Positions 1 to 64,000 of a DNA stretch of 64,000 nucleotides are shown here, in pieces; within the stretch, counting starts at the first letter, position 1, and every line of letters starts with the position of its first letter. Location of the stretch: the NCBI GenBank assembly GCA_964483105.1, contig CAYZZU010000005.1:24475-88474 (forward strand), read 5' to 3'. Both the position numbers and the translations under genes were made by a program. The stretch is from an uncultured Nitrospirota bacterium (lineage in GTDB: Bacteria; CG2-30-53-67). A model generated the notes under the pieces. That model was not told the DNA's origin, made no database searches, and saw nothing but the letters and a program-made list of their open reading frames with translations.

Positions 1-4
1 GTTC

Positions 5-436
5 ATGATCCATCGTTTCAACAGGTTGCTCGGTGTTGAGATTCGGGGTTATACCCCCGAGCTTTTAGCGGTTCTGCAAGCCTATGACTGGCCCGGGAAC
101 ATCCGGGAGATGGAGAATGTGATCAAGAAGGCCATGGTCATCTCCCAGGCGGACATCCTGAGTCTTGCAGACTGCCAGCTTCCAGAGATGGGAGCTCCGG
201 ACCCGGACCTGAAGACTCCTCCGGATCTGTCAACCATCCTGCACCAGATGCTGACCCGGGAATTTGTGGCCTCGTCACATCCCTTCGATGGGATTATCGG
301 GAAGATAGAGAAAATCCTGATTGAACAGACACTGGATCTGACCCAGGGCAACCAGCTCAAGGCATCGCATCTGTTAGGGATTGCCCGTACTACGCTGCGT
401 AAGAAGATCAAGGATTACGGGATCGAGAGTAAATAG
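5..436 (+). CDS. sigma54-dependent transcriptional activator (NtrC-family enhancer-binding protein), C-terminal fragment; the 5' end is cut by the window edge
   Basis: Contains the sigma54-activator AAA+ C-terminal signature ...AYDWPGNIREMENVI..., followed by a Fis-type HTH (QLKASHLLGIARTTLRKKIKDYGI) at the C-terminus. Confidence 0.8.
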   Translation: MIHRFNRLLGVEIRGYTPELLAVLQAYDWPGNIREMENVIKKAMVISQADILSLADCQLPEMGAPDPDLKTPPDLSTILHQMLTREFVASSHPFDGIIGKIEKILIEQTLDLTQGNQLKASHLLGIARTTLRKKIKDYGIESK

Positions 437-635
437 TGTAGATAGATTGTTTGTAACCGAAGGCTTCTGTTCTCCTCCCTGATCAGATCCAAACCATCCC
501 TTCCGTATTTTGTATCATTTTTATACAAGCAGACAAGTGTCAGAAACAGGGAGTCATTTTTTCTGCGATTCTCCAACCTTATGTTTTTTTAGATCTTCCT
601 CACTTCCTTTCTTCCAAATCCTTCAGTAGAAGAGT

Positions 636-651
636 TGGCACATTCTTTGCT
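636..651 (+). promoter_or_regulatory. sigma54 (RpoN) -24/-12 promoter, TGGCAC-N5-TTGCT
   Basis: The sequence ttGGCACattctTTGCTc is an exact match to the GG-N10-GC consensus TGGCAC-N5-TTGC. It lies about 40-50 nt upstream of the NHL-repeat gene start and directly downstream of the sigma54 activator gene. Confidence 0.6.
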
Positions 652-687
652 CTTATTCCGGATCGGAATGTTGGGCGCCGTCAAACC

Positions 688-1680
688 TTGGATTGGGCCA
701 TGCGCAAGAGCAACTGCTGTCGAAAGAGGGATATTTCAGATTCCTGCTCGTTTCTATGGGTGTTTTCTCTTGTTCTCGCAAGTGCGGTCTTTTCTGCAAA
801 CGATGTGATTGCCCAGACCGCCCCGAAGATTACCAGCCTTTACGTGATTGATTACGGCACTTCAAGGGGCGATACCCTGGCCGCTCCGCTGGACATCTTC
901 TTCGACCGGGTTAAGAAGGAGCTTTATGTGGCCGACGCCGGCAAGCGCCGGATCCTGATCTACGACCGGAGCGGACGTTACCGGGCAAAGATCCGGCTTT
1001 TTAAGCATTACGGCCTGCCGGGAAGTTTGGTTGTGGATGGCCAGGGAAGGCTCTATATCGCCTCCACCGGTGGCTCCTCGATCACGGTTCTGGCTCCGAA
1101 CGGAGATTTCGTGAAGTCCATTGACCTGACCTCCGGTTTTCATGGGCCGGCAAAGAAACTGGGGGTTGTGTCGATGGCCCTGGGACCGGAGGGGAAGATC
1201 TTTGTGTTGACCAATCTCCGTGGTGTGATGCGGATCGATCCCGAAAATTTCGTCCTGGATCACGTTCCGTTGGAAGTTCTGGACTCGAACGGGAAACCGA
1301 GACTGGTGATGGTGCTTGTTATGACCGTGGATCCGGAGGGGCGGTTTCTCTTCGGCGAGATGCGTCCCGGTTCCGTGGTGGTCTTCAACCGGGAAGGCAA
1401 ATATGTCACCCGCTTCGGGGAATCCGGCGGCGGGCCGCATCAGGTGAGCCGTCCCACGGGTATTGCCGTCGACCGGGAGGGCCGGTTCTATGTCTTGAGC
1501 AAGATTCGTGATGTTGTGGTGGTCTTCGATCGAAACGGCCGGTACCTCCGGGAATGGGGCGGCCCGGGAATCGGCAAAGGGCTCCTCTATTCGGGAACGA
1601 GGATTGTCTATGACGGAGAGAAGACTCTGTATACCCTGGAGCCCGATCTGAAGCGGGTACAGGCCTTTCAAGTCGATTAG
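688..1680 (+). CDS. secreted NHL-repeat beta-propeller protein
   Basis: An N-terminal hydrophobic signal (WVFSLVLASAVFSA) is followed by repeated NHL-type motifs (LYVADAGKRRILIYDRSGRY, FYVLSKIRDVVVVFDRNGRY). The true start may be the internal Met at about position 700. Confidence 0.65.
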   Translation: MDWAMRKSNCCRKRDISDSCSFLWVFSLVLASAVFSANDVIAQTAPKITSLYVIDYGTSRGDTLAAPLDIFFDRVKKELYVADAGKRRILIYDRSGRYRAKIRLFKHYGLPGSLVVDGQGRLYIASTGGSSITVLAPNGDFVKSIDLTSGFHGPAKKLGVVSMALGPEGKIFVLTNLRGVMRIDPENFVLDHVPLEVLDSNGKPRLVMVLVMTVDPEGRFLFGEMRPGSVVVFNREGKYVTRFGESGGGPHQVSRPTGIAVDREGRFYVLSKIRDVVVVFDRNGRYLREWGGPGIGKGLLYSGTRIVYDGEKTLYTLEPDLKRVQAFQVD

Positions 1681-1951
1681 GAAAAACCGGGGGCGCCCCG
1701 CTTGAGAAGAACGCCCCCGGGTCCCTTGAGAACCAGTCCATTACGGGGTCAAGAGACGTGCTCAGCATAGCAGGAAAGCACGCGAAAGTAAAGACGTCTC
1801 TTCCCCCCTGGAGAGAAAGGCAGGATCGTGTCTTTCAGATTCCATCAGGAAGGGAGGTGATCAGGAGAACAGGCGTTTTTCTGTTCCAAGGGGGAATGGA
1901 AAAATATGGAAACAAAATGAGCTTCAGGAAACAAACTTCAGGAGGTTGAAA

Positions 1952-3313
1952 ATGAAACGATATGTATTCCTCACGGCAATGATTGCGGCCCTGGCCCTTT
2001 CAGCGCCGATGGCGATGGCCTTGGCGCCATCCCAGACGGGAAACGGCGTGAACACCATGCTGTTCCATTCCTATGACGGCCTGGTATGCGCCGACTGTCA
2101 CACGATCCACTTCAGTGAAAACGGGACCACGCCTGCCGGCGCCGATACGGGCGGTCCCTGGCAGAAACTTCTGAAAAAGAAGACCAATGCCGATATCTGC
2201 CTCGGCTGCCACACGGAAGGGTCGAACACGGCCGCCACGGCCTGGGGTGGAACCCTTCCTGCCGGTCAGTCCTGGACGGCTCCGATCGTCAAGACTCTGA
2301 ATGGAGAGGATCCGGACACCCTCGGGATCTCCATGCCGGCCGGTGATTTCTACTTCAGCGACCAGGACCCGGCCAAGGGGCACAACCCCGCCTGGACGCA
2401 CGGGAATCAGGCCGCGAGCATGTCGGTGGATACGGTCCTGGGAAACTGGCCTCCGACACCGCCTGGAAACGGCGCGACCGGCTATAACGAACCGGACTGG
2501 GATTGCCATACCTGTCACGGCATGCACAACCGTTTTTCCGGGAGTTACAGCGCTTGGCGTCAGGTCAAAAGGAAGGTGAACGGCATTGTCCACACCGGTG
2601 ATGTCTCGGGTCTCGGGGTCGAGACGACCACGGGCAACAAGGGAGCCACAGCCGCAGGCTATGAGCCGATTGAGAGTAACTCCCGCGGGGACATCCAGGG
2701 GACGAGCTATGTGAACCTGAGGGCCGACGGGCAGCCTCTGGATGGGGCGGATCTTTTTGCGCCCTATAGTGAGACCAATAAGAACGTCTACCGGGGCGGG
2801 TTTTCCTCTTTCTGCTCGGTCTGTCACGGGGATTTCCACGGCGGCACCGAGACCAGTTCGGCGACCGGCGATCCGACCTCTTCGACGGGGAATACCGCTG
2901 TGAGCGGTCCGCACTGGTTCCGGCACCCGACCAACGTGGCCCTGGACGGAAAGAAATACAATGTCTCCAAGTACACGGTGACTGTGACGAACTTCCAGGG
3001 GACCAATCCCAACCCTCCGGGCTATGACTGGAAATACCCCCTGCGGCGCGTGGACGGGACTTGGACCGTCACCAGCCCGAGCACAGCGGGGGAAGTGGCT
3101 CCCACCGACCGTGTCATGTGCCTGACCTGTCACTTCGCTCATGCCGGACCCAACGCCAACGCGTTGAGGTGGGATGAGGCGGGACAGCCCGCTTTCATCG
3201 CCAACGGCGCGGCCGACTCGTACCATGACACCAGCAACGGCGACAACCCGGCCTTCGGCTGCAACAAGTGCCATCAGAAGGGTGGACACAACGCCTATAT
3301 CAAGAGCTTCTAA
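1952..3313 (+). CDS. secreted hexaheme c-type cytochrome of the OmcS-like family
   Basis: An AGGAGG ribosome-binding site sits 7 nt upstream of the ATG at 1952; the ORF track starts at a TTG at 1946. There is a signal peptide (MKRYVFLTAMIAALALSAPMAMA). Six CxxCH motifs are present (CADCH, CLGCH, CHTCH, CSVCH, CLTCH, CNKCH), with an MPAGDF motif and a C-terminal CNKCH. Spacing and motif flavour resemble Geobacter OmcS as I recall it (CEGCHTMHN ... CNKCHAKD). Confidence 0.75.
   Translation: MKRYVFLTAMIAALALSAPMAMALAPSQTGNGVNTMLFHSYDGLVCADCHTIHFSENGTTPAGADTGGPWQKLLKKKTNADICLGCHTEGSNTAATAWGGTLPAGQSWTAPIVKTLNGEDPDTLGISMPAGDFYFSDQDPAKGHNPAWTHGNQAASMSVDTVLGNWPPTPPGNGATGYNEPDWDCHTCHGMHNRFSGSYSAWRQVKRKVNGIVHTGDVSGLGVETTTGNKGATAAGYEPIESNSRGDIQGTSYVNLRADGQPLDGADLFAPYSETNKNVYRGGFSSFCSVCHGDFHGGTETSSATGDPTSSTGNTAVSGPHWFRHPTNVALDGKKYNVSKYTVTVTNFQGTNPNPPGYDWKYPLRRVDGTWTVTSPSTAGEVAPTDRVMCLTCHFAHAGPNANALRWDEAGQPAFIANGAADSYHDTSNGDNPAFGCNKCHQKGGHNAYIKSF
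2996..3133 (+). repeat. approximately 138-nt near-identical tract shared with 4510-4647 (paralog duplication or gene conversion)
   Basis: Aligning by eye, caggggaccaatcccaaccctccgggctatgactggaaata...gtgcctgacctgtcac differs from the second copy at only a minority of positions. Confidence 0.6.
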
Positions 3314-3340
3314 CCTGGACTCCGGTCCGGGTGTAGTCAG

Positions 3341-3372
3341 GCGGGGGGGGAATCCCTCCCCCGCCGTTTGAA
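3341..3372 (+). terminator. possible intrinsic terminator hairpin after the first OmcS-like gene
   Basis: A GC-rich inverted repeat (gcgggggggg aatccct ccccccgc) is followed by cgTTTgaat. The U-tract is weak. Confidence 0.3.
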
Positions 3373-3420
3373 TGGGATGGTTTTGTGAAAGGCCCGCCGA
3401 TTTTTCCTCTTCAGAAAAAA

Positions 3421-3435
3421 GGCGGACTTTCTGCA
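3421..3435 (+). promoter_or_regulatory. weak sigma54-like -24/-12 element (aGGcgg-N5-cTGCa) upstream of the second OmcS-like gene
   Basis: The GG-N10-GC spacing is conserved about 30 nt upstream of the ATG at 3466. The flanking consensus bases are only partly matched. Confidence 0.25.
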
Positions 3436-3465
3436 AGGCCATCGCACATCGATCGAGGGAAGTTC

Positions 3466-4827
3466 ATGATGCACAAAAGGATGTCAGGACGATGGGGAAA
3501 AGCTGTTTTCCGGATGATCTGCGGGGCGCTCCTCTGCGTGGAGATCGGGTTCCTGCAGACCGGTCCGGCGGAGGGCGCGGGTCTCGCCCCACGCGGGAGC
3601 CGGACCGGCCTCTTCCATGTCTATGACGCACTGACCTGCAGTTTCTGCCACACCGTGCATTACAGTGAGGGAGGAACGACTCCACAGAATGCCGATATCG
3701 GGGGTCCCTTTCAGAAACTCCTCATCAAGCGGAGTACCACCGACCTCTGTCTGGGATGTCACGCGGAGCCGGCGGCCCAGCTTTTCGGAGCGCCGATGGT
3801 CATGACCCTGAATGGGACCAATCCGGCCCTGGCGAGCCGGGCCATGCCGGCCGGTGATTTTTATTATTCAAACGTGAACCCGGCAAACGGTCACAATCCG
3901 ACCTGGACCAACGGCCATACCTCGACGGTTCTCGCAACGGACCCGGTCCTCGCCCCTTCCTTTCCACCCAGTCCGCCGGGCCTGGATATCGTATGGACCG
4001 AACCGAACTGGGACTGCACAACCTGCCACGGGGCGCACAACCGTTTCGGCGCGGAAATTACGGCGTGGCGGCAATTGAGACGGACCATCAACGGCGTGGT
4101 TCACACCGGGAGTGACACCGTGGCCCTCGGGGTGGAGCTGGACGGGGGAGACCAGGGGGCGACCACAGTCGGGTATGAACCGATCGCCAGCAATTCCCGG
4201 GGATATATTGACGGGACCTCTTATTACCGGAAACGGGCCGACGGCCAACCGCTGGACGGCGCCGACCTTTTCGCGCCCGAGGGACCGACCAACAAGAACG
4301 TCTACCGGGGGGGATTCTCCTCCTTCTGCGCCGTCTGCCACGGAGCCTTCCACGGAGGGACGGAGACCGTCATGGATTCGACTTCCGTGGCGACCTCCAG
4401 CACCGGCAACACGGCCGGGACCACTCACTGGCTCCGGCATCCGACCAATGTGGCCCTGAACGGGATCCGGTATAATGTGGCCAAATACACGGTGACCGTG
4501 AGCAACAGCCAGGGGACCAATCCCAACCCTCCAGGCTATGACTGGAAATATCCGCTCCGCAGGGTGGATGGAACCTGGACCGCGACCAGTCCGAGCACGG
4601 CGGGGGAGGTGGCTCCCACCGACCGGGTTATGTGCCTGACCTGTCACAAGGCGCATGCCTCCCAGTACTCGAATTCACTGCGGTGGGACAATGCCGGTCA
4701 TGCGGCCTTTCTCGCGAACGGAGAGTTGGATGGATATTATGAGGCATCGAATGGTGACAACCCGGCCTACGGGTGCAACAAGTGCCATCAGAAGGGGGGC
4801 GCCAGCGCCTTTTCAAAGTCTTTCTAA
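3466..4827 (+). CDS. secreted hexaheme c-type cytochrome, OmcS-like tandem paralog
   Basis: I chose the first in-frame ATG with a hydrophobic signal (MMHKRMSGRWGKAVFRMICGALLCV); the ORF track begins earlier at 3385. Six CxxCH motifs (CSFCH, CLGCH, CTTCH, CAVCH, CLTCH, CNKCH) occur in the same order and spacing as the upstream paralog. The two genes share near-identical nucleotide tracts. Confidence 0.75.
   Translation: MMHKRMSGRWGKAVFRMICGALLCVEIGFLQTGPAEGAGLAPRGSRTGLFHVYDALTCSFCHTVHYSEGGTTPQNADIGGPFQKLLIKRSTTDLCLGCHAEPAAQLFGAPMVMTLNGTNPALASRAMPAGDFYYSNVNPANGHNPTWTNGHTSTVLATDPVLAPSFPPSPPGLDIVWTEPNWDCTTCHGAHNRFGAEITAWRQLRRTINGVVHTGSDTVALGVELDGGDQGATTVGYEPIASNSRGYIDGTSYYRKRADGQPLDGADLFAPEGPTNKNVYRGGFSSFCAVCHGAFHGGTETVMDSTSVATSSTGNTAGTTHWLRHPTNVALNGIRYNVAKYTVTVSNSQGTNPNPPGYDWKYPLRRVDGTWTATSPSTAGEVAPTDRVMCLTCHKAHASQYSNSLRWDNAGHAAFLANGELDGYYEASNGDNPAYGCNKCHQKGGASAFSKSF
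4510..4647 (+). repeat. second copy of the conserved tract between the tandem OmcS-like genes
   Basis: See 2996-3133. It encodes the same GTNPNPPGYDWKYPLRRVDGTW..APTDRVMCLTCH peptide. Confidence 0.6.
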
Positions 4828-4843
4828 CAGAACAGGGGAAACG

Positions 4844-7042
4844 ATGAAAATCAAGATCAGACGGGAACCGGTTCGAACCCTCATCCAGGGTGTTCAGGGC
4901 ATCCTGATCACTCTGTCTCTCCTTGTGGTATCCTGCGCGGAGGCGGCCACTCTCCCGAACGGCGGCTGGAGTCCGATCTGCTCTCCGGACGGGTCCAGAG
5001 TGCTCTTTCTCTCCTCGTCCATGCACATGCCCGGAAAACTCTGGGTCATGAACGTGGATGGGAGCGGAATTCGGCGGTTGACCGCGTTCGGTGTGGTGCA
5101 CCCCTCCTGGTCCTCGGACGGCCGGTCCATCTTCTTCTCCCGGTGGGGGGAGCGCACGGCAAACCGGGAAAGTCTCCGGATCGAGCCCTCCACTTCGTCC
5201 CGGGGCGTGCCCTCCGTTCCCGATGCCGCGCTCGATTTTGCCTTTTCTCCCGATCGGGGTTTCCTTGCCTATATCCTGGCTGCCGGGCCTCACCGGGATC
5301 TCTGGATCGCGAAGGCCGACGGGACCGGGCGCCGGGGGGTGACGGAAAAACTCTTCGTGCGTTCCGTCACCTGGTCTCCGCGCGGAAAGTCACTTCTCTT
5401 CACGGAGGGGAAGACCTACGGGAACGGAATCTGGTCCGTGGACCCCTCCACGGGGGCGCTTCGAAATCTCGTTCGTGGTTTCTGTGGGACGCCTTTCTTT
5501 TCTCCGGATGGGAATCGAATCGCCTACGTCTTCCCCTGGAATCAGGTGAAAGGGAAGGAGGGCCGATACGGCATTCGGATCCTGCAGACGGACGGGAAGG
5601 GACGGAAAGAATACCAGGCGCCTCACCTCGACGGGCTGCGTCTTGCCTGGACCCCCGACGGGTCCGGGATCTGCTATACGGGAGAGGCGAAAGTCAAGGG
5701 CAGCCTGGGGCAGTCCTACAAGATGACCCACCTCAAGGCTGCCCCGGAGGAGCCGGAAATGGAACGGGCGGTCTGGAGGCTGGATCTCCGGGAGGGAAAG
5801 GAAGAGCGCCTGACGCCGTCCGGCCTGACGGTCGGTTCCTTCTCCTGGTCCCCGGACGGGGGGCGTCTTCTGCTGGGTGGAGTCCAAAACACCGGTTTTG
5901 CCTCCGAGGTATGGAGTCTTTCCTTTCCCGGGCATACGCTGAAACGGCTGGTCGCAAGCCGTTCCTCCGATTGGCTTCCCACTCCCTTTCCGGACGGGAC
6001 GCGTGTCGCCTATCTCAGCAATCGGAACCACAGCGGAATGCTGATCCTGACCGATGATGAAGGACGGGAAATCCGTCGTTTTGACCCCCTGGCGATTACG
6101 GGAGAGGACCGGATCGCCCTTCTGGACGACGAGAAGGTCCTCTTTCTCTACAATCCATCCGGGTTCCGGATGGTGGACCTGGCTGAAAATACGCGGTTGC
6201 ATCTGCATGTGGCTCCCAAGGCGAAACTCCTGGAATTGAGGACCTCTCTCCAGGAAAGGAAGATTTTGATCGATGCGCTTCGAAAGTATGACGGGTTTCC
6301 TCAGCTTAGTCTTCTGACCGGGAAAGGGGATTCTCTTGGAGAGGTCGACCTGGGTGGGAGGAGAGTTGAAATGCAGCCACGATGGTCCTTCGACGGCAAA
6401 AAGATTGCCTTTACCGACGGGGTGGACCTCTGGCGGATGGATACGAATGGAAAGAACCGGACGCGGCTGACTCATTTCAGGGAGGAAAACGAACACCCGG
6501 GCATCTGGAAACGATGGATGGAACGGCTGAGGGGAGGACGAACCCGTTCCTTTGTTTCCGATCCGTTCTGGTCTCCGGACGGATCCCGAATCGCTTATGT
6601 CGTCACGGTATACCGGAACCCGGGGAATCCTGAGAGAGAGGTCTGGTGGAGCAATCCGGACGGAAGCTCCGCCCGGAGGATCTATTCGGAGGAGATTACC
6701 GTTCCGGACCAGACCCTGGTCTCGGATCGAACGACATCCCCTTTTTTTGACCTGGACGGGAAATTCATCTTTCTAACCTCCATGATCGGGGGGCTGCCGA
6801 ACCTGATCTCCGTTCATCTCACGGATCGGGAGGTTCGGGTCCTGACGAAAACCGGGGCGCTTTTCCCCTCTCTGTTGCCTGAACAGGAAGAGATTCTCTA
6901 TACCGCCCTGGATGGGGAGGAGGAGCATCTGATGGTGATGAACCTGGATGGAAGCGGCAAAAGGCCCTTTCTGATACCTGACGCAGGGAAAGCGTCGAAC
7001 GTTGTGCGAGGCGGGATAAACCATGCTTCAGCGGATTTTTAA
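4844..7042 (+). CDS. TolB-like PD40/WD40-like beta-propeller repeat protein, probable lipoprotein
   Basis: The start is set at ATG 4844 (MKIKIRR), with a GGGGAA ribosome-binding site, because the track ORF from 4655 overlaps the upstream gene. The signal and possible lipobox is ...LLVVSC. At least 10 PD40-type repeats are present (FSPDGSRVLF, WSSDGRSIFFS, FSPDGNRIAY, WTPDGSGICY, WSPDGGRLLL, WSFDGKKIAFT, WSPDGSRIAYV). Confidence 0.7.
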   Translation: MKIKIRREPVRTLIQGVQGILITLSLLVVSCAEAATLPNGGWSPICSPDGSRVLFLSSSMHMPGKLWVMNVDGSGIRRLTAFGVVHPSWSSDGRSIFFSRWGERTANRESLRIEPSTSSRGVPSVPDAALDFAFSPDRGFLAYILAAGPHRDLWIAKADGTGRRGVTEKLFVRSVTWSPRGKSLLFTEGKTYGNGIWSVDPSTGALRNLVRGFCGTPFFSPDGNRIAYVFPWNQVKGKEGRYGIRILQTDGKGRKEYQAPHLDGLRLAWTPDGSGICYTGEAKVKGSLGQSYKMTHLKAAPEEPEMERAVWRLDLREGKEERLTPSGLTVGSFSWSPDGGRLLLGGVQNTGFASEVWSLSFPGHTLKRLVASRSSDWLPTPFPDGTRVAYLSNRNHSGMLILTDDEGREIRRFDPLAITGEDRIALLDDEKVLFLYNPSGFRMVDLAENTRLHLHVAPKAKLLELRTSLQERKILIDALRKYDGFPQLSLLTGKGDSLGEVDLGGRRVEMQPRWSFDGKKIAFTDGVDLWRMDTNGKNRTRLTHFREENEHPGIWKRWMERLRGGRTRSFVSDPFWSPDGSRIAYVVTVYRNPGNPEREVWWSNPDGSSARRIYSEEITVPDQTLVSDRTTSPFFDLDGKFIFLTSMIGGLPNLISVHLTDREVRVLTKTGALFPSLLPEQEEILYTALDGEEEHLMVMNLDGSGKRPFLIPDAGKASNVVRGGINHASADF

Positions 7043-7988
7043 AAAAGAGAGGCCATATCCCCTGTTCCGCGCGCTCTGTGCAGTTGCGGTTCTATTACTT
7101 GGAATACCGGGAGCGGCGCGTGCCGTTCGTCCCAGAGAAATTGTTGAACAGGGTTTTTTCGGACGGGGACTGCAGGAACCGGCAAGCCTCTGGTTTGACC
7201 GGTACCGGAATCGGATTCTGGTCGCGGATACGGGGAATCATCGGGTGATGGTCTATTCCACGGACGGGAAAGAGCTTTTGCGGTTAGGCCGGCGTGGAGA
7301 ACTCGCCTTCCCGTTCGGGGTGGCCTCGGATCGCGCCGGGAATCTCTATATCAGTGAACAGAAGAGCGGCAGAGTGAAGGTCCTGCGACATTATGATGAA
7401 ATTCAGCAGTCGCTGGATAAAAAAGAGGAATATATCAACCTGCCACTCGAGGAAACCGGGGGGAAGAAACCGGCCAAGGCGGGCCGGATCTTCGTGGGGA
7501 AGGACGACCGGATCTACATGATTGATACGGCGAATCAACGCGTGCTCGTTCTGAACCCGGACGGCGCATTCCTCCTGGCCTTCGGCGCCCATGGAATCGG
7601 CAGGGGAAAATTTCTGCGTCCCGCCGATCTCTGTCTCGATTCCGCCGGAAGGATCTATGTCACGGATCCCGGCGCCGAACGGGTCCAGGTCTTTACCAGC
7701 CGGGGGAAATTTCTCTACCGTCTGGGACGGGATATCCGCCGGGTGCAGGGAATCGACTTGGCCGTGGGGATTGCCGTGGACCGGATGAACAACGTCTGGA
7801 TGACCGACCGCGCGCGCCGGAATCTTTTCGTGGAGGACCAGAATGGAAACCGGGTCTTTCAATATCCCGAAGGAAACGGACCGGGTATCTTTTCCTTTCC
7901 AGTCGGGCTGGCTTTCGGTACCACGGATCGTCTCTATGTACTGGAAAAGGGGTCCGGAACCATCCGCGTTTTCGGGATACGGTACTGA
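7023..7988 (+). CDS. secreted NHL-repeat beta-propeller protein
   Basis: A signal peptide (LFRALCAVAVLLLGIPGAARA) is followed by NHL motifs (ILVADTGNHRVMVYSTDGK, IYVTDPGAERVQVFTSRGKF, LYVLEKGSGTIRVF). Confidence 0.7.
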   Translation: MLQRIFKKERPYPLFRALCAVAVLLLGIPGAARAVRPREIVEQGFFGRGLQEPASLWFDRYRNRILVADTGNHRVMVYSTDGKELLRLGRRGELAFPFGVASDRAGNLYISEQKSGRVKVLRHYDEIQQSLDKKEEYINLPLEETGGKKPAKAGRIFVGKDDRIYMIDTANQRVLVLNPDGAFLLAFGAHGIGRGKFLRPADLCLDSAGRIYVTDPGAERVQVFTSRGKFLYRLGRDIRRVQGIDLAVGIAVDRMNNVWMTDRARRNLFVEDQNGNRVFQYPEGNGPGIFSFPVGLAFGTTDRLYVLEKGSGTIRVFGIRY

Positions 7989-7989
7989 A

Positions 7990-8922
7990 ATGATGAATGC
8001 GAAACGAGTCATTTTCACCGGGTGGGTGACCGCGGTCTTGATTTTCCATGCCACGCTTCTTCCCGCCGGATCCTTCCCGCCGATCCGATTTGTGAAGGCG
8101 GTGACGGAACAGGGTGGAGCGCCCCTGTTCCGGGATCCTCTGCAGATGTCCCTGGCCCCCTCTCTTCATGAGGTTGCCGTGACCAATTCAGGAAGCGGAG
8201 ATATCGTCCTGTTGAGGGTGGAGGACGAGAAGGTTCTGCTTCGGATCACCGGACGTTCCGGTTTGCGGCCGCCCTTTGGCATTCATCTCAATCCGGACAA
8301 AACGATCCTGGCGGGGGAACTGACCGGCCGGGAAGGTTTGAAACTTTTTGATCCGACCGGCCGATTGCTGGATCGGTGGGACCTGATCCGAGCCTGCGGT
8401 TATCCGATCCGTCCGGGGAGGATCCGCGCGACGGGTGACGGAGGAACTCTCGTGGTCGAACGGCTGCGCGACCGGGTCCTCGTGCTGGGGCCGAAGGGAA
8501 AACTCCGGAAGATCATCGGGAAGGAAGAAAAGCTGGACCAGGTGCAGGATGCCGCTCCCGGTCCGGGAGGAAGGCGGTTCTTTGTCCTTTGCAACGGGGG
8601 CAAGGCCGTCCGGGTTTTTTCCGGGAAGGGAAGGTTTCTGTACGCCTTCGGAAGACACGCCGCTTCCCCCGACAGTTTTTCCTTCCCCTGCGCCCTTTCT
8701 TTTGACCGGAGGGGTAGACTGTGGGTCGTGGATGCCTTTCAGCATCGTCTCAAGGTCTTTTCCCCGGAAGGAAAGTTTCTTTTCCAGTTCGGAGGGCTCG
8801 GCATGAAACCGGATCAATTCTTCTTCCCGGTAGACCTGGCCTTCGCGGGCCGGTCGCGGCTCTGGGTTCTGGAAAAGGGAGCGAACCGGATTAAGATCTA
8901 TGACGTGGAGGACCTGAAATGA
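7990..8922 (+). CDS. secreted NHL-repeat beta-propeller protein (third paralog)
   Basis: The start at ATGATG 7990 overlaps the previous stop (ctgaAATGATG). There is a hydrophobic N-terminus (VIFTGWVTAVLIFHATLLPAGS). NHL motifs are present (LWVVDAFQHRLKVFSPEGKF, LWVLEKGANRIKIYD). Confidence 0.65.
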   Translation: MMNAKRVIFTGWVTAVLIFHATLLPAGSFPPIRFVKAVTEQGGAPLFRDPLQMSLAPSLHEVAVTNSGSGDIVLLRVEDEKVLLRITGRSGLRPPFGIHLNPDKTILAGELTGREGLKLFDPTGRLLDRWDLIRACGYPIRPGRIRATGDGGTLVVERLRDRVLVLGPKGKLRKIIGKEEKLDQVQDAAPGPGGRRFFVLCNGGKAVRVFSGKGRFLYAFGRHAASPDSFSFPCALSFDRRGRLWVVDAFQHRLKVFSPEGKFLFQFGGLGMKPDQFFFPVDLAFAGRSRLWVLEKGANRIKIYDVEDLK

Positions 8923-9902
8923 TGAGTGGTCGAAAGATCTGTCATCGTCTCCTGACCGTTGCTCTGATCGCTTTTCTGAACGGAGTGGCCGTGCGGCCGA
9001 TTCCGGCCGTCACCCAACACGATTTAGCCCATCGGACCGAGAAGTGTTCCGACTGCCATACCATGCATTACAGCCGGGAAGGAGCGGTTCCTTCCAACGC
9101 GGAATTGGGAGGACCCTTCAACCGTCTCCTGATCCGGGCGACCACAAACAAACTTTGCCTTTTCTGTCACGACGGGACCGATGTCCGGGCTCCGGACGTG
9201 TTGGCGCCGGTGACGATGTACAACGGATCCGGTGACGAACATTCCGGGGCGGGTTTCTTCGAATTCAGCGGTGGAACGGCAAGCGGAAAGGGCCATGACC
9301 TCGATGTCGATGCCGCAACGGTCCCTTTCAGCACCCTGACCCATATCAGCCTGACCTGCGCGAGTTGTCATGATCCCCATGGTTCGACGAACTTCCGTAA
9401 CTTGTTGACGGCCCCTGCGGGGGGTGCCGGCACCCCGGTGGTACTGGGCGTGGATGTGTTCACCTCGGTCTCGCCGGCGGATCCTCCCACGGCCGCCGGA
9501 TCGATTGCCGCCTATCGGGCTTCCAACATCGGTTATAAGTCCTCCATGTCCGCCTGGTGTGTCCAGTGCCACGACCAGCCGCATACGGTGAGTATGATCG
9601 ACAAATCGCTCCCCGACTTGACACATTGGGTCAACGGGACAGGTGCCGGTTTCGGGGTTCAGACCGGCGACACGATCGAGGGAGTACCCCGTCTCCGGTT
9701 CAAGAATCCCGCAGCCACCGATTATGTCACGGCCCGTACAGTGGGGCAGGGCAACCAGGGAATCTGTGAAAGCTGCCATTTCGCCCATGGGGGCCCCTAT
9801 CTGAAGGATCTTGTCTGGCCGTACCTGGAAGTCCCGGCGCAGGCCGATACCAATTCCGGATGTTACCAGTGTCATGGAACCATGCCGACGAGTTTTCCCT
9901 GA
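8919..9902 (+). CDS. secreted hexaheme c-type cytochrome, OmcS-like and shorter
   Basis: The ATGA overlaps the upstream stop. There is a signal peptide (RLLTVALIAFLNGVAV). Six CxxCH motifs are present (CSDCHTMHY, CLFCH, CASCHDPHGS, CVQCH, CESCHFAHGG, CYQCH). The first and third motifs resemble the OmcS motifs CEGCHTMHN and CSSCHDPHGK as I recall them. Confidence 0.7.
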   Translation: MMSGRKICHRLLTVALIAFLNGVAVRPIPAVTQHDLAHRTEKCSDCHTMHYSREGAVPSNAELGGPFNRLLIRATTNKLCLFCHDGTDVRAPDVLAPVTMYNGSGDEHSGAGFFEFSGGTASGKGHDLDVDAATVPFSTLTHISLTCASCHDPHGSTNFRNLLTAPAGGAGTPVVLGVDVFTSVSPADPPTAAGSIAAYRASNIGYKSSMSAWCVQCHDQPHTVSMIDKSLPDLTHWVNGTGAGFGVQTGDTIEGVPRLRFKNPAATDYVTARTVGQGNQGICESCHFAHGGPYLKDLVWPYLEVPAQADTNSGCYQCHGTMPTSFP

Positions 9903-9953
9903 GGAATGCGTCCGTGAAGAATGAGAATGTGTTCAGAGGATAGAGAGGTTGGA

Positions 9954-11399
9954 ATGAACAAGCGAATCAACACAGATCCGGCTGCGGGAACGCGCCCGAT
10001 CTCCGAAGGACCGCGGCGACGGATCAGCCTGGGACTCCTGCTCCTCTGTGTCGCGGTACTGTATGGGTCTCCCTGCCGCGCCGTTTCCCGGGAGATCCCG
10101 ATTCATCTCGATCCATTGAAAGGGGCCTTGCGGGACCCGGATCTTCCGCGCGGGGCCTGCAACCAGTGTCACCTCTTCCGATCCGGACGGACGGGTCCAA
10201 GCGCCTCGCTCTGGACCGGGAACGACAACACCCTCTGCTATCAGTGCCATGCGGGGTGGAGCCGAACCGGGATTTACCCGGGGCAGCAGGATTATGAACT
10301 CTCGACGCATCAGCGGGATTCCCGCATGGTCTGGCCGGGTCCCAGGCCGAAGGCCCGTCTGGAACCGGATGCCGCGGGGAAATGCGTCAATTGTCACGAC
10401 CCGCATGGAATCAAGGATCGTTTCGGCCTGATCCCGGCCCTGCTTTTCCGGCGGGACAGCCGTCTCTGCCTGACCTGCCACAACGGCCGTCAGTCCCGGG
10501 TGAATCTCGAGGCTGAATTCAGGAAGCCTTACCGTCATCCGCTGGATCGGTCCGTGGGTCGACACCGGCCCGGGGAGGGGAATCATCCCGGCCGATACGG
10601 CATTTCCAACCGGCACGTCTCCTGTTCGGATTGTCACAACCCGCATACGGTTCGGTCGGACGCGGTTGCTCCGAAGCCCCCGGACGTTTCGAACCGGAAC
10701 CGCTGGGTCAGCGGGGTACGGGTCATCAACCGGGGCGCCGGATCGATCCCCTCTTATATTTACCGCAGTCCGTTGGATCGATCGACCCCGCTCAAGGAGT
10801 ATGAGATCTGCTTCAAGTGTCATTCTTCCTGGACGGTACAGCCTCCCGGACAGACCGATCTGGCCAAGTTTCTGAATCCCAACAACCCTTCCTATCACCC
10901 GGTGGAGTCCCTGGGGAAAGATCTTCAGATCCCGGATATCGCGTTTGTGCGTGGGTGGACGGCGCGCAAGATGACTTACTGCGGGGATTGCCACGGCAGC
11001 GATGACTCGAATATCCGGGGGCCGCACGGTTCACTGTATCCCAATCTGCTTCACGCCCGGTATCCCGCCTCTTCGAATCTTCGTTCCATGGGTCCGGATG
11101 AACTCTGTTTTTCTTGTCATAACTACAAGACCTATTCCGATTCGAACGCGGCCCCGGCGATCCTGGAAGGGAGCCGATGGAATCCTCCGATGGCCGCAAA
11201 TGGGCATGCCTACCACGTGGGTGATCAACGAACCCCCTGTTACGCCTGCCATGATTCGCATGCGTCGACGAGCTTTCCCGCCCTGATCCGAACGGGGCGC
11301 ACCCCGGGGTTGAGGTCTTTTACGCAGAGTCCGGGTGGAGGAAGCTGCACGGCAACCTGTCATCCCTCCCGATCTTATCGCGTCAATTATTCGAGATAG
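9954..11399 (+). CDS. secreted decaheme c-type cytochrome (9 CxxCH plus a C-terminal CTATCH, i.e. CX3CH)
   Basis: CNQCH, CYQCH, CVNCH, CLTCH, CSDCH, CFKCH, CGDCH, CFSCH and CYACH are followed by the atypical CTATCH. The N-terminus has a long n-region and a hydrophobic core (ISLGLLLLCVAVLYGSPCRA). The start could be 9921 (track) or 9954 (MNKRIN). Confidence 0.75.
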   Translation: MNKRINTDPAAGTRPISEGPRRRISLGLLLLCVAVLYGSPCRAVSREIPIHLDPLKGALRDPDLPRGACNQCHLFRSGRTGPSASLWTGNDNTLCYQCHAGWSRTGIYPGQQDYELSTHQRDSRMVWPGPRPKARLEPDAAGKCVNCHDPHGIKDRFGLIPALLFRRDSRLCLTCHNGRQSRVNLEAEFRKPYRHPLDRSVGRHRPGEGNHPGRYGISNRHVSCSDCHNPHTVRSDAVAPKPPDVSNRNRWVSGVRVINRGAGSIPSYIYRSPLDRSTPLKEYEICFKCHSSWTVQPPGQTDLAKFLNPNNPSYHPVESLGKDLQIPDIAFVRGWTARKMTYCGDCHGSDDSNIRGPHGSLYPNLLHARYPASSNLRSMGPDELCFSCHNYKTYSDSNAAPAILEGSRWNPPMAANGHAYHVGDQRTPCYACHDSHASTSFPALIRTGRTPGLRSFTQSPGGGSCTATCHPSRSYRVNYSR

Positions 11400-11411
11400 G
11401 AAAAGGAGGTT

Positions 11412-13076
11412 ATGGCGATCGGACGATGCAGTGAAGTACGGAGAAGAACCGGGGTTTTGTTGGTGGGAGTCATCATGTTGGGAGGAATCGCGTTATGGGG
11501 GATGCCCGCCCGGTCGGATGCGGTGCCCCTGACACGCGGGTCCTTTTTTCTGAACGATCACTTAACGGATTCGGCTTCCTCCCGGAACGATTTTGTTTCA
11601 GCGGGGTTGAATCTGAACCTGGAGGATCATCTGTTTGTCAAGAACCGCATGGGGCTCAGTCTGTATCTTCCGTGGACCCAACAGAGCCGGAGTGGATCCG
11701 GGCAGGGGCAGGAAACCAATCGTTCCTTTGCGCCGCGGGGTCTGATGAACCTGAGTGGCAAGGATTACACCCTGAATGTGACGCACGGGATTGTCCGGAA
11801 TTTTGATCCCCTGACCGGGGAACGGTCCAGCCGCGACACGGATATCGGGCTGAACATGACGCCGGATAAGATGCTGCCGCTGCAGTTGAACTATACGGAG
11901 AACAAATCATTGGTTTCCAGCATCGTTACCAAAAACAAGAACTGGTCTGCCGGCAGCGACGCGGATCTGGGCTCGATTCATCTGAGCGGAGGATATCTGC
12001 GGCAGGAAAACAGCTCCAGTCAGCAGGGAGGGCTTTCCGAAAACCGGAGTGGATTCGGGGAAGCCGCGGCGACCTGGAATCTATGGCGTGAGACCTTTCT
12101 CCATGCCTCCTATGATTTCTCAGACAGCCGCGGCAGCGCGAAACTGAGTCATACCGCAAACAAGGCCCGGACCCTTTCCTTCCTGATCAACAGCGTCCCC
12201 TACGACTGGCTGAACCTGTCGGGGAGTTATGTCGGGGATTTCAGTGACGGGACCACGTCCTCCGGGGGACGGAGATCCGGCTTTTCTCAGGATGAAACGA
12301 CGGCGGACCTCACGGTACAGATCACCCCGGCCGAATGGTGCAGCCTGAGCGCGCACCAGGGAAGGACCCGGAACGAACAGAACGGTGAGCTCAGAATCTC
12401 GAAGTTAACGGCTCTTTCCATCAGCGCTTCCGGAGAAATTATGGAAAACATCGATGGTGTTTTCAACCTCTCCCGCTCCATCAACGATGATTCCGAACAG
12501 GGAAGGAGTGTCAGCACCTCCGCGTTCATTACCGGGAATATGATTCTCAACCCCGAAATCACCCTGCGCATCAACAGCGGATTGACGAAGAACGAGATTC
12601 CAAGGGAAAGCGGAGTGCCTACAGCAGGTCCTGGAAACTATGCGACCAGCACGCACGTGGATCTCTGGTCTTCTCCGACAGAGAAGACCACCCTGTCGGT
12701 CAATTATACGGCGAGCGCCACCCGGGATCATCCCTTTTTTTTCGGACGGGACGACCAGAGTATCGGGGGGACGCTGAGTCTGCTCGCCAAGAAAAATGTG
12801 ATTTACAACCTTTCTGTTTTTCGACATTTCCCTTCCGGGGGGGAGGCAAGTTCCTCGTACAACGGCTCTTTGTCCTACCGATTTTACAAGGGGTCCCACA
12901 TGACTCTGAGTTATGAAGAGAGCGTCAGCCCGGGGAATCGCAACGGATCCGTGAGCGGAAATTTCGTGATTGTATTGCCGAAGCAGACGAGCCTGTTAAT
13001 CAATTACAATCTTGCGGGTTTGTCTACAGAGGAGAAGACAACCTCCCTGGGGGTTCAATTCTCAAAACCATTTTAA
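11412..13076 (+). CDS. putative outer-membrane beta-barrel protein; candidate porin partner of the upstream decaheme (MtrB/MtoB/PioB-like arrangement)
   Basis: An AGGAGG ribosome-binding site is present, with a signal peptide (LLVGVIMLGGIALWGMPARSDA). The 554-aa sequence is rich in S/T/N/G/Y with alternating hydrophobic and polar residues, and the C-terminus ends ...LGVQFSKPF (terminal aromatic, as is usual for an outer-membrane protein). It lies immediately after the decaheme gene. No homology search was possible. Confidence 0.45.
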   Translation: MAIGRCSEVRRRTGVLLVGVIMLGGIALWGMPARSDAVPLTRGSFFLNDHLTDSASSRNDFVSAGLNLNLEDHLFVKNRMGLSLYLPWTQQSRSGSGQGQETNRSFAPRGLMNLSGKDYTLNVTHGIVRNFDPLTGERSSRDTDIGLNMTPDKMLPLQLNYTENKSLVSSIVTKNKNWSAGSDADLGSIHLSGGYLRQENSSSQQGGLSENRSGFGEAAATWNLWRETFLHASYDFSDSRGSAKLSHTANKARTLSFLINSVPYDWLNLSGSYVGDFSDGTTSSGGRRSGFSQDETTADLTVQITPAEWCSLSAHQGRTRNEQNGELRISKLTALSISASGEIMENIDGVFNLSRSINDDSEQGRSVSTSAFITGNMILNPEITLRINSGLTKNEIPRESGVPTAGPGNYATSTHVDLWSSPTEKTTLSVNYTASATRDHPFFFGRDDQSIGGTLSLLAKKNVIYNLSVFRHFPSGGEASSSYNGSLSYRFYKGSHMTLSYEESVSPGNRNGSVSGNFVIVLPKQTSLLINYNLAGLSTEEKTTSLGVQFSKPF

Positions 13077-13088
13077 GAGGAACACGGT

Positions 13089-13706
13089 ATGAAACGAAGA
13101 TGCGGTTTTTGCAGAACCGGATTCACACTTTCCATTCTTCTGGCGTTCCAGTTGGTTACGGCCGGATGTGGGGGAGTGTCCATCCGGAAATATATTCACC
13201 CGGACGCCGACATGTCCTTTTACAAGAAGGTGGGCGTGATCCCCTTTCGCAACCTTTCTTCCGACCGGTTGGCCGGAACCAAACTGACGGAAACCTTTGT
13301 GACCGAATTGATGATTCCGAACCGGTTTGAAGTAGCTCCGCCGGGGGAATTCCGGCATATCGTCCAGAAGGTGAGTCTGGCCGTGGGCCCGATTTCCGAG
13401 GTGGAGTTTGTGCCCGCGCAGTTGAAGAAGATCGCGAAGGAGTCCGGGGTCCAGGGAATCTTCATGGGGACCGTTCAGGAATATGAAATGACCCGGATCG
13501 GACAGGCGCAGTATCCCGTGATTTCGTTGAATGTCCGGTTCGTGGACGCCGAGACCGGGACCGTGGTCTGGCAGGAGAGTTATTTCGAGCGGGGTGGTCC
13601 GAAGCTGCCGGTCCTCGCCATCGGAGAGATCATGACGCTGGGTGAATTAAGTCAAAGAACCTGCAGACATGTGATGCGGGATTTCTATCACAGCAAACTC
13701 TTTTAG
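13089..13706 (+). CDS. lipoprotein, CsgG-like or TolB N-terminal domain-like (paralog 1)
   Basis: The lipobox is LVTAGC, with an AAGAGGA ribosome-binding site. The motifs KVGVIPFRNLSSDR ... VISLNVRFVDAETGTVVWQES are reminiscent of CsgG family lipoproteins (KIFVSVYNIQD ... VNLRVVNVSTGEIL). This is recalled from memory, so the family assignment is tentative. Confidence 0.4.
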   Translation: MKRRCGFCRTGFTLSILLAFQLVTAGCGGVSIRKYIHPDADMSFYKKVGVIPFRNLSSDRLAGTKLTETFVTELMIPNRFEVAPPGEFRHIVQKVSLAVGPISEVEFVPAQLKKIAKESGVQGIFMGTVQEYEMTRIGQAQYPVISLNVRFVDAETGTVVWQESYFERGGPKLPVLAIGEIMTLGELSQRTCRHVMRDFYHSKLF

Positions 13707-13760
13707 ACTCAACCGTCGGATTGGAGAGGCCGGGAGGATTGCCGGCCGGAAAGGAGTCCT

Positions 13761-14408
13761 ATGAACCGGATCATTTCAGCCGGGGACCGAGTGAAAACGT
13801 TTACGGTCCTCTTCCTGACCCTCGTCTCAATTGGAGGATGGATCGGTTGCCATGCCGTTGTGCCATCCGGCATGACGCCGCAATCCCGATGGAAGGTGGC
13901 GATTCTGCCATTTGAAAACCTCAGCAACGAAGAAGGCGCCGGCCGGATTGCCGGAAACATATTCCTGGTCAAGGCGCTGAACTCCGGGGTGTTTGATATC
14001 GCGGATCCGGGGGCCGTGGACGAGGAATTAGGCGCGGAACGTGTTCGTCTAACGGCCCATATCCCTCTTGAGACCCTTCGGAAAATAGGGAAGCGGCTGC
14101 AGGTTCATTATATCCTGATGGGGAGCGTCCTGGAAGATGAGATGCAGATATTAAGCGGTGTGGGCGGTGGCGGCCAGGTTCCTTCGGTTGCTTTGACAAC
14201 CCGGATGATCGACGTCCGGACCGGGCGTGTGGTCTGGGCGGACGCGCAGTCCAAGCGGGGCACGGATTATGAAAAAATCTTCGGATTCGGAAGAATTTAT
14301 TCGACGAGCCGGCTCATGGAGATTGTGACGGAAAAGATGGTCTCCTCTTTAACGCGCTCCCTCGCGAAACAGGGGCTCGAACCTGGAGATGGAAAGGCGG
14401 GAAAATGA
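13761..14408 (+). CDS. lipoprotein, CsgG-like or TolB N-terminal domain-like (paralog 2)
   Basis: The lipobox is WIGC, with an AAGGAG ribosome-binding site. The motifs KVAILPFENLSNEEGAG ... VALTTRMIDVRTGRVVWADAQSKRG show the same architecture as the upstream paralog. Confidence 0.4.
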   Translation: MNRIISAGDRVKTFTVLFLTLVSIGGWIGCHAVVPSGMTPQSRWKVAILPFENLSNEEGAGRIAGNIFLVKALNSGVFDIADPGAVDEELGAERVRLTAHIPLETLRKIGKRLQVHYILMGSVLEDEMQILSGVGGGGQVPSVALTTRMIDVRTGRVVWADAQSKRGTDYEKIFGFGRIYSTSRLMEIVTEKMVSSLTRSLAKQGLEPGDGKAGK

Positions 14409-14974
14409 AAGGTATGTGGATTGTCCTGGTGAGTTTTCTTATGCTCCTGAGCGCCGGGACCTCCGGCGTCTGCGCGGTTTCGGCCCGCTTCGTAGGTGTT
14501 CGAAAATGCCGCATCTGCCACTTGAAGGAATACAAAAGTTGGGCGGAGACTCCGATGTCCAGGGCCTTCGACCTGCTGAAACCCGGTGTCGACAGCGCGG
14601 CCAAGGTGGCCGTGGGCCTGAGGGGGGAAAAGGATTACACGGAGGATCCCGCCTGTCTGAGGTGTCATGTCACCGGAGGGCGGACCGATCTGCCCGGGGT
14701 ACAGTGCGAGGCCTGCCACGGACCCGGTTCCGGCTATATCAAGGTCATGATCATGAACCGGCATTACCTTCGAAAAGAACTCTCCGAAAAGGGACTTCGG
14801 GATGCCGGAAAGCCGGACTGTGTCCGGTGTCATAATTCGAAGAGTCCATTTTACAAGGGATTCAATTATGAACAGTACGCCCGACGGGAACTCCACTTCC
14901 AGGTGTTCTCCGTACCGGGGGTCCACAAAAAGTTCCCCTTGAAATTTCAACATACGTCATCAGGTAAGGAGTAA
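14405..14974 (+). CDS. small periplasmic tetraheme c-type cytochrome
   Basis: The ATGA overlaps the upstream stop. There is a signal peptide (MWIVLVSFLMLLSAGTSGVCA) and four CxxCH motifs (CRICH, CLRCH, CEACH, CVRCH) in 189 aa. Confidence 0.75.
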   Translation: MKGMWIVLVSFLMLLSAGTSGVCAVSARFVGVRKCRICHLKEYKSWAETPMSRAFDLLKPGVDSAAKVAVGLRGEKDYTEDPACLRCHVTGGRTDLPGVQCEACHGPGSGYIKVMIMNRHYLRKELSEKGLRDAGKPDCVRCHNSKSPFYKGFNYEQYARRELHFQVFSVPGVHKKFPLKFQHTSSGKE

Positions 14975-14978
14975 TTCC

Positions 14979-17900
14979 ATGCGCATGAACCGTTTCTGTC
15001 GGGTTGTTCTCCCGCTTCTTTGTCTCAGCATCCTCGGCGCCGGGGTTGTGATCGCCTTTTCCCCGACAAGTTCTGAAGCGAGGGTCAAGGCCTGTTACGA
15101 CTGTCACCAGGATGCCCGAAAGGCCTTTCGAAAGAAAACGGTTCATGACCCGGTAGCGAAAAAAAATTGCGAGGCCTGCCACTCGCGGCACGGGTTTACG
15201 AATAAACTGATCCTGAAGAAAACCGGTCCGGATCTCTGCTTTGATTGCCACCGGGATGCGAAAAAGAACTTCAGCCGGGGGAGTGTCCATGCCCCGATCG
15301 ACGAGGGGAAATGCACGGCCTGTCACGATCCGCACGCCTCCGACGGCAAGTCCCTCCTGAAGGCGAAAAAAACGGAAACGCTATGCCTCTCCTGCCATAC
15401 CGGCCTTGCCCGGGAGAAGAAAAAAGAGGTGCTGCATCAGCCCTTCGCGGAAGGAAACTGCCTGGCCTGCCACGATCCTCACAACGCGGAAGGCAAAGCT
15501 CTGCTCCTCAAGAAGGGGAACCTCCTCTGCGTGAAATGCCATCCGGGCCGTCAAATCGCCGCGTCATCCTCCCATCGTTCAATTGATTCGAAGACAAGCT
15601 GTCTTTCCTGCCATCGTCCCCATGCCTCGGACGCGAAGCATCTGCTGGACTCCAGCCTGCATCTCCCCTTCGCGGAGGGCAAATGCGACTCATGCCATAC
15701 CGAAGCCGCGCCCGGCAAAGAGGCGGCACTGAAAAAACCGGTGCGGGAACTCTGCGTGCAATGTCACGCGGAGGTGTCCCGACAAACCGAGAGGGGCCAT
15801 GTCCATCCCCCGGCCGGAGAGGGGAATTGCACTCTTTGTCATGATCCCCATCAGAGTCCGAATCGTCCCCTGCTCAAGTCCCCGCAAAAGGCCCTTTGCC
15901 TCACCTGTCACTCCGACCAGGCGGGACGGTTCAAACAGCCGACACTGCATCCCCCCTTCGCGTCGGGTAAATGTTCCTCCTGTCATGAACCGCATGGATC
16001 GGAGAATGCTCGCTTGCTTCGGTCCGGTCTGAAGCCGCTCTGCCTTTCGTGTCACAAGGCGTTGGCGGAACGTCTCCGGAAGTCCGGGTCGGTCCACCCG
16101 GCTCTCCGGAACAAGAATTGCCTGGGATGCCATACGGCTCACAGTTCCGATGAGCCGGGGCTTCTTCGGCAGGATCAGTCATCGCTGTGCCTGACCTGTC
16201 ATCAGGATTTTCAGAAGGCGTTGAATGTTTCCCATCCGCATCGGCCGATCGTGAAGGGGAAATGCTCCTCCTGCCATGCTCCGCACGCCTCGGATCAAAA
16301 AAATCTTCTGAAAAAGGAAGGGGTCTGCTTTACCTGTCATCAAGATCTTGGAAAACCCGGGAAGGGAATGCGATTGCATGCCCCCTTTGCTTCGGAGAAA
16401 TGCGGTGTCTGTCATAACGCGCACGGCAGTGAGAAGAAAAACTTTCTGATTCTGCCCGAAAAGGAGCTCTGCGCGCAGTGCCACTCCATCGAAAAGATCC
16501 TTTCCCGTAAATCCGTACATACCCCTGTGGCGGACGGAAACTGCTCGGGCTGTCACGATCCCCACTTTGCTTCCAACAGGAACCTGCTGCGCAAAACCGG
16601 TTTCAAACTCTGTTTCAGTTGTCATGACGGTACGTCGTTTAAATACGGGATCGTTCATAAACCGGTCCATGAAGGCCGTTGTGATCTTTGCCATTCGGCG
16701 CATGGTTCGGATGTGGCGGGGGATCTGTCCCAGCCCGAGGGGAAGCTCTGCAGGACCTGTCACTCCTTTGATGAGAAGGCGTTCCCCAGCGTGATGCTGT
16801 CCGACGCACACCGTGGAAAGAAATGTTCCATCTGCCACGATCCGCATTCCTCAGCGGGAGATCCCAACCTGATCCGGAAACAGAAGAATCCCCATTTTGA
16901 CCAGTGTAATTTCTGTCATGATGACTCCGCTCCGGAGGGAAGTTTCCGGCTTCTACCCAAAAAACAGAGCGATTATTTTTCTTCTCTGCGGGACACCTCC
17001 GGGAACGGGAAGGGGGATTTCGAGGGGAAGGTCGTGCACGAACCGGTGCGCAGGGGGGAATGTGTGCTTTGTCATGCGTCACACGCCACGAACGTGAAGG
17101 ATGATCTTCTGAACCGGACCGTTCCGGATCTCTGTTTTACGTGCCATACGAAGACCAAGACGGAGCTGAAGCGGAAATTCACGCATACCCCGTTCCGTTC
17201 CGGAGAATGCCGGACGTGCCATAACGCGCATACCTCGTCCGCGCCCGGGCTGTTGCGGAAACAGACGGTGAAACTCTGTTTTTCCTGTCATGAAGACCTG
17301 AAGGTGAAACTCGCCTCCGAGAAGGTGCATCAACCGGTGAAAGAAGGGAAATGTCTGGCGTGTCACGACGCGCACGCCACGGGAAACAGCGCGCTGCTGA
17401 AGAAGAAGGCAAGACGCATCTGCCTTGAGTGCCATGACACCGGGAAAACAGGTTTTGTCAAGGCCCACTTCCGGCACAGGGATATGGCCGGCACCGATTG
17501 TCTCAGTTGTCATGACGCCCACTCCGTTCCCAAGAGCAGCCGGAAGTTGCTGAAACCGCATGCTCATCCTCCTTACGAGGCCGGAATGTGTGACGCCTGC
17601 CACACCACGAACGACGCACTGACGGTAACCGACACTTCGGAAAATCTCTGTTTCGGATGCCACGAGGACGACCCGGGTGAGTTTCATCAGTCGGATAAGC
17701 ATCATGCCTTGAAGATCAGGCGGAAATGCCTCAACTGTCACTCTCCACACCTGGGGTATACGGAGCAGAACCTGCGTAATCCGATCCCGGCCCTCTGCTT
17801 TTCCTGTCATGGTTCCGGGATCATGGGGAAAAAGCATAAGCATCCGCCCGCCACAGTAACCTGTCTGCTCTGTCACAGACCCCATTCGACGAAGGATGAT

Positions 17901-18128
17901 TTTCTCCTGCAGGACAGGATCATCCCCGTTTGTGAGACCTGCCACGACGTCGCGGGAAAACATACGCATCCGATCGGAGGGGATTACAAGGACCCGACCA
18001 ATGGACGAATGCTGACCTGTGCCAGTTGCCATAATCCACACTCCTCGGAGTTTGAAAAATTGACACGAGGCGAACGGAGCCGGGGACTTTGTATACGGTG
18101 CCATAAACCCGGAGAGCATGAGTTGTGA
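14979..18128 (+). CDS. giant multiheme c-type cytochrome with 41 CxxCH motifs in 1049 aa
   Basis: A TAAGGAG ribosome-binding site is present, with a signal peptide (RVVLPLLCLSILGAGVVIAF). I counted 41 CxxCH motifs in the translation. They are arranged as tandem modules of about 50 aa, each alternating LC[LF]xCH with ...G.C..CHDPH.S, i.e. roughly one heme per 25 residues. Confidence 0.85.
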   Translation: MRMNRFCRVVLPLLCLSILGAGVVIAFSPTSSEARVKACYDCHQDARKAFRKKTVHDPVAKKNCEACHSRHGFTNKLILKKTGPDLCFDCHRDAKKNFSRGSVHAPIDEGKCTACHDPHASDGKSLLKAKKTETLCLSCHTGLAREKKKEVLHQPFAEGNCLACHDPHNAEGKALLLKKGNLLCVKCHPGRQIAASSSHRSIDSKTSCLSCHRPHASDAKHLLDSSLHLPFAEGKCDSCHTEAAPGKEAALKKPVRELCVQCHAEVSRQTERGHVHPPAGEGNCTLCHDPHQSPNRPLLKSPQKALCLTCHSDQAGRFKQPTLHPPFASGKCSSCHEPHGSENARLLRSGLKPLCLSCHKALAERLRKSGSVHPALRNKNCLGCHTAHSSDEPGLLRQDQSSLCLTCHQDFQKALNVSHPHRPIVKGKCSSCHAPHASDQKNLLKKEGVCFTCHQDLGKPGKGMRLHAPFASEKCGVCHNAHGSEKKNFLILPEKELCAQCHSIEKILSRKSVHTPVADGNCSGCHDPHFASNRNLLRKTGFKLCFSCHDGTSFKYGIVHKPVHEGRCDLCHSAHGSDVAGDLSQPEGKLCRTCHSFDEKAFPSVMLSDAHRGKKCSICHDPHSSAGDPNLIRKQKNPHFDQCNFCHDDSAPEGSFRLLPKKQSDYFSSLRDTSGNGKGDFEGKVVHEPVRRGECVLCHASHATNVKDDLLNRTVPDLCFTCHTKTKTELKRKFTHTPFRSGECRTCHNAHTSSAPGLLRKQTVKLCFSCHEDLKVKLASEKVHQPVKEGKCLACHDAHATGNSALLKKKARRICLECHDTGKTGFVKAHFRHRDMAGTDCLSCHDAHSVPKSSRKLLKPHAHPPYEAGMCDACHTTNDALTVTDTSENLCFGCHEDDPGEFHQSDKHHALKIRRKCLNCHSPHLGYTEQNLRNPIPALCFSCHGSGIMGKKHKHPPATVTCLLCHRPHSTKDDFLLQDRIIPVCETCHDVAGKHTHPIGGDYKDPTNGRMLTCASCHNPHSSEFEKLTRGERSRGLCIRCHKPGEHEL

Positions 18129-18338
18129 GGATTCAGCATAGGGGGCGATGTGGGGGTGGAGAAAAAGGGGAGTCTAAAGCCACCGGATTTTGATCCGATG
18201 TTCCACCCGTTTCAACTCTGAGCCGCCTGCCATGAGCTCGGCCTGAAACCTCATGGCTGTCGCTGCGGCACAGGCATCCGCAAAAGAGAACGGATATTGC
18301 GCCTGGATTCCGGCGGCATCCATCCCGTCCGAATTCGA

Positions 18339-19205
18339 TTAGTCATCATCCAGGCTGTGACACTCCAGACACCCCTTGTTGCTCCTGTTGTTTTCCCAGC
18401 GCATGCTGTTCTGAAAACGGCTGGCATGAGCGTAGTGGCAGGAGAGACAAAACACCCGGGCCCGATAGGTGTCACTCGGATTTCCATCAGGATATTCGAC
18501 CTGGATCAGGCCGGAACCTCTCCGGGACCACCCCTCAAAGTCCGCGTGACGCGCCCCGTAGAGAGGGATTCCGGTGGGATGGCGGACCCACTCTCCGCTT
18601 TCCCTCGTGTTGGTCTCTCCATGGAAATACTCATGACAGGCGCTGCAGAATTCATCCATCCCGGAAATATAGAGATTGTTCCGGTAGTTTGGATCTCCCA
18701 CCGCCCGGACCAGCGTGCTCTTTCCTTGAATTGTTGTCCTCAGGTTTCGGTAATTCCCGTTGTCGTGGGGGTCATGGCAGCTCAAACAGCCGAAATTTTT
18801 CAGGGGGGCTGTTCCACCCGGAGGCATCGATCCGAGAACCGCGTCCGGATGGAGTATGTTGTGTCCCACACCGTCCGAAAAGAGAGTTTCGGTAAAAGAT
18901 CCCGCGGCCAGGGGAGTTGTTCCATTCAGTTCATAGGGAGGATTCAGGTTTGATCGGTCCCTGTCCGCGTCATGGCAGGTGAGACAGACCTGATCCTTGG
19001 AGAGTTCGCTTGTGACAGCGGAGGCATTCGGACGATCTTCTCCTCCCGGCAGCAATTTGTGGCACGCCGCGCAGGGAATCCCCTCATGCATCCCCCAGGC
19101 ATTGCAGACAGGAAGCAACAACAGGACAATCCAGAACAAAATCGGCGGAAAATGCAGGGAATATTTTGTTGAGCGCCTCATGACCCCTCCTTTGCCATGG
19201 CCCAC
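18339..19205 (-). CDS. secreted hexaheme c-type cytochrome, OmcS-like
   Basis: There is a signal peptide (ILFWIVLLLLPVCNAWG). Six CxxCH motifs are present (CAACH, CLTCH, CLSCHDPHDNG, CSACHEYFHG, CLSCHYAHASRF, CLECH). The CxxCHxxFHG motif is shared with the plus-strand paralogs (CSVCHGDFHGG). Confidence 0.7.
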   Translation of the reverse strand: MGHGKGGVMRRSTKYSLHFPPILFWIVLLLLPVCNAWGMHEGIPCAACHKLLPGGEDRPNASAVTSELSKDQVCLTCHDADRDRSNLNPPYELNGTTPLAAGSFTETLFSDGVGHNILHPDAVLGSMPPGGTAPLKNFGCLSCHDPHDNGNYRNLRTTIQGKSTLVRAVGDPNYRNNLYISGMDEFCSACHEYFHGETNTRESGEWVRHPTGIPLYGARHADFEGWSRRGSGLIQVEYPDGNPSDTYRARVFCLSCHYAHASRFQNSMRWENNRSNKGCLECHSLDDD

Positions 19206-19600
19206 GAACAGACCCTGTTCAAAGAAGAGTGCGCACGCCCGTCAAGGGGGGAATGAACCGGTCCTTCCATTCGGTAGTCCCGCTGCCGCAGCGGTTGGAG
19301 AAATGCGGCCGGTGACTTTGCGCCCTGTCCTTTCGAAGCAGGTTGCCTTTTTCGTGGAAGATTCAACGCGTGGTGTTATCTTGCTTTTATCCCATCAAAT
19401 ATCCAATCCATGATCGACCATTCTATCGATTGCTTGCCGATAATGACCTTATCGGAAATTTCAGCGGAATCTTGAATAAATATTATCGGTTTTTCTTGAA
19501 AGCATGGAGACTGGCCGGTGGATGTTGCGGATTGCTGTGGAAGAAGCGGCAGGAGTGTCGGGAGGTCTTCAAGCCAAATGAATTGTAATGGTCCGGGGAA

Positions 19601-20188
19601 TTAAGGCAAATGATACGAATCGTCCATGCCCTGCGCCAGGTCCGGAGGTTCGTTCGTGTTGTTGATCGAGAGATGCCCCTGTCCGGCGGTAAAGTGTGCC
19701 AGGACGGCCTCTTTCAGGATGTGTGATCCGAACGGCTTTCTGAAGAAACGGATCACATCGAGCTTTTCGGCTTCGTGTTCCAGTTCGGGATTATTGGACG
19801 CTGTGATCATGATTGTCGGGGGCATGCTTCTTCTTTTTTTTAATAAGGACAGGAGATCCAGGCCGGTCATGCCGGGAAGGCTATAATCGAGAATCATCAG
19901 ATGAAATTGGATCTTTTCAATAAAACGTATTGCTTCTTCGGCATTTTCCACACATACCGTGGAGCAGTCTATATCTGTCAGGTTCTTGGCGATGGACCAG
20001 CAAAGGAGGCGTTCATCCTCAACAATGAGGACCTTTTTCCTACGATGATCGAAGGCATCGGTAGGAAAGCTATCGACAGTTTGGAAAAAATTCGGCCCTA
20101 ATCCAAGATTCATCAGATCAATCCTGCGTTCGTTTTCTATTCCTGTGAGGATTAGAAAGCAAGATAGGTGCCAAAAGAGAAGGTCCAT
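19601..20188 (-). CDS. single-domain response regulator (CheY-like receiver)
   Basis: The receiver signature is KKVLIVEDERLLCWSIAKNL...MILDYSLPGMTGLDLLSLLKKR, and there is no output domain. The true start is probably an internal Met (for example at 20113). Confidence 0.65.
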   Translation of the reverse strand: MDLLFWHLSCFLILTGIENERRIDLMNLGLGPNFFQTVDSFPTDAFDHRRKKVLIVEDERLLCWSIAKNLTDIDCSTVCVENAEEAIRFIEKIQFHLMILDYSLPGMTGLDLLSLLKKRRSMPPTIMITASNNPELEHEAEKLDVIRFFRKPFGSHILKEAVLAHFTAGQGHLSINNTNEPPDLAQGMDDSYHLP

Positions 20189-20546
20189 CCCGACACCGCA
20201 ACCTATTGAAATATCAAAATAAATATGAAGATAGACTTTGACTGTTCATGGTGGGTGAAAGGATTGTATCATTCTGATACAGATTTTCGCTATGGATGAT
20301 CACGAAATGGCCATCCAATGGAGTGATGTTCGAGTATGAGCCTCATCAAAGACCGGCGATGCTTTTCAAGCAAGTTTTTCATTCAGAAATCCCAACGATA
20401 ACCGAGTTCTATGCATCGGAGTAGCGAAGTGGGCGCCCCTCCTTGACATCCTTGATGATTTGCATTACGTTTCTGGCAGAACCTCTTATTTTTCATATCT
20501 TTTCATGCGGTAAGACAAAGAACCATTCCATTTCTTAAAATATGAG

Positions 20547-23500
20547 ATGAGACCCTTCGGAACACCAAGATCTTTCCGGATCAAAAGAGTTCTCTTCATT
20601 CTGTTTCTGGGGGGAATCTTCGCGGCGCTCCTTTTCTTCTCTCTCTCTTTCTTCCTGAAGAGCCCTGCATTTGTTCATTTGCTCCAGGAGATCCTCTCTT
20701 CCCGACTGGAAAAGAAGATCGAGATCGGATCGATCAGCTTTCCAGGAGACTCCTCAGTGGTCATCCGGGATCTTAAGGTGCGCGACCCCGAAAACGGGCG
20801 TTTCAGTCTGGACATAGCCGGGGTCCGTCTTGTTATCAATTTCCAGGGGATTCTTCACAGGAGAATTGATCGCCTCGACATCCGTTCCCCCAGGATTTTT
20901 CTGCGTCCGTTATGGGGCGGGGGGAGAGGTGGGGCGAAGGTCATGGTTTCTCCGCCGCCCTTTCTGGTGGAATCGATCCGGGTGGAGGGGGGCCACGCCA
21001 TTCTGGATTTGAAGGAGACGACGGTTCAGATGGATTTCCGTATGGGGTCGACTCTTGCGCAAAAGGGCGGCAGATGGAGTGGGAAAATCAATGGGGACCT
21101 GCGCGAAATCCACGCGGGCACACGCAAAGAGCGTTCCGCCGGTGCTTTCCCGGCGGATGGATCGATCGCCGGTTCCGTGGGGGTGACGGGGACCTTCCAA
21201 CGACCTTTCTCGAAAGATCCGGCTTATTTCCTCGAAATCCATGGCGATTCGCTCTCTCTTTTGAATCTGAACCGTTATCTCCTCACTCCCTTGGGGATTC
21301 AATCCCGGGGGATTTCCTGCCGGGGAGAGGCACAAGGGTCACTCCGAATTGAGGGCATAGGACGGAAGAACCTGCGATGGGAGGCCCTGTTTTCCTTCAC
21401 CGACCTGGCATTCCGTTACAAAGGGGTCAACCGGGATCTGCCGAGACAGACGGTCGAAGTCTCTTCCAACGGTTTCTGGGATCGGAGCCGGGACCGCCTG
21501 GATCTGGCTTCACTGAAGGCTGCTTTACCGGGACTGGGTGTTTGGACTCTGAGGGGGGTTGTGCGGAGGATCTCATCGGGAAATCCCGATTTGGGTCTCC
21601 ATCTGACGGGTGAAAAGATCTCCCTTCAAGGGATGAAAAATCTTTTCCCCTCTGTGACGGGATGGACAATCACCGGGAACGGAACCGCGGATTTTGACAT
21701 TACGGGGGATCCTGTCTCACCGATCCTCCGGGGAAGACTGGCATTTCATGGAGACCGCATCCGGTCGGAAGGCCTGTCGATATCCGACTGCGGACTCAGC
21801 CTTCTGGCGCGCTATCGGGAGGGACGGATATCCGTTCATCAGGTTGTGGCGGAAGCCGCGTCGGCCATAGTCCCGGACAGAGAGGGGAAGCGGGTCTGCA
21901 GCGTCCGAAATATCAAGCTTCGGGTTCCGAATCTTACGATTCGTGGAAGAAGAATCCGGGCGGGACGCGTCCTTTTTACGGCGAATCGGATGGCACTCTC
22001 CGGCCCGGGGAAGGATGGTGCCGCCCAGGAGGAAATCCTGCTCACGGGGGACCTGTCAAGTGACCTGGAGAAAGAAGAGGGGAGGATCACCGGAATTTTT
22101 CGTACCCGGACGATCCGCGGGATTTCCTTTGACACCTCTTTGAATTTCAGAAAACCGGTCCTTGTGAGGGGGAGATTTCAGGATCCGGACTTCGACCTCG
22201 ATCCATTATGGAACTTCCTGCGCCGTTTTGTACCTGCGGTTCAAGGGTACACCGTCCGGGGGAAGGGAAGTGTAACCGTTCTTTTCCAATCCACTTTCAC
22301 GGATGGTCTCCCAATCGATTTTCATGGCAGGACCGACCTGAAGATCACGGACGGCGCCTTTTCCTCTTTCGATGCCACACAGGCGGGGGAAGGGATCGCC
22401 CTGGCCCTGTCGGGAGAGTTCGGATACAAGCGACCGGAAAAGGTCATGAATTTCTCGGTTCAGACCCGGGCTTCCGGTTTTGAGCTGCTCCTGGGCCCCT
22501 TTTACGGTGACTTCAAGAAACGGGAAATGGGTCTCTCGGTTGCGGGGGCGTACCGCGAAAAAAAGGATCTCCTCGAGATCACAAAGGGGAATTTCCACAT
22601 CCGGAAGATGGGCGCCCTTCTTTTTGACGGGCGGATCTCCCACATCACGAAGGATCCGAGGTTCCACGCCGAAATCACTCTCCGGGAGCTTGAGAACCGG
22701 CGTGCCTTTGATTTCTTTATCCGGGAGACTTTCCAGGAGAGCTTCCCGGTTCTCTCACGATTGGAACTGGACGGCCGTTCGTCGTTTTCACTTCTTCTTC
22801 AGGGCGGGCGGGAAAAGATCGAGGTAACCGGAACGGTCCAAATGGAAGATCTGGCCGTTCGGGACCCGAAGTCGGGTCTGGACCTTACCGGAGCCCGGCT
22901 CTTCCTGCCGGTTGATCTGTCCTATCCGAAGGCTTTCCAAAGGAAGCCGGTCAGACAGTACGGTGTCTTTTCGATCCGAAGGCTCAACTGGCGGACTTTA
23001 ACGTTTGAGAAGGTGAGACTTTTTCCCGTGATCCGGGAAAACTCCCTCCTGTTCCGGGAGGGGATTACCCTTCCGCTTTTCGGAGGAAAGGTCGTCTTAG
23101 GGGATCTCTCCTACAGGAATCTTCTGAGCCCGGATCGAACACTGAGATTCACCCTGACCGCGTCGGGTATGGATTTGTCCGCAGCCGGTGGGTTCCTGGG
23201 GATGCCATACCTGACCGGCTCCCTGTCCGCGCGAATTCCGCGTGCCGAATGGAAGGGGAAGAGCCTTATGACTGACGGTGAAGTCAACCTGAAACTCTTT
23301 GGCGGGGAAATGAAGATCCGGAAAATTTCCGCGCACGATCTCTTCACTCCGGTGGCTTCCCTTCAATCCACCATTGAGTGCAGGGAGATCGACCTGGGCA
23401 GACTGACCGGGATCTTTGAGTTTGGGCGGATTTCCGGCATTCTGGAAGGAGAAATCAACGACCTGGTTATCAGTAACGGCCAGCCTCAGTCCTTCACCGC

Positions 23501-23858
23501 CCGGATCGAGACGGTCAGGAGAAAAGGGGTGCCGCAACGGATCAGCGTGGAGGCGCTGGAAAAGATTTCAGTCCTGGGATCCGGTTCTTCGGGGGGAATC
23601 CTGACGAGAGGGATTTATCGGTTCTTCAAGGAATACCGGTATCAGAAAATGGGGTTTTCCGGCCGGCTCCGGAACGATCATTTCCTTTTGAAAGGAGTTG
23701 AACGGGAAGGCCGTAAGGGGTATCTTGTGAAGGGAGGTTTGTTGCCGCCGAGGGCCAACGTGATCAGTTACACCCAGGATATTTCTTTCCGGGAGATGGT
23801 GAAACGTCTCGAACGGATTCGAACCATCGACTCCGGAAACGGCCCGACGGTTCGATGA
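20547..23858 (+). CDS. AsmA-family large envelope protein (YdbH/TamB-like), N-terminally membrane anchored
   Basis: The 1103-aa protein has a single N-terminal TM helix (VLFILFLGGIFAALLFFSLSFFL) followed by a long periplasmic region rich in predicted beta structure. The next gene encodes a YnbE/YdbL-like protein, matching the E. coli ydbH-ynbE-ydbL synteny. Confidence 0.45.
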   Translation: MRPFGTPRSFRIKRVLFILFLGGIFAALLFFSLSFFLKSPAFVHLLQEILSSRLEKKIEIGSISFPGDSSVVIRDLKVRDPENGRFSLDIAGVRLVINFQGILHRRIDRLDIRSPRIFLRPLWGGGRGGAKVMVSPPPFLVESIRVEGGHAILDLKETTVQMDFRMGSTLAQKGGRWSGKINGDLREIHAGTRKERSAGAFPADGSIAGSVGVTGTFQRPFSKDPAYFLEIHGDSLSLLNLNRYLLTPLGIQSRGISCRGEAQGSLRIEGIGRKNLRWEALFSFTDLAFRYKGVNRDLPRQTVEVSSNGFWDRSRDRLDLASLKAALPGLGVWTLRGVVRRISSGNPDLGLHLTGEKISLQGMKNLFPSVTGWTITGNGTADFDITGDPVSPILRGRLAFHGDRIRSEGLSISDCGLSLLARYREGRISVHQVVAEAASAIVPDREGKRVCSVRNIKLRVPNLTIRGRRIRAGRVLFTANRMALSGPGKDGAAQEEILLTGDLSSDLEKEEGRITGIFRTRTIRGISFDTSLNFRKPVLVRGRFQDPDFDLDPLWNFLRRFVPAVQGYTVRGKGSVTVLFQSTFTDGLPIDFHGRTDLKITDGAFSSFDATQAGEGIALALSGEFGYKRPEKVMNFSVQTRASGFELLLGPFYGDFKKREMGLSVAGAYREKKDLLEITKGNFHIRKMGALLFDGRISHITKDPRFHAEITLRELENRRAFDFFIRETFQESFPVLSRLELDGRSSFSLLLQGGREKIEVTGTVQMEDLAVRDPKSGLDLTGARLFLPVDLSYPKAFQRKPVRQYGVFSIRRLNWRTLTFEKVRLFPVIRENSLLFREGITLPLFGGKVVLGDLSYRNLLSPDRTLRFTLTASGMDLSAAGGFLGMPYLTGSLSARIPRAEWKGKSLMTDGEVNLKLFGGEMKIRKISAHDLFTPVASLQSTIECREIDLGRLTGIFEFGRISGILEGEINDLVISNGQPQSFTARIETVRRKGVPQRISVEALEKISVLGSGSSGGILTRGIYRFFKEYRYQKMGFSGRLRNDHFLLKGVEREGRKGYLVKGGLLPPRANVISYTQDISFREMVKRLERIRTIDSGNGPTVR

Positions 23859-23952
23859 TCGTGACCCAGCGGATTTCTTGATGTTGGGTCCGGAACGTGA
23901 TAGGCCTGAAGTCGTGGAAATGACCGGAGAATCCATGAGGGAGGAAGAAACC

Positions 23953-24561
23953 ATGAAGAACAGAGGAATGCGTTTCGCGGTGGTTCCTTCGCTGCTTGCC
24001 GCGGCGGTTGTGATGTCCTGCGTGACCATCAATATCTATTTCCCGGCAGCCGCCGTGGAAAAGGCGGCCGATCGGATTGTGGAGGAGACCTGGGGAGAGA
24101 AGACCCCTCCCCCCGAAAAGAAAAAGATTCAAAAGGAGGGTTTCCTCGCTCCCCGTCGATGGTTCCCGTTCCTCCGGGTCGGGGTTGCCGCTGCCTGGGC
24201 GCAGGATGCGGATATCAACGTGAGCACGCCGGGGATTCGGGCATTGAAGGAGTCGATCCGGAAACGGGCCGGGGCGCTCAAACCGTATCTGGATCGAGGA
24301 AACGTGGGGATTACCCGTGATGGCCTGCTTGTGATGCGTTCGCCGCGGGGGATCGGTCTCCGGGAAAAGGCCACCCTGGCCCGCCTGATCAAGGCGGAGA
24401 ACAGCGACAGAATGCGTCTCTACAGGGAGATCGCCAGGGCGAACAATTTCAGCGACGATCGGGTTCCCGATATCCAGAAGATCTTTTCCGGGAGTTGGAT
24501 CCGTCAGGCCAGGAAGGGATGGTGGGTACAGGAGGGGGACGGGAAATGGCATGCAAAGTGA
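23953..24561 (+). CDS. YnbE-like lipoprotein segment fused to (or read through into) a DUF1318/YdbL-like periplasmic domain
   Basis: A GGGAGGAAG ribosome-binding site is present. The signal and lipobox (AAAVVMSC) is followed by TINIYFPAAAVEKAADRIVEE (compare YnbE ITINMNVKIEHE). The C-terminal half (LDRGNVGITRDGLLVMR...AENSDRMRLYREIARANN...WVQEGDGKWHAK) resembles YdbL as recalled from memory. Confidence 0.4.
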   Translation: MKNRGMRFAVVPSLLAAAVVMSCVTINIYFPAAAVEKAADRIVEETWGEKTPPPEKKKIQKEGFLAPRRWFPFLRVGVAAAWAQDADINVSTPGIRALKESIRKRAGALKPYLDRGNVGITRDGLLVMRSPRGIGLREKATLARLIKAENSDRMRLYREIARANNFSDDRVPDIQKIFSGSWIRQARKGWWVQEGDGKWHAK

Positions 24562-24580
24562 CGGAGGAGAAGGGTCGGGC

Positions 24581-26089
24581 ATGAACAACCGTCTGGTTAT
24601 TGTCGGAGCGGGCCGAATCGGATCCGATCTCTTGGGTCGTCTGGCGGAGAAATTCGAGGTCACCGTAGTCGACCTGAAAGAAAATGTCCTGGATCCCTTC
24701 CAGGACCGCTCGTGGGCACGCAATATCCATCTGATTCAGGGGGATGCCACCAGCCGTCTGGTTCTGGAGGAGGCCCGTGTCCATGACGCGGACATCGTTC
24801 TGCTCACCTGCGCTCGGGAAGAGATCAATCTTGAAACGGCTCGCGTGTTGCGTGAAAACTTTTCCATTTCCCGGATCATCTCCGTCGGGATTACCACCGA
24901 GGGAATCGAGGAGCTGAAGCGACTGGAAGTGGAGGTGGCGAACATCTTCCTGGCCTCCTCACACAGCATCCTGAATCTCATCGGAAGCGGGACGCGGGTT
25001 CCCCGGGAGATCGGAACGGGAAAGGGCGAGATCCTCGAACTGACGGTCCATCCCCGTTCCCGGCTGTTGTATAAACCGCTGGAACGTCTCGTTCCGATCA
25101 ACTGGCGGGTGGGGTTGATCTACCGGAACGGCGGGATGCTGGTTCCGGACGGGAAAACGCGCCTCATGCCTCAGGATCGAGTGATTCTGATCGGAGATCC
25201 CTCCGTCGTCAAGACCGTGGCGGAACTGCTGACCTTCAGCACGCATGACTTTCCCCTGGAGTACGGGACCCTCGCGCTGATTTTCATCCAGGGGGTTGAA
25301 AACGAATCTTATTTTTCCGAAGTGGAATATCTTCTGAATGCCCTTCCGTTCCGGGAGGTGGTCTTCATGTTGTCACCGGCTGTGCGGGATCCGGAACGTT
25401 TTCATCCTTTTTTTGCCCGGATCCCTTATTTGCATACGATCCATTCCACGACCGAGAAAGACCCCTGGAAAGCGATCCTCGGTTCGGCCGGGATCCTGCA
25501 TTATAACTGCGGGCTGATCATCGGAGATCGAGAGGTGCTGCTGGGCGCTCCGAAACGGCTTCCTTACCGGATCCGGCGGATCCGTTCGATCGAGAAGACG
25601 TTAGCCCAGTTCTACGCCCCGATTCTATTCTCTTCAGGAACCTTTCCCTATGAGCGGATTGTCATGCCGGCCTTGCCGGCCTACCCTGTGAAACCGCTGT
25701 TGGAAACCGCGCTGGAGGTATCAGGGCAGTTGCATGCGGAACTCTCTCTGTTGTTCTCCCCTCCCTCCCGCTACACGTCCGGTGAAGAGGAACGGGCGGA
25801 GTTTAACCGGGTGAAGAAAACGGTATCCGGGATGGCCCTTCTGTACAAACGCAAGGTTCAGACAATCACGCTCGACGGCAATCCCGTGATTGAGGTCACC
25901 CGTGTGGCTCGGGAACAGAACCTGCTGGTGCTCGAATCGGGGGGGAAGGCGGGAAAGGGAGTGCTCCATGCCGTCCTGAATCCGGATCCGGTCGTGCATC
26001 TCCTGGCCCGGTCTCCTGTTTCGATCCTGCTCCAGCCCCCTGAATCCATTCGGAAACCGGGTTTATCCACCCGTGGGAAAAAGGAATGA
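24581..26089 (+). CDS. TrkA-like RCK-domain protein (TrkA-N NAD-binding plus TrkA-C) with an extra C-terminal region
   Basis: The Rossmann motif is LVIVGAGRIGSDLLGRL and a TrkA-C-like segment follows. The start is set at MNNRLVIV. Confidence 0.7.
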   Translation: MNNRLVIVGAGRIGSDLLGRLAEKFEVTVVDLKENVLDPFQDRSWARNIHLIQGDATSRLVLEEARVHDADIVLLTCAREEINLETARVLRENFSISRIISVGITTEGIEELKRLEVEVANIFLASSHSILNLIGSGTRVPREIGTGKGEILELTVHPRSRLLYKPLERLVPINWRVGLIYRNGGMLVPDGKTRLMPQDRVILIGDPSVVKTVAELLTFSTHDFPLEYGTLALIFIQGVENESYFSEVEYLLNALPFREVVFMLSPAVRDPERFHPFFARIPYLHTIHSTTEKDPWKAILGSAGILHYNCGLIIGDREVLLGAPKRLPYRIRRIRSIEKTLAQFYAPILFSSGTFPYERIVMPALPAYPVKPLLETALEVSGQLHAELSLLFSPPSRYTSGEEERAEFNRVKKTVSGMALLYKRKVQTITLDGNPVIEVTRVAREQNLLVLESGGKAGKGVLHAVLNPDPVVHLLARSPVSILLQPPESIRKPGLSTRGKKE

Positions 26090-27312
26090 GTCACGATCTA
26101 TTCACCCTGCTTGCGATCGTCGCGGGAGGAGCCGCCATTCCTCTGGTCGCCCGCCGGTACCAGATGCCCACGGCGGTGGTGGAGATTCTGTATGGTTCGG
26201 TCCTGTTTCACACGCTTCTTCATGAAAAACCGGCATGGCTCGATTTTTTACAGGAGGTGGGGTTTGTTTATTTGATGTTTACGGTTGGCATGGAACTCGA
26301 TCTTCGGGTGCTCCTGAAAACCCCCCGCTGGAAATGGTTTCTGCTGAGCCCGTTGATCTCCTTTGTTTTTCTGCCGCTTTTCGCTTATCTGCTTGGGCTC
26401 CCCGCTTTTTTAGGAGTGGCGGTCTCCATGGTCTCCGCCGGAATCGCCATTCCCGTGCTCAAAGAGATGAATCTGAATCAAACCGATTTCGGGTTTTCGG
26501 CCATCGCCATGGCCCTGACCGGGGAGCTTCTTTCCATTGCCGTCCTCACCGGGCTGGACCTGTACCATCGCAGCGGCCTTTCTCTCCTTTTTCTCATTGA
26601 GCTCTTGAAACTGACAGTTTTCCTCCTGGCCGCCGGTCTGGGACTGAAACTGATCTATCTGTTCGCCTGGTGGTATCCCGGGAAGGTCGAGCGAATCATG
26701 GAGAGCCAGGACCCGGTGGAAGAGGGCATCCGGTTTGTCCTCGCCATTGCCTTTGCCGGTGCCGTGCTGGCGGGTTTGGCCGGAGTGGACGCGATTCTCG
26801 GGGCCTTTATGGCCGGAACGATCTTTAATCATATCTTTACCTACAAAGGGGTATTCCATGAAAAGGTCGATGCCATCGGTTACGGTTTCCTGATTCCGCT
26901 TTTTTTTATCGGAATCGGCGCGGATTTCAACCCCTTGTTCTTGTTGGAACCGTTCAACGGGAAGATGGTCCTGATTCTTCTGGCTATGCTCCTCCCCGCG
27001 CATCTCTATCCAATCCTGCTGAACAAACCGCTGGGGTTCCGCTTCCGGGAGTCGTTGTCGGTATCTCTTCTGCTTTCGGCTCCTCTCACCCTTCTGATCG
27101 CCGCGGGCGAGATCGGCCTCCGCCTCGGTATGCTTTCGCCTTCGCAAAAGTCCGCGCTCGTGGCCAACGCGGTGATCGCCGGCCTCCTGTTTCCCTTCCT
27201 GTTCAGGAAGTGGGGCCTTCCAGATATTCACGGGCGCGCAGAACCGAATCGAGATCACCGCAAAGGGCGATCAGATCCTTCCGGTATAGACGGGTCTTGC
27301 CGTGGGGGATGA
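26086..27312 (+). CDS. cation:proton antiporter, Na+/H+ exchanger (CPA) family membrane protein
   Basis: The protein is polytopic with about 12 hydrophobic helices and has a Kef/NhaP-like composition. The ATGA is translationally coupled to the upstream TrkA-like gene. Confidence 0.7.
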   Translation: MSHDLFTLLAIVAGGAAIPLVARRYQMPTAVVEILYGSVLFHTLLHEKPAWLDFLQEVGFVYLMFTVGMELDLRVLLKTPRWKWFLLSPLISFVFLPLFAYLLGLPAFLGVAVSMVSAGIAIPVLKEMNLNQTDFGFSAIAMALTGELLSIAVLTGLDLYHRSGLSLLFLIELLKLTVFLLAAGLGLKLIYLFAWWYPGKVERIMESQDPVEEGIRFVLAIAFAGAVLAGLAGVDAILGAFMAGTIFNHIFTYKGVFHEKVDAIGYGFLIPLFFIGIGADFNPLFLLEPFNGKMVLILLAMLLPAHLYPILLNKPLGFRFRESLSVSLLLSAPLTLLIAAGEIGLRLGMLSPSQKSALVANAVIAGLLFPFLFRKWGLPDIHGRAEPNRDHRKGRSDPSGIDGSCRGG

Positions 27313-29080
27313 GCAGATCGTCGTTTCGCTTCACAAAGAGAATCAGGCTGTTTCCGGGAAGACGGATTTCTTCAAGGGGTTTTCCATGAATCGAGGGATT
27401 TCCGAGGGTGATTTCCTGGAACTCGTTTGCGGTGGCCTCCTGAACCAGGACATCGAAGATATTCGGACGAATGATCATGTTTTCCAGAGCCAGAGTGACC
27501 TGCCGCTTGAAATCCACGGTACGGATATCCATATCCCTGTATTGCCTCAGGGCGTCCGGATGGTTCAGTCTTGCGATAATCCGATCCACCTGAAAGAGAT
27601 CACGGGCCAGAGAAGCGATCGTCAGATTCACTTCGTCTTCCCGGGTGGTGAGGATGAGGATATCCTCGGCGAAGATTCCGGTTAAGGCCAGAAAATCCGG
27701 ATTGGTCCCATCACCGTACTGGACTCGAAACCCGAACTGCATGGCTTTCTGGTAGGTCCGGATATCTTTTTCCAGGATCACGGTGGGAATTCCACGCTCC
27801 CGGAGACGGCGTGCCAGTTCCAGTCCGACCGTGCCGGCTCCGACAATCTGGATGAACCGGGTGGGCCGGATTTCAGTTTTCATCAGGTAGTTGAAAAGAA
27901 CCGGGGAGGTCATACATGTAGACAGGGCCATGATGATGATCGCCGAATTCAACGCGGGGCTGATTGCTCCCATCTCCAGACCGATTGCGGCCGCCGCTAC
28001 GATCAGACTCAACCGCGCGGAAAGAAGAATACCGCCCGCGAGGGTTTCTCTCCAGTTGAATCGGACATAGAGCAGCAGACCGGACAGCAGATTGACCGCG
28101 TAAGCGGTCACGATCAACACGGGGATCAAGACCAGGCTGGCAGAAGACGCCGTCAGCGCATGCAGGTCAAAATTAACTCCGACCATGATAAAAAAGATCG
28201 GGATGAAAAACCCGTAACCGATCGCGTCCAGTTTGAGCTGCAGATTCGGAATCTCCCCTCTTGAGATCTTGGAGACCAGCGCGCCGGCCAGAAAGGCTCC
28301 GAGAATGACTTCGGCCCCGAGGCTTTGGGCGAAAACCACAAAAATCAGCATCAGGGCGAAAACCCCGCGTACGCGGAGCTGGGAGGTGGCATGGGCCATG
28401 TCCACAAAAACTCTCCGGACAAGGGGAATTCCCTCCAGACGATTTTTGATCCAGTCCGCGACCAGAACGGCGAGAAAGAGAAGTCCGACAAGAAACAGCC
28501 TATGGTCCCATCCATGAGTGTAATAGATGAATCCCATGGTCATCAGGACCACGGTAATCAGGTCCGCGAGCACTGAAGTCGCGAGAAGGATCTGACCGAA
28601 ATCGCCCTCGATGGAGCCCTGTTCCTTGAGAATCATGAGCACAACTCCCAGGGAGGTTGTGGAGAGAATCAGTGTCATTAACCAGGCCTGGGAGGCCAAG
28701 CCTGTTTTCCAGAAAAACCATGCGGCGCATGTGGAAATCAACAGTCGAAGCAGAAATATGGAAATGCTCAGATACAGAGGTTCACTGAAACAACGCCGGA
28801 GGGACCAGCCGCTGCTTGTGATCTTACGGGGCCGCATGAGATCGAAATCCAGTTCGATTCCTGAAAGGAACATGAGGTAGGCAAATCCGAAATGTGAAAG
28901 AAACGAAAGCCAGGGGCCATCCGGAATCAGATCCAATCCGCTTTTCCCGATGACCATGCCGCAAAGGATTTCTCCGACCATAACCGGGATAAAAAGTTTT
29001 TTGAAAAAGGAGGTGAGGAGCGGAACCAGGAAGGCCAGGAGGGAGATCAGGAGAAGAGGGGTGAAAGAGATGGCTTCCAT
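27203..29080 (-). CDS. KefB/KefC-like CPA2 cation:proton antiporter fused to C-terminal TrkA-N/TrkA-C (RCK) domains
   Basis: An N-terminal membrane domain is followed by the Rossmann motif IVGAGTVGLELARRL and an RCK C-terminal domain. Confidence 0.8.
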   Translation of the reverse strand: MEAISFTPLLLISLLAFLVPLLTSFFKKLFIPVMVGEILCGMVIGKSGLDLIPDGPWLSFLSHFGFAYLMFLSGIELDFDLMRPRKITSSGWSLRRCFSEPLYLSISIFLLRLLISTCAAWFFWKTGLASQAWLMTLILSTTSLGVVLMILKEQGSIEGDFGQILLATSVLADLITVVLMTMGFIYYTHGWDHRLFLVGLLFLAVLVADWIKNRLEGIPLVRRVFVDMAHATSQLRVRGVFALMLIFVVFAQSLGAEVILGAFLAGALVSKISRGEIPNLQLKLDAIGYGFFIPIFFIMVGVNFDLHALTASSASLVLIPVLIVTAYAVNLLSGLLLYVRFNWRETLAGGILLSARLSLIVAAAAIGLEMGAISPALNSAIIIMALSTCMTSPVLFNYLMKTEIRPTRFIQIVGAGTVGLELARRLRERGIPTVILEKDIRTYQKAMQFGFRVQYGDGTNPDFLALTGIFAEDILILTTREDEVNLTIASLARDLFQVDRIIARLNHPDALRQYRDMDIRTVDFKRQVTLALENMIIRPNIFDVLVQEATANEFQEITLGNPSIHGKPLEEIRLPGNSLILFVKRNDDLLIPHGKTRLYRKDLIALCGDLDSVLRAREYLEGPTS

Positions 29081-29090
29081 ACAATCCTCA

Positions 29091-29852
29091 TCACAGGACC
29101 AGGACCTTACGGGTCAAAAAAACAATCGCGAGAAGGATGACGATGCCGAGCGTTTTCTGCAGGGTCCGTGGAGAAAAACGGGAAGCACCCAGGAAGGATC
29201 CCAGTGCCCCTCCGATCAGTACCGCGACGATCAGGGGAAGAAACCGGTTCAGGTCGATCACATGGTGTTGAAGGCGGGCCAGAAGGCCCGACAGGGAATT
29301 GATCCAGATGAAGATCGCGCCGGCGGCGGCGGCTTCTTTCTCCGTTCCCAGACCGAAGATGATGATACATGGGACCAGATAGATCCCACCGCCGATCCCG
29401 ACAATTCCGGCCACCAGCCCGAGGATGGAACCGATCAGGAGGCAGGCCGCGATGCAGCCCTTCCTGCCGAAAGTAATCTTCAGACTTGTGTTTCTGAAGA
29501 GATAGATCCGAAGTGCGACAAAAACGAGCGTGATCAGCAGGATCCAGTAGAAGAGCTGCTTCGGCACTTTCAGCGATCCGCCGAGGTACGACATCGGGAT
29601 CGATGAAACCAGGAAGGGAGTGATCAGCTCGAATCTTGCGTGCCGATTTCGGATAAAATGGAAACTTCCGATGGAGGTAACCAGCAGGTTCAATGTCAGG
29701 GAGATCGTGGGAATCGCCAGCGGATCGATTCCGCAAAGGGCCATCAGGGCCGTATAGGAGGATCCCCCTCCAAGCCCCACCGAAGAATACAGGAAGGCCA
29801 CAATCAAAAACAAGGTCGCCAGCAGTTCGATTGAGATGCCCCATTTTTCCAT
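29091..29852 (-). CDS. TauE/SafE (DUF81) family membrane transporter
   Basis: Two repeated 4-TM halves carry the characteristic SSVGLGGGS and VGIGGGI motifs. Confidence 0.7.
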   Translation of the reverse strand: MEKWGISIELLATLFLIVAFLYSSVGLGGGSSYTALMALCGIDPLAIPTISLTLNLLVTSIGSFHFIRNRHARFELITPFLVSSIPMSYLGGSLKVPKQLFYWILLITLVFVALRIYLFRNTSLKITFGRKGCIAACLLIGSILGLVAGIVGIGGGIYLVPCIIIFGLGTEKEAAAAGAIFIWINSLSGLLARLQHHVIDLNRFLPLIVAVLIGGALGSFLGASRFSPRTLQKTLGIVILLAIVFLTRKVLVL

Positions 29853-30009
29853 CAGAGATCAGGTCTCCATCCAAGGTGATCCGGTACGAGAGGGAATACT
29901 TGAATAATCTCCTTCATTGTAACAGACGCGGAAAATTTAGGTAAGCATACCTTTTCTCCAGACAATGATCAAGCGTAAGGAATTCACGTGACTGAGTGCA
30001 AACAACTTG

Positions 30010-30038
30010 TTGACAAAAAAACAAAACATCCTATAATT
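30010..30038 (+). promoter_or_regulatory. consensus sigma70 promoter (TTGACA-17 nt-TATAAT) upstream of tRNA-Leu and tig
   Basis: The sequence TTGACAaaaaaaacaaaacatccTATAAT has perfect -35 and -10 hexamers with 17-nt spacing. Confidence 0.6.
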
Positions 30039-30134
30039 ATCGGATTCTGCGTGAAGAGGTCTGCGGATTGGTTTTCTTCAGGGCGGCACGGGCTTTGCCG
30101 GTTCTGGTGTTTCATCGGCCTGTAGCGGATTCAC

Positions 30135-30220
30135 GCGAGAGTGGCGAAACGGGTATACGCACTAGATTTAGGATCTAGCCCGCCTTGCGGTTGGGGGTTC
30201 GAGTCCCCCCTCTCGCACCA
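30135..30220 (+). tRNA. tRNA-Leu (anticodon UAG), class II with a long variable arm, CCA encoded
   Basis: The acceptor stem GCGAGAG/CTCTCGC is complementary. The anticodon stem is CTAGA/TCTAG with loop TTTAGGA (anticodon TAG). The variable arm is long, the T-arm is GGGGG-TTCGAGT-CCCCC, and the 3' end is ACCA. Confidence 0.85.
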
Positions 30221-30317
30221 GTTATCCCTTACGGATCGTCCGGAAAGGTTTTCGCGTCCCGTTTTTTCAGACTGTTTCCCAGGCGGAGTGTTTTTGAATG
30301 TTGAGAGAAAGGAATTC

Positions 30318-31661
30318 ATGATGGTGGGGCAAAAGCAAAGTCAAATGAAATTCGACGTGGAGGAGCCGAGTCGAACCCAGAGAATCCTGAAGGTTGAGGT
30401 CCCGGCGGAAGAAATCGAACAGAATTTTCAGAAGAGCTACAGGATGTTTCAGAAGAAGAGCAAAATTCCCGGCTTCCGACCCGGCAGAGCGCCGGTTTCG
30501 GTGATTCGAAGACGTTTCGGTGAGGAGATCCGGGCGGACCTTCTTCAACGTCTTCTGGCGGACTACTTCGAACAGGCCTTGAGCGAAGCGTCCATCCAGC
30601 CGGTGGATTCCCCGATCATTCAGCAGATCTCCTTTCAGGAGGGACAGCCCTTTCTTTTCAATGCCAGGGTCTATGTGAAACCTGAATTCGAACTGAAGGA
30701 TTATAAGGGAATCCCGCTTACGAAGAAGAAGATCGAGGTGACGGATGAAATGGTAGACCGGGTGCTGACGGAGATGCGGGAAGGGTTGGCTGAGCTTTCT
30801 TCTTATGAGGATGAAACCCATGCGGTGGAGAAGGGAGATGTGATTGAAGCGGATTTCGAAGGAACAGTCGACGGTGAGGCGCTGGAGGGGGGGAAGGTGA
30901 GCAACCATTTGATCGAAGTGGGCGCCGGACGAATGCTGCCCGCTTTTGAAGAAGGCCTCCTCGGCATGAAGAAAGGAGAATCCAGGGAGATTCGCGCTAC
31001 TTACCCCGAGGATTTCGATGTCAAACATCTGGCCGGCAAAGAGGGAGTTTTCCAGGTCACGCTGAATGATATCAAAATGAAGAAACTTCCCGAACTGGAT
31101 GATGAATTCGCGAAAGACGTGGGAGAAAAATTTTCCACACTGGACGAGTTGAAGGCGAGTATCCGGGAGAAAATGCTGGAGCGGCAGGAAAAAAAGCTCC
31201 GGGAAGAACTCCACCTCCAATTGATGGATGAACTGCTCGATCGAAATCCGATCGAAGAATATCCGGAAGTAATGGTGGAACGTCAGAAGGCGTCCCTGAG
31301 AAGAAGCATGGAGGAATCATACGAAAACCTGGAGGGGAAAGAGGACTCGAAGAAGGAAATCGATCCGGAATTGGAAAAAAAGATCGAGGAGAAGGCCCGA
31401 CGAGACGTGGGCTGGAGCCTGATTATGGAGCAGATTGTAGAGAAAGAAGGGATGACCGTTACGGCGGAGGAGGTCGAAACGGGCCTGGAAAAAAGTGCGT
31501 GGGAGGCCTCCATGTCCAAGGAGGTTTTGCGTGATCTTTATGTCAAGCAGATGGGGTCGCTGGAACCTTTCCGTCTGATGCTCCTGAACGAAAAGGTGCT
31601 TGACTTTTTGCTTGAAAATGCTAAGGTTACAGTAGAAGGGGGTGGCGAGGGCAACGCATAA
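30318..31661 (+). CDS. tig: trigger factor
   Basis: The PGFRPGRAPVSVIRRRFGEEI motif is present, with the typical length and a C-terminal acidic and charged region. It sits upstream of clpP-clpX, a conserved synteny. Confidence 0.9.
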   Translation: MMVGQKQSQMKFDVEEPSRTQRILKVEVPAEEIEQNFQKSYRMFQKKSKIPGFRPGRAPVSVIRRRFGEEIRADLLQRLLADYFEQALSEASIQPVDSPIIQQISFQEGQPFLFNARVYVKPEFELKDYKGIPLTKKKIEVTDEMVDRVLTEMREGLAELSSYEDETHAVEKGDVIEADFEGTVDGEALEGGKVSNHLIEVGAGRMLPAFEEGLLGMKKGESREIRATYPEDFDVKHLAGKEGVFQVTLNDIKMKKLPELDDEFAKDVGEKFSTLDELKASIREKMLERQEKKLREELHLQLMDELLDRNPIEEYPEVMVERQKASLRRSMEESYENLEGKEDSKKEIDPELEKKIEEKARRDVGWSLIMEQIVEKEGMTVTAEEVETGLEKSAWEASMSKEVLRDLYVKQMGSLEPFRLMLLNEKVLDFLLENAKVTVEGGGEGNA

Positions 31662-31784
31662 AAGAACACCCGGGCGCCCCCTCTTTTTTTGATCCGGCCG
31701 GGAATATGCTGCCTCGAAAGAGCGCGCATTCCGCCGGATGAAAGGGAAACGCCTCGGATCTATTTTCGAACAAGGAGCTCGTTC

Positions 31785-32405
31785 ATGACACTCATTCCCA
31801 TGGTTGTGGAACAAACCGCTCGAGGGGAGCGAGCCTACGACATTTACTCCCGTCTGCTTAAGGACCGGATTATATTTGTCGGGACTCCCATTGACGACCA
31901 TATCTCCAATCTGATCATCGCTCAGCTTCTCTTCCTCGAGGCGGACGATCCGGACAAGGACATCAACCTCTACATCAATACCCCCGGAGGAGTGGTGACA
32001 GCCGGATTGGCGATTTATGACACCATGCAATACATCAAACCGCAGGTTTCCACCATCTGCATCGGGCAGGCCTCCAGCATGGGCGCGGTCTTGCTGGCCG
32101 CCGGGGAAACGGGAAAACGTTTCGCCCTCCCTCATGCGAGGGTGATGATCCATCAACCTCTGGGCGGATTCCAGGGGCAGGCATCGGATATCGAAATCCA
32201 CGCCAAAGAGACTCTCAAGATCCGGACGACCCTGAATGAAATTCTCGCAAGGCATACCGGTCAGCCGATCAAGAAGATCCAGAAGGACACGGACCGGGAT
32301 TTTTTCATGTCCGGAGTAGAAGCCAGGGAGTACGGGCTGATTGACGAGGTGATTACCCAGCGTGGCGCAGGAATCAAAGTCGGCGGTGATGACAATGATG
32401 CTTAG
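31785..32405 (+). CDS. clpP: ATP-dependent Clp protease proteolytic subunit
   Basis: The sequence [29 protein letters not shown]...[17 protein letters not shown]...MIHQPLGG includes the catalytic Ser/His region. The start is set at MTLIPMV. Confidence 0.9.
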
Positions 32406-32414
32406 GAGAACGGC

Positions 32415-33656
32415 ATGAAGAAAAGTGAACCATCCGGGATTCTACGGTGTTCTTTCTGTGGGAAAAGCCAGGAAGACGTCAGGAAACTGATTGCCGGCCA
32501 TACGGTCTACATCTGTGACGAGTGCATCAACCTGTGCAACGAGATTATCGCAGAAGACAAACAGGTGGATCGAGTCGACAAGTTCCAGAAGATTCCCGAA
32601 CCCCGTATGATCAAGAAGATCCTCGACGACTACGTGATCGGCCAGGAACGTGCCAAGAAGGTGCTTTCCGTTGCGGTCCATAACCACTACAAACGGTTGG
32701 CGTCCAGGGTGGATCTCGGCGACGTGGAGATCCAGAAAAGCAACATTCTTCTCATCGGACCGACCGGATCGGGGAAGACTCTCCTCGCCCAGACTCTGGC
32801 CAGAATCCTCGATGTACCCTGTGCGATCGTTGACGCCACAACCCTTACCGAAGCGGGGTATGTCGGGGAGGACGTGGAGAATATCATTCTGAAACTCCTG
32901 CAGAATGCTGATTACGATGTGGAACGGGCCCAGCAGGGAATCATCTATATCGATGAAATCGACAAAATTTCCCGGAAATCCGAAAACCCGTCGATTACCC
33001 GGGACGTATCCGGTGAAGGGGTACAGCAGGCTCTTTTGAAAATCATCGAGGGAACCACCGCCAATGTACCCCCCCAAGGAGGGCGGAAACATCCCCATCA
33101 GGAATTTCTGCAGGTGGACACGACAAACATCCTTTTTATCTGCGGGGGGGCCTTTGTCGGTCTGGATAAACTGATTGAAAGAAGGATCGGAGAAAGGACC
33201 ATGGGATTCGGCGCCGATGTGAGGAGTCGTCACTCCAAGTCGATCGGTGAGATTCTGGCCCGGGTGGAACCGGAGGACCTCCTGAAGAACGGAATGATTC
33301 CGGAATTCGTCGGTCGTCTCCCCGTGCTTGCGACCCTTGACGAACTGGATGAAGAGGCGCTGGTCCGGATCCTGACCGAACCGAAGAACGCCCTGGTGCA
33401 GCAATATAAGAAATTCTTCGAATTTGAAGGAGTCACCCTGAAATTCACCCAGGAGGCCCTGGTGACCGTAGCCCGGATCGCGCAGAAGCGGAAGACCGGG
33501 GCCCGGGGGTTGAAGGCGGTTCTGGAAAGTTCGATGCTTGACGTGATGTACGACATACCGTCCCAGGCCAATGTCAAGGAGTGCATCATCTCGGAGGAGG
33601 TCATCCTCGGGCGGGAGCAGCCGATCCTGATCTACGAACAGAAGGAAAGCGCCTGA
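32415..33656 (+). CDS. clpX: ATP-dependent Clp protease ATP-binding subunit ClpX
   Basis: The N-terminal zinc ribbon is CSFCGKSQ...CDECI, the Walker A is GPTGSGKT, and an IGF-like loop is present. Confidence 0.95.
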
Positions 33657-33821
33657 TGTTCCGGGAACGACTCCTCCGGATTCCGGTTGATTAAACGAGT
33701 TTCACACGAAGGTGCCATCTCTTTATCCCATGCAGCGCGTTGAACCTCAATCCCGGGGAGTGTGGCGGGGTTCCCCCTCACGGCTGGAGGCAGACGTCGG
33801 CCAATCGATTCCAGAATCCTC

Positions 33822-34436
33822 ATGAAGATCCGCGCGGCGGAGTTTCTGACCTCCGCGATTTATCGAAAAGACTACCCGGATGTACGGTTACCGGAGATCG
33901 CCTTCGCCGGACGCTCCAATGTAGGCAAGTCCACGTTAATCAATTCTCTCCTGAACCGGAAACGACTGGTCAAGGTCAGTTCCACACCCGGGCGGACGCA
34001 GACGATCAATTTCTTCCGGATCAATCATACCTTTGATTTTGTGGATCTTCCGGGTTACGGTTTCGCGAAAGTACCCAAGGCCGTACGGGACGGTTTCGGC
34101 CCCATGATGGAGCGGTATCTGGAAGGGAACCCCTATCTTGCCTGTGTGGTGCATATCCTGGATTTGCGCCACAGACCGGCCGATGCGGACCGGATGATGA
34201 GAGAGTATCTCCTCTTTTTCGGGATTCGGATATTGACGGTCGCAACCAAATCGGATAAACTGCCCCGACGCAGGCAGATAGAACAGATCCATACTCTTCG
34301 GAAGACCATGATGATGGAAGAAACGGAGCCTCTGATCGCCTTTTCTGCCATCACCTCCGGTGGAAAGAAGGATATCTGGATGCATTTGAAAACGGCTCTG
34401 AAGGAACACTCACTCAAAACAGGAGACAAATCATGA
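33822..34436 (+). CDS. engB: ribosome biogenesis GTP-binding protein YihA/EngB
   Basis: The G1 motif is AFAGRSNVGKSTLIN and the G3 motif is DLPGYGFA. Confidence 0.85.
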   Translation: MKIRAAEFLTSAIYRKDYPDVRLPEIAFAGRSNVGKSTLINSLLNRKRLVKVSSTPGRTQTINFFRINHTFDFVDLPGYGFAKVPKAVRDGFGPMMERYLEGNPYLACVVHILDLRHRPADADRMMREYLLFFGIRILTVATKSDKLPRRRQIEQIHTLRKTMMMEETEPLIAFSAITSGGKKDIWMHLKTALKEHSLKTGDKS

Positions 34437-35008
34437 TGCGGACTATCGTTCCGGCGCTTGCGAGCGCCTGCGTTCTTCTATTGCTGACCACGCGCTGCGC
34501 GACATCGGGAATCAAGCCGGGTGAACCCTTGGCGGTCCTGGAGACCGATTACGGGAAGATCGTGATCGCTTTCTATCCGGAGGACGCCCCGAATACCGTG
34601 GAGAATTTCAAGAAACTGGTGCGGAAGGGGTTCTATGATGGCACCTATTTCCATCGTGTCATCCCCGGGTTCATGATCCAGGGAGGGGATCCCAATACCA
34701 AGGATCAGGATCGCAGAAACGACGGGATGGGCGGACCGGGCTACACGATTCCGGCGGAATTCAATCAACACCACCATGTACGCGGAACGGTTTCCATGGC
34801 AAGAAGCGCAGATCCGAACAGCGCGGGTTCGCAGTTTTTCATCTGTGTGGACAGGGCTCCCCACCTGGATGGTCAGTACACGGTCTTCGGCAGGGTCGTT
34901 GAGGGGATGGGGGTCGTGGACCGGATTGTCAGTGCACCACGCGATCACAGAAACAACCCGATCCAGTCGATCCATATTCAGAAGGCCTACCTGTCATCGA
35001 TGGAGTGA
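34433..35008 (+). CDS. peptidyl-prolyl cis-trans isomerase, cyclophilin type, secreted
   Basis: There is a signal peptide, and HRVIPGFMIQGGDP and SQFFIC motifs are present. Confidence 0.85.
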   Translation: MMRTIVPALASACVLLLLTTRCATSGIKPGEPLAVLETDYGKIVIAFYPEDAPNTVENFKKLVRKGFYDGTYFHRVIPGFMIQGGDPNTKDQDRRNDGMGGPGYTIPAEFNQHHHVRGTVSMARSADPNSAGSQFFICVDRAPHLDGQYTVFGRVVEGMGVVDRIVSAPRDHRNNPIQSIHIQKAYLSSME

Positions 35009-35015
35009 TCAACGG

Positions 35016-36809
35016 ATGGTGCTGGAACATGAAAAGATCGAGAGCCTGAACCACTTTGCGATCAAGATCGCCTATTTCAGCATGGAGGTCGGTCTTGAGG
35101 AAGATATCCCTACCTATAGCGGGGGACTGGGAATCCTGGCCGGGGACACCCTGAAATCGTGTGCCGATCTGCACCTTCCCGTGGCCGGAATGACACTCCT
35201 CCAGGAGAAAGGCTATTTCATACAGAGGCTGGATGAACAGGGAAATCAGAGGGAAGAACCGGTGAACTGGTCTCCATCGACCTGCATGGAATGTCTGCCC
35301 CATGTGATCAAGGTCAGGATCTGCGGTCGCAATGTCCACGTCCGGGCCTGGCGCTATCTGGTCCGGGGGGTGACCGGTTCCACGGTTCCGGTCTATTTCC
35401 TGGACACGAATATGGAGGAGAACACTCCGGAGGACAGGGAGATCACCTCCACCCTCTACGGCGGGGACGAGGAATACCGGTTCAAACAGGAAGTGGTTCT
35501 GGGAATCGGAGGAGTCCGGATGCTCCGGGCCATGGGGTACCACAGCCTGAGCACCTTCCATATGAACGAAGGTCACGCAAGCCTCCTGACGCTGGAATTG
35601 TTGCGGGAAAACGAGAAGGATCCGGAGGAGGTCTGGTTCGAACAGGCGCGATGGGATCCCGAGTCGGTCAAAGAGCTCTGCGTGTTCACGACGCACACCC
35701 CGGTTCCCGCCGGCCATGACCGTTTTCCCAATGCACTCGTCAGGAAGGTCCTGGGTGGGGAACGGACGGATCCCCGCTCCGGAGAGGAATCCTGCCTGAT
35801 TCACGGCATTCCCTTCGAGGTGGTCGACCGGCTGAGCGGGACGGGGGAATTCAATATGACCCTTCTTGCGCTCAACCTGAGTCGCTACGCCAACGGCGTG
35901 GCCAAGCGGCATGGAGAGGTTTCACAGGAGATGTTCCCGGAATATGAGATTGATGCCATCACCAACGGGGTCCATGTCCGCACCTGGATGTCCGCGGAGT
36001 TCCAGGCCCTCATGGACCGGTACGTACCGGGGTGGAAGAGCGATTCCTTCCTGCTTCGCCAGGCGGTAGGGATTCCACCGGACGAAATCTGGGAGGCCCA
36101 CCAGGCCTGCAAGAAGAAGCTTCTGGACGCTGTGCGGGAGAAAACCGGCAGGGTCCTTGATCCGGATATTCTCACGATTGGTTTCGCCCGGCGGGCCGCC
36201 GCCTACAAACGAGCGGACCTGCTGTTCCGGGATGTGGAACGGCTGAAACGTATCGTGGGGAAGGCGGGGAAGTTCCAGTTGATCTATGCGGGGAAGGCAC
36301 ATCCAAAGGATGAACCGGGGAAAGACCTGATCCGCAGAATCATTCAGAAAAGCAGAGAACTTTCCGATGTCGTCCCGATCGTTTATCTGGAGAATTATGA
36401 TTTTGCCCTCGGAAAACTGATGACTTCGGGAGTGGATATCTGGCTGAATAACCCCCTGCGGCCTCAGGAGGCTTCCGGAACCAGCGGGATGAAGGCCACC
36501 CTGAACGGGGTCATCAATTTCAGCGTCCTGGACGGCTGGTGGATTGAGGGACACAGGGAAGGAATCACCGGATGGTCTATCGGTCCTCGTCCTGCAAAAG
36601 ACACTGCCCCCGGTGACACGGACAGTGCGGATGTCCGGGACCTCTATGACAAGCTGGAGAGTGTGATCCTGCCCACCTATTATCACCACCGTGAGGCGTG
36701 GATCGGGATCATGCAGAACAGTCTCAGTTTAAACGGATCCTTTTTCAACACCAACCGGATGATGCTGCAATATGTATCAAGCGCCTATCTGAGAAAGCTG
36801 GAGTCGTGA
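35016..36809 (+). CDS. alpha-glucan phosphorylase (GT35 family)
   Basis: The motifs are YFSMEVGLEEDIPTYSGGLGILAGD and the PLP-lysine region GKAHPKDEPGK...EASGTSGMKATLNG. The start is set at MVLEHEK; the track ORF extends upstream into the PPIase gene. Confidence 0.8.
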   Translation: MVLEHEKIESLNHFAIKIAYFSMEVGLEEDIPTYSGGLGILAGDTLKSCADLHLPVAGMTLLQEKGYFIQRLDEQGNQREEPVNWSPSTCMECLPHVIKVRICGRNVHVRAWRYLVRGVTGSTVPVYFLDTNMEENTPEDREITSTLYGGDEEYRFKQEVVLGIGGVRMLRAMGYHSLSTFHMNEGHASLLTLELLRENEKDPEEVWFEQARWDPESVKELCVFTTHTPVPAGHDRFPNALVRKVLGGERTDPRSGEESCLIHGIPFEVVDRLSGTGEFNMTLLALNLSRYANGVAKRHGEVSQEMFPEYEIDAITNGVHVRTWMSAEFQALMDRYVPGWKSDSFLLRQAVGIPPDEIWEAHQACKKKLLDAVREKTGRVLDPDILTIGFARRAAAYKRADLLFRDVERLKRIVGKAGKFQLIYAGKAHPKDEPGKDLIRRIIQKSRELSDVVPIVYLENYDFALGKLMTSGVDIWLNNPLRPQEASGTSGMKATLNGVINFSVLDGWWIEGHREGITGWSIGPRPAKDTAPGDTDSADVRDLYDKLESVILPTYYHHREAWIGIMQNSLSLNGSFFNTNRMMLQYVSSAYLRKLES

Positions 36810-37846
36810 TGGACTTTCAGGGACGTTGTCGTGCCACCGGTATTGGAAGTCTTCCCCTGACCGACCCGCGGGAAAGCGTGAAGGTGATTCTGGAAATGCT
36901 GCCTGAAATCCCCTTCTGGCCTCAGCTTCCCGGCACGGGATTCCGGGAGCAGATGATCCCGCAGTTCTCAGAGGCCTTTCCGGGGATTGTGGAGGATCCG
37001 GTCAGGGAAAGGATCCATGTGGATTCCGAACGTGTCCTGATCGAGCTGGAAAGATTCTATGAGAAAGAGATGGCGGGGGATGTTGATTATTTCCGGATCA
37101 CACCGGAATACGCCGCGGCTCTTCCCGTCATGGTTTCCGCCTTGAGAGAAAGCCCCCCACAGGAGCTTTCCTTCACCAAAGGGCATGTGACCGGCCCGGT
37201 GACCTTCGGTTTTACGGTCAAGGACGAAAAAGGGGTTGCCATCTTCTACGACCCGAACCTTCAGGATGCGACGACCCGCCTGATCGCCATGAAAGCCCTT
37301 TACCAGATCCGCCTTTTCCGCGAGTTCCAGGTTCCCACCATTATTTTCATGGATGAGCCGTACCTGGCCGCTTTCGGAACCACGGGGATGAACATCGAAC
37401 GGGAGGACGTGGTCCGGGTATTAAACAGTATCGTGGAGCGGATTCATCATGCCGGGGGGATTGCCGGGGTTCACTGTTGCGGCAACACCGACTGGTCCCT
37501 CCTTTTTGAGACCAATGTGGATATTGTGAATTTTGATGCTTTTGATTTCATGGACCGGATGGTTCTCTACCCCGACCCGGTCCGCGCCTTTCTGGAGAGG
37601 GGAGGGAACCTCGCATGGGGAATCATCCCCACTTCCTCCGCTGTTTACAAAGAAAGCGTTCATACCCTTGCCGCACGGTTCCGGGAAGGGGTTGAACGGC
37701 TGGTGAATCTCCGGGTGGAAAAGGAACGGCTTTACTCGCAGTGCCTGATTACACCGGCCTGCGGCATGGGGAGCCTGACCGCGGAAAACGCTCTTCGCGT
37801 CCTTTCACTGCTCCGGGATCTCTCCTCGCTTCTCCGTTCGACCTGA
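36809..37846 (+). CDS. cobalamin-independent methionine synthase catalytic-domain-like (MetE C-terminal / URO-D-like fold) protein
   Basis: Candidate zinc-site motifs (HCCGNTDW, ITPACGMGSL) and IIFMDEPYLAAF are reminiscent of the MetE C-terminal domain. The family call is tentative. Confidence 0.45.
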   Translation: MDFQGRCRATGIGSLPLTDPRESVKVILEMLPEIPFWPQLPGTGFREQMIPQFSEAFPGIVEDPVRERIHVDSERVLIELERFYEKEMAGDVDYFRITPEYAAALPVMVSALRESPPQELSFTKGHVTGPVTFGFTVKDEKGVAIFYDPNLQDATTRLIAMKALYQIRLFREFQVPTIIFMDEPYLAAFGTTGMNIEREDVVRVLNSIVERIHHAGGIAGVHCCGNTDWSLLFETNVDIVNFDAFDFMDRMVLYPDPVRAFLERGGNLAWGIIPTSSAVYKESVHTLAARFREGVERLVNLRVEKERLYSQCLITPACGMGSLTAENALRVLSLLRDLSSLLRST

Positions 37847-37890
37847 ACCATCTGTAACGCCGTAACCGATTCTCTCACGCGATATCCGGA

Positions 37891-38847
37891 TTAAGCGACG
37901 GTCCCGAAATCATCGTCCTTGTCCGGGGTCTGATAGTCTTCATGATTGCTGTGAAAATTGTTTTCATCCGGCGGGACGTATCCCAGGTGATCCCGGGAGC
38001 AGATCAATGAGTCCAGTGCAGGTTTGGAATTCCGGTTGTGGGCGATCAGGAGTTTCACACCCTGCAGGTTGAGCCGTCCTTCTTCGGCCTCGTCGTACAG
38101 GTAATCCAGAGCCCCCCGGATACTGAAGGGGTTCAGCCGGTAGGTGCGCGGAGAGATCAGAGCGTCAAACATGTCGCAGATCGTTACGATCTGAACGATC
38201 GGGTTTTCAACATGGATTCCTCTTGGATAACCGGATCCGTCTATCTTCTCATGGTGGTTGAAGGCCACCATTGCGTGGGGGGATGAGTCCCGGGCGGTAT
38301 AGTAGAGCAGAAGGAGATACCCGATCCAGGGATGTTCCAGGATATAGAAGAACTCCTCGTAATCGAGTTTTGTGGAACTCTGCAGAATATCAAGGGGGAT
38401 TCTCGATTTCCCGAAGTCGTGGGTCAGGGCGGTCGACGCCGCGATCAGAACCTGTTCGGAATCTCCGGAGTAATCCCTGTACAGGAGAGTGGTCAGGGCG
38501 GTCGTAATCAGGACATGACGGTAGGTGTAGTAATCCATGGCCTTGAACAGGTCGATCTCCCGGCAGATTTCCGGAGTGACGGGGATCCGGCCGATGATCT
38601 CCATGACCTCGGATTGCGTCTCCTCACGATTGAAAATGATCCGGTAATTTTCCTCGTTCATGACCCGGCGGATATCTTCAAAGAATTCACTCTTCTTCAG
38701 AAGAAACGTTTCAGGGGCTCTTTTGGCTCCGTTTTTACAGATTTTTTCCATGACCTTCGGGGTGATGATTTCACCCTGAGGAACGATCAGGGTCCCATCA
38801 CAAGAGAAAAGGTCTTCCCGCATCACAAAGAGGTTAGGATGGGTCAC
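37891..38847 (-). CDS. HD-GYP domain phosphodiesterase-like protein
   Basis: The HD motif is HDFGKSRIP and the GYP motif is HHEKIDGSGYPRG. Confidence 0.75.
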   Translation of the reverse strand: MTHPNLFVMREDLFSCDGTLIVPQGEIITPKVMEKICKNGAKRAPETFLLKKSEFFEDIRRVMNEENYRIIFNREETQSEVMEIIGRIPVTPEICREIDLFKAMDYYTYRHVLITTALTTLLYRDYSGDSEQVLIAASTALTHDFGKSRIPLDILQSSTKLDYEEFFYILEHPWIGYLLLLYYTARDSSPHAMVAFNHHEKIDGSGYPRGIHVENPIVQIVTICDMFDALISPRTYRLNPFSIRGALDYLYDEAEEGRLNLQGVKLLIAHNRNSKPALDSLICSRDHLGYVPPDENNFHSNHEDYQTPDKDDDFGTVA

Positions 38848-38977
38848 GATATCCTCCTTCTGAAAAGCTCATACTAAAAATTTTAACCTACTTTATCTGA
38901 TTTCGTCAATATCCCTTCCTGGACAAAAAATACTTGACTTTCCGGTAGAGGAGCCATAGGATATATGAAATTTCGAA

Positions 38978-39108
38978 TGTATGAACCTTCGGGGCCGGGT
39001 GAAAATCCCGACCGGCGGTGAAAGCCCGCGACTCTCCGATTCTGAATCGGGGACTGATCCGGTGAAATTCCGGGGCCGACAGTGAAAGTCTGGATGGGAG
39101 AAGGTTTA
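38978..39108 (+). promoter_or_regulatory. FMN riboswitch (RFN element) in the leader of the rib operon
   Basis: The sequence cttcGGGGCcGGGTGAAAaTCCCGACCGGCGGTgAAAGCCCGCGA...GGTGAAATTCCggGGCCGACAGTgaAAGTCTGGATGGGAGAAGG matches the conserved RFN core on the + strand, immediately upstream of ribD. Confidence 0.8.
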
Positions 39109-39199
39109 CGCGTGGTCTGTCTACGTGTGTTGTCTACCCGAAGTGTTTTTCAAATGCTTCGGGTTTTTTTTCAATCGGCTGCGTGCAGGCAGGTTTCAA

Positions 39200-40363
39200 A
39201 TGGACTCTCCGGATCGGGAATACATGCGCGAAGCGCTGGATCTCGCACTCAAGGGACGGGGAAGGACCTCGCCCAATCCCATGGTCGGGGCTCTGGTGGT
39301 GAAGAACAAAAAAGTGATCGGGAGGGGATACCACCACAGGGCGGGCACGCCCCACGCGGAGATCCACGCCCTGAACGCCGCCGGGATGGAAGCCCGCGGC
39401 AGTACACTCTATGTCACCTTGGAACCCTGCTGCCACCGGGGCCGGACATTGCCCTGCGCGGACTTTATCATCCGGAGTCGTGTGGCCCGGGTCGTGGTGG
39501 CCATGACGGATCCGAATCCGCTCGTGAACGGAAAGGGGATCCTCCGACTGCGGGAGGCCGGAATTCAGGTGGATGTGGGGGTACTGGAGAGTCGTGCAAG
39601 GGAATTAAACGAATTCTTCATCAAGTATATCACGACGAAAAAACCCTTTGTCATTCTCAAGGCCGCAGTGACCCTGGACGGACGGATTGCCACCCGGACC
39701 GGTGATTCCCGTTGGATCACCTCCGAGGCCGCGCGCACGCGGGTTCACGAAATCCGGGACTGTGTCGACGCCGTCCTGGTTGGAGTCAATACGATATTGA
39801 GCGACAATCCGAGATTGACAACCCGCCTTCCCGGACGGGAAAGCAGGGACCCGGCCCGCATCATCCTGGATACCCACCTGAAGACCCCGCTGGATGCGAA
39901 GGTGATCATGAATGATTCACCCTCGGGGACCTATATCTTCACCGGGAGTCACGTTACGGAGGAAAGGGTCAAGGCGTATCAGGAACGAAACGTAACGGTC
40001 CTCGTGGCCCGGAAAGGGACACAGGGGGTCGACTTTCAGCGGGTGGTGGAGGACCTCGGGCGGATGGAAATCACCAGTCTGCTGATCGAAGGAGGAGCCA
40101 CGATTCATGCCTCCGCCCTGCGAAGCGGGGTGGTGGATCGCGTGATCTTCTTTGTCGCTCCCAAGATTATGGGGGGAGGCGGCAGTCTTGAAGCGATCGG
40201 AAATCTCGGAGTCAGGCGGATGAACGAAGTCGTGCAGTTGGAGTCGGTTCGGACCGAACGGATCGGGGAGGACGTGATGATCCAGGGGGATGTGGTCGGT
40301 GCGGGCAGCGGCGGCACCCCGGTCTTTGCCGGAGAAGGCGGTGTACAATCCAACGTGGTATGA
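39200..40363 (+). CDS. ribD: bifunctional diaminohydroxyphosphoribosylaminopyrimidine deaminase / 5-amino-6-(5-phosphoribosylamino)uracil reductase
   Basis: The deaminase zinc motif is HAEIHAL...PCCHRG and a C-terminal reductase domain follows. The start is set at MDSPDREYM. Confidence 0.9.
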   Translation: MDSPDREYMREALDLALKGRGRTSPNPMVGALVVKNKKVIGRGYHHRAGTPHAEIHALNAAGMEARGSTLYVTLEPCCHRGRTLPCADFIIRSRVARVVVAMTDPNPLVNGKGILRLREAGIQVDVGVLESRARELNEFFIKYITTKKPFVILKAAVTLDGRIATRTGDSRWITSEAARTRVHEIRDCVDAVLVGVNTILSDNPRLTTRLPGRESRDPARIILDTHLKTPLDAKVIMNDSPSGTYIFTGSHVTEERVKAYQERNVTVLVARKGTQGVDFQRVVEDLGRMEITSLLIEGGATIHASALRSGVVDRVIFFVAPKIMGGGGSLEAIGNLGVRRMNEVVQLESVRTERIGEDVMIQGDVVGAGSGGTPVFAGEGGVQSNVV

Positions 40364-40387
40364 TCCGGACCAAGGGGGGAATTCGGG

Positions 40388-41041
40388 ATGTTTACGGGTA
40401 TCGTTGAAGAGATCGGCCTCGTCCGGTTCGTGACACCGGGTGAAAAGAGCGCCCGGTTGACTTTTGCGGCACGGACTGTTCTGGAAGATATGCATCCGGG
40501 GGACAGCATCTCCGTGAGCGGAGTCTGCCTGACGGTGGTCTCCTTTGACTCCGGCTCATTCACCGTGGATGTCTCACCCGAAACCCTCTCCACCACAATA
40601 CTGGGAGATCTGAAACCGGGTGATTCCGTCAACCTCGAACGGGCCATTCAGGCACAAGGCCGCTTGGGGGGGCATCTGGTCAGCGGACATGTGGACGGGG
40701 TCGGGGTTCTCATGGACAGAAAACCGGAGGGAAACGCGATCGTGATGACTGTCTCCGCGCCGAAGGAGATCCTGGACCTCTCCGTGCCCAAGGGGTCGAT
40801 CGCCGTGGATGGTATCAGCCTGACGATCAATGAGATCAACCCGACCTCCTTCTCGGTTTCCGTAATCCCCCATACGGCAAAGAGGACCACCCTCGCGGAC
40901 AAAAAGATCGGAAGCCGTGTCAACCTGGAGAGTGATCTGATCGGCAGGTATGTCCGGAAATTTCTGGCCGAACGAGGGGAAGTGGAAAAACAGACAGGAA
41001 ATATAGACATCCGGTTTCTGTCGGAACACGGTTTTACATGA
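40388..41041 (+). CDS. ribE: riboflavin synthase alpha subunit
   Basis: MFTGIVEEIG is followed by duplicated lumazine-binding halves. Confidence 0.9.
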   Translation: MFTGIVEEIGLVRFVTPGEKSARLTFAARTVLEDMHPGDSISVSGVCLTVVSFDSGSFTVDVSPETLSTTILGDLKPGDSVNLERAIQAQGRLGGHLVSGHVDGVGVLMDRKPEGNAIVMTVSAPKEILDLSVPKGSIAVDGISLTINEINPTSFSVSVIPHTAKRTTLADKKIGSRVNLESDLIGRYVRKFLAERGEVEKQTGNIDIRFLSEHGFT

Positions 41042-41117
41042 TTCCGGATTGCAGCTGATTTGAATGAATGACTTCGGCGGTCATCCGCCGAAGACCTAAA
41101 TTCTGTGCGAGGTTGTC

Positions 41118-42329
41118 ATGAAAAAAAAGATTCACAGCATTGAAGTGGCCCTGGAGGATATCCGTGAGGGAAAGATGGTCATCCTGGTGGATGACGAGGA
41201 CCGTGAAAACGAAGGGGACCTGACCATGGCCGCGGAAAAGGTCACTCCGGAAGCCATCAACTTTATGGCCAAGTACGGACGGGGCCTGATCTGTCTCTCT
41301 CTTCCTCCGGAGAAAGTGGACGCCCTGGATCTCCCTCAAATGACGAAGGAGAACGAGGCCTCTTTCGGAACGGCCTTCACGGTCTCCATTGAGGCGCGTC
41401 ACGGCGTAACCACGGGGATCTCCGCCGCCGACCGGGCCACGACGATCCTGACGGCGGTTCGTCCCGACGCCAAACCGCGCGACCTGGTACGTCCGGGTCA
41501 TGTTTTTCCTCTCCGTGCCAGGGAAGGCGGGGTATTGCAGAGGGCCGGTCAGACCGAAGGCTCCGTTGATCTGGCCAGACTGGCGGGTTTGAGCGCGGCC
41601 GGTGTGATCTGCGAGATCATGAATGAAGACGGCACCATGGCCCGGATGCCGCAACTGATCCGTTTCGCCGAAGAACATGGTCTCAAAATCATTACAATCC
41701 GTGATCTCATCGCTTATCGGATGCGGAAGGAATCCTTCGTCAGGCGCGTGGCCGAGGCGAGGCTCCCCTCCGTGTACGGCGGAGACTTCCGGATCATCGT
41801 GTATGAAAACGACGTGGATCACAAGGAACATGTCGCCCTGGTCAAAGGAGAGATCGGACCGGATGACGCAGTGCTGGTCCGCGTACACTCAGAGTGCCTG
41901 ACCGGGGATGTGTTAGGCTCGAAGCGCTGCGACTGCGGCGATCAGCTCCACGCGGCCATGCATCAGATCGAGGAAGAGGGCCGGGGAGTGCTTCTTTACA
42001 TGCGGCAGGAGGGAAGGGGGATCGGGCTCGCCAACAAGATCAAGGCCTATGCCCTTCAGGACGAGGGATTTGACACGGTAGAGGCCAATGAGAAACTGGG
42101 TTTCAAGGCGGATCTCAGGGATTACGGAATCGGCGCGCAGATCCTGGTCGATCTGGGAATCCGGAAAATCCGGCTTTTAACCAACAATCCGAAAAAAATC
42201 ATCGGCCTCACCGGGTACAACCTGGAACTGGTCGAACGGGTGCCGATCGAGGTTTCATTCAGAAAGTGCAACCTGAGATACCTGAAAACCAAAAAGGAAA
42301 AATTGGGGCATTTCCTGGATCAGATCTGA
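41118..42329 (+). CDS. ribBA: bifunctional 3,4-dihydroxy-2-butanone-4-phosphate synthase / GTP cyclohydrolase II
   Basis: The DHBP synthase N-terminus ([11 protein letters not shown]) and the GTP cyclohydrolase II C-terminus (CDCGDQLH zinc site) are both present. Confidence 0.9.
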
Positions 42330-42357
42330 ACAATCAGCTTTCACAACAGGAGGAGAG

Positions 42358-42828
42358 ATGTCGAAGATTATCGAAGGGACATTGCAGGCTGAAGGGTTGA
42401 AGTTCGGGATCGTGGTCAGCCGGTTCAACGATTTTATTACCTCCCGGTTGTTAGACGGTTCCCTGGATGTATTGATGCGGCATGGATGTCGAGAGGAAGA
42501 TGTGGAGATCATCAAGGTTCCGGGCGCCTTTGAGATCCCCTTCGCGGCGAAGAAACTGGTGGAGCGACAGAAATACGATGCCGTAATTTGTCTGGGAGCC
42601 GTCATCCGGGGCGCCACTCCGCATTTCGAATATATCAGCGCCGAGGCCACTAAGGGAGTCGCCGCCCTGGCCATGCAGGCCGCCATCCCGGTCCTGTACG
42701 GGATCCTGACGACCGACACCATTGAGCAGGCCATCGAACGGGCCGGAACCAAGGCCGGCAACAAGGGGGCCGAAGTCACGATCGGTGCAATCGAGATGGT
42801 GAACCTCTTCCGCCGGTTGGAGAACTGA
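42358..42828 (+). CDS. ribH: 6,7-dimethyl-8-ribityllumazine synthase
   Basis: The sequence [18 protein letters not shown] is present and the protein is 155 aa. Confidence 0.9.
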
Positions 42829-42871
42829 CGATCGGTCCGGAAAACGGGTCGCGCGTCAACAGAAGGACGCC

Positions 42872-43339
42872 ATGGGGAAAAGACGAAAAAGCAGAGAATT
42901 GCTCCTGCAGTTGCTCTATCAGTATGAGATCCGGAGGGAATCTCCCGGGAAGATCCTCCAGGAGTTCTGGACAACCCGCGAAAAGGTTCATCCCGATATC
43001 CGTTCCTTTACGGATTCGCTTTTCCGGGGAACGGTGAAACATCAGGAGGAACTCGACTCGGTGATCTCCGATCTGGCCCGGAACTGGAAGCTTTCCCGCC
43101 TTTCCATTGTGGATAAAAATATCCTGCGTTTCGCCATCTTTGAGATCGCTTTCCGGGACGATATTCCGGAGAAGGTGTCGATCGATGAAGCCATCGAGGT
43201 GGCTAAAAGATACAGCAGCGACGAAGCCGGCGCCTTTATCAACGGTATTCTGGACAACCTGATCCGCAACCGGGAGACATTCAGCAAAAAGCTTTTTCCT
43301 TCCCCTGGAAAACCGGTCCGCATGGAGGATCACGGATGA
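42872..43339 (+). CDS. nusB: transcription antitermination factor NusB
   Basis: RELLLQLLYQYEI is present, with the typical length and position after ribH. Confidence 0.85.
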   Translation: MGKRRKSRELLLQLLYQYEIRRESPGKILQEFWTTREKVHPDIRSFTDSLFRGTVKHQEELDSVISDLARNWKLSRLSIVDKNILRFAIFEIAFRDDIPEKVSIDEAIEVAKRYSSDEAGAFINGILDNLIRNRETFSKKLFPSPGKPVRMEDHG

Positions 43340-43388
43340 ACGGAAAGATCGTCTCCGGATCGAATCCCGTTTAAGAGGGCTTCACTCC

Positions 43389-44114
43389 GTGCGTATCGCC
43401 ATTTTTTCAGACGTTCACGCCAACCTGGAGGCCTTAAACGCCGTCCTCCGGGAGATTTTGCACCGAAAGCCGGACAGGATCCTCTTTCTCGGGGACGCAG
43501 TAGGGTACGGACCGGAGCCGGACGAATGCGTGGAAAGGATCTTTCAGGTCGCGGACCGGATCGTGGCCGGGAATCATGATCAAGCCGTGGCGGGTCTGAC
43601 CGATATCGATTGTTTCAATCCTGAAGCCAGACAGGCCGTCTTGTGGACGCGGTCCGAATTGAAAAGCGAGAACCTTCGTCGACTTTCCGCTCCGCCCCTG
43701 ACCGCGCAAGAGGAGAGCCTGTTCCTGGTCCACGCGACTCCCCGGCATCCGGAAGCGTGGTCCTACCTGGCCTCCGCCGGTACCGTCCAGTCGCAATTTT
43801 CAGCCTTTGGGGATCCCATCTGCCTGGTCGGCCATACCCACCGACCGGCCGTTTTCAGGAACGATGGAAAACAACTCCTTTCTCCGAAAGAAAGCCTGTT
43901 GACTTTTCAGGAGAATTTCCGATATATTGTCAACGTCGGAAGCGTGGGGCAACCCAGGGACAGGAATCCTGATGCCGCGTACGCCCTGTATGACACCCGG
44001 GCCCGGACGTTTTTGCTGCGACGTGTACCTTATCGTTACAGCGTGACACAGGAAAAGATGAGGGCAGCCCATCTGCCCTCTTTTTTAGTGGATCGCCTTG
44101 CGTGGGGGATCTGA
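43389..44114 (+). CDS. calcineurin-like metallophosphoesterase
   Basis: The metal-binding motifs are MRIAIFSDVHAN, GDAVGYG and GNHD. Confidence 0.7.
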   Translation: MRIAIFSDVHANLEALNAVLREILHRKPDRILFLGDAVGYGPEPDECVERIFQVADRIVAGNHDQAVAGLTDIDCFNPEARQAVLWTRSELKSENLRRLSAPPLTAQEESLFLVHATPRHPEAWSYLASAGTVQSQFSAFGDPICLVGHTHRPAVFRNDGKQLLSPKESLLTFQENFRYIVNVGSVGQPRDRNPDAAYALYDTRARTFLLRRVPYRYSVTQEKMRAAHLPSFLVDRLAWGI

Positions 44115-44131
44115 AGAGACGGGATGGATCG

Positions 44132-45427
44132 ATGATTGAACGCTATACAAGACCTGAAATGGGCAGGGTCTGGGCATTGGAGAACAAGTACGCGAAATGG
44201 CTGCAGATTGAACTTCTGGTCTGCGAGGCTCACGCGGAAATGGGCCGGATCCCCCGGGAGGCACTGGAACGGATTCGTGCCAGGGCTCGTTTTGACGTTC
44301 AGAGGATCGACGAAATTGAAAAGACCGTCAAACACGACGTGATCGCCTTTCTGACCAGTGTCGCCGAGGCGATCGGAGACGATTCCGCTTATCTGCATAT
44401 GGGGCTCACCTCTTCGGATGTTCTCGACACCGGCCTGGCTCTTCAGATCGTGGAGGCCTCCCAACTCATCCGGGATGATCTGGAACGTCTCGGGACAATT
44501 CTTAAATCACGCGCCATCGAACACAAGAACACGGTTCAGATCGGACGTTCCCACGGAATCCACGCGGAACCGACCACGTTCGGATTGAAACTGGCCCTCT
44601 GGTACGACGAGGTCCGCCGGGATCTTGATCGTTTCGGCCACGCGGTGGAATCCATTTCCTGCGGGATGATCTCCGGGGCCGTGGGCAACTTCGCCCAGGT
44701 CGATCCGGATATCGAGGAATATGTCTGCAGGAAGGCGGGACTGACCCCCGCCCGGATCAGCACGCAGGTGATCCAGAGGGACCGTCATGCAGACTACCTG
44801 TCGACCCTGGCCGTGATCGCGACGACCGTGGAAAAAATCGCCTTGGAAATCCGTCATCTTCAGCGGACCGAGGTCCGGGAGGCCGAGGAGTATTTTTCTC
44901 CCGGGCAGAAGGGGTCCTCCGCCATGCCGCACAAGCGGAACCCGATCGCTTCGGAAAACCTCTGCGGCCTTGCCCGCGTGATCCGGTCCAACGCCATGGC
45001 CGCCCTGGAGAACAACGCCCTTTGGCACGAACGGGACATCAGCCACTCCTCGGTAGAGCGAATCATCTTTCCGGACAGCACGATCCTCCTCGACTATATG
45101 CTCAACCGGGTCAGCAACGTACTGGAAGGTCTGATCATTTATCCCGAGCGGATGAAAAAGAACCTCGACCAGACCCACGGACTGGTCTTCTCCCAACGGG
45201 TTCTGCTCGCACTGACCGGGAAAGGGGCCTCGCGGGAGGATTCCTACGCCATGGTGCAAAGAAACGCCATGCGGGCATGGAATGACGGCGAGGACTTCAT
45301 GGAACTCCTGATTCAGGATCCGGATGTCGCGCGTTATCTCAAGCCGGAAGAGATCCGGAACTGTTTCGATGTCCGGCATTATCTTCGCCACGTGGACACG
45401 ATTTTTGAGCGGGTCTTCGGGGGATAA
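44132..45427 (+). CDS. purB: adenylosuccinate lyase
   Basis: The fumarate-lyase family SSAMPHKRNP signature is present. The start is set at MIERYTRPEM. Confidence 0.9.
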   Translation: MIERYTRPEMGRVWALENKYAKWLQIELLVCEAHAEMGRIPREALERIRARARFDVQRIDEIEKTVKHDVIAFLTSVAEAIGDDSAYLHMGLTSSDVLDTGLALQIVEASQLIRDDLERLGTILKSRAIEHKNTVQIGRSHGIHAEPTTFGLKLALWYDEVRRDLDRFGHAVESISCGMISGAVGNFAQVDPDIEEYVCRKAGLTPARISTQVIQRDRHADYLSTLAVIATTVEKIALEIRHLQRTEVREAEEYFSPGQKGSSAMPHKRNPIASENLCGLARVIRSNAMAALENNALWHERDISHSSVERIIFPDSTILLDYMLNRVSNVLEGLIIYPERMKKNLDQTHGLVFSQRVLLALTGKGASREDSYAMVQRNAMRAWNDGEDFMELLIQDPDVARYLKPEEIRNCFDVRHYLRHVDTIFERVFGG

Positions 45428-45442
45428 GAGAAGGAGAGTAAG

Positions 45443-46150
45443 ATGCAAAGAGGAGAAGTCCTCTACGAAGGAAAGGCCAAAATCCTCTATACCACGGAGG
45501 ATCCCGATCTGGTGATCCAGTATTTCAAGGATGACGCCACGGCCTTCAACAATCAGAAGAGAGGGACCATTCCCGGGAAGGGGATCGTCAACAACAAGGT
45601 CTCGGAGGTCCTGTTCCGGCGGGTGGAGGAGGCCGGGATCCCGACCCACTTCGTGGAACGGATCAGCGATCGGGAGATGCTGGTTCGCAGACTGGAAATC
45701 CTTCCGATCGAGGTGATCCTTCGAAACCGCGTGGCCGGTACCATGGCCAGGCGCTACGGCCTGGAAGAGGGGATCGTGCTCAAGGTCCCGGTCATCGAGT
45801 TCTCCTACAAACAGGACGAGCTCGGGGATCCGATGATCAGTATTCCGCACCTTCTGGGCCTCGGATGGGCGACACGCGGTGAGATGGACCGGATCGTGGA
45901 ATACGCCGGAACCGTAAATCGTGTCCTTTCGCAGTTTTTTGACGAAAAGGGCCTGATCCTTGTGGACTTCAAGCTTGAATTCGGAAGGCACGAAGGGACG
46001 ATTCTCCTCGGGGACGAAATCTGCCAGGATACCATGCGTCTCTGGGAAAAAAACACGCTGAAGAAGATGGACAAGGATCGGTTCCGGAGAGATCTCGGCG
46101 GGGTGGAAGAGGCCTACCGGGAGGTTTGCCGCCTGGTCTGCGGAGAATGA
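45443..46150 (+). CDS. purC: phosphoribosylaminoimidazole-succinocarboxamide synthase
   Basis: The sequence LYEGKAKILYTTEDPDL is present. Confidence 0.9.
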   Translation: MQRGEVLYEGKAKILYTTEDPDLVIQYFKDDATAFNNQKRGTIPGKGIVNNKVSEVLFRRVEEAGIPTHFVERISDREMLVRRLEILPIEVILRNRVAGTMARRYGLEEGIVLKVPVIEFSYKQDELGDPMISIPHLLGLGWATRGEMDRIVEYAGTVNRVLSQFFDEKGLILVDFKLEFGRHEGTILLGDEICQDTMRLWEKNTLKKMDKDRFRRDLGGVEEAYREVCRLVCGE

Positions 46151-46168
46151 AAAAGAAGGGGCGCTGAC

Positions 46169-46411
46169 ATGATACGTGCGAAGGTGTATGTAACCCTGAA
46201 AAAGGGTGTACTGGATCCCCAGGGAAAGACGGTGAAAAACGGGCTGTCCAACCTTGGGTTCCAGGATGTGGAAGACGTCCGGATCGGGAAATTCATGGAA
46301 ATCAGTCTCCGGGAGATGCCCAAAGCGGAGGCGGAGGAAAAAGTCCGTGATATGTGCAGAAAGCTGCTGGCCAACACGGTGATTGAAGACTACCGGATAG
46401 AGATGGAATAA
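46169..46411 (+). CDS. purS: phosphoribosylformylglycinamidine synthase subunit PurS
   Basis: The 80-aa protein begins [19 protein letters not shown]. Confidence 0.85.
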
Positions 46412-46412
46412 G

Positions 46413-47102
46413 ATGAGATTCGGAATCGTTGTCTTTCCAGGTTCCAACTGCGATCACGATTGCTACCACGTCACCCGGAAAATCCTGGGGCAGGAGGCCG
46501 TATTCATCTGGCACAAGGAAGAAAAGGTCTCCGGCGTGGATTGTCTGATCCTGCCCGGTGGGTTCTCTTACGGCGATTACCTGAGGACCGGCGCCATTGC
46601 GAAATTTTCCCCGGTCATGTCCGCGGTTCATGACTTCGCGGAAAACGGAGGGCCTGTCATCGGGATCTGCAACGGATTTCAGATTCTCCTGGAGGCCGGG
46701 CTTCTTCCCGGTGCCATGAAACGAAATAAATCACTCAAGTTTATATGTAAAAACGTATGGTTACGCGTAGATTCTTCATCTACTCCCTTTACGAATCTTC
46801 TTGAAGAAGGAGAAGTCCTCAGAATCCCGATCGCCCATGCGGACGGGAACTATTACGCTGACGATGAAACCCTGAAACGTCTGAACGAGAACCATCAGGT
46901 GATCTTCCGTTATTCCGATATCAGCGGCAAAACGGACGGTGACGTCAATCCCAACGGCTCCAGGGAAAACATCGCCGGAATCGTGAGCGAGAAGAGAAAC
47001 GTTCTCGGGATGATGCCCCATCCTGAACGGTGTTCAGAGGAGATCCTGGGCGGAACCGACGGCCTGAAGATCTTTGAATCGATCCTCAGTCACTTTGATT
47101 AG
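46413..47102 (+). CDS. purQ: phosphoribosylformylglycinamidine synthase glutaminase subunit
   Basis: [14 protein letters not shown] and the catalytic GICNGFQIL are present. Confidence 0.9.
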
Positions 47103-47144
47103 ACCCTTCTTCCCGGAATGTGATGATCCGATCAGAAGGTCAGG

Positions 47145-49388
47145 TTGGATGATGCGATGAAAGAGCCGATCATTACCCCCGAACTGGTTGAACAGCATGG
47201 CCTCACACCGGAAGAATTCCGGCGGATTCTCGAAATTCTGGGAAGGGAACCGACCTTTACGGAACTTGGGATCTTCTCGGTCATGTGGAGTGAGCACTGC
47301 AGTTACAAGAGTTCCCGGATCCACCTGAAAAAATTTCCCACCGAGGCGGAGTACGTGATCGAAGGACCCGGAGAGAACGCGGGCGTCATCGACATCGGCG
47401 ACGGGCTTGCCGCGGTTTTCAAGATGGAAAGCCACAACCATCCTTCCTTCATCGAGCCCTACCAGGGGGCCGCCACAGGGGTCGGAGGTATCCTGAGAGA
47501 TGTCTTTACCATGGGTGCCCGTCCGATCCTCAACATGGACTCCCTTCGCTTCGGTCCGCTGACCCGGCCGAAGAACCGGTATCTCCTGGATGGTGTCGTC
47601 GCCGGTATCGCGGGCTACGGAAACTGCATGGGGATCCCCACGGTCGGGGGGGAGACCGGATTCTCCGAATCCTATAATGGCAACTGCCTCGTCAACGCCT
47701 TCACCCTGGGGATCGCGAAAAAGGACCGGATCTTCCGGGGGTTCGCGTCGGGTCCGGGCAATGTGGTGATCTATGTCGGGTCCAAGACCGGCCGCGATGG
47801 AATCCATGGCGTCACCATGGCCTCTGAAGAATTCATCGACGACTCGGAACAGAAAAAACCCACAGTCCAGGTCGGCGACCCCTTTACGGAAAAGCTGCTT
47901 CTGGAAGCCTGCCTGGAGGTCATGAAAGAGGACCTTATCGTCGGGATACAGGATATGGGTGGAGCGGGCCTGACCAGTTCTTCCTGCGAAATGGCGGGGA
48001 GAGCCGGCACCGGCGTGGAGCTGGATCTCGCGCTCGTTCCCAGGCGTGAAGAGGGGATGATCCCCTATGAAATCATGCTCTCCGAATCGCAGGAACGGAT
48101 GCTGATGGTGGCAAAGAAGGAGAACGAGGCCGCGATCCATGCCATCTTCAAAAAATGGGACCTGGAGGCGGTCACCATCGGACGGGTCACGGACGACGGA
48201 ATGTTGAGGATCCTGGACGGTGACCGCCGGGTGGCCGAGATTCCCGCCCTCAAGATCGCCCAGGAGGCCCCCCGGTACGACCGTCCGCACGAGGAATCCG
48301 GGGAACAAAAGGCCCGGAAACGGCTGGACCTCTCCGTGATCCCGGTTCCGGACGACATGAACGAGGTATTCAAGACCCTTCTCGCCTCCCATAACATCGC
48401 CGACAAGTCGTGGATCTTTGAGCAGTACGACCATATGGTGCGGACCAACAGCGTGGTTCTGCCCGGTTCCGATGCCGCCGTGGTACGGGTGAAGGGGACC
48501 CGAAAGGGAATCGCCGTCTCCACGGATTGCAACAGCCGGTACTGCTTCCTGGACCCCTACACGGGTGGAATGATCGCCGTGGCCGAAGCGGCCCGGAACG
48601 TGGTCTGCTCCGGGGCGGAACCGAAGGCGCTGACCGACTGCCTCAACTTCGGAAACCCGGAAAAACCTGATATCATGTGGCAGTTTGTCCAGGCCGTGGA
48701 GGGGATGAGCGCCGCCTGCCGGACGCTTCAGACACCGGTGGTGAGCGGGAATGTCAGCTTCTACAACGAAACGCGGGGGGAGGCGATCCGTCCCTGTCCC
48801 ACCATCGGGATGGTGGGAGTGCTCCGGGACGTCTCGCGGCATACAACGCAGTGGTTCAAACGGGAAGGAGACGTTGTCCTGCTGGTGGGAGAGACACTGG
48901 AGGAGATCGGAGGATCGGAATACCTGGAGGTGATCCACGGGCAGGTACGGGGGGCGCCTCCGGTCTGCAACCTGGAACGGGAAAAGCGGGTCCAGCAGAC
49001 CATCCTGACGGCCACGGAAGAAGGACTTCTGCGTTCGGCGCACGACTGTTCCGAGGGAGGTCTGGCCGTTACCCTGGCCGAATGCTGCATCACGCGGCCC
49101 GGCCCGGCTCTCGGAGTGAAGGCCACCCTGGAGGAATCGATCCGGCCGGACGCCCTCCTCTTCGGAGAGAGCCAGTCGAGGATTGTGGTCAGTCTGGACG
49201 AATCGAAGCTCGAAGCCTTCAAGGAGATTGTCAACCGGAACGGGGTACCGATCCGGTGTCTGGGAATGGTCGGCGGGAACCGTCTTGAAATCGGTTTTCC
49301 GGGGGGGAGTATCAACCTGGACGTGGAAGAAATCCGGAGGATTTACAAACACTCCCTTCGATCCTGTATGCAGGCTGAACCGTCATGA
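47145..49388 (+). CDS. purL: phosphoribosylformylglycinamidine synthase subunit PurL
   Basis: The [11 protein letters not shown]...[24 protein letters not shown] motifs are present in a 747-aa protein. Confidence 0.9.
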
Positions 49389-50782
49389 GGAACGATCAGT
49401 TTCATGAGGAGTGTGGGGTCTTCGGGATCTTTAACCATGCCGAGGCGGCCAACATGGCCTACCTGGGACTTCACGCACTGCAGCACCGCGGCCAGGAAGG
49501 GGCGGGAATCGTCTCGTCCGACGGGCAGACCCTCCACTCGGAAAGGGGTGTGGGGCTTGTAGGAGAGATCTTCACGCGGGACCGGATCGCTCTGCTTCCC
49601 GGAAACATGGCCCTGGGGCATAACCGATACTCCACCGCCGGCGGCAGCCATATCAAGAACGTGCAGCCGCTGCTGGTGGACTACGCGCTCGGTCAGATGA
49701 GTGTGGCCCACAACGGCAACCTGGTCAACGCCCGGTTGATCAAGGACCAGCTCGAGGCCTACGGCTCCATCTTCCATACGACAAGCGACACCGAGGTGGT
49801 GGTGCACCTGATCGCCATCTCGAAGTACCCGACGCTTCAGGACCGGATCGTGGACGCCCTGGAACAGGTCCGGGGCGCCTACTCCATGCTCTTCATGAAT
49901 GAAAAGGAGCTGATCGCCGTCCGGGATCCGCGGGGGATCCGGCCCCTCGTCCTGGGCCGGTTGAAAGACGCCTATGTGGTCGCCTCCGAGACATGCGCCT
50001 TCGACCTGATCGAGGCGGACTATATCCGGGAGATCGAACCCGGGGAGATGCTGGTCATCAACCGGGAAGGGCTTCAATCGAGCTTCCCCTTTTCCGCGAG
50101 GGAACGCAAGAGCTGCGTTTTCGAATACATCTATTTCGCCCGTCCGGACAGCATCGTCTTCGGACACAGCGTCAACACCATCCGCAAGGAGTTCGGACGC
50201 GCCCTGGCGCGGGAGCATCCCTGTAACGCCGACATTGTCATCCCGGTGCCCGATTCGGGGATGCCGCCCGCCCTTGGGTATTCCGAGGAGTCCGGAATCC
50301 CCTTCGAACTCGCCCTGATCCGGAACCATTACATCGGGAGAACCTTTATCGAGCCGGAACAATCGATTCGGCACTTCGGTGTCAAACTGAAACTCAACCC
50401 GATCCGGAGCGTCCTGAAGGGAAAACGGGTGATCCTCGTGGACGACTCCATTGTGAGGGGAACCACCAGCCGGAAGATCGTCCGGATGGTCCGGGACGCC
50501 GGGGCCAGGGAAGTCCATGTTCGGATCAGTTCGCCCCCGACCACGCATCCCTGCTTCTACGGTATCGATACTCCCACCCGCAAGGAACTGATCGCATCCT
50601 CTCACGATATCGAGGAAATCCGCCGTTATATTACGGCGGATTCCCTGGGCTATCTCAGCATTGAAAAGATGCTGGGCGCCATTCCCGGTCAAACCGACGG
50701 GTTCTGTCTCGCCTGTTTTACCGGAGACTATTCCATCCGCTTTCCGCAGATTCAGAGAAACCAGCTCGAACTCTTTCAGTAA
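49385..50782 (+). CDS. purF: amidophosphoribosyltransferase
   Basis: The N-terminal CGVFGI nucleophile and a PRTase motif are present. The ATGA overlaps the purL stop. Confidence 0.9.
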
Positions 50783-50806
50783 TTTTCCTGTATAAGGAGG
50801 CATACC

Positions 50807-51301
50807 ATGCAGAATGAGCCGGCAACCGTCCACCCCCCGCTTTACCTGGTCACTGCCGTAACCACCTGCGAGAGTTGCGGCGCGGATCTTCCTGTTGCGG
50901 CACTCCTCTCTCCCCATGTTTCCAAAACACCGGGAGAGGTCTGTGTCTTTTCCAGCATTCTCGAACTTCCCGATATCGTCCGGGACTATATTCAAAAACG
51001 CGTTCCCACCTTCCGGCTCGAATCCTCCAGGCTGACCCAGTCTGCGTATTATGTCAACACCTGCCCTCACTGCCTGGCTTCCTGCGACGACTTTTTCCTC
51101 CACGATGAACCGGGAGCCCCCTTCTTCCCGACCTCGGAGCAAGAGGCCGCCCTATTGAAGATCGAAACAATACCCCTCACGCAACCGGTTCTCATCCGGG
51201 CCTCCTACGGCATGGGAATCGGAGACTTGATCCTGGAAAACGCGCAAAAAACCGGTTCAGGTGATGCGGGTCACACCTCATCGCAACAGGAGATGACATA
51301 A
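50807..51301 (+). CDS. hypothetical protein with two Cys pairs (possible zinc-ribbon)
   Basis: CESCGADL...CPHCLASCDD is present. There is no recognisable family. Confidence 0.35.
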   Translation: MQNEPATVHPPLYLVTAVTTCESCGADLPVAALLSPHVSKTPGEVCVFSSILELPDIVRDYIQKRVPTFRLESSRLTQSAYYVNTCPHCLASCDDFFLHDEPGAPFFPTSEQEAALLKIETIPLTQPVLIRASYGMGIGDLILENAQKTGSGDAGHTSSQQEMT

Positions 51302-51446
51302 AGGAATACAGGAAGGCAAAAAAGAATCGACCTTTCCGTCAAGCATTCCCCGTTTAGAGTATTCAGTCACCCAAACGGTCGAGCGGACTTGCAAGAGCTG
51401 CGGCAACGCACGTCCGCTTATGCACACCCAAGCGGGTGGCTTAAGA

Positions 51447-52451
51447 TCAGAAATAAACAGCGGGCTGCGGGCGGACTGTTACATGGACTCGCTGGTAGCG
51501 TGTGACGATCATGTCGTGAATCTTCTCTCCCTCCCGGATGACGGCGCCGGGCCAGAGCACGGACCGTGAGAGGGATGCGCCGGTCCCGATTTTGCATCCC
51601 TGCCCGATCAGGACCGAAGGGCCGATCGATACGTGGTCTCCCAGAACCGTTTTTTCGCCGATCCGAAAGGGGGGGGTCAGGACCGTCGATTCGGGAAGCG
51701 TCTTTTGTTCCCTCTCCTGCCGACCCGGGAGGGAAGGGGCTATTCCCCCCAATACGTCCAGGTTGGCCTGTAGATAGTCCGGGAAGGTGCCCAGATCCCT
51801 CCAGTATCCTTTGTGGATGAACCCGTAGCAGGGCTTGCCGGAGCGGATCCATTGCGCGTAGACGTCCCGGTTGATACAGAAGGAGGGGCGATCCGGCATG
51901 GAGTCGATGGCCCGGGGTTCCAGGATGTGGATCCCGGTGAACATCCATTTGTGAAGACCGGGAGACTGAGTTCGGATCTTTCCCAGGAATTCCCGGATGC
52001 GGCCGTGGTCATCGGTTTCGATAGTCCCGTACCGGACGGGATCCGGATTCCTTCTCAAGACCATGGTGGCCAGCGCGGACCGGGAATGATGGAAACGAAC
52101 CGGTTCACTGAGATCCAGGTCGATGAGAATATCGGAGTTGATCACCAGGAAGGTCTCGTCGCCGAAGAACCGCTTCAGCCGTCTGATCCCGCCCCCTGTC
52201 CCGAGGAGCGCGGGCTCTTCGGAATAGACGATCTTGAGACCGAACCGGCTGCCGTCCCCCAATTCCTCCCGGATCTTCTCTCCCATATAGTGCAGATTGA
52301 CGGCGACTTCGGTGATTCCGAGTTGCCGGATCCGGTACAGATTGTATGCAATAACCGGATGACCCGCCACGGGGATCAGCGGCTTCGGCATTTCATGGGT
52401 CAGGGGCCGGAGTCTTTTTCCCAGCCCCGCCGAAAGGAGCATGGCCTTCAT
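51447..52451 (-). CDS. sugar-phosphate nucleotidyltransferase with a C-terminal left-handed beta-helix (GlmU/GCD1-like)
   Basis: The N-terminal MKAMLLSAGLGKRLRPLT nucleotidyltransferase motif is followed by hexapeptide repeats at the C-terminus. The start could instead be 52538 (track). Confidence 0.7.
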   Translation of the reverse strand: MKAMLLSAGLGKRLRPLTHEMPKPLIPVAGHPVIAYNLYRIRQLGITEVAVNLHYMGEKIREELGDGSRFGLKIVYSEEPALLGTGGGIRRLKRFFGDETFLVINSDILIDLDLSEPVRFHHSRSALATMVLRRNPDPVRYGTIETDDHGRIREFLGKIRTQSPGLHKWMFTGIHILEPRAIDSMPDRPSFCINRDVYAQWIRSGKPCYGFIHKGYWRDLGTFPDYLQANLDVLGGIAPSLPGRQEREQKTLPESTVLTPPFRIGEKTVLGDHVSIGPSVLIGQGCKIGTGASLSRSVLWPGAVIREGEKIHDMIVTRYQRVHVTVRPQPAVYF

Positions 52452-52696
52452 CGGGTTCCACCTGTCCTTTTGTGAAAGATTTGCGGTCACGATTGAATAC
52501 GAACCGCTCTTCATTGAATTGTCACGCAAAGATATCACAACGGATTGAGAATGAGAATGTTTTTGTTTGTTTTTTCCGTGGGGGAAGTCCCCCCTGTCCG
52601 GCTTTCTCCTTGAAATCAGGTGGGGGCTGTGTTATGTAGTTCTTAACTCTGTAACCCTTGATCTGGAAAGAAGAATCGGAATGAAGAGGTGATTCC

Positions 52697-55177
52697 TTGG
52701 AACAAGAGTATCATCCGGCAAAAGTCGAGGCGAAATGGCAGCGCTTCTGGGAGGAGCATCAAAGCGATCGGATTTCTCCGGACCCTGAAAGGGAAAAATA
52801 TTATGTGCTGGAGATGTTTCCCTATCCTTCCGGCAAGATCCATATGGGGCATGTCCGGAATTATTCCATCGGAGATGTGATCGCGAGATTCCGCCGTATG
52901 CGGGGAGACAATGTTCTGCATCCCATGGGTTGGGACGCCTTCGGCATGCCCGCGGAAAACGCCGCCATTCAACATGGGGTCCATCCCGCGAAGTGGACCT
53001 ATGAGAATATCCGGACCATGCGGAAACAGCTGAAGCGGCTGGGGCTCTCCTATGACTGGAGCCGTGAGGTGGCTACCTGCGACCCGGACTACTATCGATG
53101 GGAGCAGTGGGTTTTTCTGAAGATGTATGAGCGCGGCCTGATTTACCGGAAGGAATCGTCCGTGAACTGGTGTGATTCGTGCCGGACGGTTCTCGCCAAT
53201 GAGCAGGTTGAAGGAGGCCGCTGCTGGCGTTGCGATTGTGAGGTTCGGCGGAAAGAACTGGCCCAGTGGTTTTTACGAATCACCGAATACGCCGACGAGC
53301 TCCTCGAATTCTGCGGGAAACTGCCGGGATGGCCCGAACGGGTCCTGACCATGCAGAAAAACTGGATCGGGAAGAGTCACGGCGTCGAAATGGAATTTCC
53401 CGTCGAGGGAAGTGAGGAGACGATTCGGATCTTTACCACAAGACCGGATACCCTTTTCGGGGTGACTTTCATGAGTATGGCTCCGGAACATCCCCTGGTC
53501 CCGGCATTGACCTCCCCGGAGCAAAGGGCTCAGGTCGAGGCCTTTGTCGAGCGCATGAGACGGACCGAAGAACTTGTCCGTACATCGGAGGAGGTGGAAA
53601 AAGAGGGGGTTTTCACCGGCAGTTACGCGGTCAATCCCATGAACGGCGCCCGCATCCCGATCTATCTTGCGGATTTCGTGCTCATGGGGTATGGGACCGG
53701 GGCGGTGATGGCGGTTCCTGCGCATGACCAGCGGGATTTTGAGTTCTCCCGGAAATACGGGATCCCCAGGAAGATTGTGATTCAGCCGAAGGACCGTACC
53801 CTTGTGGTTGAGGAGATGACCGAGGCCTATGTCGAACCGGGGATTCTGGTGGATTCAGGAAAATTCAGCGGGTTGTCCAGCGAAGAGGCGAAGGCCCGGA
53901 TCGCCGAGGAGGTCAAGATCCGCGGAATCGGTGACCGGACCGTACATTACCGGCTCCGGGACTGGGGGATCTCCAGGCAACGGTATTGGGGAGCGCCCAT
54001 TCCGATGATTTACTGCAAGGATTGCGGGATCGTGCCGGTGGATGAAAAGGATCTTCCGGTGGTTCTGCCGGAGGATGTGGCCCTGACCGGATCGGGTGGT
54101 TCTCCTCTCGCATCCGTGCCGGATTTCGTGAATACCCCCTGTCCGAGGTGCAAGGGACCGGCACGCAGGGAGACCGACACAATGGATACTTTTGTTGAGT
54201 CCTCCTGGTATTTTCTCCGGTACGCGTCCCGGGAACGGGAACGGGGTCCCTTTGATCGCGACGAGGCGGAATACTGGATGCCGGTGGACCAATACATCGG
54301 GGGGATCGAGCACGCCGTGATGCATCTCCTCTACGCGCGATTTTTTACCAAAACTCTCCGGGACCTGGACCTGATCACCCTGGACGAGCCGTTTCGGAAT
54401 CTGCTGACCCAGGGGATGGTCATCAAGGACGGGGCCAAGATGAGCAAATCCAAGGGAAACGTGGTGGATCCCGGTCATCTGATCGAAAGCTACGGCGCCG
54501 ATACGGCAAGACTCTTCTCCCTTTTCGCGGCCCCTCCGGAGAAGGACCTGGAATGGAGTGACCAGGGGGTGGAGGGAACCCATCGTTTTCTACACCGCGT
54601 CTGGCGCCTGGTCTTCCGTTACTCGGAACGCCTTCTGCTTCGGGATTCCGGAAAGCCGGTTCCGGATCTCCTATCAAAAGAAATGATGGATCTCAGGAGA
54701 AAGACCCATCAGACGCTGCTCAAGGTCACCCGGGATCTGGACGGACGGTTTCACTTCAACACCGCCATTGCCGCCGTGATGGAGCTTGTGAACCGGTTGA
54801 ACCAGATCGACGAGTCGAAAGTGGAGGAGGAGGAACTTCCGGTTATGAAGGAGGCCCTGGAGATCCTGACCCTGATGCTCTTTCCCTTCGCGCCCCACAT
54901 CGCCGAAGAGATCTGGGAGAACCTGGGGCATCCGGGGGGGATCGGCAGGACCCCCTGGCCGGTTGCGGATGAAGAGGCGGCCCGTGAAGAGGAGATCACC
55001 GTCGTCGTGCAGATCAATGGAAAACTGAAGAGCCGGATCCGGGTGCCGGCGGATTCCACCCGGGAAGTTCTTCAGCATGCGGCCCTGTCGAACGTACGGA
55101 TCCGGGAACTGATTCAGGACAGGCCGATCCGGAAAGTGATCGTGGTTCCGGAAAAACTCGTGAATATCGTGGTGTAG
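52697..55177 (+). CDS. leuS: leucine--tRNA ligase
   Basis: The start codon is TTG. The sequence [26 protein letters not shown] (HMGH motif) is present, with KMSKS and an editing domain. Confidence 0.95.
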
Positions 55178-55209
55178 GGACGGACCGTAAAGAAGGAGGG
55201 CTCCAGCCG

Positions 55210-55743
55210 GTGACTCGCGTGAAGGCGCTTTTTGTCCTGTTTTTTTTCCTGACGGCGGCGGCGTGCGGGTATCATCCCGGGGCGGGACCGATGATTCCTT
55301 CGGATTTCGGCACCGTGGCGGTCCCGATCTTTGTCAATTCGACTTCCGAGCCGAATATCCAGACCCCGATTACCAACGCCGTGATTCGGGAGTTGAACCA
55401 GGCGGGTGTGCTGGTGGTCGACACGGCGCGGGCCGATCGCATCCTGTATGGAAGGATCCTGAGTTATTCGAACAGCTCCGTTTCCCGGACCGCGGCCGGT
55501 GGGGTCAGTGAGTATCGTCTTTCAGCCGGGATCTCTCTGATCCTCAAAGACCGGTCGGGTAAGGTGCTCTATCAGAATCCATCCGCTCAGTTGCGGGAGG
55601 AATATTTTGCCTCGGGCGACCTGGAACTGAACGAACAGTCCGAGTCCGAGGCGTTGCGGGCCGGCGCGATCGATTTCGCTGAAGACCAGGTCCGCCACAT
55701 ACTGGATGACATCACGGCCGGACTTGGGAATGATCGTCTATAA
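55210..55743 (+). CDS. lptE: LPS-assembly lipoprotein LptE (putative)
   Basis: A lipobox (LTAAACG) is present. The size and the position immediately after leuS match the conserved leuS-lptE synteny. Confidence 0.5.
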   Translation: MTRVKALFVLFFFLTAAACGYHPGAGPMIPSDFGTVAVPIFVNSTSEPNIQTPITNAVIRELNQAGVLVVDTARADRILYGRILSYSNSSVSRTAAGGVSEYRLSAGISLILKDRSGKVLYQNPSAQLREEYFASGDLELNEQSESEALRAGAIDFAEDQVRHILDDITAGLGNDRL

Positions 55744-56056
55744 CCCGGACGAGGAACAGCTGGAACGGTTATGTTCCCTCTCTTCAACAGAGTTCCGTGC
55801 GTTCCGGCTGGTAATCAGAATCCGAAGCGAACTCCTGGGAACGGAGATCTACCTGGTCTCGGATCCGTCCCTGGCAAAGGAGGTCCACGGGGTTGTCTAC
55901 ACACCCGAGGAAATCGGGGAACTGATGAAGATCCGGCGGGCGCTGAAACTTCATTATCCGGAAAGACTGAGAAAAATTCACGATACAAAAAGAATCTTCA
56001 AGGGAAGGATCGTCTCAACGGATTTTGAGCAAAAAGGTGGAAAGAGGGATGTATGA
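55730..56056 (+). CDS. hypothetical protein
   Basis: The ORF overlaps the lptE 3' end. There are no recognisable motifs. Confidence 0.25.
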   Translation: MIVYNPDEEQLERLCSLSSTEFRAFRLVIRIRSELLGTEIYLVSDPSLAKEVHGVVYTPEEIGELMKIRRALKLHYPERLRKIHDTKRIFKGRIVSTDFEQKGGKRDV

Positions 56057-57245
56057 AGAGGAGATCCGCCTTTTCAAAGCTGCGGGTCTGTACCGGAAGC
56101 TTCGAACCGTGGAGTCGCCCCATGGGCGTACGATCCGGGTCCGGGGGCGCAGGATGCTCTCTTTTTCCTCCAACGACTACCTTGGGCTGGCGGCGCATCC
56201 CCTGCTCCGCGAGGCCGCGGCTGTCGCCGTTCAACGTTACGGGACCGGGACCGGGGCCTCGAGGCTTCTTTCCGGGACCACAGTGCTCCACAGTGAGCTT
56301 GAAGAGGAGCTTGCTTCCTTCCTCGGATGCGAAAAGGCGCTGATCTTCAATTCCGGTTATGCGGCCAATACCGGGATACTCTCCGCCCTCTGCGGGAGGG
56401 AAGACCTGATCTTGAGCGATACCTTGAACCACGCCTCCATCGTGGATGGCTGCCGCCTTTCGAAAGCGGATGTCAAGGTATATAATCATTGTGATTGCAA
56501 TCAATTAGAGGATATACTTAAAGTATCAGGTAAGTATAAACGCCGGTGGATCGTCACCGATTCTCTCTTCAGTATGGAGGGTGATCTGGCCCCCCTTCAG
56601 GAGATTGTGGAACTGACCGAACGGTACGGCGCCTCCATCTATCTCGATGAAGCCCACGCCGTCGGGGTCCTTGGAAAGGAAGGAAGGGGTGCCGCCTCCT
56701 TATTCGGGGTTGACGGGAGAATCTCCCTCCGGATGGGGACCTTCGGCAAGGCCTTCGGGTCCTTCGGGGCCTTTGTGGCGGGGGATGCGAGCCGGATCGA
56801 CTATCTGATCAACCGGGCCCGTTCGTTTATTTATTCCACCTCACTGCCACCGGCTGTGCTGGCGGCTTCCAGCGCGGCGCTCAAACTGATCCGGGCGCGG
56901 GAGGGAGAAATCCTGAGGGAGAAACTCCGGTCCAACACGACGAGGCTGGTCCGGGGACTGAACCGGTTCGGGGTTGTAAAGGGGGACGTTCGGACACCGA
57001 TTGTTCCACTCATTCTGGGTTCGTCCGAGAGGGCCCTTCTCGTTTCGAGTGTGCTGGACCGAAAAGGGATCTTTGCGCCCGCCATTCGTCCCCCCACAGT
57101 CCCGGAGGGGTTCTCCAGGATCCGTTTCTCCGTCATGGCCACCCATCACGGGTCGGATCTGGGAGAGGTGATTGAAGGGGTGGAGACAGCCCTGGGGTAT
57201 TCCGGGCCGGCCGGCCGGGAGAGGGGGGCGTCGGATGAAGCGTAA
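56052..57245 (+). CDS. PLP-dependent alpha-oxoamine synthase (BioF/Kbl/serine palmitoyltransferase family)
   Basis: The sequence SNDYLGLAAHP is present, with a PLP-lysine region (SLFSMEGD... TFGKAFG). Confidence 0.75.
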   Translation, partial: YEEEIRLFKAAGLYRKLRTVESPHGRTIRVRGRRMLSFSSNDYLGLAAHPLLREAAAVAVQRYGTGTGASRLLSGTTVLHSELEEELASFLGCEKALIFNSGYAANTGILSALCGREDLILSDTLNHASIVDGCRLSKADVKVYNHCDCNQLEDILKVSGKYKRRWIVTDSLFSMEGDLAPLQEIVELTERYGASIYLDEAHAVGVLGKEGRGAASLFGVDGRISLRMGTFGKAFGSFGAFVAGDASRIDYLINRARSFIYSTSLPPAVLAASSAALKLIRAREGEILREKLRSNTTRLVRGLNRFGVVKGDVRTPIVPLILGSSERALLVSSVLDRKGIFAPAIRPPTVPEGFSRIRFSVMATHHGSDLGEVIEGVETALGYSGPAGRERGASDEA

Positions 57246-57969
57246 GAGGCGGGTGGTTCTCGTGACCGGGGCCTCCAGAGGTCTCGGACGCAGACTGGCC
57301 CTCTGCTTCGCCCGCTCCGGGTCCAGGGTGGCCGTGCATTTTGTATCCAGGCGTGACCAGGCCGAGGAGGTCGTGAAGGAGATCCGTTCCCGCGGGGGGG
57401 AGGCCATTGCCGTGAAGGCCGAACTTTCCGATCCGGTCCAGGTCGTCCGGATGACGGAACAGGTACTGGACCAATGGGGTGACATGGAGGTCCTGATCAA
57501 TAATGCCGCCGTGATCCAGGATGCCCCGGTGATTCGTCTCCAGGACAGGGATTGGGATTTCGTAGTCGGGACGGATCTTGCCGGTCCCTTCTATACCATG
57601 CGTTCCGTCGCTCCCGTGATGAAACGGTCCGGTGGGGGATGGATCGTCAATATTGTTTCGCGCTCCGGCGTCCGGGGAAACCGGGGACAGGCGAATTATG
57701 CCGCCGCCAAGGCGGGACTGATCGGATTGACCCGGGCGGCCGCTCTGGAATGGGGACGTTTCAACATCCGTGTGAATGCGGTCAGTCCCGGGTTCATGAA
57801 AACCGAGATGACCGGTTCCGTTTCCTCGGCGGTCAGAAACCTGGCTTTGAGGCAAAGCTGCCTGAACTGTTTCTGCGACCCCGGGGAGGTGGCCCGCTTT
57901 ATCCTGAGCCTGACGCGGATGAAAGGGGTGACCGGGCAACTCTTTCACGTGGACAGCCGCCTCGTGTAG
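57235..57969 (+). CDS. short-chain dehydrogenase/reductase (FabG-like)
   Basis: VVLVTGASRGLGRRLA and NNAAV are present, with a YAAAK catalytic motif. Confidence 0.75.
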   Translation: MKRKRRVVLVTGASRGLGRRLALCFARSGSRVAVHFVSRRDQAEEVVKEIRSRGGEAIAVKAELSDPVQVVRMTEQVLDQWGDMEVLINNAAVIQDAPVIRLQDRDWDFVVGTDLAGPFYTMRSVAPVMKRSGGGWIVNIVSRSGVRGNRGQANYAAAKAGLIGLTRAAALEWGRFNIRVNAVSPGFMKTEMTGSVSSAVRNLALRQSCLNCFCDPGEVARFILSLTRMKGVTGQLFHVDSRLV

Positions 57970-58014
57970 CGCGTGCCCATCCACAAATAGATTCCGGGCA
58001 CCGGCGGGTTTCCA

Positions 58015-59373
58015 ATGCATAAACAGATGCGTTATTCCATCAAGACATTCGGATGCAAGGTGAATCAGTTTGATTCGGTCCGCCTGGCCGAGACCCTGGA
58101 GGGATTCGGGTTGACCCGGGCCGGGAAAGGGGAGGCCGCGGATGTCTGTGTGATCAATACCTGCACCGTTACGGCCCGAAGCGATACCCAGTGCAGGCAG
58201 ATGATCCGCCGGATGGTCCGGGAAAACCCCGGCGCCTATGTGGTCGTCACAGGATGTTACGCAGAGACCTCACCCGAATTGCTCCGCGCCATCGAAGGCG
58301 TGGACCGGGTGATGGGGAATCGCGAAAAGGTGAAGGCCCGTGAGATTCTGATCGGGGACCTTGAAAAAGAGAAAAACAGAGAACGAAACGGGATTCCGGA
58401 GGCAGACAATCCTGCGGGACAGTCCCTGGATTGTGGGAATCCTCGGACGCCGCCGGTTCATGGGGCGGGAGATCGTTCCCGGGCCTTTCTGACGGTCCAG
58501 GACGGGTGCGACGCATTCTGCGCTTACTGCATTGTTCCCTATGCCCGGGGGGGACCGAAGAGCGTGGATCCGGATCAGGTCTGTCGCCAGGTTCGATATC
58601 TGGTGGAAAGAGGCTTTCCCGAGATTGTTCTCTCCGGCATTCATCTCGGCGCCTACGGGGTGGATTTCCATGAAAAACAGGGGTTGAGCCGTCTTCTCCG
58701 TCGTTTGATCCGGATCCCGGGCGGCTTCCGGATCCGGATCTCCTCGGTGGAACCGATCGAGGTCGGAGAGGACCTGGTCGATCTTGTAATCGGGGAGGAG
58801 AAGATCTGCGATCATTTTCATATCCCGCTCCAGAGCGGGGAAAACCGGATTCTCCGCAGAATGGGGAGGCCTTATACGCGGGAGGACTATGCCGACCTGG
58901 TCTTTTCCATTCGGGAGAGGAGCCCGGTGGCGGCGATCGGGACCGATCTGATCGCGGGGTTTCCCGGAGAGACGAAAGATTCTTTTGAAGAGGCGCTTGA
59001 GTGGATTTCCGGACTTCCCCTGACTCATTTCCACATCTTTCCCTATTCGGAGCGCCCAGGGACCCGGGCGGCTTCCATGGACGGACAGGTCAAGCCGTCC
59101 GAACGGAAGGAGCGGGCGGCCAGGCTCCGGAAGATCTGCGCGGACAAGAAACGGAGGTTTCTGCGGGAGATGACAGGCCGGATTCTCGAGGGAGTTCAAA
59201 TCTCTCAAAAACCTTCTCTGGGGGAGGGGGTGAAGGTCCTGACGGGAAATTATCTGGAGGGACACCTTCGGGATCCGGAAGAAACAGCTTCCGGAATTTT
59301 CCCGGTCAGGGTATTACGGGTTCGGGACGAAACCTTATTATTGACGGCTTCGGAAGAAGCATCATTGGGTTGA
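58015..59373 (+). CDS. radical SAM methylthiotransferase, MiaB/MtaB/RimO family (MtaB-like)
   Basis: The N-terminal sequence is IKTFGCKVNQFDS. The radical SAM motif is CDAFCAYC and a C-terminal TRAM domain is present. Confidence 0.8.
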   Translation: MHKQMRYSIKTFGCKVNQFDSVRLAETLEGFGLTRAGKGEAADVCVINTCTVTARSDTQCRQMIRRMVRENPGAYVVVTGCYAETSPELLRAIEGVDRVMGNREKVKAREILIGDLEKEKNRERNGIPEADNPAGQSLDCGNPRTPPVHGAGDRSRAFLTVQDGCDAFCAYCIVPYARGGPKSVDPDQVCRQVRYLVERGFPEIVLSGIHLGAYGVDFHEKQGLSRLLRRLIRIPGGFRIRISSVEPIEVGEDLVDLVIGEEKICDHFHIPLQSGENRILRRMGRPYTREDYADLVFSIRERSPVAAIGTDLIAGFPGETKDSFEEALEWISGLPLTHFHIFPYSERPGTRAASMDGQVKPSERKERAARLRKICADKKRRFLREMTGRILEGVQISQKPSLGEGVKVLTGNYLEGHLRDPEETASGIFPVRVLRVRDETLLLTASEEASLG

Positions 59374-59478
59374 GCCAATCCGGGGGGAATCCTGAAGCTG
59401 AAAAGGTTTTGGCTTCAAGATGACCCGCGACGGTCAAGGACACAAGCAGGCCCGGGTTGAACCGATAGGGGTAAACGG

Positions 59479-59943
59479 ATGAAACAGTGGATCCGGAAGA
59501 GACTTTCTCCACTCCTGGTCTTTCTGGCTGTGGCCGTTCATGCTGTTCCCGTCCAGGCGACCCAGGGGCATGGAGGGGGAGAGGGGCTCCTTTCCCATTT
59601 GTTCGCCCACCTGATCTTTCTTTCCGCCATGCTCTTTTTGATGGTCCGGCTGCGCCGGAAAAGGGAGTTGCGCCAGCCCGGTGAAGCGTGGATCCTGCGT
59701 GCGGCAACGCTCTTTGTGCTCTGGAATGTGGACACCCTTTTCGTGCATATCTACCAGGGGTGGTTCGGACCGTTGAGCTTCACGGGAGATCTTTTCCATC
59801 TCCCATCGGCGCTCTCCGTCCGGTCGCTGCCGGAGCTTTTCTATTACTTCGGGCGCTGGGATCATCTTCTCTCCATCCCGGCCCTTTTCTTCCTGCTGAT
59901 CGGGATCCGGAAGATCCGGACCTCGGAGGAGGATCGGTCATGA
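59479..59943 (+). CDS. hypothetical small membrane protein
   Basis: Three to four hydrophobic helices are present. The stop overlaps the histidine kinase start (ATGA). Confidence 0.4.
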   Translation: MKQWIRKRLSPLLVFLAVAVHAVPVQATQGHGGGEGLLSHLFAHLIFLSAMLFLMVRLRRKRELRQPGEAWILRAATLFVLWNVDTLFVHIYQGWFGPLSFTGDLFHLPSALSVRSLPELFYYFGRWDHLLSIPALFFLLIGIRKIRTSEEDRS

Positions 59944-61469
59944 CCCTGACATTCCCGATGTGGCCGGTCTATCTCGTGGATATGGGGGGGAGCGTGATTT
60001 CTCTCCTGATTGCCGCGGGCTGCGTGGCCGAGGCCCGGCGTCTCTTCCGCAAAGACCGGACCCATCCCCTCTGGACCTATTTTTTATGGATTTCCATGAC
60101 GCTGGCGGTCTTCACGCTCTGCCGTTCCTCCGGTCATATTGTGAAATATCTTCTGATCGTATCGGGACACCGCGCCTTCTGGCATCGGATTTCGCCGATC
60201 AGCGGCGCGGTCAACTCCATCACCTTTGTCGTCGTGGGGGCACTGACCTTTTATTATGAAAGGATTCGGGTCAGCTACAGGGTGCTTCGCGAGGAGCGGA
60301 ACCGGATCCGGAAGTCGGAGGCGCGGCTGGCGGAGGCCCATGATAAGATTACCCGCCTGCTCAAGGAGGTCGGTTCCGACGGGGATCTCTCCCTGCGCTA
60401 CGCCAATCCCTCCCTGATTCCCTGCTGGGAGATCAAAGGGTGCCGCGAGGAGAAATGCCCCGCCTATGGTTCGGAGAACTACCGCTGCTGGCATATCGCC
60501 ATGGGCTTTTGTTGTCCTTCAGGTGGAGGGGAAGAAAACGCCTTCCAGTGTGAAGAGTGTGAAATCTACCATGAGGCGCACAGGGACCCGATTCAGAGGG
60601 TGGGTGAACAGTTCAACGACATGATGTTCTTCCTGGAAAAACGCTCCAATGAACTGAAGGAGGTCAACCGGAGATTACGGGAGATCGACCGGAAGAAGAC
60701 CCGTTTCCTCGATGTGGTGGCCCATGATATCCGGACCCCGCTGACGTCGATCCTCTCCTACGCCGATCTCCTGCTCCGGTATCAGTCCGAATCCGTGGAG
60801 ACCCGGAACGAGTTTTTGAAGACCATCATCCACGAGAGCAACCGGCTCGCCGAACTGGTCAACGACTATCTCGATCTTTCCCGGATCGAATCGGGTTTGA
60901 TGGAATACAAAATCATGCCTCTGGATTTTCACGAGGTGGTCCAAGAGGCGATCGCGGTTCATTCCAGCACCGCGCGTCAGAAGAAGATCGAAATTCAGGA
61001 TTCGATCGGGGATGGTTCCCTTCCTTTGGAAGGCGATCCGAAAAGACTGATCCAGGTGATGAGCAATCTCCTGGGAAATGCCGTCAAGTTTACCCCTCCC
61101 GGAGGGAAGATTGAAATCGAAGGATCGCTCTCACCGGACGGGAAGACGGTCCGGATCGCCGTCCTGGACACCGGCCCGGGGATTCCGGAGGATCATCTGC
61201 AGAAGATCTTTCAGACCTTTGTCCAGGTCCAGGAAGGGCGGCTGCACTCCGTCGGAGGGTCCGGTCTGGGGCTTTCCATCTGCTGGGAGATTGTCGGTTT
61301 CCATGGGGGCAGGATCTGGGCCTCGAACCGGGAAGAAGGGGGAGCCGCCTTCCACCTGACTCTTCCGGCCACGCATCCGGATGATACCCCCTCCTCTGAA
61401 TCGGAGCCCATCAGGAGCAGCAGGGGCTCACCGTCCATACCCCCGGAAAAGGGTTCCGCCTCGGGATGA
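59940..61469 (+). CDS. sensor histidine kinase with N-terminal TM helices and a Cys-rich putative metal or redox-sensing module
   Basis: The HisKA motif is VVAHDIRTPL and the HATPase region is GSGLGLSICWEIV. Between the membrane region and the coiled coil lies CWEIKGCREEKCPAY...YRCWHIAMGFCCPSGGGEENAFQCEECEIYHEAH. Confidence 0.75.
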   Translation: MTLTFPMWPVYLVDMGGSVISLLIAAGCVAEARRLFRKDRTHPLWTYFLWISMTLAVFTLCRSSGHIVKYLLIVSGHRAFWHRISPISGAVNSITFVVVGALTFYYERIRVSYRVLREERNRIRKSEARLAEAHDKITRLLKEVGSDGDLSLRYANPSLIPCWEIKGCREEKCPAYGSENYRCWHIAMGFCCPSGGGEENAFQCEECEIYHEAHRDPIQRVGEQFNDMMFFLEKRSNELKEVNRRLREIDRKKTRFLDVVAHDIRTPLTSILSYADLLLRYQSESVETRNEFLKTIIHESNRLAELVNDYLDLSRIESGLMEYKIMPLDFHEVVQEAIAVHSSTARQKKIEIQDSIGDGSLPLEGDPKRLIQVMSNLLGNAVKFTPPGGKIEIEGSLSPDGKTVRIAVLDTGPGIPEDHLQKIFQTFVQVQEGRLHSVGGSGLGLSICWEIVGFHGGRIWASNREEGGAAFHLTLPATHPDDTPSSESEPIRSSRGSPSIPPEKGSASG

Positions 61470-61608
61470 CTTCGGAATTTCCCGGGATTGTGAAGAACAA
61501 CACCCGTTCGACTTCGGGTCCTCCTCGATTTGATGTGGAAATTCTTTTGACAAATCAGACCGGTTTGGAATAATATCGTTTGATTTTTGGGGAAAGAGGA
61601 GGATCTCG

Positions 61609-63411
61609 TTGACCGGTCGGATTCGGAATTTCTCGATTATTGCTCATATCGATCATGGCAAGTCGACGCTGGCCGACCGGATTCTGGAACAGACCGGCGC
61701 CCTGGACGAGCGGGAACGGGTGGACCAGTTTCTGGACCAGATGGATATCGAGCGGGAACGGGGGATCACCATCAAGGCCCAGACCGTTCGGATCCTGTAC
61801 ACGGCCCGGGACCGGAAGGAATACTGCCTGAACCTGATTGATACTCCGGGACACGTGGATTTCAATTATGAGGTCTCCCGGAGCCTGGCCGCCTGTGAAG
61901 GGGCCCTTCTCGTTGTGGATGCCTCGCAGGGGGTGGAGGCCCAGACCGTGGGGAACGTCTATCTGGCGATCGATCACAATCTGGAAATCATTCCCGTCCT
62001 GAACAAGATCGACCTTGCGAGCGCGGATATCGAAGGAACCCGCAGGGAGATCGAGGAGGTCATCGGTCTGGATGCCTCGCGGGCGATTCCGGTGAGCGCC
62101 AAGGAGGGGACCGGTATCGACGAGGTGCTGGAGGCGGTCGTTCAGCGGATTCCTCCTCCGTCGGGGAACCCGGAGGCCCCTTTGTCGGCGCTGATCTTCG
62201 ATTCCTGGTTCGACTCCTATCTGGGGACGGTGGCGTTGATCCGGGTTGTGGACGGGTGGATTGCGCCCGGTATGAAGATCCGGATGATGTCGACGGGGAA
62301 GGAATACGAAGTGCAGCAGATCGGCGTGTTTACGCCGCACCCGACCCGCGTGGACCGGCTTTCCGTGGGGGACGTGGGATTCGTGATGGCGGGGATTAAA
62401 AATGTCTCCGATACCCGGATCGGCGATACGATCACCGGGACCGACCGTCCCGCGAAGTTCCCGCTCCCCGGTTTCAAGCAGGTTAAGCCGATGGTTTTCG
62501 CCGGGCTCTATCCGGTGGACAGTAACGATTATAAACCCCTGAAAGAGGCACTGGACAAACTGCGGCTCAATGATTCTTCCTTCAACTATGAACCGGAGAC
62601 ATCGAATGCCCTCGGTTTCGGATTCCGGTGCGGTTTTCTGGGTCTGCTTCACATGGAAATCATCCAGGAACGTCTGGAGAGGGAGTTTTCCATCCCCCTG
62701 ATCACCACCTCACCGACCGTGGTTTATGAGGTGGTACTCAAGTCCGCTGAAAAGCGGATGATCGAGAATCCTTCCCATTTGCCGCCATCCCATCAGATCG
62801 AGACGATCCGGGAACCGGTGATTCTGGCTACGATCATGATTCCGTCAAACTTTCTGGGAGCCGTGATCACCCTCGCGCAGGAAAGGCGGGGAATCCAGAA
62901 GGGGATTGAATACCATGGCGTTAATCGCGTCTCAATCCGGTATGAGCTTCCCCTGAACGAGGTGGTGGTGGATTTTTTCGATCGCCTCAAGTCGGTCAGC
63001 CGGGGGTACGCCTCCCTGGATTACGAATGGAGCGGGTACCGGGAGGCGAAGATGGTCCGGCTCGACATTCTGATCAACGGAGAGATGGTGGACGCCCTTT
63101 CGGTGATCGTGCACAGGGACCGTGCCTATACCCGTGGTCGAAGACTCGCGGAGGCGCTGAAAAAGATCATTCCGCGTCAACTGTATGAGGTGGTCATTCA
63201 GGCGGCCGTGGGAAGCAAAGTGATTGCCCGGGAGAGCATCTCCGCGCTCCGGAAAAATGTGACCGCGAAATGCTACGGTGGAGATATCACCCGGAAACGA
63301 AAACTGCTCGAGAAGCAGAAGGAAGGGAAAAAGCGGATGAAGAGCGTGGGACGGGTGGAAATCCCCCAGGAGGCCTTTATGTCCGTGCTTCGAATGGAAA
63401 AGGATGGATAG
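61609..63411 (+). CDS. lepA: elongation factor 4
   Basis: [22 protein letters not shown] is present, the protein is 600 aa, and lepB lies downstream. Confidence 0.95.
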
Positions 63412-63492
63412 GTTGTTTCCGGATGTTCTTTTTGTCCCGGACACGGATGGTGGGGAGAACTTTCCCTTAATTCATTGAAGGATGGTGTGAAG

Positions 63493-64000
63493 ATGGGTGC
63501 CAAGCAGATTGAAAAAACAGTGAAGAAATCATTCTGGCGGGAAAACATCGAAGCGATTCTGATTGCCGTGGTTCTCGCGCTGTTCATACGGACCTTCGTG
63601 GTTCAGGCCTTCAAGATTCCTTCAGGGTCCATGCTGGAAACCCTTCAGATCGGAGACCATATCCTGGTCAACAAGTTTATTTATGGAACCCACATTCCGT
63701 TTACGGATCTGGTCATTCTGCCTGTGCGGGAACCGGAGAGGGGAGACATCGTGGTCTTCAAATACCCGATGGATGAGAAGCGGGATTTCATCAAGCGGCT
63801 GATCGGTCTGCCCGGGGATACCATCGAGATCAAGAACAAGATTGTCTACGTGAACGGCAAACGGTTGAAAGACCCCTACGTGTCGCACCGAAACAGCCGG
63901 ATCATTCCGGGTCCCAGGGACAATTTCGGCCCCGTCACCGTTCCGAAGGATTCCTATTTCATGATGGGAGACAATCGGGACGGAAGTTTTGACAGCCGCT
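63493..64000 (+). CDS. lepB: signal peptidase I (3' end cut by the window edge)
   Basis: A TM helix is followed by the catalytic Ser box IPSGSMLETL and GDHILVNKF. Confidence 0.85.
   Translation, partial: MGAKQIEKTVKKSFWRENIEAILIAVVLALFIRTFVVQAFKIPSGSMLETLQIGDHILVNKFIYGTHIPFTDLVILPVREPERGDIVVFKYPMDEKRDFIKRLIGLPGDTIEIKNKIVYVNGKRLKDPYVSHRNSRIIPGPRDNFGPVTVPKDSYFMMGDNRDGSFDSR

Follow-up and report, generated by a model that had tools for sequence, protein, structure and literature searches.

Haem-free beta-propeller genes as conserved accessory genes of an OmcS-type extracellular cytochrome operon

Propeller partners of extracellular cytochromes in described systems

The osc (omcS-companion) operon of Geobacter sulfurreducens comprises GSU2504-GSU2493 (Shen et al. 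2025, Cell Chem Biol 32:239). According to papers that cite its description, folding falls to OscH, secretion to OscEFG and nanowire morphology to OscD (GSU2500-2493 block). Beta-propeller partners have been published for Geobacter osc (OscD), the OmcE clusters, Desulfovibrio ferrophilus, Uet (clusters of Ca. Tenderia electrophaga and Gallionella) and Occ (the cluster of Ca. Dechloromonas occultata). The association of propeller genes with OmcS-like genes, which an earlier note on this DNA had called unusual, is therefore one that recurs, and has been published, in clusters for extracellular electron transfer.

The likeness of these systems to the locus described here, which lies in a 64-kb stretch of DNA (the window), differs in degree. 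The OmcE clusters of Desulfuromonadia always contain two beta-propeller lipoproteins and a large beta-barrel (bioRxiv 10.1101/2025.10.22.684050). The minimal OmcE cluster (multihaem cytochromes, two beta-propeller lipoproteins, a filament subunit and a barrel) resembles the window in outline, by its parts list, and OmcE is a tetrahaem cytochrome unrelated in sequence to OmcS. In D. ferrophilus IS5, the NHL beta-propeller genes of DFE_0448-0451 and DFE_0461-0465 are co-expressed with outer-membrane cytochromes, and their products were proposed to stabilise the cytochrome complex (Deng et al. 2018). As in the window, these NHL-repeat genes are embedded among multihaem cytochrome genes; however, the IS5 cytochromes were placed in a clade described as separate from OmcS, and the IS5 clusters are not reported to include a PD40 protein or OscEFG-like genes. 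The NHL propellers UetH and UetI of Uet and the '6-NHL repeat proteins' of Occ likewise adjoin multihaem cytochromes and a beta-barrel (UetC in Uet), but the cytochromes are undecahaem and trihaem proteins outside the OmcS family, a prolyl isomerase (UetB) that the window lacks is included, and both systems are proteobacterial and have been linked with the uptake of electrons or the reduction of Mn(III).

Haem-free propellers are also known from BAM (BamB) and Tol-Pal (TolB), where they are lipid-anchored or periplasmic, dock on an outer-membrane barrel and handle unfolded or unassembled clients. In curli secretion, which depends on CsgG/CsgE/CsgF, CsgG/LpoB-like lipoproteins adjoin the fibre subunit gene, much as such lipoprotein genes adjoin cytochrome genes in the window. 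Both comparisons are analogies, without sequence orthology.

A sigma-54 operon with four propeller genes

Positions 636-18128 form a single sigma-54-driven operon of ~17.5 kb, with 688-8922 as its promoter-proximal half (Table 1). The order is NHL1, the 453-aa hexahaems cyt1 and cyt2, the PD40 lipoprotein, NHL2 and NHL3, followed by the compact hexahaem, the decahaem, the OscE-like outer-membrane protein, the OscF- and OscG-like lipoproteins, the tetrahaem and the 41-haem cytochrome. The tight coupling of propeller and cytochrome genes claimed in the earlier note was borne out by a single packed operon with a perfect sigma-54 promoter and overlapping or 1-nt junctions. PD40 and NHL2 overlap by 20 nt (7023-7042), and the overlap of the NHL3 stop and the cyt3 start at 8919-8922 (ATGA) is real; a second overlap claimed at 7986-7992 proved to be a 1-nt spacer between NHL2 and NHL3 (TGA-A-ATG).

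Table 1. Features of the operon and its upstream region
Feature	Position	Strand	Remark
Sigma-54-dependent response regulator, C-terminal end	5..436	+	Rest of gene on parent contig
Perfect sigma-54 (-24/-12) promoter, TGGCACATTCTTTGCT	636..651	+	49 nt 5' of NHL1 ATG
NHL1, secreted NHL-type propeller, first gene of the operon	700..1680	+	ORF opens at 688
GC-rich hairpin, 13-bp stem	1687..1720	.	Within 265-nt NHL1-cyt1 spacer
cyt1, OmcS-family hexahaem, 453 aa, CxxCHxxH	1952..3313	+	Six CxxCH
cyt2, OmcS-family hexahaem, cyt1 paralogue (62% identical)	3466..4827	+	Six CxxCH
PD40 tandem double-propeller lipoprotein, 732 aa	4844..7042	+	Pfam PD40 80.4 bits (cut-off 20.9)
NHL2, secreted six-bladed NHL propeller	7023..7988	+	Pfam NHL 85.7 bits (cut-off 20)
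NHL3, secreted NHL-type propeller, NHL2 paralogue	7990..8922	+	ORF opens at 7843
cyt3, compact OmcS-like hexahaem, 327 aa, CxxCHxxH	8919..9902	+	Six CxxCH
cyt4, decahaem (9 CxxCH + 1 CX4CH)	9954..11399	+	Always paired with cyt3
OscE-like outer-membrane protein, 554 aa, signal peptide	11412..13076	+	hhalign to OscE family
Lpo205, OscF-like LpoB/GNA1162-type lipoprotein	13089..13706	+	hhalign 99.8%, E 2.4e-28 vs OscF
p215, OscG-like CsgG/LpoB-type lipoprotein	13761..14408	+	hhalign to OscG C-terminal domain
Cytochrome c554-like tetrahaem	14405..14974	+	
41-haem giant cytochrome	14979..18128	+	21 Paired_CXXCH stretches

The perfect sigma-54 motif has two matches in the window against 0.02 expected, and the same motif lies shortly 5' of the NHL gene in loci L035, L039, L060, L067 and L078. 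Upstream of the window, the parent contig (L001) carries a HAMP/HisKA kinase and the full response-regulator gene (genes 1-116 and 109-1518, with HisKA/HATPase_c and with Response_reg, Sigma54_activat and HTH_8, respectively). Such a pair also precedes many OmcS loci, and in G. sulfurreducens GSU2506/GSU2507 encode a sigma-54 regulator and a kinase. Control of the operon would be exerted by the sigma-54 promoter and the adjoining kinase/response-regulator pair. The hairpin between NHL1 and cyt1 has no U-tract on the + strand and therefore may be a processing or stability element.

The presence of three NHL propellers among the OmcS-like genes was confirmed, for NHL1 and NHL2 by Pfam and for NHL3 by alignment to the NHL2 family. 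NHL1 scored 29.0 bits against the Pfam NHL model (cut-off 20) and 41 bits against SGL; NHL3 scored 17.3 bits, under the NHL cut-off of 20, and its family matched that of NHL2 by hhalign at 100% (E 4.6e-43). NHL1-3 are the sole NHL-type ORFs in the 64 kb. The NHL1 family aligned with the NHL proteins upstream in type I loci (hhalign 99.9%, E 2e-36), whose HMM found NHL1 as its best match among the window ORFs (6e-29); judged by these alignments, NHL1 corresponds to the NHL gene found ahead of the OmcS homologue at most loci. The six-bladed fold was assessed on NHL2, the one NHL protein modelled. Its AF2 model (pLDDT 88.4, pTM 0.85) has 25 strands, corresponding to six blades, and the best Foldseek matches were the NHL domains of TRIM2, TRIM3 and Thin (target-normalised TM 0.79-0.85).

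For the PD40 gene, the first ATG of the ORF at 4655 differs from the start called by JGI. The encoded protein carries a lipobox, LVVSC, which is retained in most orthologues, so that its description as a 10-blade lipoprotein stood as to the lipid anchor, whereas the AF2 model (pLDDT 77.7, about 54 strands) has about 13-14 blades. In structure it is closest to tandem double propellers (2ymu, Aip1 1nr0, tricorn 1k32 and LRP6), and the model consists of propeller throughout, with no peptidase or catalytic domain. Identity with TolB was rejected, given a TIGR02800 score of 146.3 bits against a cut-off of 343 and the tandem double-propeller architecture. Thirteen clusters of orthologues (>=371 bits, the next at 143 bits) were found among 5.8e9 proteins, and full-length matches were few among 1.84e9 representatives; by these scores, the orthologues form a small, distinct group. 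All four propellers (NHL1-3 and the PD40 protein) lack CxxCH motifs, in agreement with the earlier view of them as non-redox proteins.

Conservation of the gene order and relation to osc

An NHL gene was found within 3 kb upstream, on the same strand, in 39 of the 54 OmcS-homologue loci, and an OscD-type propeller downstream in 53/66; the loci with co-occurrence include those of two isolates, Geomonas oryzae and Citrifermentans bremense. All seven PD40-orthologue loci examined are of the present cluster type. The full order (NHL, hexahaem(s), PD40, NHL, NHL, short hexahaem, decahaem, barrel, two lipoproteins, ~1045-aa cytochrome) is identical in loci L081, L082 (Deltaproteobacteria MAG), L083 (Nitrospiraceae MAG) and L084-L086, and the Zixibacteria locus L004 has a matching order minus PD40. 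The co-occurrence of these families, whose absence elsewhere would have spoken against the earlier note, thus extends across phyla. The genes for NHL1-3 and the PD40 propeller are genuine and conserved, encode proteins free of haem, and are accessory to an operon for OmcS-type extracellular cytochromes.

Several of the cytochromes are homologous to osc components. The cyt1/cyt2 family aligned with OmcS homologues (n=91) at 100% by hhalign (E 5.7e-39), and the haem spacing of cyt1 (46, 83, 185, 288, 390, 437) was compared with that of the OmcS-like protein of locus L005 (32, 70, 163, 263, 356, 429). cyt3 matched OmcS 6ef8 (phmmer E 6.5e-10), and its family aligned with the same homologues (n=91) at 99.8%. 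The motif CxxCHxxH, whose second His corresponds to OmcS His16, the inter-subunit haem ligand, occurs in cyt1-3 and in 93 of 96 OmcS-family proteins, an indirect hint that cyt1-3 may polymerise into an extracellular filament. The 41-haem cytochrome scored 380-430 bits against the 26-haem proteins of type I loci and by this similarity is the counterpart of the OscI/GSU2495-type protein. The adjacency of the decahaem cyt4 and the barrel is compatible with a porin-cytochrome conduit as well as with a secretion channel.

The OscE-like protein aligned with the OscE family over 479 columns, in both its N- and C-terminal parts (hhalign 98%, E 1.9e-13). Its C-terminal Phe is present in 8/8 orthologues, and no relative was found in Pfam or PDB. 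p215 aligned with residues 229-390 of OscG (99.6%, E 2.7e-24), its CsgG match is weak (E 2e-5), and the lipoboxes of Lpo205 and p215 are conserved. In Poribacteria (L087) and Abyssubacteria (L088), the protein at the OscE position (about 800 aa) consists of an NHL propeller between OscE-like N- and C-terminal parts. This domain fusion in other phyla suggests, indirectly, that NHL propellers dock on the OscE-like channel. Geobacter-type OscE has an unrelated insert of ~210 aa at the same site.

The window shares with Geobacter osc the OmcS-family hexahaem paralogues with an adjoining propeller lipoprotein, the OscE-, OscF- and OscG-like outer-membrane components (hhalign 98-99.8%), a giant OscI-like multihaem cytochrome, and a kinase and sigma-54 regulator upstream. 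Most osc loci outside G. sulfurreducens also have an NHL gene ahead of the hexahaem, as in the window. In contrast to Geobacter osc, the window has the PD40 tandem propeller lipoprotein, two extra NHL propellers, an extra compact hexahaem and a decahaem; its giant cytochrome has 41 rather than 26 haems, its OscE-like protein is shorter (554 vs ~740 aa) and lacks the insert, and its OscG-like protein is the C-terminal domain only. An orthologue of the YncE/lactonase-like OscD, which in osc follows directly after the hexahaem, was not found in the window, where the OscD HMM matched NHL1 best (E 6e-5). The region equivalent to that of OscD holds PD40, NHL2 and NHL3; NHL2/NHL3 aligned with OscD at 96% (E ~3e-9), and the PD40 protein gave no hhalign match to it. 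OscH was searched for with the OscH homologue of L079, a SurA-like protein (Rotamase_2 3.9e-27) with matches in 33 type I loci, and none was found in the window ORFs (>=70 aa, E<=10) or in type II loci. With neither an OscD orthologue nor OscH, the machinery may operate in another way. By these sequence comparisons, the locus belongs to a kind of system already known from the Geobacter osc cluster and is a less-described variant of it.

Proposed role of the propellers and alternatives

The structural or assembly role suggested in the earlier note stands as the best reading, because the propellers co-occur with OmcS-family genes across phyla and lie in one tight sigma-54 operon. It seems probable that they act as non-redox scaffolds or chaperones in the export and assembly of cytochromes, within an OmcS-family operon of the osc kind. 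Their place would be the periplasm or the outer membrane, with NHL1 partnering the long hexahaems cyt1 and cyt2, and the PD40-NHL2-NHL3 block partnering cyt3, cyt4 and the OscE-like module. There they may hold or pass on unpolymerised cytochrome subunits and, docked on the OscE-like channel, help export, polymerisation or anchoring, thereby taking over the jobs of the Geobacter OscD propeller lipoprotein and of the SurA-like prolyl isomerase OscH. This role agrees with what has been proposed or reported for related systems, in which OscD is linked to morphology and NHL proteins to the stabilisation of outer-membrane cytochrome complexes.

It is possible, if rather unlikely, that the propellers instead stabilise a fixed trans-outer-membrane conduit, with cyt4 inside the OscE-like barrel and cyt3 outside, and that no nanowire is needed. 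The genes for cyt3, cyt4 and the barrel always lie side by side, and cytochrome and barrel genes adjoin each other in MtrCAB-type modules. The stabilising role proposed by Deng et al. for the D. ferrophilus NHL propellers is in line with a conduit, as is the fact that polymerisation is proven for OmcS alone, the one Geobacter paralogue known to form a wire. However, the barrel, Lpo205 and p215 are homologous to OscE, OscF and OscG, which the literature ties to OmcS secretion; CxxCHxxH is retained in cyt1-3, and the partners of NHL1, cyt1 and cyt2, would be hexahaems without a barrel of their own.

An improbable alternative is that the propellers are surface binding modules, either adhesins that bind minerals, electrodes or partner cells, or a filament sheath or anchor; the earlier note had raised a sheath, an anchor and a mineral-binding surface among its examples. 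NHL and PD40 propellers are generic interaction platforms, and the NHL protein Gmet_0556 of G. metallireducens was reported to be important for Fe(III) reduction, probably via adhesion. Nevertheless, the PD40 lipobox is plain, NHL1-3 have plain Sec (type I) signal peptides and no domain recognisable as one for surface export or anchoring, and OscD, the propeller at the equivalent position, is likewise a lipoprotein.

We give very little credence to the propellers being enzymes (lactonase/SGL-like, or gating substrates for a peptidase) that mature or modify the cytochromes. The weak Pfam and NCBIfam similarities to SGL/gluconolactonase, Vgb lyase, the DPP-IV and tricorn N-terminal domains and the Atxe2 isopeptidase propeller all score far under their cut-offs (Atxe2 100 vs 400 bits, TolB 146 vs 343), the PD40 protein has no catalytic domain, and the structures nearest to NHL2 are NHL domains that are not enzymes. 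Finally, proteins with NHL or PD40 repeats abound in genomes generally, but a chance neighbourhood is refuted by the synteny data: the genes overlap each other, the frequencies upstream of OmcS genes and at PD40 loci are as given above, and order and spacing are kept in Deltaproteobacteria, Nitrospiraceae, Zixibacteria, Poribacteria and Abyssubacteria MAGs, so the association of propeller and OmcS-type genes is not due to chance.

Gene content and propeller folds

The plus-strand gene series was established from the ORF listing, Pfam and NCBIfam scans and the gene calls on identical JGI metagenome contigs. The earlier note had described NHL and PD40 propellers interleaved with OmcS-like genes, and the ORFs, Pfam matches, profile-to-profile alignments (hhalign) and synteny bear this out in substance. 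The four propellers are the sole NHL- or PD40-family ORFs of such kind within the 64-kb window, and a haem motif search returned zero motifs in all four.

Features of the cytochrome cluster and its surroundings, and OscE-type proteins of compared loci (window coordinates unless a locus is named)
Feature	Position	Strand	Remarks
Sigma-54 response regulator, 3' end only	5-436	+	
Sigma-54 promoter	636-651		TGGCAC-N5-TTGCT
NHL1	700-1680	+	
Hairpin	1687-1720		13-bp stem
cyt1	1952-3313	+	six CxxCH
cyt2	3466-4827	+	six CxxCH; 62% identity to cyt1
PD40 protein	4844-7042	+	
NHL2	7023-7988	+	
NHL3	7990-8922	+	
cyt3	8919-9902	+	six CxxCH
cyt4	9954-11399	+	ten haem motifs
OscE-like protein	11412-13076	+	554 aa; Pfam: no match
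Lipoprotein Lpo205	13089-13706	+	~200 aa; LpoB/CsgG-like match
Lipoprotein p215	13761-14408	+	~200 aa; LpoB/CsgG-like match
c554-like tetrahaem	14405-14974	+	
Giant cytochrome	14979-18128	+	1049 aa; 41 haem motifs
Hexahaem cytochrome	18339-19205	-	~280 aa
c-di-GMP-I riboswitch	19270-19357	-	RF01051; 57.4 bits (gathering score 35)
Second sigma-54 match	20158-20173	-	TGGCACCTATCTTGCT
Membrane-anchored ORF	20547-23858	+	1103 aa
tRNA	30135-30217	+	
FMN riboswitch	38981-39109	+	116 bits
OscE with ~210-aa insert, Geobacteraceae MAG	L005:14981-17284		Geobacter-type; insert at residues ~255-465
OscE with ~210-aa insert, Geomonas oryzae	L079:12461-14695		Geobacter-type
OscE-NHL fusion, Poribacteria MAG	L087:12909-15314		~800 aa
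OscE-NHL fusion, Abyssubacteria MAG	L088:12620-15007		~800 aa

NHL2 is a textbook NHL propeller: it scored 85.7 bits against Pfam NHL, its AF2 model (pLDDT 88.4) has six blades, and Foldseek gave target-normalised TM scores of 0.79-0.85 against the NHL domains of TRIM2 and Thin. NHL1 lies above the Pfam NHL threshold (29 bits) and NHL3 below it (17.3 bits); judged by its alignment with NHL2 (hhalign 100%, E 4.6e-43), NHL3 is clearly a paralogue of the latter. The start of the PD40 protein is at 4844, the first ATG of the ORF not being used, and its lipobox, LVVSC, is kept in most orthologues. This protein had been taken to have ten blades. Since its AF2 model (pLDDT 77.7, pTM 0.77) contains ~54 strands and its best structural matches are tandem double propellers (2ymu, Aip1, tricorn and LRP6), it is instead predicted to consist of two propellers with ~13-14 blades in all. 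Of the two stop/start overlaps previously proposed, the one at 8919-8922 is a true ATGA overlap, and the junction at 7986-7992 reads TGA-A-ATG with a 1-nt gap. The PD40 and NHL2 genes overlap by 20 nt.

Cytochromes and the Geobacter osc operon

Among its Geobacter paralogues, OmcS is the sole member known to polymerise. Cyt3 directly matched OmcS (6ef8) with an E-value of 6.5e-10 and the segments in order; no direct match to PDB sequences was obtained for cyt1 and cyt2, and a search of the same sequences with cyt4 and with the profile of the OscE-like protein returned no relatives. The cyt1/cyt2 family aligned with 91 OmcS homologues (hhalign 100%, E 5.7e-39), and the haem spacing of cyt1 and cyt2 (46, 83, 185, 288, 390, 437) follows that of an OmcS-like protein from L005 (32, 70, 163, 263, 356, 429). 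The motif CxxCHxxH is present in cyt1, cyt2 and cyt3 (3/3) and in 93 of 96 OmcS-family proteins. Its second His is the equivalent of OmcS His16, the ligand to the haem of the adjoining subunit in the filament; the occurrence of the motif in cyt1-3 is no more than suggestive of polymerisation.

To our knowledge, the export of multihaem cytochromes and their polymerisation into conductive filaments are still largely unsettled, and the osc operon of Geobacter is the sole machinery studied genetically. The families of the window were compared by hhalign with those of type I loci, which have the Geobacter-type order with OscD and OscH. The 554-aa protein aligned with OscE (98%, E 1.9e-13), Lpo205 with OscF (99.8%), p215 with the C-terminal domain of OscG (99.6%), and NHL1 with the NHL protein encoded upstream of OmcS homologues (99.9%, E 2e-36). 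The giant cytochrome scored 380-430 bits against the 26-haem proteins of type I loci; its counterparts in type II loci, which share the order of the window, have 41-42 haems. In the OscE-like protein, the presence of a signal peptide and the invariance of the C-terminal Phe fit an outer-membrane barrel.

An OscD orthologue is absent from the window, NHL2 and NHL3 being only distantly similar to OscD (96%, E ~3e-9). Because the iterated NHL HMM drifted into OscD, this likeness was taken as generic propeller relatedness and not as orthology. The PD40 protein is not a divergent OscD either (hhalign probability 0.8%). OscH, present in 33 type I loci, had zero matches at E<=10 across the window ORFs. 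Where type I loci carry OscD and OscH, type II loci carry PD40, NHL2 and NHL3 together with the cyt3/cyt4 pair, and the distribution is therefore complementary. Published accounts of the osc operon assign folding to OscH, secretion to OscEFG and morphology to OscD.

Co-occurrence across loci and a natural fusion

A scan with an OmcS fragment, one genome per species, yielded 76 loci from Geobacteraceae, Nitrospirota, Rokubacteria, Acidobacteriota, Myxococcota and others, whose ORFs were labelled by the window proteins and iterated HMMs. The G. sulfurreducens OmcS fragment did not retrieve G. sulfurreducens; its best match, a Geobacteraceae MAG (L005; 81% identity), served as a stand-in alongside two isolates, Geomonas oryzae (L079) and Citrifermentans bremense (L016). 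The type I order runs from a kinase and sigma-54 regulator, present at many of the loci, through NHL, one to three hexahaems and an OscD-type YncE/lactonase-like propeller lipoprotein to the ~740-aa OscE, the ~200-aa lipoprotein OscF, the ~400-aa OscG, the SurA-like prolyl isomerase OscH and a 26-haem cytochrome. An NHL gene lies on the same strand no more than 3 kb upstream in 39 of the 54 loci with enough flank, and an OscD-type propeller lies downstream in 53/66. The closest sulfurreducens-like loci (L005-L010, L013) are without the upstream NHL gene common to most other OmcS loci.

The gene neighbourhoods of cyt3 homologues and of PD40 orthologues revealed the type II order at six more loci, all independent: one MAG each from Deltaproteobacteria and Nitrospiraceae, a further NCBI MAG, a Logan assembly, a second Logan contig and a JGI contig. 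Zixibacteria show the window order minus PD40, with the two modules swapped. Among 5.8e9 proteins, PD40 orthologues formed 13 clusters at 371 bits or more, after which scores fell to 143 bits, and a handful of full-length matches stood against >200,000 generic PD40 matches among 1.84e9 representatives. By these scores the orthologue group is small and sharply bounded, and a type II cluster was found at all seven PD40-orthologue loci inspected. The NHL2 search returned one clear orthologue, the rest being swamped by generic NHL-repeat proteins. The earlier note would have counted its reading as refuted if these families did not recur near OmcS-like genes elsewhere and were expressed independently; given the counts for NHL, OscD-type, type II and PD40 loci, they do recur.

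In the Poribacteria and Abyssubacteria MAGs, the protein at the OscE position resembles OscE at both its N-terminal and its C-terminal part, the last residue being Phe, and has an NHL propeller inserted between the two (residues ~170-470; NHL2 HMM E 1e-54; hhalign 98.8%). Geobacter-type OscE has an unrelated insert at the same site, and the window's version has none. The middle domain of type I OscE is without similarity to the NHL families, and a cryptic NHL propeller was thus ruled out there. The Geobacter-type insert gave a weak F5/8 type C (galactose-binding-like) match in Geomonas oryzae, and both fusion loci alternate NHL, hexahaem, NHL, hexahaem. As Rosetta-stone-type evidence, the fusion suggests that stand-alone NHL propellers may physically act upon the OscE-like outer-membrane component.

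An inferred accessory structural or assembly role, as the earlier note supposed, is the best-supported reading of the propellers, and co-occurrence, osc homology and the fusion argue for it. A more specific version, to which we give somewhat less than even chances, is a second OmcS-type assembly architecture in which the PD40+NHL+NHL trio would replace OscD and OscH, and the NHL propellers would dock on the OscE-like channel, since the Poribacteria and Abyssubacteria channel proteins that contain an NHL propeller point to such docking. Under the main rival, the module would serve as a fixed porin-cytochrome conduit and not as a filament assembly machine; the computed evidence is compatible with both. 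The gene order behind the proposed second architecture is present in MAGs labelled Deltaproteobacteria or Nitrospiraceae and in contigs that bear no label, and Zixibacteria, Poribacteria and Abyssubacteria have forms related to it.

The association is not, as the earlier note had it, unusual. In D. ferrophilus, NHL propellers lie inside extracellular-electron-transfer cytochrome clusters, are co-expressed and were proposed as complex stabilisers; NHL propellers are also reported in the Uet pathway (UetH/UetI, in a cytochrome cluster) and the Occ cluster, an NHL protein has an effect on how G. metallireducens reduces Fe(III), the osc operon is a further published case, and OmcE clusters always contain a pair of beta-propeller lipoproteins along with a large barrel (bioRxiv 10.1101/2025.10.22.684050). 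The locus is one variant within an established type of system; that propellers accompany extracellular cytochromes has been published before. A literature search, with Shen et al. 2025 outside its scope, found no paper combining PD40 with such cytochrome systems. New here are the type II architecture, the tight and exclusive link between it and a rare PD40 tandem-propeller lipoprotein, the absence of OscD/OscH and the NHL-in-OscE fusion. Propeller genes are conserved in OmcS-type clusters of many phyla, and together with the OscD/OscH-swapping variant and the fusion they provide testable hypotheses on which parts make contact, as well as improved genomic markers with which to predict whether uncultured bacteria carry out extracellular electron transfer.

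Regulatory elements and neighbouring genes

A perfect sigma-54 promoter lies 49 nt ahead of NHL1, and the regulated unit therefore starts with this gene; two perfect matches were observed in the window vs 0.02 expected. Several type I loci have the same motif immediately 5' of their NHL gene, and GSU2507/GSU2506 beside omcS in G. sulfurreducens parallel the kinase and sigma-54 regulator that adjoin the cluster here. Scans for sigma-70 promoters and for terminators did not rise above background. The second perfect match is located close to the 5' end of a response-regulator gene on the minus strand, upstream of a c-di-GMP-I riboswitch and a hexahaem cytochrome. This riboswitch directly precedes the cytochrome gene, which is divergent at the cluster end and kept at the same position in three compared loci (the parent contig L001, and L002 and L081); it resembles the GEMM-I riboswitches that precede Geobacter extracellular cytochrome genes. 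Directly after the NHL1 stop, a strong GC-rich hairpin sits in the 265-nt spacer before cyt1, with an A-run on its 5' side but no U-run on its 3' side on the plus strand; it could cause mRNA levels to differ between NHL1 and the cytochromes.

Beyond the cluster, the 1103-aa ORF carries a membrane anchor at its N-terminus and matched nothing in Pfam at E<=1e-5; on visual inspection it resembles TamB/AsmA/YdbH, and it probably has no relation to the cytochrome cluster. The FMN riboswitch stands ahead of an ORF, and other large ORFs of the window include purL- and purF-type, leuS, lepA and Na+/H+ exchanger/TrkA genes.

Follow-up and report, generated by a model that had tools for sequence, protein, structure and literature searches.

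The window, by which we mean the whole 64,000-nucleotide stretch of DNA analyzed here, carries on its forward strand a gene (positions 14979 to 18128) for a c-type cytochrome of 1049 amino acids that represents a fused 26-heme plus 16-heme form. The reading frame is intact, a good Shine-Dalgarno sequence (AAGGAG) lies 8 nt ahead of the ATG, and 4 nt separate the start of the gene from the stop of the tetraheme gene before it. An earlier note on this DNA had reported 41 CxxCH motifs in 1049 aa (a heme roughly every 25 residues), and our recount agrees: the protein contains exactly 41 CxxCH motifs, 84 cysteines, and 93 histidines, which corresponds to one heme per 25.6 residues, and no CxxxCH or CxxxxCH variants occur within the 1049 residues. 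Shuffling the protein 2000 times gave a mean of 0.60 CxxCH motifs and a maximum of 5. The mature protein would have a mass of ~112 kDa as the apo form and ~137 kDa with its hemes.

A predicted Sec signal peptide occupies positions 14979 to 15080 (residues ~1 to 34, an approximate boundary). This prediction is supported by a hydrophobic N-terminal helix at residues 3 to 26 of the AF2 model; the first CxxCH follows within 5 residues, and homologs have AxA-type sites immediately ahead of their first CxxCH. Neither a lipobox nor a membrane anchor was found in the protein. Beyond the signal peptide, the motifs alternate between a type A unit (LCxxCH) and a type B unit (GxCxxCH(D/x)PHxS) in the pattern ABABABABAABAB..., and the repeat period, which the earlier note had suggested determining, is 48 aa by the autocorrelation peak. 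The alternation that it described is thus real, with interruptions at hemes 9, 26, and 34 (window numbering), each an extra B-like heme lacking the "PH," and at one 52-residue gap (residues 643 to 695) in which the family carries one more heme.

The same note had proposed about 20 tandem two-heme modules, had called the heme density typical of c7-type polymer wires, and had suggested a comparison with GSU1996-type dodecahemes, the polymers of c7 triheme domains; its interpretation was supported in part. The protein belongs to Pfam Paired_CXXCH_1 (PF09699), with 666 bits over 20 stretches against a cutoff of 20.6, and the TIGR01905 doubled-CXXCH model likewise matched in 20 stretches (653 bits). 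With the c7 polymers the protein shares its heme density (~1 per 25 residues) and the notion of a linear heme chain made of modules, and it gave weak, overlapping matches to Pfam Cytochrome_C7 (136 bits); however, PDB searches returned no sequence or fold match to c7-polymer structures, and the repeat unit holds two hemes rather than three. In addition, c7-polymer domains carry a His-Met heme, while the conserved axial ligands in the 41-heme family are all histidines. Across 77 family members, 35 nonmotif histidines are invariant and 5 are nearly so, or roughly one distal ligand per heme.

Relatives of the fused type form a family of ~80 clusters that are colinear with the window protein (32 to 38% identity over 96 to 100% of the query; ~1030 to 1090 aa), with hosts in the Zixibacteria, Latescibacterota, Krumholzibacteria, and Gemmatimonadaceae. 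Exactly 42 hemes are present in 78 of the 83 long family members, and all 41 CxxCH motifs of the window protein occupy invariant columns in an alignment of 77 sequences. With 41 hemes counted, the window protein itself falls short of this number, and together with a 64%-identical ortholog it is a derived subclade of the 42-heme family. In the Desulfobacterota, the same 42 hemes are distributed over two overlapping genes, a 26-heme gene followed by a 16-heme gene, and the overlap is 4 nt in each of three such loci (L004, L006, and L013). This split operon has already been described by Skennerton et al. (2017; PMC5539420), with GSU2495 (= Gbem_1124) as the 26-heme member, and the GSU2495-type pair very probably supplies the cytochromes of the conduit modeled by Murali et al. 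(2023; PMC10553843) for the putative extracellular-electron-transfer cluster "OetABI." The fused single-gene form was not found in the literature that we searched.

Both parts of the split pair can be recognized in the window protein, which is their single-gene form. Its N-terminal 26-heme module (positions 15081 to 16919; residues ~35 to 647, hemes 1 to 26) is colinear with stand-alone 26-heme proteins of the GSU2495 type. When proteins from Desulfuromonadales and Thermodesulfobacteria metagenome-assembled genomes were used as queries standing for that type, they aligned best to residues 18 to 652 (33 to 37% identity, E values down to 1e-133). The C-terminal 15-heme module (positions 17037 to 18125; residues 687 to 1049) is colinear with stand-alone 16-heme proteins minus their first heme, and the 16-heme protein of L013 aligns end-to-end to residues 681 to 1043, with a nearly equal, repeat-driven match at residues 22 to 411. 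Stand-alone 26-heme proteins end just past heme 26, and the break falls exactly between hemes 26 and 27.

The heme that the window protein has lost is heme 27, which sits exactly at this 26|16 junction. A heme-free linker (positions 16920 to 17036; residues ~648 to 686) holds the degenerated site, where the family motif LCxxCHD reads DYFSSLRD (residues 665 to 672, nt 16971 to 16994), and the loss is common to the window protein and its 64%-identical ortholog. Were the heme chain strictly linear, this loss would interrupt it; electrons would then have to cross between the two modules either where heme 26 directly contacts heme 28 or by way of a bent or docked geometry.

A missing heme in a repetitive protein could also mean that the array was expanded or collapsed by the assembler, as the earlier note had feared, or that the gene is a decaying pseudogene of which the lost heme is a symptom. 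Besides being one heme short of most long relatives, the window protein does not have the insert of ~20 aa that the family carries after heme 21 and before heme 22. Nevertheless, we regard such an artifact or decay as extremely improbable and as effectively refuted by several observations. TRF found no tandem DNA repeat in the gene, whose repeat copies are only 60 to 83% identical over spans of at most 50 nt, and over its 3150 nt the gene matches contigs of two other metagenome assemblies (162 kb and 231 kb long) without a single mismatch. The colinear ortholog (1051 aa) likewise has 41 hemes and the same lost site; 331 of the 672 residues identical between the two proteins are encoded by differing codons, and all 41 motifs are kept. 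Finally, the frame is uninterrupted behind a good ribosome binding site, and the linker, 66% conserved between the pair, is as conserved as the remainder of the protein.

The gene neighborhood is conserved in the Zixibacteria, in the Latescibacterota, in one further lineage, and in one close relative. As the earlier note had described, a tetraheme gene, two lipoprotein genes, and a beta-barrel gene lie directly upstream of the 41-heme gene on the same strand, at spacings of -4 to 54 nt. The nearest (14405 to 14974, 189 aa, with a signal peptide) encodes a cytochrome c554-like tetraheme protein (Pfam Cytochrome_C554, 1e-15; PDB 1BVB, E value of 2e-14), overlaps the preceding gene by 4 nt at its start, and has a counterpart at the equal position in locus L014. 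Next to it is a PelC/CsgG/LpoB-like lipoprotein (13761 to 14408, 215 aa, lipobox ...WIGC; Pfam CsgG, 2e-5, and LpoB, 6e-4) that matches the PelC structure 9H80_C weakly (E value of 3.8e-4 over 151 residues) and has homologs in L003, L004, L006, L011, L012, and L013. The second lipoprotein (13089 to 13706, 205 aa, lipobox ...VTAGC) is LpoB/PelC-like, with a Pfam LpoB match just under the cutoff (1.9e-4); the Zixibacteria locus L003 has a homolog at 39% identity, and the motif (V/I)x(V/I)(I/L)PF.NLS is common to this lipoprotein and those of L013.

The fourth of these genes (11412 to 13076, 554 aa, ending in ...FSKPF) encodes a predicted outer-membrane beta-barrel of ~28 strands, identified by AF2 and Foldseek. 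The AF2 model, built from six sequences, is an all-beta meander with a pLDDT of 72 overall and >80 over most of residues 150 to 520. In Foldseek it matched TonB-dependent transporters, LptD, and MtrB equally well; among the matches listed, the highest TMq (0.50) belonged to MtrB (6R2Q_B), at 9% identity. The barrel matched no Pfam or NCBIfam family, MtrB_PioB included, and is without sequence similarity to MtrB/PioB. Barrel-sized proteins without a Pfam match occupy the equal position in L011, L012, and L014.

Further upstream, also on the forward strand, lie a multiheme cytochrome gene with 9 CxxCH motifs and 1 CxxxxCH motif (9921 to 11399; 492 aa as the longest open reading frame, 481 aa in the JGI gene call) and a gene for an OmcS-like hexaheme protein (8919 to 9902, 327 aa; PDB 6EF8 [OmcS], E value of 6.5e-10), with a 41% identical homolog in Zixibacteria locus L003. 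These are preceded by two adjacent NHL/six-bladed beta-propeller genes (7023 to 8922, comprising 7023 to 7988, 321 aa, and ~7990 to 8922, 310 aa), recognized as NHL/DUF5128/SGL on JGI calls (L001 and L002), by Pfam/NCBIfam, and by tblastn from the NHL genes of L013. A PD40/Tricorn-like beta-propeller gene follows at 4655 to 7042 (Pfam PD40, 7e-23; equal position in L014), with its true start probably downstream of 4827. Two paralogous hexaheme cytochromes (1946 to 4827, comprising 1946 to 3313, 455 aa, and 3385 to 4827, 480 aa) have homologs in the split operon, namely L013_349 and L013_336 with 5-6 hemes, and a further NHL/SGL six-bladed beta-propeller (330 aa; Pfam SGL, DUF5128, and NHL) is encoded at 688 to 1680. 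Downstream, convergent with the 41-heme gene on the reverse strand, a gene at 18339 to 19205 encodes another OmcS-like hexaheme protein (288 aa; PDB 6EF8, E value of 2.5e-5, and Pfam) found at the equal position in L014 and L001.

This gene content resembles that of GSU2495-type operons, which likewise have 42 heme sites in total, NHL propellers (here the six-bladed propellers at 688 to 1680, 7023 to 7988, and 7990 to 8922), 5-6-heme and OmcS-like cytochromes, PelC/LpoB-like lipoproteins, and a large barrel candidate. In contrast to those operons, the window has one open reading frame with no separate adjacent 16-heme gene, its C-terminal part has 15 hemes, the first heme of the 16-heme part having been lost, and its host falls outside both the Desulfobacterota and the FCB group (LepA). 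The peptidylprolyl isomerase regarded as "core" in the split operon was not detected across the 64-kb window (tblastn with the L013 Rotamase_2 query; nothing at an E value of <1e-3), and none was seen in loci L011, L012, and L014. We also detected no sequence similarity between the window barrel and the barrel candidate of L013.

At the level of three-dimensional structure, the 41-heme protein has an MtrA-like fold. Its AF2 model (pLDDT of 82.9, pTM of 0.57) has low confidence at residues 600 to 680, with low pLDDT in the linker, and at the C terminus, and the heme rod may be bent or folded back. The NCBIfam DmsE/MtrA model (TIGR03508) scored 449 bits against a cutoff of 192.2, as 7 partial stretches of its 258 positions. 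Membership in the MtrA/DmsE decaheme family was rejected, since there is no single full-length match and the protein has 41 hemes rather than 10. In phmmer searches, residues 167 to 318 of MtrA aligned to residues 875 to 1019 of the window protein; it is in the 15-heme module that the protein most resembles the C-terminal half of MtrA. Compared with the MtrA/DmsE/PioA/MtoA decahemes, the protein is ~4 times as long, and unlike MtrAB-type complexes, its candidate barrel has no MtrB_PioB Pfam match. PelC-like lipoproteins and NHL propellers also set the window apart from Mtr systems, and an MtrC/OmcA-type decaheme is absent from the window operon.

We consider it probable, although well short of certain, that the 41-heme protein is a Sec-exported, all-bis-His fused wire of a porin-cytochrome conduit spanning both the periplasm and the outer membrane. 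We infer as follows where the protein is localized, how it is oriented, how long it is, how it interacts with the barrel and lipoproteins, and which way electrons flow. Built of MtrA-like two-heme modules, it would be a thin and insulated rod of hemes with a length, when extended, of ~36 nm. The C-terminal 15-heme module, which most resembles the outward-facing half of MtrA, would be sheathed by the adjacent ~28-strand barrel, possibly docking by means of the two PelC-like lipoproteins arranged as a ring or collar, while the N-terminal 26-heme module (~22 nm) would cross the periplasm towards the inner membrane. There, the co-transcribed c554-like tetraheme protein or other carriers could swap electrons with it; among the genes of the window operon we identified no quinol oxidoreductase of the inner membrane. 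At the cell surface, the rod would join the OmcS-like hexaheme protein and other multiheme cytochromes of the operon, and the NHL/PD40 propellers would be accessory.

Alternatively, the rod could thread through the barrel and expose the 26-heme module, which would then protrude ~20 nm from the cell, like the extracellular putative "OetB," leaving only the 15/16-heme module in the barrel and periplasm. The result would be a nanowire stub, covalently tethered at the cell surface, that could touch minerals, partner cells, or filaments of the OmcS-like type. A lipobox occurs in multiheme cytochromes of the cell surface, for example MtrC and OmcB, and likewise in at least 11 of the 26 stand-alone 26-heme proteins and in 8 of the 76 fused forms. 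Because of these lipoproteins, and because the Oet conduit drawn by Murali et al. includes a lipoprotein cytochrome outside the cell (PMC10553843), part of the rod might lie outside the cell; the operon is, moreover, rich in OmcS-like, presumably extracellular cytochromes. However, the window protein and most fused forms lack a lipobox. MtrA is oriented with its C terminus outward and its N terminus towards the periplasm (Edwards et al. 2020, PMC7198977; structure 6R2Q), and the most MtrA-like stretch of the window protein is C-terminal. Since the 26-heme module is joined to the N terminus of the 16-heme module, it comes to lie, by colinearity, on the side of the periplasm. The MtrB pore also narrows to ~15 Å on the outside and traps MtrA (PMC7198977), which disfavors passage of a folded rod, and we therefore view the protruding arrangement as unlikely.

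A second alternative dispenses with the complex altogether: the protein could be a soluble periplasmic store or buffer of ~41 electrons, co-located with the barrel as part of a shared regulon. The Sec signal and the lack of a membrane anchor are compatible with this role, charge storage has been suggested in the literature for many-heme PCC3 cytochromes, and in the prediction of Skennerton et al. the 26- and 16-heme proteins reside in the periplasm, attached to neither membrane (PMC5539420). Yet a capacitor offers no reason for a near-invariant 42 hemes across phyla, nor for 26+16 being kept when the gene is split. It also leaves unexplained why, at all loci examined, the gene is strictly linked to a large barrel and PelC-like lipoproteins, and a fold of the MtrA type belongs to a wire inserted in a barrel. 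We thus consider simple storage quite improbable.

Returning to the trans-envelope conduit, the near-invariance of 42 hemes, whether in one gene or two, suggests that length has been selected to match envelope dimensions. The number 42 might even act as a molecular ruler, with the wire (in one piece or as 26+16) cut to exactly the distance from the inner membrane through the periplasm and outer membrane and seated in a porin-cytochrome machine of a new kind, its barrel collared by a PelC-like ring, a reading that we put forward only tentatively. If it were true, this would be the first trans-envelope conduit without need of diffusible periplasmic carriers, and the clade of the window protein would be a natural "cut wire" variant, showing either side-by-side docking of modules or a gap of about one heme bridged by tunneling.

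The subject is how electrons cross the ~20- to 25-nm periplasm in extracellular electron transfer, for which the Shewanella and Geobacter models rely on small diffusing cytochromes. With a heme count that is nearly invariant at 42 over at least four phyla, and is 26+16 when split, this family is a strong candidate for a trans-envelope cable that is hard-wired and calibrated in length. Geobacter, which is tractable, has the split form (GSU2495 with its partner), the natural variants are direct templates for fusion proteins and junction-heme knockouts, and the conserved barrel together with the two PelC-like lipoproteins defines a candidate complex for purification. In addition, a cluster discussed mainly for the sulfate-reducing partners of ANME is extended here to the Zixibacteria, Latescibacterota, Krumholzibacteria, Gemmatimonadaceae, and one uncultivated lineage, which bears on how electroactivity is read from sediment and subsurface metagenomes.

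The concept of a very long multiheme wire is shared with PCC3 of iron-oxidizing Gallionellaceae, with which we compared the window by published description (He 2017, Hoover 2023). PCC3 has a 21- to 27-heme periplasmic cytochrome, a protein predicted to be linear and of a length sufficient to cross the periplasm, whose gene accompanies those of a porin and of an extracellular multiheme cytochrome (PMC5566968; PMC10734462). Unlike the window, PCC3 includes a conserved inner-membrane protein, and PelC-like lipoproteins are not reported there. Its heme number also varies (21, 24, or 27), whereas that of the window's family is nearly fixed at 42.

The open reading frame at 14979-18128 (+) is intact and encodes a 1049-aa protein with exactly 41 CxxCH motifs, the number claimed in the earlier note, and no CxxxCH or CxxxxCH variants. 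An AAGGAG Shine-Dalgarno sequence lies 8 nt before its ATG, and the gene starts 4 nt past the stop of the preceding tetraheme gene. The protein contains 84 Cys and 93 His and carries one heme per 25.6 residues; in 2000 shuffles of its sequence, CxxCH arose a mean of 0.60 times and at most 5 times. As had also been proposed, "LCxxCH" motifs alternate with "GxCxxCH-x-PH-x-S" motifs in about 20 tandem two-heme modules: Pfam recognizes 20 Paired_CXXCH_1 units (666 bits), and BLOSUM autocorrelation peaks at 48 residues.

The earlier note regarded these internal repeats as a likely source of recombination and assembly errors. Tandem Repeats Finder detected no tandem DNA repeat in 14900-18200, and the longest direct-repeat families in the gene reach at most 50 nt, with copies that are 60-83% identical, so the repeats are old, have diverged at the DNA level and provide no substrate for collapse or expansion. 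Four contigs encode the identical protein, and the two of these that we compared at the nucleotide level (from JGI 3300023503, 162 kb, and 3300009408, 231 kb) matched the gene with 0 mismatches over 3150 nt. In addition, a Logan contig from a close relative (L014) preserves the gene order and encodes a colinear ortholog of 1051 aa with 64% identity. This ortholog keeps all 41 motifs while using different codons at 331 of 672 identical residues, which is the signature of long purifying selection. Given the lack of a tandem DNA repeat, the identical copies in other assemblies and the colinear ortholog, we reject an assembly artefact and conclude that the gene is real.

Each two-heme repeat is a paired-CXXCH module of the kind found in the MtrA/DmsE/NrfB lineage. 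Scored against the NCBIfam model for DmsE-family decahemes, the protein reaches 449 bits, as seven partial matches, and the sole good match among all PDB sequences is 6R2Q chain A (333 aa, E 7e-16), which we identified as MtrA on the strength of the entry's title ("Structure of the Mtr complex") and of Edwards 2020; an S-layer undecaheme gave a weak match. Among 77 members of the family, 35 His outside the motifs are invariant and 5 nearly invariant, about one predicted distal ligand per heme. Together with the presence of only 8 Met in the protein, this count fits a chain in which all hemes are bis-His ligated, as in the electron-transfer chain of MtrA (PMC7198977). The two-heme unit, the lack of a match to solved c7-polymer structures and conserved ligands that are all His led us to reject a c7-type polymer. 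The observation in the earlier note stands, and its interpretation is supported in part.

A search of 5.8 billion proteins returned ~80 homologous clusters of 1030-1100 aa, with 32-38% identity over 96-100% coverage; those with a named source come from Zixibacteria, GN15, the FCB group, Latescibacterota, Krumholzibacteria and Gemmatimonadaceae. Exactly 42 CxxCH motifs occur in 78 of the 83 matches longer than 1000 aa, a striking constancy for a modular repeat protein at ~35% identity. A second class of homologs (646-693 aa) has exactly 26 hemes in 26 of 30 cases, and a third has 38. Our protein has 41 hemes rather than 42 because family site 27, "LCxxCHD", reads "DYFSSLRD" (residues 665-672), with C-to-F, C-to-L and H-to-R changes that are all in frame. 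A nearly invariant His, at the alignment column of residue 637, is also missing; the protein has a His two residues after this column, where the L014 ortholog has none. The L014 ortholog likewise lacks site 27, reading "AYFASLTG", and the heme-free stretch is 66% conserved between the two proteins, equal to the rest of their length. Since the loss is common to both and the linker is as conserved as the remainder, the loss must be old and tolerated. We also observed that hemes 21 and 22 are spaced by 23 residues, versus 43 in almost all 42-heme family members, owing to the lack of a ~20-residue insert at residues 522-545 (nt ~16542-16613); by alignment, this absence sets the clade apart, as does the lost heme. 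When we tested positional orthology with 23-aa single-heme segments, 12% had their best match at the same position, but this test is uninformative because the heme motif dominates such segments; colinearity rests instead on full-length alignments and conserved irregular spacings.

In Desulfobacterota, the total of 42 hemes is divided between two genes. Three loci, L004 (Desulfocapsa), L006 ("Deltaproteobacteria") and L013 (Desulfuromonadales), each carry a 26-heme gene whose end overlaps the start of a 16-heme gene by 4 nt, so that the split form also totals 42. The 26-heme proteins align best to residues 18-652 of our protein, and the L013 16-heme protein aligns end to end to residues 681-1043 with 35% identity, although a repeat-driven match to residues 22-411 scores marginally higher. 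Stand-alone 26-heme proteins stop a few residues past heme 26 ("...H.PF..G.C..CHQGGAP"), and each 16-heme protein begins with an SPI-type signal peptide of its own, immediately followed by a first CxxCH that corresponds to heme 27 of the fused form. These alignments describe our protein as a 26-heme module, a heme-free linker and a 15-heme module, and by the same alignments the heme it has lost is exactly the junction heme. Among the 26 stand-alone 26-heme proteins, at least 11 have a lipobox, versus 8 of 76 fused forms; our protein lacks one. We hold the identity of the protein and its fusion relationship with high confidence.

Between 7023 and 18128 the genes lie close together, separated by -4 to 54 nt. 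The run begins with two NHL propellers (from 7023, +), an OmcS-like hexaheme (8919-9902, +; PDB 6EF8, E 6.5e-10) and a cytochrome with nine CxxCH and one CxxxxCH. These are followed by a predicted barrel of 554 aa (11412-13076, +; ending ...FSKPF, with no Pfam or NCBIfam match), two lipoproteins (13089-13706 and 13761-14408, +) and, directly before the 41-heme gene, a c554-like tetraheme (1BVB, E 2e-14); the earlier note had named the barrel, lipoproteins and tetraheme correctly. Upstream lie a PD40 propeller, another NHL propeller and two paralogous hexahemes (1946-3313, 455 aa, and 3385-4827, 480 aa, both +), and a second OmcS-like hexaheme (18339-19205, -; 6EF8, E 2.5e-5) converges on the 3' end of the 41-heme gene. 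The island totals 78 CxxCH and one CxxxxCH in ~19 kb. Both OmcS-like hexahemes are significantly similar in sequence to OmcS (6EF8), the Geobacter nanowire subunit. The paralogous hexahemes, hidden by longest ORFs on the opposite strand, have ~76-80 residues per heme and both end in ...KSF; the 455-aa protein matched no PDB sequence at E<=0.1, and homologs of the pair (L013_349 and L013_336) occur in the L013 split-form operon. Promoter and terminator scans found sites no more commonly than in shuffles.

The model of the 554-aa protein, built from only six sequences (pLDDT 72), has ~28 long antiparallel strands and matches large outer-membrane barrels. Among the matches listed, MtrB (6R2Q_B) had the top query-normalized TM score (0.50), although TonB-dependent transporters had better E-values. 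The 215-aa lipoprotein matches PelC (9H80_C) with E 3.8e-4 over 151 residues, and is also recognized by the CsgG and LpoB models of Pfam. A ring of PelC lipoproteins underlies the PelB barrel, and by analogy the PelC-like lipoproteins weakly suggest a collar around the barrel where it opens to the periplasm. In every locus of this system, two or three lipoproteins, weakly PelC/CsgG/LpoB-like, carry a (V/I)A(V/I)LPF.NLS motif (13089-13706 and 13761-14408 in the window; 5671-6246, 6258-7769 and 7766-8377 in L013), which suggests that they may be an unrecognized collar component of the conduit.

A recurring set of genes, comprising the big cytochrome, a ~550-aa protein without a Pfam match, an LpoB-like and a second small lipoprotein, 6-heme cytochromes and NHL proteins, was found in the Zixibacteria chromosome L003, in Latescibacterota L011 (with the gene order of the window), in L012 (a 1.46-Mb contig) and in L014. 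In L012 the set lies next to CcmF: a CcmF-type cytochrome c maturation gene (21123-23174) is immediately 3' of the 42-heme cluster, which suggests dedicated heme-attachment capacity near heme-rich operons. The L013 split operon shares with the window its NHL proteins, 5-6-heme cytochromes and motif-bearing PelC/LpoB-like proteins, of which L013 has three. It also encodes a 697-aa protein ending in ...NLTF and a PPIase that has no counterpart in the window, and its barrel candidate has no detectable sequence similarity to the window barrel.

By analogy with the Mtr system, the most likely role of the 41-heme protein would be that of the long wire in a porin-cytochrome conduit. The ten hemes of the Mtr structure extend over 80 A, the membrane is ~40 A thick, MtrB has 26 strands, and MtrA protrudes into the periplasm by its N-terminus with its C-terminus facing outward (PMC7198977). 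Scaling at 8.9 A per heme interval from that structure, we estimated that 26 hemes would extend over ~222 A; the corresponding lengths are 124-133 A with 15-16 hemes and ~356-364 A with 41-42. Residues 875-1019 are the stretch most similar to the C-terminal half of MtrA, which supports a placement in which the C-terminal module would sit inside the barrel, its last hemes outward and facing the OmcS-like cytochromes, and the N-terminal 26-heme module would cross the periplasm, its inner end being served by the c554-like tetraheme or by other carriers. The periplasm is typically ~20-25 nm wide. Since this width agrees with 26 hemes (~22 nm) and the total is fixed at 42, wire length may be under selection. 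Alternatively, the rod may be bent or folded back, and folding back would account for the loss of heme 27; the model of the protein has moderate global confidence, lowest in the linker region (600-680) and at the C-terminus. We regard the reading of the protein as a whole as somewhat probable, and the trans-envelope wire mechanism as evenly balanced.

For the split operon, Skennerton et al. 2017 reported that a 26-heme cytochrome sits beside a 16-heme one, the latter unrelated to HmcA, and that a six-bladed beta-propeller and a PPIase accompany them; they recorded the operon in SEEP-SRB1, Desulfuromonadales, Ca. Desulfofervidus, Thermodesulfobacteria, Anaeromyxobacter and Desulfurivibrio (PMC5539420). 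They found no recognized porin with it and gave its function as unknown. Since homologs were not induced during metal respiration, with no expression in four cultured species, they favored electron uptake (DIET) (PMC5539420). The Geobacter 26-heme member is GSU2495 (= Gbem_1124), of ~70 kDa. Murali et al. 2023 cite this cluster for the putative "OetABI" conduit, made up of a porin with one cytochrome in the periplasm and one extracellular lipoprotein cytochrome, which was first seen in G. sulfurreducens in an omcB-mutant condition; its cassette often includes genes of the OmcS-like, OmcX-like and 6-heme "Apc2a" types, and these bacteria also conserve c554-type cytochromes (PMC10553843). We take the GSU2495-type pair to be the probable Oet cytochromes; as heme numbers of OetA and OetB are not stated in the main text or supplements (PMC10553843), the assignment of 26 and 16 hemes to one or the other is an inference. 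A periplasm-spanning cytochrome of 21-27 hemes has already been proposed for the PCC3 complex, itself defined by bioinformatics. In Castelle 2013, on Zixibacteria, the only such cluster mentioned is MtrAB-like, and the NHL/cytochrome clusters of D. ferrophilus come with no heme counts and no clear link to our system. Within the limited literature searched, no paper paired a 42-heme term with "multiheme", and the fused family appears previously undescribed. Our protein thus represents a cytochrome system known from bioinformatics but functionally uncharacterized, in a new form that is fused and lacks the junction heme.

An exhaustive HMMER scan of 1.84 billion cluster representatives returned 708 proteins at E<=1e-30. 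The 133 new proteins among the best 150 of these matches have 10-35 hemes, with a peak at 16 (25 proteins), apart from three giants. The giants are predicted proteins with the same paired-CXXCH repeat and 131 (P0250, 3592 aa), 129 (P0308, 3274 aa) and 82 (P0357, 2281 aa) CxxCH motifs. Given this range, 41 hemes is large yet not extreme for the repeat type, and what distinguishes the system is its conserved heme count and conserved gene context.

The closest reference-genome relative in a GTDB scan with the 41-heme protein alone was 36% identical, so that by this gene the host has no close GTDB representative. Its LepA is 77-85% identical only to certain MAG proteins, and ~70% identical to everything else; the labels of these MAGs conflict ("Deltaproteobacteria bacterium", "Nitrospirae bacterium CG_4_9_14_3_um_filter_53_35" and "bacterium"). 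The host is an uncultivated lineage, and its predicted outer-membrane protein and lipoproteins indicate a diderm. Directly adjoining the island are a 1103-aa protein with a weak N-terminal DUF748 match (20547-23858, +) and a DUF1318 protein (23878-24561, +), a pair that we take to resemble the AsmA-like ydbH-ynbE-ydbL outer-membrane lipid homeostasis operon of E. coli. Flanking the island are also a sigma-54-type activator, of which the C-terminal part is present with its AAA lid and Fis-type HTH (5-436, +), and a stand-alone response-regulator receiver (19601-20188, -), which occupies the same position in L014; both are possible regulators. Further along, AT skew swings sharply from -0.18 to +0.26 between adjacent 2-kb bins at 26001-30000, a region that contains Na+/H+ exchanger and TrkA genes (-) as well as the start of the trigger factor/ClpP/ClpX block; the swing probably marks a change of coding strand.
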